A stretch of DNA of 33,108 nt, taken from the NCBI GenBank assembly GCA_004376075.1, contig SOJQ01000016.1:1-33108 (forward strand). Direction: 5' to 3'. Positions within the stretch are counted from its first letter, which is position 1, and the number at the start of each line of letters is the position of its first letter. Shown here piece after piece: positions 1-33,108 of this stretch. Position numbers and translations under genes: made by a program. The notes under the pieces were generated by a model. It was given only the letters and a program-made list of their open reading frames with translations. It was not told where the DNA came from and made no database searches. Source of the DNA: Dehalococcoidia bacterium. GTDB lineage: Bacteria > Chloroflexota > Dehalococcoidia > E44-bin15.

Positions 1-1
1 A

Positions 2-400
2 GAAAGGCTCGGCAAAGCTGACATGAACGACCAACCCCCCCTCGAAGAAGCTGTTCACCCTGCTTTTGGTACGGTCGATGATTTGGTCTGGGATGACAAG
101 GTCCAGGGGGCAAATCTCTTCTTTCAAGCTCCCCACCGCACTAACAGAGATGATCCACTCCACACCTAAGGATTTCAGGGCATAGATATTGGCTCGGGAT
201 GGGAGTTCGGTGGGGCTGATGGGATGCCCCCTGCCGTGCCGGGGCAAAAAGGCGATCCTCATCCCTTCAAGATCGCCGATAATAATAGCGTCACTGGGCT
301 CGCCAAAGGGCGTCTTCACCCTAACCTCCTCGATATCGGTCATCCCCTCTATTTCGTAAAGGCCGCTGCCTCCAATGACCCCGATCTTTGCTTCAGGCAT
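2..400 (-). CDS. mtnP: S-methyl-5'-thioadenosine phosphorylase (3' part runs off the window)
   Basis: Not in the ORF track. Manual translation from ATG at 400 gives MPEAKIGVIGGSGLYEIEG...TPFGEPSD...FLPRHGRGH...ANIYALKSLGV...SAVGSL...PDQIIDRT, typical MTAP motifs. GGAGG RBS upstream. Confidence 0.95.
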   Translation of the reverse strand, partial: MPEAKIGVIGGSGLYEIEGMTDIEEVRVKTPFGEPSDAIIIGDLEGMRIAFLPRHGRGHPISPTELPSRANIYALKSLGVEWIISVSAVGSLKEEICPLDLVIPDQIIDRTKSRVNSFFEGGLVVHVSFAEPF

Positions 401-429
401 TGGTTCCTCCTCTAAGTGAAGAATTTAGA

Positions 430-1515
430 TCACCTTCTTGCCCTCACAGAAATTGCCTCTGTTGGGCATTGAAGGATGCAAGCCCTACAGGCTACGCATT
501 CGCTATCAGGTTTTACCATTATGGCGATATTTTGGGATTCATCCATATCGTAGATTCCTTTGGGACAAACATCATAACATAATTCGCAGCCTATGCATTC
601 ACTTTGATCCAAGGTTATTTTTTCCTCTTTAATTCTTGCCCTTCCCTTGAAACTTACCGAACCAATTCTATGAATCCCAATCCTGTCGAGCAGGGGGTCG
701 AGATCGCTCCTATATAAGGGGGAGACACCGCTGAAATCGATCCCAATTAACAAGACGAATACCATTGCCCCGAGAAATAGATTGCGTATATAGGTGGAAC
801 CTCCTCCGAAAGGGAATAAGTAAATCAAAAGTCCTATTATAGCAAGGGCCTCATAGAAGAGAACTTTAGCCCATCCCGATTTGCCAGGAATATAGGGATA
901 AAAGGCGTACATCAGGAGGAGGAGAGACGAGCCAAGGATAATGAATTCCACCAACCACCCTCTCCAAAAAATGGCGAGGATCACTGCGATGGGGAGGAAG
1001 AAGGCCAGGGAAACCCCAATGCCAGCGTCCAACCTGTCCATCAGGTTGAACTTAACCTTTCGCATATCGTCACTCTTTTGAAACCCCTTTCTCACGTATT
1101 CAGGTATCTCCTTGGCATAAACTGGGCCGAACCTGGAGTGCCATCCAGTTGCCTCTTTTATTAGCTCTGTATCTACTCCGGGGGCTGATAGCTGAGGCAG
1201 TATCAGTGTCCGATGGTTAACACTTTCGCCGATTCCTGAGGTTTTGATAACCGAAACTATGGAGTGAGCGTTGAACATGCCGCCCATCGCAGCACACCAA
1301 ACGTTTGTGCCATTAGTTGGCGCCACTAAAAGGTGGCAGTCCAGATCCCTAAGATACTTCGATACCCTTTTCACCGTGAGCTGGAAATTGGAGGTTACGA
1401 AAACGGGGCTATCTTCTCTGGGGTTGCCAAAAGCCCGTAGCCCCGGTTCGGTGGACAAAGGGAAGAGTCTGAACAAGGTTCCTATTGTGGTTTTGAAGCC
1501 TTCCTTGACATTCAT
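430..1515 (-). CDS. Fused HgcAB-like protein: corrinoid-binding domain, membrane helices and C-terminal 2x[4Fe-4S] ferredoxin
   Basis: HgcA/CdhD-like motifs PGL..GNP..SPVFVTSNF.LT, TNGTNVWCAAMGG (cap helix, Cys74), LILPQLSAPGV, FGPVYAKEIP, MRKVKF. Hydrophobic block at about aa 165-260. CIGCELCYDVCP and CVACRACILQCP at the C-terminus. Confidence 0.9.
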   Translation of the reverse strand: MNVKEGFKTTIGTLFRLFPLSTEPGLRAFGNPREDSPVFVTSNFQLTVKRVSKYLRDLDCHLLVAPTNGTNVWCAAMGGMFNAHSIVSVIKTSGIGESVNHRTLILPQLSAPGVDTELIKEATGWHSRFGPVYAKEIPEYVRKGFQKSDDMRKVKFNLMDRLDAGIGVSLAFFLPIAVILAIFWRGWLVEFIILGSSLLLLMYAFYPYIPGKSGWAKVLFYEALAIIGLLIYLFPFGGGSTYIRNLFLGAMVFVLLIGIDFSGVSPLYRSDLDPLLDRIGIHRIGSVSFKGRARIKEEKITLDQSECIGCELCYDVCPKGIYDMDESQNIAIMVKPDSECVACRACILQCPTEAISVRARR

Positions 1516-2177
1516 CTTTCAGCCTTTTTGGCGACAAAGAGCCCTAATGAACCGAGAAGGCTCCTCTTTGTAAAGATCATCCCAAATCCTGCATCAATGA
1601 TTGCCCTCTCAATTTCCCTTAGCTCCCTGGTGGTGGTCTGGGTGAAAACGTATGTTATGACTGCAAGGGGAATGCGCACAACCAAATATAAGCTTCTTTT
1701 CAACAATGAGTTGGGCTTTACTTCGTCGGCAATTATTAAAAGTCCACCGGGTTTCAGGACTCTGAAGGTCTGCCTAAGCACATATTTCTGTTCATCAGAA
1801 TATAGTTCACTGAAAACCAAGGTGCTCACAACCTTGTCAAATCTCTCATCCTCAAAAGCGCTGTCCATCTGGGTGGCGCCCATTTCCCTGAGCTCGATTT
1901 TTTCGCCCAGATGCCTTTCTTCGATCTTCCTCTGTGCTATGTTCAGCATTTGAGGAGAGATGTCGAAGCCAATAACGGAAGCGTCCCTCTCAGCGCACAA
2001 TATGGCCAGCGTTCCGGTGCCGCAGCCTACGTCGAGGACAGTATCTCCTGGGGAGATGTAATTTTCAGCGATCTCCTTTTTTAATCTGTTAATCCGCCCC
2101 AGGGAGAGCATGTTGATTCCGGCATCGTAGCGATGAGGAGCTGACTCCAGGATTTTCATAAATACATAGCTGCTCAC
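1512..2177 (-). CDS. Class I SAM-dependent methyltransferase (UbiE-like fold; resembles corrinoid-protein-associated methyltransferases)
   Basis: Motif [10 protein letters not shown], post-[25 protein letters not shown] overlaps with both neighbours. Confidence 0.9.
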
Positions 2178-3202
2178 CCCTGGAACACCTTCCTCAGCCT
2201 CTCCACATAGGGCTCGCGTATTATGCCCTTCTCGGTAATTATAGCAGATATGTAGCGATGGGGGGTGATGTCGAAGGCGGGATTGGCCACCCCAACCCCC
2301 ACCGGGGCGATGGGAACCCCACTAACATGGGTGACCTCCTCCGCCCCTCTCTCCTCGATGGGGATCTCATCCCCCGATGATAGAGAGAGGTCGATGCTGC
2401 TGGTAGGGGCGGCGACATAGAAGGGGACGCCATTTTCCCTGGCGAGGACCGCCAAATTATAGGTGCCGATCTTATTGGCGACATCGCCATTTGCCGCTAT
2501 CCTGTCGGCGCCCACAATGACGCAGTCGATCCTCCCCCTCGATAGGAAATGACCGGTCATGGTGTCGGCGATGAGGGTGAAGGGGATGCCATATTGCGCT
2601 AATTCCCAGGTGGTGAGTCTTGCCCCCTGAAGAAGGGGGCGGGTTTCGCTGACGAAGACGTGGACTGCCTTGCTCTGCTCCTTCGCCGCCCTGATCACCC
2701 CCAGCGCGGTGCCGTAGCCCGCCGTTGCCAGAGCACCGGTGTTGCAATGGGTCATTATAGTAAAGCCATCCCTTATCAACTCGGCACCATATGTGCTGAG
2801 CTTCCTATTTGCCGCCTCGTTCTCCTCCTCCAGCTTTTTTGCCTCAGCAAGGAGCGCCTCCTTTATCCGGGCCACATCCTCACCAGCCTCAGCCACCCGA
2901 TTCATCCTCTCCAGAGCTTTGAAGAGGTTGACTGCGGTGGGTCTGGTAGCGGACAGGGTTTCCGAAACGGGGCGAAGTTTGGCCGTGAACTCCTCTTTTG
3001 AGGCTGCCTCGATCCCTTGAGCCCCCAAAGCCATCCCGTAGGCAGCAGCGATGCCAATGGCTGGCGCCCCCCGGATTTGCATCTCCTTGATCGCCGATGC
3101 CACCTCTCGGTAGTCATCAAGTTCTAAGAAGACCATCTCCCAGGGCAGCCTGGTCTGATCGATAAGCCTGATTTTGCCCGAAACCCACTCGATGGCTTTC
3201 AT
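2174..3202 (-). CDS. mtnA: S-methyl-5-thioribose-1-phosphate isomerase
   Basis: [70 protein letters not shown]. Confidence 0.96.
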
Positions 3203-3215
3203 TTTTCAGCGCAAT

Positions 3216-3240
3216 AAAAAGCTTCTCACCTGCGAGAAGC
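3216..3240 (-). terminator. Intrinsic-terminator-like hairpin just upstream of mtnA
   Basis: Minus strand GCTTCTC-GCAGGT-GAGAAGC followed by TTTTT. Confidence 0.6.
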
Positions 3241-3268
3241 ACCTTCCACATCATATGGGGTATCAGCA

Positions 3269-3298
3269 ATCTTAACCCAGATTCGGACGGGTTGTCAA
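3269..3298 (-). promoter_or_regulatory. Sigma70-type promoter for the mtnA unit
   Basis: TTGACA (3298-3293), 18-nt spacer, TAAGAT (3274-3269). Confidence 0.6.
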
Positions 3299-3306
3299 GG
3301 CAGGTC

Positions 3307-5013
3307 TTAATGGAGCAGCTTAAAGGCCAACACATCTACCAGCCCCAGGTCGGTGAGTCTCAGCTCGGGGATCACGGGGAGGGCGAGGAAGGAGAGGGTG
3401 GCAAAGGGGGAGGATAGCTTGCATCCTAACTTTGAGGCGATGCCTTGGAGGTTTTCAAACCTATCCACCACCGCTTCCAGAGGTTCCTCAGATAGGAGGC
3501 CGGCGATGGGTAAGGCTAAAGCACCTACCACTTGCCCATCGGCAGCGACCACCAGTCCACCCTGAAGTTTTTCGACCTCCCCGATGGCAAGGTATATATC
3601 GCTATCCGTTGTGCCCACAGCGATAATGTTGTGGGAATCGTGGGCGATGGAGGAGGCCATCGCTCCTCTCTTTAGCCCAAAGCCTTTTACCAGCCCGAGG
3701 CCAATGTTTCCCGTGGCCTTATGCCTCTCCACTACCACCAGCTTTAGGATGTCCCTCTCCACATCGGGAACCACAAAGCCGTCGCCAATCTTCACCTTTT
3801 CCTCGCTCTTCCTGGTGATTATCTGGTCGGGGACGACCTCGATAACGGGATAAGCCTCCCTTCTTGCTGGCATCTTCAGCGCTTCTATATCGAAGGGCTT
3901 AACATTTACGGTGCGAGTCATCTCTTTATCCTCTACCACCAAGGGCGAAAAAAGAGGCTTGCCCTTCTCTGCTACCAGCTCTCCGCGGTAAAAAACCATC
4001 TCCACTTCAAAGGTGGAGAGATCGCTTAACACTAGGAGATTGGCAAGATAGCCCGGTGCTATGGCACCAAGGCCGTGGAGCCTGAAGTACTCGGCGGCAT
4101 TGATTGTGGCCATCTGGATAGCGCGAACAGGATCCAGTCCCAGCCTGATCGCCTTTCTCACCACAGCGTCGATATCGCCGTCCCTTAGCAGGTCGGCGCA
4201 GCTTCGGTCATCGACAACGAAAAGGCATCTCTTGTAGGTCTTATCGGTAACCAGGGGGAGCAGTGCCTCCAGATTCTTCTCCGAGGAGCCCTCCCGAATC
4301 ATCACATACATGCCCCGCCTCAATTTCTCTCTCGCCTCCTCCAGGGATGTCGATTCGTGGTCGGAGAGGATGCCACAGGCGAGGTAGGCATTGAGCTCCT
4401 TCCCCCTTAGCCCGGGGGCATGCCCATCGATCACCCTACCCCTTGAGGCGGCGAGCTTGGCCAGGACCTCCTTATCGGCGGCCAGCACGCCGGGGAAGTT
4501 CATCACCTCCCCCAGCCCGATGGTATTCTCCCAGGATAGGGCAGCTTCAACATCTTTCGCTGTCCATTTGGCTCCCGAGGTTTCCAGAGGGGTGGCGGGG
4601 ACGCAGGAGGGGACCATGAAATATAGGTCTAGGGGCAAAGGCTGGGCAGCGTTAATCATGTATTTTACGCCCGCCATTCCCCTGACATTGGCGATCTCAT
4701 GAAGGTCTGTTACTACAGCCGAGGTTCCACGGGGCACCACCGCCCTGGCATACTGGGAAACATGGAGCATCGAGCTTTCCAGGTGAATATGGCCGTTGAT
4801 CAGGCCGGGGGAGAGATATTTCCCCTTGAGGTCGATCACCCGCTGACCCTGCTCATAGTCACCAACCCCAGCGACCATCTCCCCATAGATGGCCACATTG
4901 CCCTGCTCTATGTCGCCAGTGAAGGTGTTCACTATCCTGGCATTGGCCAGAATCAGGTCCGCGGTGGCCTCACCCTTTGCTACTGAGATCAATCCTTTAA
5001 TGCCCATTTTCAA
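3307..5013 (-). CDS. ade: Adenine deaminase
   Basis: PGLINGHIHLESS, DLHEIANV, PSCVPAT, GEVMN, DGHAPGL, SDHE, IREGS, VVERH, SSIAHDSHN, LALPVIPELRLTD. Confidence 0.96.
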   Translation of the reverse strand: MKMGIKGLISVAKGEATADLILANARIVNTFTGDIEQGNVAIYGEMVAGVGDYEQGQRVIDLKGKYLSPGLINGHIHLESSMLHVSQYARAVVPRGTSAVVTDLHEIANVRGMAGVKYMINAAQPLPLDLYFMVPSCVPATPLETSGAKWTAKDVEAALSWENTIGLGEVMNFPGVLAADKEVLAKLAASRGRVIDGHAPGLRGKELNAYLACGILSDHESTSLEEAREKLRRGMYVMIREGSSEKNLEALLPLVTDKTYKRCLFVVDDRSCADLLRDGDIDAVVRKAIRLGLDPVRAIQMATINAAEYFRLHGLGAIAPGYLANLLVLSDLSTFEVEMVFYRGELVAEKGKPLFSPLVVEDKEMTRTVNVKPFDIEALKMPARREAYPVIEVVPDQIITRKSEEKVKIGDGFVVPDVERDILKLVVVERHKATGNIGLGLVKGFGLKRGAMASSIAHDSHNIIAVGTTDSDIYLAIGEVEKLQGGLVVAADGQVVGALALPIAGLLSEEPLEAVVDRFENLQGIASKLGCKLSSPFATLSFLALPVIPELRLTDLGLVDVLAFKLLH

Positions 5014-5537
5014 TCCTCTATGAAACGAAGATCAGGCAGGTGGCGAAACCTCTCATCATAGTCGAGGCCATAGCCCACCACAAACCTGTCGGGGATGGTG
5101 AAACCCAGGTAATCGATGGGAACATGAACCTTCCTTCGCGAGGGCTTATCAAAGAGGGCGCATAGCTTTAGGGAGGAGGGCTTCTTCTTCTTAAGATAAT
5201 CGATGAAATAGCCCACGGTGATTCCAGTATCCACGATGTCCTCGATAACCAGCACATCTCTCCCCTTTACCTTGGAGCGGAGCCCCTGCACCACCTTGAT
5301 CTCCCCCGAGGTTACCCTGGCGGAACCGTAGCTTGAGAGCGCCACGAAGTCTATCTCCACGGGGATCTCGAGAAGGCGAATAAGATCGGCCATGAAGACG
5401 AAGGAGCCCTTAAGGATGCCTAGGAGAAGGGGGTGCTTCCCTCGGTAATCCCTGTTGATCTCTTGGGCAAGCCTGGCCACCCCCCCTCTTATCTCCTCTT
5501 TAGTGAGCAGGACTTTCAGTTGCTCAGGAGCGGTCAA
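5010..5537 (-). CDS. hpt: Hypoxanthine phosphoribosyltransferase
   Basis: ILKGSFVFMADL, SSYG, PRPP motif VIEDIVDTG, FVVGYGLDY. TTG start. Confidence 0.96.
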   Translation of the reverse strand: MTAPEQLKVLLTKEEIRGGVARLAQEINRDYRGKHPLLLGILKGSFVFMADLIRLLEIPVEIDFVALSSYGSARVTSGEIKVVQGLRSKVKGRDVLVIEDIVDTGITVGYFIDYLKKKKPSSLKLCALFDKPSRRKVHVPIDYLGFTIPDRFVVGYGLDYDERFRHLPDLRFIED

Positions 5538-5554
5538 GGGGCTTCCTTTTAATG

Positions 5555-5830
5555 CTAATTTTGCTCAGGGGGAGGAAGGTCCATCATCTCGAAGGCGGGG
5601 CAGACCTCATCAGCGCTCGCTGCGGGGAAGACGCAGTGATCGAGGTGCATCCCAGCGAACGAGCCGGGCCGCTCATTTTCCTCCACATCGCACCAGTGGT
5701 CGAAGTAGTCATCCTCCTCGGAGTAATCGCCTATTAGGTGGTGCTTGCAGCTGTTACAGCGCCCCGGGCGAATGTAAATCGATATTCTTTCGCCTTCGAT
5801 GCCATCTTCCTGATTTTTATCTGCGCCCAT
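5555..5830 (-). CDS. Small acidic Cys/His-rich hypothetical protein (start uncertain)
   Basis: Fills the btuD-hpt gap on the operon strand. CNSCKHH...HWC...HC...CP pattern. The listed ATG overlaps a predicted -10 box. Confidence 0.6.
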   Translation of the reverse strand: MGADKNQEDGIEGERISIYIRPGRCNSCKHHLIGDYSEEDDYFDHWCDVEENERPGSFAGMHLDHCVFPAASADEVCPAFEMMDLPPPEQN

Positions 5831-5857
5831 TATATTTCGAGGGCTGCCCTTTGTCTA
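5829..5857 (-). promoter_or_regulatory. Sigma70-type internal promoter for the hypothetical-hpt-ade unit
   Basis: TAGACA (5857-5852), 17-nt spacer, TATAAT (5834-5829). Confidence 0.6.
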
Positions 5858-5859
5858 GC

Positions 5860-6645
5860 CTAGGTCCTCTTTGGAGTAATAACGATGTGGGGTGCCTTCA
5901 TTGAGGGATGCTGCATCACCTGCACTGAGGCGGAGAAGACCTCTTTTATGGTTCCCTCGGTGAGGACATCACTGGGGGGGCCATCGGCGAAGATACGCCC
6001 CTCCTTGAGGAGAATGAGTCTGTCGAAGTAAAGGGCGGCTAGATTCAGGTCATGCATCGCCCCGATAACGGTGATCCCTTGCTCCCGGTTGAGGCCTTTC
6101 ACCAGGTCGAGGATCTCCACCTGATGATTGATGTCCAGATGCGCTGTGGGCTCGTCGAGGAGGAGCAGCTTCGGCTCCTGGGCTAGCGCCATGGCCAGGA
6201 TTCCCTTCTGGCGCTCCCCTCCGCTGAGCTCGTTAAAGAAGCGCTGCCCCAGTTCTCTTATGCCGATAAGCTCCATGGAGTTCTGCACTGCTTTATAGTC
6301 CCCTTCCTCCTCGTTGGAGAAGGCTTTGAGGAAGGGGGTCCTTCCCAGTAGCACTACCTCCCTTAGCGTGAAGGCAAAGGGCATGTGGAACTGCTGGGGA
6401 ACCACGGCCACCCTTTGCGCCACCTCCCTTCGTTTTAGCCCTCTCAGGCTTGAGCCATCCAAATGGATCTCCCCCTCCGTGGGGCGGAGCACCCCGCTGA
6501 AAAGCTTAATCAGGGTGGTCTTACCCGAGCCGTTGGGTCCGAGGAGGGCCACCATCTCGCCCCTTTCTATTGCCAGATCGATGTCATGCAATACAGGAAC
6601 GTCAATATAGGAGAAGGAAACATGGCTAAGGCTAAGCTTGATCAT
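5860..6645 (-). CDS. btuD: Cobalamin ABC transporter ATP-binding subunit
   Basis: Walker A GPNGSGKT, signature LSGGERQ, LLLDEPTAHLD, HDLN. FecE/BtuD family in a B12 operon. Confidence 0.9.
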   Translation of the reverse strand: MIKLSLSHVSFSYIDVPVLHDIDLAIERGEMVALLGPNGSGKTTLIKLFSGVLRPTEGEIHLDGSSLRGLKRREVAQRVAVVPQQFHMPFAFTLREVVLLGRTPFLKAFSNEEEGDYKAVQNSMELIGIRELGQRFFNELSGGERQKGILAMALAQEPKLLLLDEPTAHLDINHQVEILDLVKGLNREQGITVIGAMHDLNLAALYFDRLILLKEGRIFADGPPSDVLTEGTIKEVFSASVQVMQHPSMKAPHIVITPKRT

Positions 6646-7703
6646 TAGAAGGCGTACTCCCTCCTTGTTCTCCTCAACAGATAGATAAAGAAGGGGGCAC
6701 CGATAAGGGCGGTAAGAATGCCCACCGGTATCTCCATAGGGGCAAGCATGGTGCGGGCGAGAAGGTCGGCGACGACCAGGAAAGCGCCGCCTGAGAGCGC
6801 CGCGGCGGGCAAGAGGAGGCGATGGTCCGGTCCCAGCACCAGGCGCACCGCATGGGGCACCACCAGCCCCACAAAGCCCACCAGCCCGCTAAGGGAGACG
6901 GCTCCGCCGGTGAGCAGAGAGCCCAAGCCAAGGATGGTAAGCTTGTCTCGCTCCACATCGACCCCCAGATATGCGGCACCCTCCTCTCCTAAGGAGAAGG
7001 CATTGAGGCGAAAGGCGAAGAAACGGGCCACTACGATCCCCCCAATAATCATGGGGGCGATGATTGCTATTTGGCTCCAGTCGCTTACCCAGATACCCCC
7101 CATAAGAAAGGACCATATCGAGTGCAGTCTAAGTTGCAGCCTGTCGCTCATTGTTATCAGGAAGCTCATCGCTGCTATTAGCATGGCGCTTACGGCAAAT
7201 CCGGCGAGGAGCATGCTTATGATAGGGGTCTTGCCCCCAACTCGAGCCAGGTTATAGACGAGGAGGACGGCAACCAGGGCACCGAAGAAGGCGGCAATAG
7301 GTACCAGCCCAAAGCCCAAAAAGGCGAAGCTCACCGGCAACATCATCGCCAATGTCGCCCCGAAGGCCCCCCCGGCGGAGGTGCCGATAATGTAGGGATC
7401 GGCCAGCGGATTTCTCAGTAGCCCCTGGAAGAGCACCCCTGCCGCTGCCAGTGCTGCCCCCACCAATGCCCCTGCCACCACCCGAGGCAGCCTGATCTGG
7501 AAGAGAATGGTCTCATCGGTTGCCTGCCAGGTTGCGGGAAAATGGGTGAAGGCTACCTTGTTTAGGGTCATCTTCACTATGTCTAGCGGGGAGATAGATA
7601 CAGCCCCGAAGGCGGCAGCGACGAGCAGGCACACGATGAGGATGCCTATGAGAGAGCCGAGGATGAGCACCGTGCGCTGATTGCTTTTTAACCTGGCAAG
7701 CAT
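6645..7703 (-). CDS. btuC: Cobalamin ABC transporter permease
   Basis: FecCD/BtuC motifs IRLPR, LRNPLADP, GEEGAAYLGV, GFVGLVVPH, EIPVG, GAPFF. Confidence 0.9.
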   Translation of the reverse strand: MLARLKSNQRTVLILGSLIGILIVCLLVAAAFGAVSISPLDIVKMTLNKVAFTHFPATWQATDETILFQIRLPRVVAGALVGAALAAAGVLFQGLLRNPLADPYIIGTSAGGAFGATLAMMLPVSFAFLGFGLVPIAAFFGALVAVLLVYNLARVGGKTPIISMLLAGFAVSAMLIAAMSFLITMSDRLQLRLHSIWSFLMGGIWVSDWSQIAIIAPMIIGGIVVARFFAFRLNAFSLGEEGAAYLGVDVERDKLTILGLGSLLTGGAVSLSGLVGFVGLVVPHAVRLVLGPDHRLLLPAAALSGGAFLVVADLLARTMLAPMEIPVGILTALIGAPFFIYLLRRTRREYAF

Positions 7704-7710
7704 AATAAGC

Positions 7711-9207
7711 CTAATCCCCTAAGCCACATATTTTATAGACCAGCTCCATGTCGAGGCTATGACGCACCAGCTCTGCCAGCTTCTCGTAATTTTCCTCTTT
7801 TGTGGGAAGAGGTGCTCTTGGCAATAGAGGGAGCCTTTTACCCTGGTGGAGTCGGGCGAGAAAGGCGTGTCGAAGATCGGCGTTATCGAAGAGACCGTGC
7901 AGATAGGTGCCCAGGATGTTTCCGCTTACAGCGCCATCAAGGTGGCTAATCTCTCTGTCCCCTCTCCGGGTGACCTCAAAGGCTGGCGCCATGTTACCTA
8001 TAGTCTGCCCCATGTGAATCTCGTATCCTGTTACCTCCAGCCCTTTCGTCCCCTGTAGTAAGCCCTTATCTCCGACAACCTTCGCTTTTATCTGGTAGGT
8101 GGCCTTTTCGGGTTCAAAGATAGTGACCACATTGAGCAGCCCCAATCCTCTAATGCTGCCCTTTTTGGATTCCACGCGGCGGGGATCCTCTATTCTCTTC
8201 CCCAGCATCTGGAATCCTCCACAGATGCCGATCACAGGTGTGCCAGCCTTAGCCCGCTGAATTATTGCCGAGGCTAGCCCCGTCTGCCAGAGAAGCGCCA
8301 GGTCGGCGATGGTGCTCTTGGTTCCGGGGAGGATGATGGCATCGGGTTCGCCAAGCTCATCGATGGCGGTTACGTAGCGCACATGCACCCCCTCCTCCTG
8401 CTGGAGGGGCTCAAAGTCGGTGGAGTTTGAGATGTGAGGCAGGTAGATAATGACGATCTCCACCTCTTTTCGTTCTGGCTCAATGTGGTAAATGGAGTCC
8501 TCCTCGGGAATGAGGATATGGTGGTAATAGGGGATGACGCCGACGACTGGCCTGGAGGTGATTTTCTCCAGCTGATCTAACCCGGGTTTGAGAAGAGCCA
8601 GGTCGCCACGAAACTTGTTAATGATAAAGCCTTTAATGTATTCCCTCTCCTCCTCATCGAGGAGGACCAGCGTTCCCACCAGGGAGGCGAAGACCCCGCC
8701 CTTGTCGATATCTCCTACAAGCAAAACCGGTGCCTGGGCCATTTTCGCCACCCTCATATTGACGATATCGCTCCCCTTAAGGTTTATTTCAGCGGGGCTT
8801 CCCGCCCCCTCGATAACCACAAGATCATAGGCGGAGCGAAGCTGTGCCAGCGATCCCTCAATTACCCCTAGAAGCTCAGGGGTATGGCGATAGTATTCGC
8901 CGGCAGCCAGAGTGAAGGCCGGCTTGCCCAGAACCACGATCTGGGCTCTGGCATCCTCCTCGGGCTTGATCAATATAGGATTCATTTCCACGCTGGGCTC
9001 GATCCCTGCCGCCTCCGCCTGAACCACCTGAGCCCGCCCCATCTCGCCCCCATCCCTGGTGACAAAGGAATTCAGGGACATGTTCTGCGACTTGAAGGGG
9101 GCTACCCTGAGCCCATCTTGGTGGAAGATGCGGCAGAGTGCGGCAACCACCACGCTCTTCCCCACTGAGGAGCCGGTGCCCTGGATCATCAAGGTCTTGG
9201 CGCTCAT
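7711..9207 (-). CDS. cobQ: Cobyric acid synthase (CobQ/CbiP)
   Basis: MIQGTGSSVGKS, PFKSQNMSLNS, EGAGSPAEINL, DIDKGG, INKFRGD, PGTKST, GICGGFQMLG, GYEIHMG, GTYLHGLF. Confidence 0.96.
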   Translation of the reverse strand: MSAKTLMIQGTGSSVGKSVVVAALCRIFHQDGLRVAPFKSQNMSLNSFVTRDGGEMGRAQVVQAEAAGIEPSVEMNPILIKPEEDARAQIVVLGKPAFTLAAGEYYRHTPELLGVIEGSLAQLRSAYDLVVIEGAGSPAEINLKGSDIVNMRVAKMAQAPVLLVGDIDKGGVFASLVGTLVLLDEEEREYIKGFIINKFRGDLALLKPGLDQLEKITSRPVVGVIPYYHHILIPEEDSIYHIEPERKEVEIVIIYLPHISNSTDFEPLQQEEGVHVRYVTAIDELGEPDAIILPGTKSTIADLALLWQTGLASAIIQRAKAGTPVIGICGGFQMLGKRIEDPRRVESKKGSIRGLGLLNVVTIFEPEKATYQIKAKVVGDKGLLQGTKGLEVTGYEIHMGQTIGNMAPAFEVTRRGDREISHLDGAVSGNILGTYLHGLFDNADLRHAFLARLHQGKRLPLLPRAPLPTKEENYEKLAELVRHSLDMELVYKICGLGD

Positions 9208-9761
9208 TTCTCGTCCTTCTTGCCTAGCGCCTTGAGTTCCATGGGAAGGCCTGCAATCATCATGTAGACCTTATCGGCGCGCTCGGCGATAAATTGATTG
9301 GCTTTGCCCAGGAGGTCGCGGTAAGCCCGCCCCGAGGGATATGGAGGAACCAGCCCCATGCCCACCTCGTTGGAGACGATAATGAGGCTGGCGTTTTTTC
9401 GCTCTAGGAGCTGGTTTAATTCATTGGCTATTTCGCTTTCTAAAGCGGCTAGGTCTTCGGGGTCATCGGCATTTTCCATAAAGTTCGAAATAAGGAGAGT
9501 GAGGCAATCTAGGATTACCACATCGGCATCCCCGATGTGCTCTCTTATCGCTTCGGCGACATGTTTGGGGGCTTCCAGGGTTCGCCAGGTGCTGGGGCGG
9601 GCCTTCTTATGAATCTCGATGCGGCGGCGCATCTCTTCATCCATAGCCACCAGAGGGGCAACGAAGAGCACCCTCTCGCTAAGGCTATCAGCTAGCCTCT
9701 GGGCAAAGCGACTTTTCCCGCTCCTGGCGCCGCCTAAAATGAGGATAATTTCCCTCTTCAC
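9204..9761 (-). CDS. cobU: Bifunctional adenosylcobinamide kinase / cobinamide-phosphate guanylyltransferase
   Basis: GGARSGKS, EMRRRIEIH, DCLTL, VSNEVGMG, AGLP. Start placed at GTG 9761 behind an AGGAGG RBS. Confidence 0.95.
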   Translation of the reverse strand: MKREIILILGGARSGKSRFAQRLADSLSERVLFVAPLVAMDEEMRRRIEIHKKARPSTWRTLEAPKHVAEAIREHIGDADVVILDCLTLLISNFMENADDPEDLAALESEIANELNQLLERKNASLIIVSNEVGMGLVPPYPSGRAYRDLLGKANQFIAERADKVYMMIAGLPMELKALGKKDEK

Positions 9762-9771
9762 TTCGACCCTC

Positions 9772-10515
9772 CTAGAGGTAGCCTCCATAGATAAGGGGAA
9801 CTAGAATTAGCACCAAAACCTCGATCACCTCATTGATCGCCCCATAGGTGTCACCAGTAAGTCCACCCAGTCTCCTTTTCAAAAAGATTGCCATTATTAT
9901 GGCGACAAGCCAAATTCCCGCCATCAGTGCCAAGCCCAATAGCTTCATTAGAAGCACTGATATTGCCAGGGCAATCAATGTCGCTATGGTCATACTCTGC
10001 CAGTTCGCCTGCTCCTTGAAGATTTGCCCTATGCCTTCCCTTCTGGCGGAGGGATAGGCGAAGACGGCATAGACTATCGCCCAACGACTGAGAGTGGGCA
10101 TGAGGAGAAGGGCAGCCATCCTAAAGGCAGCTGGCACAAAGATTAAGGAGATGCTCTTGACCAGGAGCAGGGAGCACGCCCCTACCACCCCAAAACCTCC
10201 CGCTCTGCTATCATGCATAATCTCCAATCTCTGCTGCGGCGACCTACCGGCAGCCATGCCATCGCAGGTATCGATAAAGCCATCGAGGTGATTGGCCCCG
10301 GTGAGAAGGATCAAAGCTACGATGATTAATACGCTCCCCAAGGCCATGGGCAAGAACAGAGCGAAAAGGCGGTCTAAACCGTATAACGCCCCTCCTAACC
10401 CCAGCCCGATAAGGGGGAAATAGACCAGGGATCTGCCGATCTCCATTGGGGTGGCCTCCCGCCGCAGGGGGGAGGGGATTACGGTCAGAAACTCAAGTGC
10501 TGCCAGAAAACCCAT
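9772..10515 (-). CDS. cobS: Adenosylcobinamide-GDP ribazoletransferase (cobalamin synthase)
   Basis: FLTVIP, LTGANHLDGFIDTCDG, IMHDSRAGGFG, LGGLTGDTYGA. Membrane protein. Confidence 0.95.
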   Translation of the reverse strand: MGFLAALEFLTVIPSPLRREATPMEIGRSLVYFPLIGLGLGGALYGLDRLFALFLPMALGSVLIIVALILLTGANHLDGFIDTCDGMAAGRSPQQRLEIMHDSRAGGFGVVGACSLLLVKSISLIFVPAAFRMAALLLMPTLSRWAIVYAVFAYPSARREGIGQIFKEQANWQSMTIATLIALAISVLLMKLLGLALMAGIWLVAIIMAIFLKRRLGGLTGDTYGAINEVIEVLVLILVPLIYGGYL

Positions 10516-10587
10516 TGTTTTCGCCTTTTTCGCCCTATTTGTGGCTTTCTCTCGGGTCGCTGTGGGTCATTGCTCCTCGGCTGATAG

Positions 10588-11658
10588 TTATTTCAGTTTA
10601 TTATTGGCCTCGGCGACCCCGGCCTCGGCGAAGGTAGCCATCTCTGCCAGGGTCCTCAGGGCTGCCTCAATAATAAAGATCGCTAGCGCAGCCCCTGTCC
10701 CCTCGCCCAGCCTCATCTCTAGGTCGAGCAGAGGTTCGAGTCCTAGGTGTTTAAGGGCGACCCGGTGTCCCCTTTCCGCTGAGATGTGCCCCGCGATGAG
10801 GAAGTCGCCCAGCTTTGGTGCCATTCTGGTGGCGATGAGCGCCGCCGCCCCGGAGATGAAGCCATCGATGACGATGGGGATGCGATGCCTCGCTGCCCCG
10901 ATCATCACCCCCACCAGCCCCCCGATCTCAAAGCCGCCCACCTTTGCCAGCACATCGAGGGGATCGGCGGCATCGGGCTGGTTGACCCTGAGCGCCCTTT
11001 CTATGACCTTCACCTTATGTCTTAGCTGTCTATCGCCTATCCCGGTGCCCCGTCCGGCGACCTTTGCCACCGACTCCCCGGTGATGGCAGCGGTGATGGC
11101 ACTTGAGGCGGTGGTATTTCCGACGCCCATGTCGCCGCTGCCCACAATGTCCAGCCCTTTTTCGAGCTCCCCTTCCAAAATCTCAATACCCGCCTCTATG
11201 GCCTGAAGCGCCTCCTCCCGGGTCATCGCAGGCCCCCGAGCCATATTGCGTGTCCCGTAGGCAACCTTTCTGGAGACCAGGCTTGAATGGGGCTCAAGGT
11301 CAGTTCTCACCCCCATGTCAACAACCACCACCCGAGCGCCCACCTGTCGCGCCAGAACATTGATGCCAGCGCCACCATGAAGGAAATTTTGAACCATCTG
11401 GGCGGTGACCTCTTGAGGGAACAGGCTTACCCCTTCAGCCACTACGCCATGATCGGCAGCCATGGTCACGATGGCTTTATGCTCAAGCCTGGGTATTGCC
11501 TGGCCCCTGATCCCGGCCACCTTAATGGAAAGCTCCTCCAGCCTTCCCAAGCTCCCCTGGGGCTTGGTCAGATTGCTCTGTCGCTGTCGGGCGGCGCTCA
11601 TTGCCGCCTCATCCAAGGGCTTGATCTCCTGAATCGTCTCTAGGTACATTGCTACCAT
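10588..11658 (-). CDS. cobT: Nicotinate-nucleotide--dimethylbenzimidazole phosphoribosyltransferase
   Basis: LTKPQGSLGRLE, AADHGV, GDMGVGNTT, GRGTG, GGFEIGG, DGFIS, MRLGEGTGA (catalytic Glu), MATF. Confidence 0.96.
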   Translation of the reverse strand: MVAMYLETIQEIKPLDEAAMSAARQRQSNLTKPQGSLGRLEELSIKVAGIRGQAIPRLEHKAIVTMAADHGVVAEGVSLFPQEVTAQMVQNFLHGGAGINVLARQVGARVVVVDMGVRTDLEPHSSLVSRKVAYGTRNMARGPAMTREEALQAIEAGIEILEGELEKGLDIVGSGDMGVGNTTASSAITAAITGESVAKVAGRGTGIGDRQLRHKVKVIERALRVNQPDAADPLDVLAKVGGFEIGGLVGVMIGAARHRIPIVIDGFISGAAALIATRMAPKLGDFLIAGHISAERGHRVALKHLGLEPLLDLEMRLGEGTGAALAIFIIEAALRTLAEMATFAEAGVAEANNKLK

Positions 11659-11664
11659 CCTTCT

Positions 11665-12765
11665 TTATTTTTCATAGCCAAGAGGGGTTATCTCCTTAAT
11701 GGCGGTGATCAGCTTTCGACAATCGGGCAGCGGGCGCGGCGCAATACGGATATACTCCGGTAAGCCGAAAGAGGTGCAATCTCGCACCAAAATTCCTCGC
11801 TCAAGCAAAGCACGACGAAACCTTTTGGCGTCCCCTACCTCGACCAAAAAGAAATTAGCCTGGGAGGGCAATGGCTGCAAACCAAGCTCAGCGAGTTCCT
11901 TTATTAGAAAGTCTTTCAGGTGCTGGATACCGACTTTGCACTTCCTCATATATTTCTTGTCAGCTAGAGCAAGGATTCCTGCTCTCTGAGCCACGACATT
12001 GACATTCCAAGGGGGGCAAACCTTACGTAGGTTGGCGATGATCTGCTGCTGGGCAATGGCATAGCCCAAACGCAGCCCAGCTAGGGCATGGCTCTTGGCC
12101 AGGGAGCGCAGGACGAGCACATTGCCCCGCTGAATAATGTCCAGCGACGACCAAGCATTATCGACAAAGGCGATATAAGCCTCATCCAGGATGAGGAGGC
12201 TATCCTCACAAGCTACTAGGATCTGCTCTATTTCCTCCCTCGCCAAATATTGTCCGGTAGGATTATTGGGGTTGCATAGAAAGATCCCTTTTGGGCAGTG
12301 GCGTCGGATTAAGTTCACCGTCTCCGTTACCTGTAGCCTGAAGCTTTGTTGCGCCGTTAAGCGTTGTTTAAGCACCCCAGAGCCGACCAGTTGGCAGGCG
12401 ACCTCGTACTCGCCGAAGGTGGGCTCGACGATCAGCACCAGGTCTTGAGGCCCAAAATAGGCCTGGGCGACAAGTCGAATAAGCTCTACCGAGCCGCTGC
12501 CAACCAGGATGTCTTCCGGTGCTATGCTCAGTTCCTGCGCCAGGCACTCCCTTAATTCCGTAGCCTCAGAATCAGGGTAAAGGGCGATGGGTAACGAGGT
12601 CAAAGCCTCCCTTACCCCAGGTGGCGCACCGAAGGGATTGGTGCTGACGCTGAAGTCAACGACGTCCCCGGCGGCGAGGCCAAATTTCTTCAGCTCAGCG
12701 TAATCTGGACCGCCGTGGGGGCAAGGGGATAGATTTTCAACTTCTGACCTAGGAGACAAAGGCAA
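11665..12765 (-). CDS. cobD: L-threonine-O-3-phosphate decarboxylase (PLP; Salmonella-type CobD)
   Basis: HGG, DFSVSTNP, CNPNNPTG, DEAY, RSLAK (PLP lysine), ILVRDCTSF. TTG start at 12765 behind GAGGTGG. B12 operon context separates it from HisC. Confidence 0.85.
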   Translation of the reverse strand: MPLSPRSEVENLSPCPHGGPDYAELKKFGLAAGDVVDFSVSTNPFGAPPGVREALTSLPIALYPDSEATELRECLAQELSIAPEDILVGSGSVELIRLVAQAYFGPQDLVLIVEPTFGEYEVACQLVGSGVLKQRLTAQQSFRLQVTETVNLIRRHCPKGIFLCNPNNPTGQYLAREEIEQILVACEDSLLILDEAYIAFVDNAWSSLDIIQRGNVLVLRSLAKSHALAGLRLGYAIAQQQIIANLRKVCPPWNVNVVAQRAGILALADKKYMRKCKVGIQHLKDFLIKELAELGLQPLPSQANFFLVEVGDAKRFRRALLERGILVRDCTSFGLPEYIRIAPRPLPDCRKLITAIKEITPLGYEK

Positions 12766-13680
12766 GATACACCACCTCGACAAGGAAGCAGAGCAGACCC
12801 CAGAGGAGTGCTGTGATCCCCATTATTCTTAATGAAGCGTCGATAGTTTCTGGGAGCAGGAGGCTATTGGCATCACCGAGTATATAATGCCCCTTTTTCT
12901 CCAGCTGCACATCTAGCGCTCCAGCAGCTGCGCTCATCGTCCACCCGGCATTGGGACTCTCAGTCTTGGCATGGTCACGAAGGATGACCCGGAAAGTGGC
13001 TAAGAAGCGCTTTCCCAATAGAAAAGCAGCTACCGCCATCATCAGGCTGGTAAGCCGCGCTGGGAGGAAGTTTAAAGCATCGTCCAGTCTGGCCGCAAAT
13101 TTGCCCAAGTGCTCATATTTCCCATGATAGCCAATCATAGCATCAAAGGTGTTGACCACTCTATAGGCGATAGCTCCCGGTAGGCCAAAGAGTATGAAAT
13201 AGAATAAAGGGGAAACAAAGCTATCACAGGTATTCTCAGCCACCGATTCCACAGTAGCCGAGACCAGCAATGGCTTATCGAGCCCGCTGGTATCACGGCT
13301 CACCAAGGAGCGCATGGCAGCGCGTGCCCGAGGGAAATTATCGGCTATCAGCAACCCCTTGACCTCATGGGCAACCCTCCTCAGCTCCCTAATCGAGAAA
13401 GTTGATTTGAGCACTAAAGCACCCACTATGATATAGGCTGCTTGGCTCAGCTCCCTGAGATAAGCTAGGAGAAAATAAATGGGTATAGCAAAAAAACCAA
13501 TGGCAAGCAAAACCGCCCCAGCGCCGTAAATTAGCTGAGCAATCGAGCCCCTGCCACGGGTGAGCCTTTCGATAAGGGATGTAAACTTACCCATCCAGAC
13601 TACGGGATGCAAAATAGAGGGTGGCTCGCCAAAGACAAGATCGATGGCAATGGCAAGGATTAGAAAAGTACATGCTCCAT
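12749..13680 (-). CDS. cbiB: Adenosylcobinamide-phosphate synthase, apparently frameshifted near codon 6
   Basis: HPVVWMG, LVSRDT, ESVAEN, YRVVNTFDAMIGY, ARLDD, SPNAGW. The conserved N-terminus (LAIAIDLVFGEP) lies upstream of the listed TTG but is out of frame with ATG 13680. Confidence 0.9.
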
Positions 13681-13690
13681 GCCACCGCTT

Positions 13691-14425
13691 TCAACCAAAG
13701 TCCTCTTTCTGATGCTTAAGGATAGCCTCCTTTGTAGCTGCCGTCACCGCCTTGGCCAGCAACTCTCCCATCTTAGCGTGCCCACCCATATAGTGGATTT
13801 TGGCACCTACCCCTGATACAATCATTACATTATCAGTCCCTGTCCCTGTGGCTTGATATTGCGGGCTATAAGAGCTTCTTACATCCAGATCCTGGAGTGC
13901 TACTATCTTTGCCTCAGTAGCAGTAATTATCGATCGAACCATAGCTCCTTCAGATAGGGAAGCATTGGTCAAAGCTATGATATTTATAGTTCCCAGCGCC
14001 TCAAATTTGCCATCCCTTTCTAAGTGGTGCCCCTCATCCACGCCTATTCTTAGAGCATTAGACATAACCCCAGCGGTGACGACGGCACAAATCCTGAACT
14101 CGGCAAAGCGCTCCTCTCTGACGGCGAAATCATCAATATCTACGCCTGTAGAGAGGAAGGCGACCTCCTGCGGAGAAAGCCCCAGATCGGCAAGCACGCT
14201 ATCTAAGTAGAGCTGCCAATCTCGATGCAGGAGATTCCAGAGCTGAGGGGGATTGGAATTATTACATACCACCCTCGCCTGCTTAAATCCCTCCCTGGAA
14301 CTTAGGACCAGTCTTGGTTGAGAGAAGATTATGAGCAGGGTCTTTATCGGGACGCCTTGATATTGGTGGTAAACCACCTCAGCTTTTGCCTCTTCAAACT
14401 GCCAAGAGATCTCTTTCCTTGTCAT
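13691..14425 (-). CDS. cbiZ: Adenosylcobinamide amidohydrolase
   Basis: TAGVMSNA, GTINII, TATEAK, ATGTGTD, GGH motifs. Confidence 0.9.
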   Translation of the reverse strand: MTRKEISWQFEEAKAEVVYHQYQGVPIKTLLIIFSQPRLVLSSREGFKQARVVCNNSNPPQLWNLLHRDWQLYLDSVLADLGLSPQEVAFLSTGVDIDDFAVREERFAEFRICAVVTAGVMSNALRIGVDEGHHLERDGKFEALGTINIIALTNASLSEGAMVRSIITATEAKIVALQDLDVRSSYSPQYQATGTGTDNVMIVSGVGAKIHYMGGHAKMGELLAKAVTAATKEAILKHQKEDFG

Positions 14426-14478
14426 CAGATCGCTCCATCTGGGTAAAGTAGCAAGCGGGATCCCACTTCTTCAAACAT

Positions 14479-15390
14479 TCAACCCCCCTCCTGGAATAGT
14501 TCGAGATGGATCATCCTCGCCATCTCCTCCAGAGCATCGACGATGCGAGGGCCTCCCCGGCTGGTCAGGTCACCATCGATAGGGTAGATTCTTCCTGTCC
14601 TGATGGCTGTAGTTTGGCTCCAGCCAGAGAGTTCCTCGAAGTCTGGGACATCCACCGTACCATGGCAGTCGTCGAAGATGATGATCTCTGGGTCAGCGTT
14701 GACCAATGCCTCGAGGCTGAATTGTGTCCATTGGCCTGCTGTTGCTGCTATATTCTCACCCCCGGCTAAGCCGATCAAGGCATCAATAAAAGAGCCTTCC
14801 CCGGCCGTCCAAGGCTTGGTAGGGTCGGAGGCATCAATCACATAAAACACCCTTGGTTTTGGGGCATCCCCGGTCTCGGCAACAATGGAGTCGATGCGTT
14901 GCGTCATATCGCTCACCAGTTGTGCCGCTCCCTCCTCTGTGCCCGTGATCTGCCCCATCAACTCAATATTGGCAAAAATACCGTCGATGTCCTTGGCGTT
15001 GAAGACAACCACCGCCAATCCTTTGCTCTCAAGCTGGGATACCAGGTCGGGGTAGTGAATGTTGGCAGCCAAGATAAGGTCAGGCTCCAGATCGATAATC
15101 CTTTCCAGGCTGGGCGTGGAAAAACCACCAACCTTGTCCTTAGCCAGCGCCTCGTCGGGATAGTCGCAGTAGTCGGTCACCCCCACCACCCTATCCCCCA
15201 GATCGAGGGCAAACAGAACCTCGGTGATGCCAGGCCCTAGGGAAACAATACGTTGAGGAATCTCCTCTATATTGACGGTCCTTCCCATATCATCGGTTAT
15301 TGCGCCTGGCCCAGGAGTTGGAGGGGTACAAGCTATCACTAAAGCAAGCACTAAGGTCGAAAAAAGCAAAATCAAAGCAAGCCTTTTCAT
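14479..15390 (-). CDS. btuF: Cobalamin-binding lipoprotein of the ABC transporter
   Basis: Start at ATG 15390 with AAAGGAG RBS. Lipobox VIAC. TDDMGR, RIVSLGP, TEVLFAL, VGVTDYCDYP, RGGPRI. Confidence 0.9.
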   Translation of the reverse strand: MKRLALILLFSTLVLALVIACTPPTPGPGAITDDMGRTVNIEEIPQRIVSLGPGITEVLFALDLGDRVVGVTDYCDYPDEALAKDKVGGFSTPSLERIIDLEPDLILAANIHYPDLVSQLESKGLAVVVFNAKDIDGIFANIELMGQITGTEEGAAQLVSDMTQRIDSIVAETGDAPKPRVFYVIDASDPTKPWTAGEGSFIDALIGLAGGENIAATAGQWTQFSLEALVNADPEIIIFDDCHGTVDVPDFEELSGWSQTTAIRTGRIYPIDGDLTSRGGPRIVDALEEMARMIHLELFQEGG

Positions 15391-15415
15391 TGGAGCTCCT
15401 TTCAAAAGAGTAAAC

Positions 15416-15448
15416 AAAAAAATCCCCTCGCTCTGCAGAACGGGGGAT
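15416..15448 (-). terminator. Riboswitch expression-platform terminator
   Basis: ATCCCC-CG-TTCTGCAGAG-CG-A-GGGGAT followed by a T run, between the aptamer and the btuF RBS. Confidence 0.85.
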
Positions 15449-15467
15449 ACATTACTTGATGCTTCCC

Positions 15468-15620
15468 ACCCCCTTTCTCCGCGGAGGTTTCAGGGAAACC
15501 AGAGGCTGGTGTTCTGACTTCGCCGAATTATTCGGAGTCACAGTAGGCGGGACTGTGCCGGATTCTCACCGGTCTTGCCTTCCATTTAAGCCCTCGCTCG
15601 CGCTCGGGCACCTCTGGGTT
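15468..15620 (-). promoter_or_regulatory. Cobalamin riboswitch
   Basis: Minus strand: closing stem CCAGAGG/CCTCTGG, GGTGCCC...GGGCTTAA, CCGGTGAGAATCCGG T-loop hairpin, ACAGTCCCGCCTACTGT, B12-box-like AAGTCAGAACACCAGCC. A downstream hairpin with GCGGA loop could kiss the CCCGC loop. Directly upstream of btuF. Confidence 0.92.
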
Positions 15621-15638
15621 CACTATTAAGTTTTGCTT

Positions 15639-15667
15639 AGTATAGCATACCTGGGGGCAAAGGTCAA
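15639..15667 (-). promoter_or_regulatory. Sigma70-type promoter of the cobamide operon
   Basis: TTGACC, 17-nt spacer, TATACT with extended TG; positioned just before the riboswitch. Confidence 0.8.
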
Positions 15668-15679
15668 TATCAAATTGCC

Positions 15680-15708
15680 TTGACACTGCCCCCAAACTCA
15701 GTTATTAT
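15680..15708 (+). promoter_or_regulatory. Sigma70-type promoter of the acyl-CoA cluster
   Basis: TTGACA, 17-nt spacer, TATTAT. Confidence 0.75.
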
Positions 15709-15738
15709 CGGCGCAAGCCTTCCTTTCGGGGATTTGCT

Positions 15739-16482
15739 ATGTCCTATGAGACCATTATCTATGAGAAGAAGGGGCAAATTGGCTATCTCACCCTCAACCG
15801 CCCCCAGGTGGATAACGCGATAAACGCTCAGATGGCTAAAGAGTTGGCCGACGTGTGCCAGAGGATTAACCAGGATGAAGAGGTTAGCGTGGTGATTTTT
15901 ATGGCGGATGGAGATAATTTTTCCTCAGGGTGCGACCCTCAAGAGAGGGAGGCGGCAGGCGAGGCCTCCGCTGCGATAGCGAGCGTTGAGCGAGTGGTGA
16001 TCGCTGCCATCAATGGGGATGCCTTGGGCGAAGGGTTGGAGTTGGTTTTAGGCTGCGATATAAGGGTTGCCTCTGAGGGAGCGAGGTTTTGCTTCCCCCA
16101 TACCAGTTACGGGCTGATCCCCGGGGCAGGGGGAACCCAAAGGCTGCCTCGCCTTGTGGGAAAGGGCAAAGCCTTGGAGATGATCCTCACCGCCGAACCT
16201 ATCGATGCCCAAGAGGCTTTTCGAACGGGATTAGTTAATAAGGTAGTCCCGTCTGAACGGCTTCTTCAAGAGGCGGAGGAGATGGCAAAGAGGATAATCC
16301 CCAGGGGTCCCATCGCCTTGAGGTATGCTAAAGAGGCGGTAAATAAGGGCCTTGACCTCACCCTGGAGCAGGGGCTGAGGCTGGAAGCCGACCTCTACTT
16401 CCTTATTCAAACCACCGAGGACAGGATGGAGGGGATCAGGGCTTTCCTGGAGAAGGGGTCTCCCCAGTTCAAAGGGGGATGA
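15739..16482 (+). CDS. Enoyl-CoA hydratase/isomerase (crotonase) family protein with atypical active site
   Basis: TLNRP, FSSGCD, IAAING.ALGEGLEL, GLIPGAGGTQRLPR. The second catalytic Glu position is His121. Confidence 0.9.
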   Translation: MSYETIIYEKKGQIGYLTLNRPQVDNAINAQMAKELADVCQRINQDEEVSVVIFMADGDNFSSGCDPQEREAAGEASAAIASVERVVIAAINGDALGEGLELVLGCDIRVASEGARFCFPHTSYGLIPGAGGTQRLPRLVGKGKALEMILTAEPIDAQEAFRTGLVNKVVPSERLLQEAEEMAKRIIPRGPIALRYAKEAVNKGLDLTLEQGLRLEADLYFLIQTTEDRMEGIRAFLEKGSPQFKGG

Positions 16483-17003
16483 GAATCGCTGAAATGAAGC
16501 TGAAGCTGGACCTACACACCCACTGTTATGAGGCCACGGGCTATCGTGCCCCATCCCTGGAGATCGTAAGGCAAATCGTGGATCAGATAAAGGCAAGAGG
16601 ACTTGATGGCATCGCCATCACTGAGCACTGGGACAAGGATTATGGATTCAAGGTAAAGGAGATTGTGGAGCAATTCTTTAATAACGAGGTGCTGATCATC
16701 CCCGGTCGGGAGGTCGATGTGAAGGAGCATCAGGAGGTGGAGCTTTACCTGCCCAATGGCTCCACCTTTCGCTTTCTAGCCCACCCAGGCTTTCCCGTGA
16801 ATTCCTACATCATTGAGGATGTCCAGGGCATCGAGATCGAAAATGGGCTGCATAACTGGCATATAAACAAGGAGAGGGTGAGGGAGCTGGCGGAGGAGCA
16901 TGGCCTTCTCCTCTTAAAGAACAGCGATGCCCACTTCATAAGCCAGATTGGCCAGTACTACAACGAGATCTCCCTTGAGGAGCTCATCGCCCGCGCCAAG
17001 TAG
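16479..17003 (+). CDS. PHP-domain metal-dependent phosphoesterase
   Basis: DLHTH, AITEH, PGRE, AHP, NSDAH. Confidence 0.85.
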   Translation: MRIAEMKLKLDLHTHCYEATGYRAPSLEIVRQIVDQIKARGLDGIAITEHWDKDYGFKVKEIVEQFFNNEVLIIPGREVDVKEHQEVELYLPNGSTFRFLAHPGFPVNSYIIEDVQGIEIENGLHNWHINKERVRELAEEHGLLLLKNSDAHFISQIGQYYNEISLEELIARAK

Positions 17004-17104
17004 GCTATTTCTATCAGTCCTCTAGGGGGTCGCCAAGCGACCGAAAAGCTTTTATAATTGTATGAAAGGGGAACACAAATGGAAGCAAAGGAGCGATTGT
17101 TAAG

Positions 17105-17872
17105 ATGATCCTATCAAAGTTTGCGCTAACCGATAGGGTGGCCATTGTGACCGGGGCCGGTAGGGGCATTGGGAAGGGTATTGCCTTGGGGTTTGCCCAG
17201 GCTGGGGCTCATGTTGTTGCTTGTGCTCGAACGGTGGAGCAGATTGAGGCCACCGCAGAGGAGATTCGCGCTCTGGGAAGAAAGTCTCTTGCTATTCCCA
17301 CCGATGTTCGAGAGAGTGAGCAGGTGGATGACATGGTGAGGAAGACCGTGGAGGAATTCGGGCGGATCGATATCCTGGTCAACAACGCTGGTGGCCTCTT
17401 TGTAGTGGCTGTCCTGGACATGAGCGAGAGGGCTTGGGATGCCATCATTCGCGAGAACCTAAAGAGCGTTTTCCTATGTAGCAAAGCGGTTGCCAAGGTG
17501 ATGGTTGAGCAGAAGAAGGGCAGCATTGTTAACCTCGCCTCTATGGCTGGTCGCACTGGGTCTCCGGGAATGGCTCACTATGGGGCGGCTAAGGCGGGGA
17601 TTATCAATTTGACCCAGTCGCTGTCGGCGGAGTGGGCCCCCTACAAGATTCGGGTCAACGCCATAGCACCGGGCCCTGTTTGGACGCCAGGAGCTCCCAT
17701 AGTCTGGCCCACCCCTGAGGTGCAAGCTCAAGTCGTCAGCCGGGTTCTATTGGGGCGTTTCGGACAGCCTGAGGACATTGCGGCGGCGGCCATCTATCTT
17801 GCCTCCGATGCCTCGGACTGGGTCACCGGTCAGACCTTTGAGATCAATGGTGGACCGGCAATTCAAGTCTAA
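17105..17872 (+). CDS. Short-chain dehydrogenase/reductase (FabG-like)
   Basis: TGAGRGIG, NNAG, YGAAK, RVNAIAPG. Confidence 0.93.
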   Translation: MILSKFALTDRVAIVTGAGRGIGKGIALGFAQAGAHVVACARTVEQIEATAEEIRALGRKSLAIPTDVRESEQVDDMVRKTVEEFGRIDILVNNAGGLFVVAVLDMSERAWDAIIRENLKSVFLCSKAVAKVMVEQKKGSIVNLASMAGRTGSPGMAHYGAAKAGIINLTQSLSAEWAPYKIRVNAIAPGPVWTPGAPIVWPTPEVQAQVVSRVLLGRFGQPEDIAAAAIYLASDASDWVTGQTFEINGGPAIQV

Positions 17873-17919
17873 AAGCATCGCCCTTGCCGCCCCTTCATAA
17901 TGTTTCCTTGAAAAGATTG

Positions 17920-17928
17920 TGGTAAGAT
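17920..17928 (+). promoter_or_regulatory. Extended -10 element, near-leaderless start of the second crotonase
   Basis: TG-G-TAAGAT ends 9 nt before ATG 17938; no SD sequence. Confidence 0.4.
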
Positions 17929-17937
17929 ATTAACAAT

Positions 17938-18723
17938 ATGAACCCCTTTGACACTATTATCTACGAAAAAAAGGATGGCATCGCCTATGTCACCCTCAAT
18001 CGCCCTGAGGCGCTGAATCGCTACAACATCCAGATGCGCGACGACATTTATCAGGTGCTCACCGCCATCAGGGACGACCCCGAGGTGATGGTGGTCATCC
18101 TTAAAGGGGCCGGGGAGAGGGCCTTCTCCGTTGGCGCTGACCTCAGCGAGTTTGGCACCGCCCCCTCTCCTGTGATCGCCCGCCAGGTGAGGTGGGAGCG
18201 CGATGTCTGGGGTCTTTTTTCAAGCTTAAAACAACCTCTCATTGCGGCAGTTCATGGTTTTGTTCTCGGCTCCGGCGTGGAGGTGGCCCTATTTTGCGAT
18301 ATAAGGATCGCCTCTGAGGACGCCATTTTTGGCCTGCCCGAGGTCTCCCTGGGCGTGATCCCGGCAGCGGGGGGCACTCAGACCTTGCCCCGAATGATCG
18401 GCAGGGGGAGGGCTCTGGAGATGCTCCTCACCAGCAACCGCATCGATGCCAAAGAGGCTTATCGCATCGGGCTGGTGAACATGGTGGTTCCTAGGGAGGA
18501 ACTTTATCCCACCGCGGACGAGATAGCGAAAAAGATCATGTCCCGCGGCCCTATCGCCGTAAGGTATGCTAAAGAGGCCATAAATCGGGGGCTTGATCTC
18601 ACCCTCGAGGAGGGGCTGGCCCTGGAGAGGAAACTTGCCGCCCTTGTGGCAAAGACGGAGGACGCCGCGGAGGGGCTGAAAGCCCTCGCCGAGAAAAGGC
18701 CGCCTCGGTTCAAGAATATGTAA
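17938..18723 (+). CDS. Enoyl-CoA hydratase/isomerase family protein
   Basis: TLNRPE, AFSVGADL, GSGVE (Glu115), GLPE (Glu135), PAAGGTQ. Confidence 0.92.
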   Translation: MNPFDTIIYEKKDGIAYVTLNRPEALNRYNIQMRDDIYQVLTAIRDDPEVMVVILKGAGERAFSVGADLSEFGTAPSPVIARQVRWERDVWGLFSSLKQPLIAAVHGFVLGSGVEVALFCDIRIASEDAIFGLPEVSLGVIPAAGGTQTLPRMIGRGRALEMLLTSNRIDAKEAYRIGLVNMVVPREELYPTADEIAKKIMSRGPIAVRYAKEAINRGLDLTLEEGLALERKLAALVAKTEDAAEGLKALAEKRPPRFKNM

Positions 18724-18737
18724 GAGGAGGTGGAACC

Positions 18738-19517
18738 ATGGGGAAGGAATTAGAGGAGCTTATCGAGGAAACGGCAGAACTGATCGTCAGTTCCAAGAAG
18801 CTGGTGGTGTTTACCGGGGCTGGGGTGAGCACAGAGTCGGGCATACCCGACTTCAGAAGCCCGGGGGGCATCTGGTCCAAATTCAATCCCGACGATTTCA
18901 CCTACCAGAAGTTCCTCAAGGATCCGAAGGTGAGGAAGAGGCAGTGGCAGATGTTCAGCATGTTCCGCATGATAGACCTGGTGCAACCGAATCCAGCCCA
19001 CTACGCCATCGCCGAGCTGGACAAACTGGGAAAGCTGGATTGCGTGATCACCCAGAACGTGGATGGCCTCCATCAAAAGGCGGGGGTCCCTGAGGAGAAG
19101 GTGATCGAGCTTCACGGCACCACCAGGTGGGTTAAATGCCTGGGCTGCGGCAAGCGCTACCCTATGTCGGAGATCGCAAAGAGGTTGGAGGCGGGTGTGG
19201 AGGAGCCTGTTTGCGACGATTGTGGGGGCATCCTCAAGTCGGCGACCATCTCCTTTGGGGAGCCGATGCCGGTGAAGGAGACCAGCGAGGCGGAGCGCTG
19301 CTCCCGAGAGTGCGACCTGATGATGGTGGTCGGCTCCTCCCTGGTGGTCTATCCAGCGGCCTATATGCCCATCTACGCCATGGAATCGGGGGCAAAGCTG
19401 GTGATCATAAACGTAGGAACTACCTCTATGGACCGCTTTGCCAATGTCCGTATCAATGAAAAGGCGGGGGAGGTGATGTCCAAGATCCTGGAGCGGGTGA
19501 AAAGCAGGCTTGCCTAG
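18738..19517 (+). CDS. cobB: NAD-dependent protein deacylase (sirtuin, CobB/Sir2 family)
   Basis: TGAGVSTESGIPDFRS, ITQNVDGLHQKAG, ELHG, CxxC...CxxC Zn site, GSSLVVYPAA. Confidence 0.93.
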   Translation: MGKELEELIEETAELIVSSKKLVVFTGAGVSTESGIPDFRSPGGIWSKFNPDDFTYQKFLKDPKVRKRQWQMFSMFRMIDLVQPNPAHYAIAELDKLGKLDCVITQNVDGLHQKAGVPEEKVIELHGTTRWVKCLGCGKRYPMSEIAKRLEAGVEEPVCDDCGGILKSATISFGEPMPVKETSEAERCSRECDLMMVVGSSLVVYPAAYMPIYAMESGAKLVIINVGTTSMDRFANVRINEKAGEVMSKILERVKSRLA

Positions 19518-19583
19518 TTTTCCCCTGACGGAGCAGGGTGGGGAATGATAATGTATCTGAGGCTGAAAATTGAGAGGTAAAGC

Positions 19584-21143
19584 ATGAACACTACTGAATT
19601 TCTCATGATAACCTCTGCCATCTGCCCCGATAGGCCAGCGATAATCTTCGAGGGAAAGAAATTCACCTTTAGCGAACTAAGCGAAAGGGTGAACAGGCTG
19701 GCTAACGCCTTAGTGGACCTGGAGATAGAGAAGGGGGAAAGGGTCGCCATTCTGCAGGTGAACTGCAGCCAGTATGTGGAGGTCTACTACGCGGTGGCAA
19801 AAATAGGGGCCATCTTCGTCCCTTTGAACTTCAGGGCAAAGAGAGATGAGCTCGTCTATATGCTTAATAACTCAGAGGCATCCACCCTCTTTGTCGGCGA
19901 GCGCTATGTCCAACTGGTGAACTCGATGTGCCCCGATCTTCCCCTGGTAAGGCATTACATCTCCATAGAAGGCAAACAAGAGGGCATGCTCGACTACGAG
20001 GAGCTATTGGCCTCCGCCTCCGATGAGGAGTTGTTCACCGATATCGCCGATGAGGATATCACTTTGCTGATGTATACTGCGGGAACTACCGGTTTGCCCA
20101 AAGGGGTGCCCTTGAGCCACAATAGCTTTAGCCTTTATGTTCTGGAGAATGTTAACCCCGCCGATCCGGAGATAGAGGAGACAAACCTCTTAACCATGCC
20201 CCTCTACCATGTAGCTGGGGCTCAGGCGATGCTGGCGGCCACCTATGGAGGGAGATCGCTGGCGATGATGAGGCAGTTTGAGGTCAACGAGTGGCTGGAG
20301 ACGGCGCAGCGGGAGAAGGCGAACCGAGCGATGCTGGTGCCCACCATGCTGAAGCGGGTTATCGACCACCCCGACCTCGATAAATATGACCTCTCCAGCC
20401 TGAAGGTGATCACCTATGGTGCTGCCCCGATGCCCTTTGAGGTGATCAAGAAGGCTATCGAGCTTTTCCCCGGGGTCAACTTCATAAACGCCTTCGGGCA
20501 GACGGAGACCGCCTCCACCATCACCACTCTAGGTCCTGATGACCATATTATCGAGGGGACGGAGGAGGAGAAGGAAAAGAAGCTGAGACGGCTCACCTCC
20601 TCTATCGGCAGACCGATGTCCGATGTGGAGATAAAGATCATCGACGATGCGGGCAATGACCTGCCTCCTGGGGAGGTGGGTGAGATCGTCGCCAGGGGTC
20701 CCCGGGTGATGAGCGGATACTGGAAGGATGCTGAGAAAACGGCGAAGGCGATCACCGCCGATGGCTGGCTCCACACCGGCGATATGGGCTATATGGATGA
20801 GGAGGGCTACTTCTATCTCGCCGCTCGAGCCGACGACCTGATCATCAGGGGAGGGGAGAACATCTCCCCTGATGAGGTGGAGAACGTACTTTATTCCCAC
20901 GCCGCCGTTGAGGAGGCGGCGGTGATCGGTGTCCCCGATCCTGAATGGGGTCAGGAGCCCAGGGCGATCGTGGTGCTCAAAGAGGGGAAGACCGCCACCG
21001 CTGAGGAGCTCATCGATTTCTGCCGCGAGAGGCTGGCCAGCTTCAAGAGGCCGCGCTCCGTGGTCTTCACCGACGAGCTTCCCCGCACCAGCACGGGCAA
21101 GGTGCTGAAGAGGATCCTTCGCGAGGAGTATGGAGCCCCTTAA
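19584..21143 (+). CDS. Acyl-CoA synthetase / long-chain fatty-acid--CoA ligase family
   Basis: YTAGTTGLPKG, FGQTE, WLHTGD, RGGENI, LPRTSTGK (A10 lysine). Confidence 0.93.
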   Translation: MNTTEFLMITSAICPDRPAIIFEGKKFTFSELSERVNRLANALVDLEIEKGERVAILQVNCSQYVEVYYAVAKIGAIFVPLNFRAKRDELVYMLNNSEASTLFVGERYVQLVNSMCPDLPLVRHYISIEGKQEGMLDYEELLASASDEELFTDIADEDITLLMYTAGTTGLPKGVPLSHNSFSLYVLENVNPADPEIEETNLLTMPLYHVAGAQAMLAATYGGRSLAMMRQFEVNEWLETAQREKANRAMLVPTMLKRVIDHPDLDKYDLSSLKVITYGAAPMPFEVIKKAIELFPGVNFINAFGQTETASTITTLGPDDHIIEGTEEEKEKKLRRLTSSIGRPMSDVEIKIIDDAGNDLPPGEVGEIVARGPRVMSGYWKDAEKTAKAITADGWLHTGDMGYMDEEGYFYLAARADDLIIRGGENISPDEVENVLYSHAAVEEAAVIGVPDPEWGQEPRAIVVLKEGKTATAEELIDFCRERLASFKRPRSVVFTDELPRTSTGKVLKRILREEYGAP

Positions 21144-21180
21144 CGAGGTTGAGCATAGAGAGGAATCGACCTTTAACATG

Positions 21181-21201
21181 AGGCAGCCACAAAGGCTGCC
21201 T
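21181..21201. terminator. Perfect 8-bp hairpin between convergent genes
   Basis: AGGCAGCC-ACAAA-GGCTGCCT; only a weak U tract. Confidence 0.5.
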
Positions 21202-21316
21202 TGCAATTAGCGCAAAAAGGATGTGGAGAGTAGAATGGTATTTATCCCGGAGGCCAAGGAGGCTCCCCGGGGGAGGTAACGTCCTTGAGCCGGGGCAGGA
21301 GCACGCCTTGTAAAGG

Positions 21317-23323
21317 CTACTGCTGAATTGCGCTCTCCACAAGCTCGGCGATGTCCATCGCCTTTAGATATTCCGTTGCCTCCTTTGCCTTTATGCCATC
21401 CTCAAACATTTGAAGGCAATAGGGGCAGGCGGAAGCCAGGATATTGGCTTTGGTTTTGAACGCCTGATCGGTGCGCATCTCGTTAATTCTGGTGCCGATC
21501 CTCTCCTCCATCCACATCCTTCCACCACCACCGCCGCAGCAAAAGCTCTTACTGCGGCGACGCTCCATCTCCACCATATGGAGCTGAGGGATAGCCTTCA
21601 GGATATTTCTAGGGCTGTCATAGATGTCGTTGTGCCGTCCCAGGTAGCAAGCATCATGATAGGTTATGGTTTTGCCCACACCATTTATCAGTTTTAACTT
21701 TCCTTGCTTTAGCAACTCGGCAATAAACTGGGAGTGGTGGAAAACGTCGAATTCGCTGCCAAATTGAGGGTATTCATTCTTTAGGGTATTATAGCAATGG
21801 GGGCAGGTGACGACCACCTTCTTCACCCCATAGCCCTTAAGGGTCTCAATATTTTTAAGCGCCTGCATCTGGAAGAGGTATTCATTACCCAGGCGGCGCG
21901 CCGGCTCGCCGCAGCAGGTCTCCTCCTCACCCATTATTGCGAAGTCGACCCCCGCCGCCTTGAGCACCCTGGCAAAGGCGCCAGCCACCTGCATATTTCT
22001 GTCCTCCAGAGTAGCGGCACAGCCTACCCAATAGAGCACATCCACATCCCTATCCTCTGAGAGGAGCTTGAGGTCAAGCCCCTGGCACCAGTCCATCCTT
22101 GTGGTCGTGGTTCCTCGGCAACTGTGACCTCTGTCCTCGATGCATCTCAGGACGCCCTCAGCGGTGTCGGGGATCACAGCCTGCTCCAGCACCAGATTGC
22201 GGCGCAGGTCGATGATCTTATCGATATGCTCCACAAAGACGGGGCATACCTCCTGACAGGCGAGGCAGGTAGTGCAAGCCCAGATCTCATCCTCAGTTAT
22301 TATATCGCCAATCAGAGAGGTATCAGGGTTTCCGCCATTGCCTTTCTTAGCGAGCAGACTGGGACCCACCTTAAGCCAATGCCTTTTGAGGTCCTGGATC
22401 ACCTTCTTCGGGGAGAGGGGCTTCCCGCTAAGATAGGCGGGGCAGTTGTCCTGACAGCGACCGCAGCGGGTGCAGGAGTCGAGGTCGAAGAGCTGCTTCC
22501 AGGTGAAGTCATTGATCTTCGCCACCCCATAGGTCTCAGCCGTCTCCAGGTTGATGGGCACCAGCGCCCCCTTGGGACGCATCGACCTGAAGAGCACGTT
22601 GAAGGGGGCGACAACGATGTGCGCCAGCGAGGAGAAGGTGAGGGCGACATAGACTATGGCTCCTAAAGTAAGGGCCACATGAAACCACCACAAGCTCATA
22701 TGCAGGGTTAGCAGTGTGGCGGCGGAAAGCCCGCTGAAGATTTTGGCAACCATCCACCCTCCGGGCGACCATACCTCCCATGGAGGGTTGAGCGCTGCAA
22801 TGCGAAGCCCTTCGATGATGAAGCCGGTGAGCACAATGAGGAAGACCAGAGCTAGGGCGATGGCATCCTCGGCTTTATTGTCCAGCCTATCGGGTTTTTG
22901 AATGTATCTCCTGTAGGCGGCGATGATGACCCCAGCGAGCACCAGTATGCCGAAGACGTCCACAGCTAAAGAGAGCCCCAGATAGGGAGCACCTGCTAAC
23001 CCTCCTATGGCATAGTGGGTTATGAAGTCTATAGCTGCTGCCAGCAAAAAGATTATACATCCCCAGAAGATGAGGAAGTGTATTATCCCTGGGTAGGGGT
23101 CCCTGAGGAAGCGCCTGTGGATGAGGCCATCCACTACGCCAGTGACCACAAAGGACCAGATGCTTTTCCCTATGTTCTCAAACCTGTTGTCCGGCTGCCC
23201 TAGGCGCCAAAGGCGGTAGCGTTTGTAAACCGCATAGGCAAGGATTATTGCCAGGGGGATAAGCAAAGAATAAAGGATGTATCCATAGTGCCCAATATTC
23301 CAGAATATCTCCCTGGTTGGCAT
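21317..23323 (-). CDS. Membrane-bound heterodisulfide-reductase-like Fe-S oxidoreductase (FadF/HdrF type)
   Basis: NarI-like His-containing TM region, CTRCGRCQDNCP and CTTCLACQEVCP clusters, two CCG domains (TCCGE...CPHC; YHDAC...CCGGGGG...CPYC). Confidence 0.9.
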   Translation of the reverse strand: MPTREIFWNIGHYGYILYSLLIPLAIILAYAVYKRYRLWRLGQPDNRFENIGKSIWSFVVTGVVDGLIHRRFLRDPYPGIIHFLIFWGCIIFLLAAAIDFITHYAIGGLAGAPYLGLSLAVDVFGILVLAGVIIAAYRRYIQKPDRLDNKAEDAIALALVFLIVLTGFIIEGLRIAALNPPWEVWSPGGWMVAKIFSGLSAATLLTLHMSLWWFHVALTLGAIVYVALTFSSLAHIVVAPFNVLFRSMRPKGALVPINLETAETYGVAKINDFTWKQLFDLDSCTRCGRCQDNCPAYLSGKPLSPKKVIQDLKRHWLKVGPSLLAKKGNGGNPDTSLIGDIITEDEIWACTTCLACQEVCPVFVEHIDKIIDLRRNLVLEQAVIPDTAEGVLRCIEDRGHSCRGTTTTRMDWCQGLDLKLLSEDRDVDVLYWVGCAATLEDRNMQVAGAFARVLKAAGVDFAIMGEEETCCGEPARRLGNEYLFQMQALKNIETLKGYGVKKVVVTCPHCYNTLKNEYPQFGSEFDVFHHSQFIAELLKQGKLKLINGVGKTITYHDACYLGRHNDIYDSPRNILKAIPQLHMVEMERRRSKSFCCGGGGGRMWMEERIGTRINEMRTDQAFKTKANILASACPYCLQMFEDGIKAKEATEYLKAMDIAELVESAIQQ

Positions 23324-23370
23324 AGCTTTCTCCTCTTTCCTTCAAAAATTCCTCCAATTCAACCTTTGAA

Positions 23371-23399
23371 AGTGTATCATATCGCAATCGCTCTGCCAA
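23371..23399 (-). promoter_or_regulatory. Sigma70-type promoter of the Fe-S oxidoreductase
   Basis: TTGGCA, 17-nt spacer, TACACT with extended TG. Confidence 0.55.
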
Positions 23400-23408
23400 G
23401 GAAATGCC

Positions 23409-23437
23409 TTGTTAATCGACCGAGCCTGGAATATAAT
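23409..23437 (+). promoter_or_regulatory. Sigma70-type promoter of the 130-aa gene
   Basis: TTGTTA, 17-nt spacer, TATAAT. Confidence 0.55.
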
Positions 23438-23466
23438 CTGGCTAGCATCCTTTCGAAGGAGGGAGC

Positions 23467-23859
23467 ATGGCAGAAAAGGACCCTCTAACCAGGAGGGCAA
23501 AGGCAGACATTATGCTAAAGAGAACCGCCTCACAGCTAAGGGAGATGCTTCATGAGGCAGCGGGGGAACTGGACCCCTTCCCTTTTTTCATGGGGAGTTT
23601 CTTTATCAGGGCCATTGAGGCGGAGCCTGGGGGGGCCACAAAAGGGGAGCGGGGCTGCGTGGTTGTTTGCCCCGACGGCGAGCTCTACGAATACATCTAC
23701 ACGATAACGGTTGGTGGTCCCTTTCCGGAGCCCTCTCGCAAGGAGGAGACCAGGGAGCTGGACCTGCCCCCTCAAGATTATATCCCTTATGCCTACAATG
23801 CCCTTTGTGAGATCACCAGGTTGCTCCTGGAGAGTCAGGAATCGGGGTCATCGCCTTGA
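23467..23859 (+). CDS. Hypothetical protein
   Basis: AAGGAGG RBS, own promoter, fills the gap between divergent and convergent genes. No family recognised. Confidence 0.8.
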   Translation: MAEKDPLTRRAKADIMLKRTASQLREMLHEAAGELDPFPFFMGSFFIRAIEAEPGGATKGERGCVVVCPDGELYEYIYTITVGGPFPEPSRKEETRELDLPPQDYIPYAYNALCEITRLLLESQESGSSP

Positions 23860-23862
23860 GGT

Positions 23863-24318
23863 CTACTCTAGGATGATCGTTCCGCTCCTGCCGCCGCTCT
23901 TGCGAGCCAGGCGAATCCCCTCGATCCTCATCCCCCGGTCAGCCGCCTTGCACATATCGTAGATGGTTAGGGCGGTCACCGCTACCGCGGTAAGGGCCTC
24001 CATTTCAACCCCTGTTTTCCCCATGCTCTTCACCCTGGCGGTGATCTCCACACCTCCCTCGGCAAACGTGAATTCCACCTTAACCTCATCGAGCATCAGA
24101 TGATGGCACATGGGGATGATCTGGGAGGTCTGCTTTGCTGCCATAATTCCAGCCACCTGAGCTGTGGCAAGGACGTCCCCTTTTGCCATCTTCCCCTCCC
24201 TCATCAGGGAGAGGGTTTCAGGTTTCATCGTTACCATGCCCTTGGCCACCGCCTCACGCCTGGTGACCCGCTTCTCGGTTATATCCACCATCCTTGTCGG
24301 CTCCAGGGTCTCTTCCAT
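23863..24318 (-). CDS. moaC: Cyclic pyranopterin monophosphate synthase
   Basis: [43 protein letters not shown]. Confidence 0.96.
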
Positions 24319-24322
24319 CCCC

Positions 24323-25300
24323 TTATCCTCCCAACTGACACATTGCCCGCCCTTTGGGGAGCACCCCTTCCCTTAATCGATGGCGCTCCGGTTTGGCGGC
24401 TACAGCCTGCTGAATTAACCGGCTTAGCTCCTGCGGCGATGCCCCTTTCCACAGCGGCCCCTTCAGGTCCACCTCCTCATCGCTGAGGAGGCAAGGGCGT
24501 AGCGTTCCGTCTACAGTCAGTCGCAGGCGATTGCAATTGAAGCAGAAGTGCTCGCTAAGCGGGCTGATAAAGCCTATGGTCCCCTTTGCCCCTGAAAAGC
24601 GAAAGTACCTGGCAGGGCCATTGCTATGGCTGGGCAGAGAGGGCTCCAGTGGCCCCAGGGAAAGAAGGCGCTCCTTGATCTCAGCTGCGGGGACGAAATC
24701 AAGCCTCTCCCCTCTGCCGAAGGGCATGGTCTCGATGAACCTCACATGCCATCCCTGCTCGATAGTGAGGCGGGCGAAATCGAGAACCTCATCGTCGTTC
24801 ATCCCTCGCATAACCACCATGTTCAGCTTGACGGGCTCAAGACCCGCCTCCCTCGCCGCCTCGATGCCATCGAGGACGTCGCCTAGTTTATCATGCCTTG
24901 TGATACGCTGGAATCTTCCCCTGTTAAGGGTGTCGAGGCTCACATTGACCCGCCCAAGTCCAGCCTCCTTAAGCGAAGCAGCATATCGCCTAAGGAGCAC
25001 CCCATTTGTGGTCAGGGAGATATCGTCAATGCCCTCTATCTCAGATAGCATCCTTATCAGATGGGGCAGTTCCGACCTTACCAAGGGCTCGCCCCCGGTG
25101 AGCCTCACTTTAGTTATGCCCAAAGCGGCTGCCGTCTGGGCAACAGCTTGAATCTCCTCGTAGCGAAGTATCTCGCTGCGGGGCAAGAGTGTAATGCCCT
25201 GGGGGGGCATACAATAGAGGCAGCGCAGATTGCAGCGATCGGTGACCGATATGCGCAAATAGTTTATGGGACGCTGAAAGGAATCGGAAAGCCCTGTCAT
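24323..25300 (-). CDS. moaA: GTP 3',8-cyclase (radical SAM)
   Basis: [34 protein letters not shown]...PCL, C-terminal GG. Confidence 0.96.
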
Positions 25301-25911
25301 TCTTTTCGTCCTGGCTCCAGTTTTAAAAGGATCCCACGTGCCTGTTGTGTTGCCTGCCCCCGATGGCTTACCTCGTTCTTCTCTTCGACGCTGAGCTCAG
25401 CCATGGTCTTGCCCAGCCTGGGGAGATAGAAGATGGGGTCATATCCAAAGCCCTCATCCCCCTTTGGGCTAAAGGCAATCATACCTTCACACTCACCTTG
25501 GCAGAGCTCTACCCTCCCTTCGGGGGAGGCGATAGCGATAACACACCTGAAGCGAGCGGCTCTTTTTTCCCAGGGGATGCCTTCAAGCCTCTTAAGCAGA
25601 TAGCCGATCCTCTCCTCGTCTGAGGCACCTGCCCCGGCGTAGCGAGCCGATAGGGCGCCGGGCTCCCCGCCCAGGGCATCGACCTCCAGCCCCGAATCGT
25701 CGGCCAGGGTGAACAGGTTGCTTAGCGAGGTATAGGCTAGAGCCTTGAGGGTGGCATTCTCCTCAAGGGTGGCCCCTGGCTCGCCCACCACCTGCTCAAT
25801 GCCCTGCTCGGCGAGGGTAACAATTTCAAAGGGTATGCCCTGAAGGAGCAACGAGTACTCCCGCGCCTTAGCAGCGTTTTTTGTGGCCAGGAGAAGCTTG
25901 GGCATCCTCAT
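25297..25911 (-). CDS. rdgB: Non-canonical purine NTP pyrophosphatase (RdgB/HAM1)
   Basis: LATKNAAK, ENA..KA, ADDSGLEVDAL, SARY, GFGYDPIF, KN.VSHR. Confidence 0.95.
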   Translation of the reverse strand: MRMPKLLLATKNAAKAREYSLLLQGIPFEIVTLAEQGIEQVVGEPGATLEENATLKALAYTSLSNLFTLADDSGLEVDALGGEPGALSARYAGAGASDEERIGYLLKRLEGIPWEKRAARFRCVIAIASPEGRVELCQGECEGMIAFSPKGDEGFGYDPIFYLPRLGKTMAELSVEEKNEVSHRGQATQQARGILLKLEPGRKE

Positions 25912-27002
25912 CCCTCAAGGTCGACGAATCTCCTCTCCAGCTTTCTCATCACCGCGGGCATGGTGGTATATTCCATCTGCTCCAGGGGGAGCCTGTGGGG
26001 CTCGAAGGGCCCATGGCGACGCATGTAGTCGGCAACCTCACTGGCGATCCTCCTCGCCTCATTGAAGCTGAGGTCATCGAACATGTCCCGAGGCCCGATA
26101 AGCTTGCCGCCGGAGAGCTGGAAGCCGGCGGCGACCACCCGTGGCGGACCATCGAATCGGGTGGGGTTGGAGTCTTCTACTGCCACTGGCATCAGGGGGC
26201 CGTGATGGGAGCCTCTCATCCATCCCTCCACAAGCAGGGGGTGGGTGAAGGGCTCCAGCACCTCTCCCACCGCGGGGAACTCCCCCTGGGAGCGAACGAT
26301 GCACACCGGGTCATCCTTGCCCACATATCTTCCTGCGATCAGCGCCAGGCGCTGTGTGGAGGAGACGGCGGCGATCTCGTTAGAGCCCCTGTGATAGACC
26401 GCCTTCACCGCATAGCGAGATGGTGCCCCCATGAAGAGGAGCATATCGTAGATCTCCTCGGGGGCGTCGAGGGTTATCTTCTTATGCTCCTTGACATCGT
26501 GGATCTCAAAGCGAAAGCCACCATGCATGTTCTCGGCGATGACCAGCCCGATGGTATTGAAGGGGTCGGCGAAGATCTTATAAAGGGGGAGATTCCATGC
26601 CCCCGCCGATGTCTTATCGGCCATAAAAACGATTATCGTCTCCGCCCCTCGCTCCTCGATCTCCATCTCCGCCACGCCGGGCCCCATTCCCTTGACGTTG
26701 CCTGAGAAGGCCTCGGCGAGAAGGTCCTGTCCTGCCCCGTGAAGCTTTAGCTCCCTGGCCACCTTGGTGCACTCCAGGAAGGTATCCCAGGCCAGCTTGT
26801 GGATCGCCTCGTTATCCTCCCCTCGCTGGTGGGTCATGATCAATTCCAGATCGTCCCCGCACCTGGTGACGTGGAAATCGACCAGGAGCTTATCCCGCTC
26901 TCGCTCCAGGCATTCCTTGGCCCTTTCCAGCACCTTGGGATGGGAGCTGGAATGCCCTACATAGCCCCCAATGTCGGCCTTAATAACGCTTAATGTAATC
27001 AT
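25908..27002 (-). CDS. fbp: Bifunctional fructose-1,6-bisphosphate aldolase/phosphatase (class V FBPase)
   Basis: SVIKADIGG, GDDLELIMTH, GAGQDLL, GNVKGMGPG, YVGKDDP (Schiff-base Lys), GWMRGSH, FDGPPR, MEYTT. Confidence 0.95.
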   Translation of the reverse strand: MITLSVIKADIGGYVGHSSSHPKVLERAKECLERERDKLLVDFHVTRCGDDLELIMTHQRGEDNEAIHKLAWDTFLECTKVARELKLHGAGQDLLAEAFSGNVKGMGPGVAEMEIEERGAETIIVFMADKTSAGAWNLPLYKIFADPFNTIGLVIAENMHGGFRFEIHDVKEHKKITLDAPEEIYDMLLFMGAPSRYAVKAVYHRGSNEIAAVSSTQRLALIAGRYVGKDDPVCIVRSQGEFPAVGEVLEPFTHPLLVEGWMRGSHHGPLMPVAVEDSNPTRFDGPPRVVAAGFQLSGGKLIGPRDMFDDLSFNEARRIASEVADYMRRHGPFEPHRLPLEQMEYTTMPAVMRKLERRFVDLEG

Positions 27003-27022
27003 CCTCTTCCTCCTTTCTTAAA

Positions 27023-28687
27023 TTACAAAACCTCTGCAGGTTTATATACCCCGAACACCTCACGGAAAACGTCACAGACCTCGCCCAACGTAGCATAGGA
27101 GCGCACCGCCTCCAGGATATAGGGCATTAGGTTCTCCATCCCCTGGGCGGCATGGCGCAGCTCCTTGAGCCTCTCCGCCACATCCCTGGAGCTTCGCTGG
27201 CGGCGCACCCGATTTAGCCGCTCCAGATGCCTTCTCTCGCCCTCCTCGTCCATCTCCAAGATAGGAATAGTTAAAGGTTCATCGATGATGTAATCGTTTA
27301 ACCCGACAATGATGCGCTTCCCACTTTCGATCTCCCTCTGGTATCGGTAGGCAGCCTCGGCGATCTCCCGCTGGAAGAAGCCTCTCTCGATAGCGGAGAT
27401 AACGCCACCGTAGGAATCGATCCTCTGGAAGTAGTCGTAACAAGCCTCCTCCATTTTATTGGTCAGCGCCTCCACCATAAAGCTGCCCCCAAGGGGATCG
27501 ACGCTATTTGCCACCCCGCTCTCATGGGCGATGATCTGCTGCGTTCTGAGGGCGATAAGGGCTGCCTTATCTGAGGGTGTAGCGAATGCTTCGTCCATGG
27601 AGTCGGTGTGCAGCGACTGGGTGCCCCCCAAGACGGCAGCGAGGGCTTGAAGGGCGACGCGGACGATGTTGTTCTCCGGCTGCTGTGCCGTTAGGGAACA
27701 GCCCGCGGTCTGGGTGTGGAAGCGGAGCCAAAGGGAGCGCTCATTTCGGGGGTTGAAGCGCTGCCTTATCTCCCGGGCCCAGATGCGGCGAGCGGCACGA
27801 AACTTGGCGATCTCCTCGAAGAAGTCGTTATGCACATTGAAGAAGAAGCTAAGCCTGGGGGCGAAATCATCCACCTCAAGCCCTCGTTCCACCCCTGCCT
27901 CCACATAGGTCAAGCCATCGGCGAGGGTGAACGCCAGTTCCTGAGCGGCGGTGGCCCCCGCCTCTCGAATATGATAGCCACTGATGCTGATGGTATTCCA
28001 CAGGGGGAGGTGCCTCGTCCCGAACTCAAAGGTGTCTACAATGAGGCGCATCGAAGGCTGTGGGGGGAAGAGGTACTCGTTCTGGGCGATGTATTCCTTG
28101 AGGATATCGTTCTGAATCGTCCCCCCAAGCCTCTCCATAGGTATGTCCCGCTTCTCAGCGGCGGCGATGTACATCGCCCAGATCACCGCAGCAGGGCTGT
28201 TGATGGTCATCGATGTGGTCACCTCATCCATGGGGATGCCATCGAAAAGCACCTCCATATCGGCGAGGGAGGAAATCGCCACCCCGCACCTGCCGAACTC
28301 CCCTCGCGCTTCCGTGGCATCGGTATCATAGCCCATGAGGGTGGGCATATCAAAGGCAACGCTGAGTCCCGTTTCGCCATGATTTAGAAGGTACTTAAAG
28401 CGCTCATTGGTCTCCTCTGCGGTGCCGAAGCCAGCAAACATCCTCATCGTCCAAAGTCTTCCCCTATGTCCTGTATGATGAATACCGCGGACGAAGGGAT
28501 ATTCGCCGGGAAAGCCTACATCCGTCAGATAGTCAAGCCCCGATATATCCTCCACTGAGTAGAGCCTTTCGATGGGCAGTCCCGAGGTTGTGATGAAGCG
28601 ATCCCGCCTCTCCGCAGAATTCGATGCTTTCCTCTGCCACTCCATTCCCCGCTTTCTAATGTCCTCGAGCCTCTTCTGGTCGAACAC
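27023..28687 (-). CDS. AdoCbl-dependent acyl-CoA mutase large (substrate-binding) subunit, isobutyryl-CoA mutase-type signature
   Basis: [54 protein letters not shown]. No DxHxxG B12-binding domain. Confidence 0.92.
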
Positions 28688-28703
28688 GGCACGCCCCCCA
28701 AAT

Positions 28704-29240
28704 TCAGTAGTCGATCCCCCTCCTCGCCCTTATCCCCTTCTGAAAGGGGTGCTTAATCTCCACCATATCGGTAACAAGATCAGCCCTTTCGATAAGCCTC
28801 TCATCGGCATGGCGACCGGTGAGGATAAGCTCCACCTTTTCTGGCTTCTCCTCGATGAGCCTCAATACCTCTTCAACCCCCACCAGCTTCCAGGCAACAG
28901 CGATGTTTATTTCATCGAGCACCACGAGGTCGTAGTCGCCGCTAGCGATCGCCTTCCTAGCTGCCTCCAGAGCCTGCCTCGCCTGCTCCCTTTCGTTCTT
29001 TTTAACCCTCTTTGGGTCTACAAAGTCCCTGTGGCCAAAGCTTTCGAAGCTAACATTGGGTAGCTGGGCAAGGATCTTTCGCTCCCCATAGGGATAATCG
29101 CCCTTCATGAAGTAAACGATATGAGCACGCAGGCCCTGTCCCAGGGCACGAAGCACCACCCCTAAGGCAGCGGAGGTTTTGCCTTTGCCACCTCCGGTGA
29201 AGATCTCCACCAGCCCTTTGGTCGGCGGTTCATTGTTCAT
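28704..29240 (-). CDS. cobO: Cob(I)yrinic acid a,c-diamide adenosyltransferase (CobO/BtuR/CobA)
   Basis: [40 protein letters not shown]. Start placed at ATG 29240 because the listed upstream TTG overlaps the promoter. Confidence 0.93.
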
Positions 29241-29246
29241 CACAGC

Positions 29247-29295
29247 ATAAGAAGCCCGTCCGCCTAAACCCTTCCAAGCTTGGGTGGCGGCGGGC
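29247..29295 (-). terminator. Terminator-like hairpin in the cobO leader
   Basis: GCCCG-CCGCC-ACCC...GGGT-TTA-GGCGG-A-CGGGC followed by TTCTTAT. Confidence 0.45.
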
Positions 29296-29314
29296 ATTTG
29301 AGATTCACATTCAA

Positions 29315-29343
29315 AGTCTAACAAGAGGGCACCTCCTTGTCAA
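29315..29343 (-). promoter_or_regulatory. Sigma70-type promoter of the cobO-mutase unit
   Basis: TTGACA, 17-nt spacer, TAGACT with extended TG. Confidence 0.7.
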
Positions 29344-29361
29344 GGATGCTTCGCCTTTGTA

Positions 29362-29390
29362 TTGACAAAGGGGGATCCATGTTATATATT
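29362..29390 (+). promoter_or_regulatory. Sigma70-type promoter of the lipoprotein gene
   Basis: TTGACA, 17-nt spacer, TATATT. Confidence 0.65.
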
Positions 29391-29413
29391 GCTATTCGCT
29401 AAGGGGGTGGCAA

Positions 29414-30223
29414 ATGAAAGCCAAAACGTTGGTAGTAGTGTTACTCCTCGCTGTCTTGCTATTGTCGGGCTCTGCCTGCGACGGAGGAGAAGCCCCGACC
29501 TCGACGCCTACGCCGACCTCAGAATTGTCGGCGGAGCAGATAATGGAAGCAGTAGCGGAGGCTGAAATTGAGACCTACCGATTCGACATGTATATGAGCA
29601 TGACGATGGTGGGGGAGATGCCGGGAACGGTGACAATGGACGTGACTGGGGCCATTGATGAGCAAAACAGAGAGATGTACATGGATATGCAGCTGAGCAT
29701 GTCTATGCCCGAGCCGATGGAGACGGGCATGGAGATATACATCGTGGGTGACTGGATATATATGGGGGTGGAAATGCCCGGTGAGCCTGCGATGTGGATG
29801 AAGATGACGATGACGGAGTACATGTGGGAGGAGCTGGACATAACCAGTCAACAGCTCGATTTACTGATGGACTTCGTTGAGGTGGAGCTTCTTGGCACCG
29901 AGACGGTCGGCGGAGTCGAGTGCTATAAACTTAGAGTGACGCCAGACATGGGAAAGCTCTGGGAATGGGCTCAGATGCAGGGGGGCATGGAAGAACTGGA
30001 TCCGGCTTTGGACCTTGAAGACATAATAAGTGACTTCTCCATCACTGAATGGGTGGCGAAGGATACATATTTCACTACGAAGGCCGTTATCGATATCACG
30101 ATGACCATCGAGTCAGATACCATAGATATGACTATGACCATGTTGATGTATGGCTTCAACGAGCCGGTCAGCATCGAACTGCCGCCAGAGGCAGCGGATG
30201 CTGTGGAAGTGCCTATGCCTTAG
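29414..30223 (+). CDS. Acidic, Met-rich lipoprotein (LppX/LolA-like all-beta fold suspected)
   Basis: Signal peptide with lipobox GSAC, PT linker, alternating beta-strand pattern, C-terminal FNEPVSIELPPEA. Confidence 0.8.
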   Translation: MKAKTLVVVLLLAVLLLSGSACDGGEAPTSTPTPTSELSAEQIMEAVAEAEIETYRFDMYMSMTMVGEMPGTVTMDVTGAIDEQNREMYMDMQLSMSMPEPMETGMEIYIVGDWIYMGVEMPGEPAMWMKMTMTEYMWEELDITSQQLDLLMDFVEVELLGTETVGGVECYKLRVTPDMGKLWEWAQMQGGMEELDPALDLEDIISDFSITEWVAKDTYFTTKAVIDITMTIESDTIDMTMTMLMYGFNEPVSIELPPEAADAVEVPMP

Positions 30224-30245
30224 CACTTCTCTTGCCCAGAGTGAT

Positions 30246-30283
30246 GAAGAGCAACTGCCTGCTAAGCGGTTGCTCTTCCTTTT
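30246..30283 (+). terminator. Intrinsic terminator after the lipoprotein gene
   Basis: GAAGAGCAAC-TGC...GCG-GTTGCTCTTC followed by CTTTT. Confidence 0.8.
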
Positions 30284-30307
30284 ACGACTTTTGCCTGTAT
30301 ATCTATT

Positions 30308-30337
30308 TTGAGTGATTTGCGTCGTCCGTGATATAAT
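30308..30337 (+). promoter_or_regulatory. Sigma70-type promoter of the pduO-hisA unit
   Basis: TTGAGT, 18-nt spacer, TATAAT with extended TG. Confidence 0.6.
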
Positions 30338-30359
30338 GCCCAATAAAGGGGAAAGGAAG

Positions 30360-30881
30360 ATGAAAACCTTCAATAAGAGGGGGGACAAAGGGGAAACAAG
30401 CCTCCTCTACGGGGGGCGTGTTCCCAAGAGCGACCCTCGATGTGAAGCCTATGGCACCATCGATGAGGCCGTTTCTGCACTGGGTTTAGCACGAGCCCTG
30501 GCCAAAAAGGAGCGGGTCTCCCATATTCTGCTAACCATTCAACAGGATTTATTTGTTGTTGGGGCGGAGCTTGCCACCGCTGCCGACCAATACCACAAGC
30601 TAAAGAGCAAGCATCGGGTGGTTACCGCGGACATGGTGGATCGATTGGAGAGCCTGATCGGCGGCTTTGAGGAGGAGATGGAGATGCCTGAGGTATTCGT
30701 CATCCCCGGCGTTTCCCCGAGCTCGGCGGCCCTGGATCTGGCGCGCGCCATAATTAGAAGGGCGGAGAGAAGGGTGGTGGAGTTGAGAAATGATAGTATG
30801 GTGCAGAACGAGATGGTGCTGGAATATCTCAATAGATTAGGGGACCTGGTTTTCACCCTGGCTCGCTATGAAGAGATTTAA
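30360..30881 (+). CDS. pduO: PduO-type ATP:cob(I)alamin adenosyltransferase
   Basis: KRGDKGETSL, EAYGTIDE, FVIPG, ARAIIRRAERR, YLNRLGD..F.LAR. Start ATG 30360 downstream of the promoter. Confidence 0.92.
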   Translation: MKTFNKRGDKGETSLLYGGRVPKSDPRCEAYGTIDEAVSALGLARALAKKERVSHILLTIQQDLFVVGAELATAADQYHKLKSKHRVVTADMVDRLESLIGGFEEEMEMPEVFVIPGVSPSSAALDLARAIIRRAERRVVELRNDSMVQNEMVLEYLNRLGDLVFTLARYEEI

Positions 30882-30892
30882 AGGAGGGGCTA

Positions 30893-31612
30893 ATGGAGAT
30901 CATCCCCGCCATCGACCTCAGGCAAGGGAAATGCGTTCGCCTCTATCAGGGCGACTATAGCCAGGAGACGGTGTTCTCCGAGGACCCTATCGGCGTCGCT
31001 CGGCACTGGCAATCGCTGGGTGCAAGGAGGCTTCACATCGTTGACCTCGATGGCGCCTCTAAAGGCGAACTTTGCCACGCCTCCCTCGTCGAGGAGATGG
31101 CGCGCTCGGTCAAGATTCCCCTTCAACTCGGCGGTGGACTCAGGCGGCTGGAGGCAGTGGAGCAGGTGCTGAAGTTTGGGGTGGAGCGGGCTATCCTGGG
31201 CACGGCGGCGATAGAGGATGTTGCCTTGATTCGAGAGGCTTGCCAAAGGTTTGGCGAGGCGGTCATCGTGAGCATCGATGCCAGGGATGGCTTCGTCGCC
31301 ACCCATGGCTGGCGGGAGAGGACAACGATCACTGCTATCGAGCTGGTGGAGAGCATGGCTTCTCTTGGGGTAAAGCGCTTCATCTATACTGACATTGCCC
31401 GCGATGGCACCCTCACCGAGCCCAATTTCGGTGCCATTGCCGATTTGCTAGGCAAGACCAGTTTGCCTATCATCGCCTCTGGGGGCATCTCATCGCTGAA
31501 GCATCTCAAAAGGCTGGCCCAGCTTGGCGTGGAGGGGGCGATTGTGGGCCGGGCGCTCTACACGGGGGACATAGATTTGAAAGAGGCGCTGGAGGCTTTA
31601 GGGGAGTGTTAG
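30893..31612 (+). CDS. hisA: ProFAR isomerase
   Basis: IIPAIDLRQGKCVRL.QG, HIVDLDGA, GGGLR, YTDIARDG, IASGG, GAIVGRALY. Confidence 0.96.
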   Translation: MEIIPAIDLRQGKCVRLYQGDYSQETVFSEDPIGVARHWQSLGARRLHIVDLDGASKGELCHASLVEEMARSVKIPLQLGGGLRRLEAVEQVLKFGVERAILGTAAIEDVALIREACQRFGEAVIVSIDARDGFVATHGWRERTTITAIELVESMASLGVKRFIYTDIARDGTLTEPNFGAIADLLGKTSLPIIASGGISSLKHLKRLAQLGVEGAIVGRALYTGDIDLKEALEALGEC

Positions 31613-32242
31613 ATGCATCCCGCCGCGCTAGCTATCCTTAGTCTAATCGGCGCCTTCATCGTCTTCCAGATATTGATTCGGATAGTACGAAAAATCCACC
31701 CCATTCCCATTCCGTGGCAGGCAGCTTTACTTTTAGACCACCCCCTACGGAGGCGCTTTCAGAGCCCATCAAAAACTGTGGAGCGGATAGGAGTCGAGGA
31801 GGGAATGAGGGTGTTGGAATTGGGACCAGGCCCCGGATTTTTCACCGCGGAGGTATCCAGGCGAGTGGGCTGGGGAAGGTTATACTGCCTGGATATCCAG
31901 CCAGAGCTGATAGCGAGAGTTAAAGAAAAGGTGTTGAAAGAGGGGCTCGAAAACGTGTCTCTAATGGTGGGAGATGGCACAGCTCTTCCTTTTGCCGAGA
32001 ATAGCCTTGATCTTGCCTTCCTAGTTACTGTTCTGGGCGAGATACCGGACAAGGATGGCGCTTTACGGGAGCTGCACCGCGTGCTTCGCCGCGGTGGGGT
32101 GCTTTCGATTTCAGAGATGCTTCCCGACCCCGATTACTCCCTGAAGAGAACCACCATTGCTCGGGCTGGCAAAGCAGGATTTGAACCTTTTCAGGAATTT
32201 GGTAATTTCTTTATATATGTTGTAAACTTTCTAAAGAGGTGA
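31613..32242 (+). CDS. Class I SAM-dependent methyltransferase with N-terminal membrane anchor
   Basis: Hydrophobic N-terminus, VLELGPGPG, CLDIQ, LPF...SLD, VLRRGG. Confidence 0.88.
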   Translation: MHPAALAILSLIGAFIVFQILIRIVRKIHPIPIPWQAALLLDHPLRRRFQSPSKTVERIGVEEGMRVLELGPGPGFFTAEVSRRVGWGRLYCLDIQPELIARVKEKVLKEGLENVSLMVGDGTALPFAENSLDLAFLVTVLGEIPDKDGALRELHRVLRRGGVLSISEMLPDPDYSLKRTTIARAGKAGFEPFQEFGNFFIYVVNFLKR

Positions 32243-32306
32243 ACCAGTGGTGCAAAGGAATATGTTGCCCACAGGGGTATAGCGGTAAGGCTTTAGGAGG
32301 TTTAGG

Positions 32307-32624
32307 ATGCTCAAGTTTGATGAAAAGGGGCTGATCCCAGCCATTGCCCAGGACGCCAATAGCGGCGAGGTGCTCATGCTGGGATACATGAATGAGGAGT
32401 CGCTGAAGAGGACGCTTGCCAGCGGTCAGGTCTGGTTCTATAGCCGAAGTCGGCAGGAGCTTTGGTATAAAGGGGAGACCTCGGGAAGCTATTTAAATGT
32501 GCGCTCCATCCTTAAGGACTGCGATGAGGATGCCCTTCTGCTTCAGGTGGAGGCAACTGGCCCCGTATGCCACACGGGAAACAGGACCTGCTTCTTTCAG
32601 GAGCTGGAGCAAATAGAAAAATAA
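32307..32624 (+). CDS. hisI: Phosphoribosyl-AMP cyclohydrolase (monofunctional)
   Basis: [44 protein letters not shown]. Confidence 0.96.
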
Positions 32625-32656
32625 AAAGGGGGCCGACTTACCCCTTGACCCCCTTT
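32617..32656 (-). terminator. Intrinsic, probably bidirectional, terminator between hisI and rpmE
   Basis: Minus strand AAAGGGGGTC...GGCCCCCTTT followed by TTATTTT. Confidence 0.65.
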
Positions 32657-32670
32657 GCTAAAAAGCCCCT

Positions 32671-32871
32671 CTATTCTATCGTGTATCGCCTCTTAAAGCG
32701 CTCCCCCCTCCCCGCGGTGTCCACCATGCGACGCTCCGCGGGGAGAGAGGGATGACACTTGCTGCAAAGCTCCACCTTGAGAATCGGCTTTGTGGAGCCG
32801 GTGGTAAAGGTATTGCCACAGGAGCAGATAACCTTCGCTTCCATATACGGGGGGTGGATGTCCTTTTTCAT
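32671..32871 (-). CDS. rpmE: 50S ribosomal protein L31 (Zn-binding type)
   Basis: MKKDIHP, CSCG, CSKCHP, VDTAGR..RF. Confidence 0.93.
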
Positions 32872-33107
32872 GGGCTATAGACGCTTACCTTTTTTCTATC
32901 CTTGGTTGCCGGCTCAAACTTGACCTTGCCATCGGCGAGGGCGAAGAGGGTGTGATCACGCCCCAAACCTACATTATTCCCAGGGCGAATTCTGGTGCCC
33001 CGCTGGCGAACGATGATCGTCCCCGCCCTGACCAGTTGACCATCATATCGCTTCACCCCTAGCCGCTTCGCCTGGCTATCTCGCCCTAACCTTGTGCTGC
33101 CGCCACC
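32868..33107 (-). CDS. rpmA: 50S ribosomal protein L27 (5' end outside the window)
   Basis: Frame is open to the window edge: [19 protein letters not shown]...IIVRQRGT...[13 protein letters not shown]. Confidence 0.95.
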
Positions 33108-33108
33108 C

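Follow-up and report, generated by a model that had tools for sequence, protein, structure and literature searches.

Gene content of the mtnA–mtnP locus

The window, that is, the whole 33,108-nucleotide stretch that was analysed, carries at its start four genes arranged head to tail on the minus strand: mtnA, CpaM, an HgcAB-like fusion and mtnP. The mtnA gene (3202..2174; GC 0.582) encodes an S-methyl-5-thioribose-1-phosphate isomerase of 342 aa (TIGR00512, 456.9 bits, cut-off 279). It is followed by the gene for CpaM, a corrinoid protein-associated class I SAM methyltransferase of 221 aa with a GTG start (2177..1512; NF043040, 303.1 bits, cut-off 180), and by the gene for the HgcAB-like fusion of 361 aa (1515..430; NF043039, 397.4 bits, cut-off 285). 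Beyond a 29-nt spacer with a GGAGGA ribosome-binding site (401..429) lies mtnP (400..2), encoding S-methyl-5'-thioadenosine (MTA) phosphorylase, which is truncated by the contig end after its first 133 aa. The fragment matches model positions 1–133 of the MTAP models NF005657 and TIGR01694; at a locus of the same genus (L012), the full-length ortholog has 289 aa and scores 321.7 bits with TIGR01694 (cut-off 274.85), and the gene coordinates give an identical 29-nt gap before mtnP.

Gene calls and profile scores agree with the coordinates that a preliminary description of this DNA had given for the four genes, as does the sequence with its 4-nt ATGA overlap between CpaM and the HgcAB-like gene (1512–1515) and its 29-nt gap. 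The overlap of mtnA and CpaM (2174–2177), which it had read as ATGA, is GTGA because the start codon of CpaM is GTG, a start backed by the family N-terminus M-x-S-Y-V-x-M-K-I-L-E in the CpaM alignment (A2). An assembly artefact is ruled out, because a same-genus genome has the arrangement and contigs from independent public runs span both junctions (X6 record 12, positions 329–2259; X2 record 6, positions 693–3205). Also on the minus strand are genes for adenine deaminase (5013..3307; TIGR01178, 638.6 bits), found upstream of mtnA in many relatives, and hypoxanthine phosphoribosyltransferase (5537..5010; TIGR01203, 207.9 bits), which form with mtnA and mtnP a conserved adenine/MTA salvage block.

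A consensus scan of the gap between the adenine deaminase gene and mtnA found promoter-like hexamers on the minus strand (TTGACA-18-TAAGAT, 10/12 matches; 3298..3269) and, between this site and the mtnA start, a terminator-like hairpin with a T run (3240..3221, minus strand). In 6 kb there are three promoter-like sites, whereas shuffles lead one to expect 3.9 ± 2.1; the site at 3298..3269 is therefore no evidence of a promoter, and the promoter predicted in the preliminary description, separated from mtnA by the hairpin, is not upheld. Terminator-like hairpins are likewise no commoner than in shuffles, and Rfam gave no match within positions 3150–3350. Further along, the description had placed a full cobamide supply operon. 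A cobamide operon is present (5860–15417; btuF, cbiZ-like, cbiB, cobD, cobT, cobS, cobU, cobQ, btuC, btuD), preceded by a cobalamin riboswitch (15630..15487), but "full" is too strong a word for it: it is an operon for corrinoid uptake, salvage and nucleotide-loop assembly, and the window holds no corrin-ring synthesis genes.

The HgcAB-like protein and its methyltransferase partner

The HgcAB-like protein, which covers model positions 2–350 of the 350 of NF043039, combines in a single chain a CFeSP-like domain with a cap-helix cysteine, a membrane domain and a 2x[4Fe-4S] ferredoxin. The predicted corrinoid-binding (CFeSP/CdhD-like) domain (aa 19–145; 1081..1461, minus strand) matches Pfam CdhD over aa 19–140 (E 1.6e-19). 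Foldseek pairs this domain with CFeSP (2ycl_A; 34% identity, rmsd 2.7 Å over 127 columns) and the protein with the HgcAB model 9a0b_A (E 1.5e-9); corrinoid binding is predicted from the fold similarity to CFeSP. The cap-helix Cys74 (codon at 1294..1296, minus strand) lies in the motif NVWCAAMGG, of which N71, V72, W73 and C74 do not vary in any of the 25 rows of alignment A1 or of A3. The membrane domain (aa 158–258; 742..1044, minus strand) comprises four long helices in the AF2 model (aa 158–183, 185–204, 214–236 and 241–258), and the segments found by hydropathy lie within aa 161–268. The C-terminal ferredoxin domain (aa 300–357; 445..618, minus strand) is matched over this range by Fer4 families, and its eight cluster cysteines (C307, C310, C313, C317, C340, C343, C346, C350) are invariant in all 25 rows of A1. 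The C-terminus reads ...CPTEAISVRARR, and the chain stops 11 residues past the last cluster cysteine.

CpaM carries the motif VLDVGCGTG, with G51, G53 and G55 of motif I invariant in A2, and a hydrophobic segment at aa 162–181. Its closest named families are UbiE/MenG (82 bits) and the ArsM type (76 bits), both under their cut-offs. An assignment as arsenite methyltransferase ArsM was rejected, as the models give 61–76 bits against cut-offs of 263–510 and A2 has, unlike ArsM, no invariant or near-invariant cysteine outside motif I. Both proteins are encoded by a single copy above cut-off in the genome. Compared with the same-genus orthologs in G001, dN/dS is 0.22 for the HgcAB-like gene and 0.17 for CpaM, which indicates that the two genes are maintained under purifying selection.

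The family scores bear out the view of the preliminary description that a class I SAM methyltransferase accompanies a fused HgcA/HgcB-like corrinoid/Fe-S membrane protein, and its suggestion that such a pair may be catalogued was correct: both members exceed the cut-offs of NF043040 and NF043039. The former model is typed 'hypoth_equivalog', and a literature search on CpaM found no paper. The pair in the window resembles this catalogued pair, the 'fused HgcAB' of the mercury literature, in its scores, CpaM-first order and invariant residues, and differs from it only in being flanked by mtnA and mtnP, a setting observed in no other genus.

We surveyed 160 other loci drawn from many phyla. At 73 of the 80 genome loci the HgcAB-like gene is immediately preceded by CpaM (64 as separate genes, nine as one uninterrupted ORF), and two more have CpaM nearby. 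The remaining five are without CpaM, and four of them carry true HgcA (405–469 bits, cut-off 275), with HgcB at the two such loci tested for it (118–124 bits, cut-off 99). Restricted to the fused type, CpaM is directly upstream at 73 of 76 genome loci, plus two nearby. The 591-aa ORFs of two of the single-ORF loci (L027 and L031) exceed both the CpaM and the HgcAB-like cut-off. Metagenome loci are often short (median flanks about 1.4 and 1.2 kb); CpaM is adjacent in 52 of the 80, seven have no upstream room, and 17 of the 19 without CpaM are unfused HgcA-type ORFs that have no Fe-S motif. CpaM was thus found beside none of the four confirmed and 17 presumed true HgcA genes, and at E ≤ 1e-6 it was also missing at three loci of the fused type (L172 and L189 from metagenomes, L032 from a genome). 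Apart from these three, every locus that can be judged follows one rule: the fused clade has CpaM as a partner and true HgcA does not. Among the surveyed neighbours, no further methyl-donor enzyme is recurrent.

Occupancy of the mtnA–mtnP gap

Neither mtnA nor mtnP was found near any other copy of the pair, at none of the 80 genome loci (66 with room on both sides) and none of the 80 metagenome loci (36 with room on both sides). The pair scores above cut-off in only four of 41 related genomes (G000 counted). The same-genus genome G001 has the identical mtnA–pair–mtnP arrangement and is the only one to share it; two genomes of the same family (G002 and G022) carry the pair in other contexts and their mtnA–mtnP blocks elsewhere. 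At the mtnA loci of relatives, mtnP comes next after mtnA in 26 of 28. The gap between them measures 12–173 nt in 17 of these and 519–1319 nt in nine, and the nine long gaps carry unrelated ORFs (SRPBCC, IS200-like transposase, DsbA-like, ABC ATPase-like and unknown proteins), with a GC content of 0.37–0.45 in seven. The pair also has a low GC content (HgcAB-like 0.472, with GC3 0.522; CpaM 0.473; GC3 of the pair 0.52–0.55), against 0.54–0.59 (GC3 0.67–0.72) in the eight flanking genes. In a 40-row tree, the G002 and G022 copies fall with other Dehalococcoidia and with Bathyarchaeota copies in a clade (support 100/99) from which the group of window and G001 (100/100) is excluded. Contigs from public runs join positions about 394–401 directly to about 2189–2231. 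Insertion scars and flanking repeats were sought and not found.

Foreign genes land in the mtnA–mtnP gap in this Dehalococcoidia-like family, and we read the position of the pair between the mtn genes as one more such arrival, not as a sign that the pathways cooperate. The GTGA/ATGA coupling and the purifying selection would also be expected under true operon integration, and a lineage-specific use is compatible with the absence of mtn genes at other loci.

The preliminary description had tied the module to MTA salvage, with MtnP and MtnA clearing SAM by-products or the corrinoid protein recycling the MTA-derived methylthio group, a wiring that we regard as very unlikely. The tight packing of the four genes, with 4-nt overlaps and a 29-nt gap, and the persistence of the arrangement, with purifying selection on the pair, in another genome of this genus would suit it. 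So would the failure to find an MtnB/Ald2-type class II aldolase in the genome, which is 93% complete, a result that bears on the fate of methylthioribulose-1-phosphate. The wiring is contradicted by the neighbourhood survey, in which mtn genes accompany the pair at none of the 160 other loci and in neither of the same-family genomes G002 and G022; outside the genus, this is the outcome that the description itself had associated with a chance insertion. The unrelated cargo that fills the same slot in nine of 26 relatives and the foreign GC content of the pair argue in the same direction. A class I methyltransferase, moreover, releases SAH and not MTA, and the SAH hydrolase AhcY is encoded elsewhere in the genome (contig C14; 582.7 bits, cut-off 497.6); the proposed logic fails on chemical grounds as well.

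Methyl donor, acceptor and proposed mechanism

We give almost no credence to the pair being a functional HgcAB that methylates mercury. The fold and the cap-helix cysteine are common to HgcA, and the HgcA model NF040863 gives 162.2 bits, but this is below its cut-off of 275, which the true HgcA at four loci clear with 405–469 bits; the profile comparison proposed in the preliminary description thus places the protein with NF043039 and not with HgcA. Its cap helix (NVWCAAMG, ending MGG) is not among the motifs N(V/I)WC(A/S)(A/G/S)GK accepted in PMC10087281, whereas true HgcA of L071, L082 and L091 reads NVWCAAGKG. All four true HgcB have a GVGCA cysteine and, at the C-terminus, a tail rich in Cys (ending in CC in L091 and L071), and the window protein has neither; by our own comparison, counterparts of HgcB C73, C94 and C95, described as crucial in PMC11588087, are missing. 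It further differs from HgcA/HgcB in being one chain with four long membrane helices (in the model) and in its dedicated SAM methyltransferase partner. That fused forms have no demonstrated mercury methylation, as the description had stated, agrees with PMC4646819 and PMC5893877, where two cultured organisms with fused genes gave no methylmercury above controls. Likeness to HgcA/HgcB extends to the CFeSP-like corrinoid domain, cap-helix cysteine, membrane domain and 2x[4Fe-4S] ferredoxin, and to SAM as the likely ultimate methyl source.

This last point bears on the role of CpaM. As the description had stated, SAM is the methyl donor of true HgcAB; according to PMC11588087, the transfer proceeds via methyl-Co(III) with Co-S ligation and without a separate methyltransferase. 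The HgcA-like domain might do so too, methylated directly by SAM or by another donor, leaving CpaM to re-methylate Co(II) or to modify a substrate or product. Such a role could consist in reductive re-methylation of oxidised Co(II), like that by the MetH reactivation module, or in methylation at a second position. The nearest named families of CpaM are small-molecule methyltransferases, and its hydrophobic segment at aa 162–181 could face a lipid substrate. We nevertheless consider it unlikely that CpaM is not the routine loader: that it accompanies the fused type but not true HgcA suggests a task for which the fused clade needs it, nine loci encode it as an N-terminal fusion with the corrinoid domain, no other methyl-donor enzyme recurs nearby, and CpaM has no conserved cysteine outside motif I, unlike ArsM.

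We therefore favour, as likely, the view that a mobile module of CpaM and the HgcAB-like protein was inserted as a passenger of the salvage operon without a metabolic tie to it, and that it runs a relay from SAM via CpaM to cobalt, probably with an acceptor other than mercury. On this view, positions 430–2177 hold a copy of a two-gene module that is widespread and moves horizontally and that, in this genus, inserted into the short mtnA–mtnP gap and may be expressed with the adenine/MTA salvage operon via the 4-nt start/stop overlaps. We propose that (i) the 2x[4Fe-4S] domain would reduce the cobamide in the CFeSP-like domain to Co(I); (ii) CpaM would bind SAM, transfer the methyl group to Co(I) and release SAH; and (iii) an electrophilic or lipophilic acceptor, located at the membrane domain with its four helices, would receive the methyl group from methyl-Co(III), whose lower ligand would be Cys74, in the form of a carbanion or radical equivalent. 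Hg(II) is an improbable acceptor; we would guess rather at a soft metal(loid) or an electrophile soluble in the membrane, with a detoxifying or accessory function for the module.

Methylation of cobalt by CpaM is proposed because the two genes are adjacent and in places fused, and the natural single-ORF CpaM–HgcA(B) fusions lend plausibility to the SAM-to-cobalt relay already suggested in the preliminary description. Prediction of the CpaM/HgcAB-like complex weakly supports the partnership, with a score of 0.43 (best of three controls 0.00), at least 55% of contacts agreeing between runs and a partner pLDDT of at least 77; 58 of 80 solved complexes and two of 110 mismatched pairs attain the mark for such predictions, but at scores of 0.60 or under only seven of the 80 solved complexes do so, along with both passing mismatches.

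The proposed relay resembles AcsC/AcsD with MeTr/AcsE of the Wood–Ljungdahl pathway in its corrinoid-binding fold (2ycl_A) and in the route from a methyltransferase to Co(I) and on to an acceptor, with reactivation by an Fe-S cluster. In contrast to that system, a Rossmann-fold SAM methyltransferase takes the place of the TIM-barrel methyl-folate enzyme as donor enzyme, and the corrinoid protein is membrane-anchored with a predicted Cys lower ligand; a separate CFeSP gamma-like gene is present in the genome (contig C63, 82 bits). In the MetH reactivation module, SAM and a low-potential electron donor turn inactive cobalamin into methyl-Co(III), but this module does not belong to the class I Rossmann methyltransferases and serves repair only, whereas SAM is proposed as the routine donor for the window pair.

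In summary, the pair is already catalogued and its mtn setting, put forward as new, is not recurrent; the appealing connection of corrinoid methyl transfer with methionine salvage is thus without support and can be dropped for this window. Surveys of mercury methylation routinely leave fused HgcAB genes aside, and their function has been in question since 2015. The present results characterise them by a CpaM partner that separates the fused clade from true HgcA, by in-frame fusion of CpaM to the corrinoid protein in nine sampled lineages and by the absence of those cysteines that link HgcB to mercury. In combination with the report of 2024 that true HgcAB is supplied by SAM, these results allow a concrete and cheap biochemical test. 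It is possible, although we hold it with some doubt, that CpaM and the HgcAB-like protein represent a distinct and very widespread class of membrane methyl relay, in which a Rossmann-fold SAM methyltransferase loads a Cys-ligated cobamide and an electrophile other than mercury, for instance a metal(loid) or a compound soluble in the membrane, accepts the methyl group as carbanion or radical. True HgcAB would then be the branch in which the loader was lost. If so, the natural 591-aa triple fusions would make the relay testable in a single polypeptide.

Genes and junctions of the locus

The window is an entire contig (C75) of a 1.26 Mb genome in 133 contigs that is 93% complete; the closest relatives of its proteins carry a Dehalococcoidia label, and the public runs containing the stretch are labelled mostly as marine sediment. 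On the minus strand, hpt (5537..5010) and an adenine deaminase gene (5013..3307) are followed by mtnA (3202..2174), a gene for a class I SAM methyltransferase of 221 aa (2177..1512), a gene for an HgcAB-like fusion protein of 361 aa (1515..430) and the first 133 codons of mtnP (400..2). The fusion protein consists of a CFeSP/CdhD-like corrinoid domain, a membrane domain and two [4Fe-4S] motifs. As the preliminary description had suspected, the pair is already catalogued: NCBIfam has names for both proteins, CpaM for the methyltransferase (NF043040, 303.1 bits, cut-off 180) and HgcAB-like fusion for its neighbour (NF043039, 397.4 bits, cut-off 285).

The order mtnA, CpaM, HgcAB-like, mtnP is real, as the four genes recur in this order, at 88-96% protein identity, in another genome of the genus (G001). 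Both junctions are spanned by independent contigs from public sequencing runs (329-2259 in run X6, record 12; 693-3205 in run X2, record 6), and dN/dS values of 0.11-0.22 between the two genomes indicate purifying selection on all four genes. The ATGA overlap between CpaM and the HgcAB-like gene and the 29 nt before mtnP are as first described; the overlap of mtnA with CpaM instead reads GTGA, because CpaM starts with GTG, in agreement with the N-terminus of its family. The single promoter once predicted for the operon carries no weight: it is one of three consensus matches, compared with 3.9 +/- 2.1 in shuffled sequences, and has a terminator-like hairpin downstream. Promoter and terminator scans alike gave counts no higher than shuffles. 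The hairpin and its T run (3221-3240, minus strand), 67 nt past the stop codon of the adenine deaminase gene and 19 nt ahead of the mtnA start, could be where a transcript of hpt and ade stops, or could attenuate transcription into mtnA; a search of the ade-mtnA gap (3150-3350) for a riboswitch or leader gave no Rfam match at E <= 1.

A cobalamin riboswitch (RF00174; 15487-15630, minus strand; 48.8 bits, gathering score 31.5) immediately precedes btuF and heads a ten-gene operon for corrinoid uptake, salvage and nucleotide-loop assembly that extends down to 5860. Control of the pair by this element was rejected, since the riboswitch is located some 12 kb further upstream, in front of btuF, and hpt has a separate promoter-like site. 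Further along the window are genes for the methylmalonyl-CoA mutase large subunit (27023-28687) and a CobA-type adenosyltransferase (28704-29324), both on the minus strand, and for a PduO-type adenosyltransferase (30312-30881) and a small class I methyltransferase adjoining hisA (31613-32242), both on the plus strand. The last of these matches the ArsM-type model weakly (66.6 bits, cut-off 263), as it does the CpaM model (39.5 bits).

CpaM and the HgcAB-like protein as partners

The most consistent feature outside the window is the CpaM/HgcAB-like partnership itself. We surveyed 160 loci, 80 from genomes and 80 from metagenomes, among about 2,000 homologues; the genome scan took one genome per species, and its loci include Dehalococcoidia, Anaerolineae, Bathyarchaeota, Hadarchaeota, Heimdallarchaeota, Thermodesulfobacteriota, Myxococcota and Acidobacteriota. 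CpaM stands directly upstream of the HgcAB-like gene at 73 of the 80 genome loci (64 as a separate gene, nine in a single uninterrupted frame), is one gene or about 1.8 kb off at two and is absent from five. Four of these five encode true HgcA (405-469 bits), the two HgcB tested scoring 118-124 bits, which leaves L032 as the single CpaM-less genome locus without explanation. At the metagenome loci, CpaM is adjacent in 52, seven have no upstream room, two have weak matches elsewhere and 19 have none; the last group comprises 17 unfused HgcA-type ORFs without an Fe-S motif and two of the fused type (L172, L189).

Single ORFs joining CpaM to an HgcA(B)-like part occur at L027 (152-1927), L031 (2049-3824), L065, L068, L076, L077, L085, L088 and L093. 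Among the three covered by the NCBIfam check, the two 591-aa triple fusions at L027 and L031 exceed both cut-offs (~270 and 371 bits), and a 540-aa ORF from Anaerolineales unites CpaM with an HgcA-like part. A small ferredoxin gene of its own comes next, as is the case at loci of the Anaerolineales type. The only other recurring neighbour is a cluster of TetR-family regulators, found at ten of the 80 loci (L021, L031, L037, L044, L055, L056, L065 and three more) and flanking the pair directly in at least seven; Pfam confirmed four of its members. ABC-2 exporter and DsbA/DsbD-like genes lie near the pair at a few loci.

Compared with solved structures, CpaM resembles class I methyltransferases in general over positions ~20-160, none of the matches being close. 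An ArsM-like function was ruled out because CpaM has no conserved cysteines. Our literature search found nothing on CpaM or on a partner methyltransferase of fused HgcAB, one likely source and supplements lying outside its reach; we do not claim the partnership as unpublished, as the NCBIfam name shows that a curator had seen it.

The mtnA-mtnP gap and the salvage setting

The position of the pair between mtnA and mtnP had suggested a link to MTA salvage, which the neighbourhood survey does not bear out. Neither mtnA nor mtnP lies beside the pair at any of the 80 genome loci at E <= 1e-6, where flanks of at least 1.3 kb upstream were available in 71, of at least 0.4 kb downstream in 75 and of both in 66, or at any of the 80 metagenome loci, which are shorter and offer room on both sides in only 36. 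The HgcAB-like model scores above its cut-off in four of 41 related genomes, the window's own counted. In two of these from the same family (G002 and G022), the pair is flanked by CFI-box/internalin-like proteins, an O-methyltransferase and unknown ORFs, and mtnA and mtnP are on other contigs. The metabolic rationale, in which MtnP and MtnA would clear SAM by-products, also fails on chemistry, since class I methyltransferases release SAH and not MTA, and AhcY is encoded on contig C14 of the same genome. A class II aldolase (MtnB/Ald2 type, PF00596) was not found in this 93%-complete genome, and the step after MtnA in the salvage of MTA or 5'-deoxyadenosine therefore lacks an assigned gene.

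The mtnA-mtnP gap itself varies among relatives. A search of the same 41 genomes for mtnA yielded 28 loci for examination, all from genomes outside this genus; mtnP follows next on the same strand in 26, after a gap of 12-173 nt in 17 and of 519-1319 nt in nine (L097, L099, L102-L105, L116, L120 and L123). The cargo of the nine long gaps includes an SRPBCC protein, an IS200-like Y1 transposase, a DsbA-like protein, an ABC ATPase-like ORF and four kinds of protein without a Pfam match, one of them common to two genomes of one genus; its GC content is 0.37-0.45 in seven of the nine. For L116, the description of the cargo comes from one of the two analyses behind this list. Separately, the open frame around the mtnA match contains one in-frame TAG at L107, L108 and L116 (genomes G006, G020 and G038), positioned either inside mtnA or in upstream read-through.

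The pair in the window has a GC content of 0.47 and a GC3 of 0.52-0.55, compared with 0.54-0.59 and 0.67-0.72 in eight flanking genes. In a 40-row tree of sequences selected from those available, where three true HgcA served as the distant group, the copies of the window and G001 pair up (support 100/100) outside a 100/99 clade of the G002, G022, other Dehalococcoidia and Bathyarchaeota copies, so that copies from this one family are not one another's nearest relatives. In two public runs there are contigs that join ~394-401 straight to ~2189-2231, a junction that relatives with an unoccupied slot would produce. Counting against insertion, no direct or inverted repeats bracket 430-2177, where only short scattered matches were found. 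Most simply, the gap between mtnA and mtnP can be read as a place where insertions are tolerated, which in this genus received the CpaM/HgcAB-like module, and the module now appears to be translated as part of the operon. The pair is a new member of a catalogued family pair; on this reading, what had looked new about it, the salvage setting, results from an insertion, specific to the genus, at a position that varies among relatives.

Mercury methylation and a proposed methyl relay

The true HgcA model gives the window protein 162.2 bits, below its cut-off of 275. In the structure model (mean pLDDT 70.8), the corrinoid domain is predicted to fold like CFeSP (2ycl_A, rmsd 2.7 A over 127 columns) and like the deposited HgcAB model 9a0b_A (E 1.5e-9). 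Two alignments of 25 rows each show no variation at cap-helix residues N71, V72, W73 and C74 or at any of the eight cluster cysteines. The cap motif here is NVWCAAMGG, whereas true HgcA of three loci has NVWCAAGKG, which places the protein outside the motifs defining true HgcA in PMC10087281. The window protein ends 11 residues past the last cluster cysteine, in contrast to all four true HgcB compared, which have a GVGCA cysteine and a Cys-rich C-terminal tail. Those HgcB cysteines (C73, C94 and C95) are described as crucial for mercury methylation in PMC11588087, and PMC4646819 and PMC5893877 report no methylmercury above controls for the fused-gene carriers P. furiosus and Methanococcoides methylutens. 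The absence of the HgcB thiol tail argues against Hg(II) as the acceptor. By our own accession arithmetic, and as a lead only, PF0729 may be the fused HgcAB of P. furiosus. The literature names PF0729 among the copper-induced 'ferredoxins' of this organism.

True HgcAB is methylated by SAM via methyl-Co(III) with a Co-thiolate bond, according to PMC11588087. Nearly all loci of the fused clade also encode a SAM-binding enzyme, sometimes as an N-terminal fusion to the corrinoid domain, and no recurring methyl-donor enzyme other than CpaM was found nearby at the surveyed loci. On this basis we propose, as the most likely mechanism, a four-step relay in which (i) the ferredoxin domain would reduce the cobalt to Co(I); (ii) CpaM would transfer the methyl group of SAM to Co(I); (iii) the resulting methyl-Co(III) would be ligated by Cys74; and (iv) the methyl group would pass to an acceptor at the membrane domain. 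Alternatively, the corrinoid domain might take SAM directly, CpaM repairing oxidised cobalt or methylating something else, a reading that we consider rather unlikely. For the relay, the predicted complex of CpaM, the HgcAB-like protein and SAM lends weak support, with a score of 0.43 against 0.00 for the best of three controls. Of 80 solved complexes, 58 reach the mark applied, as do 2 of 110 mismatched pairs; at scores of 0.60 or below, only seven of those 80 complexes reach it, along with both passing mismatches. At least 55% of contacts are shared between the prediction runs, the partner pLDDT is at least 77, and no interface is reported from them. For the physiological role, our guess is an accessory or detoxifying function, suggested by the distribution of the pair, which is patchy and mobile, and by the TetR and exporter genes that now and then lie beside it.

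Taken alone, the window is ordinary. What brings the long-standing question of fused HgcAB within reach of a direct test is the clean separation of fused forms, which have CpaM, from true HgcAB, which lacks it, along with the triple fusions that occur in nature.
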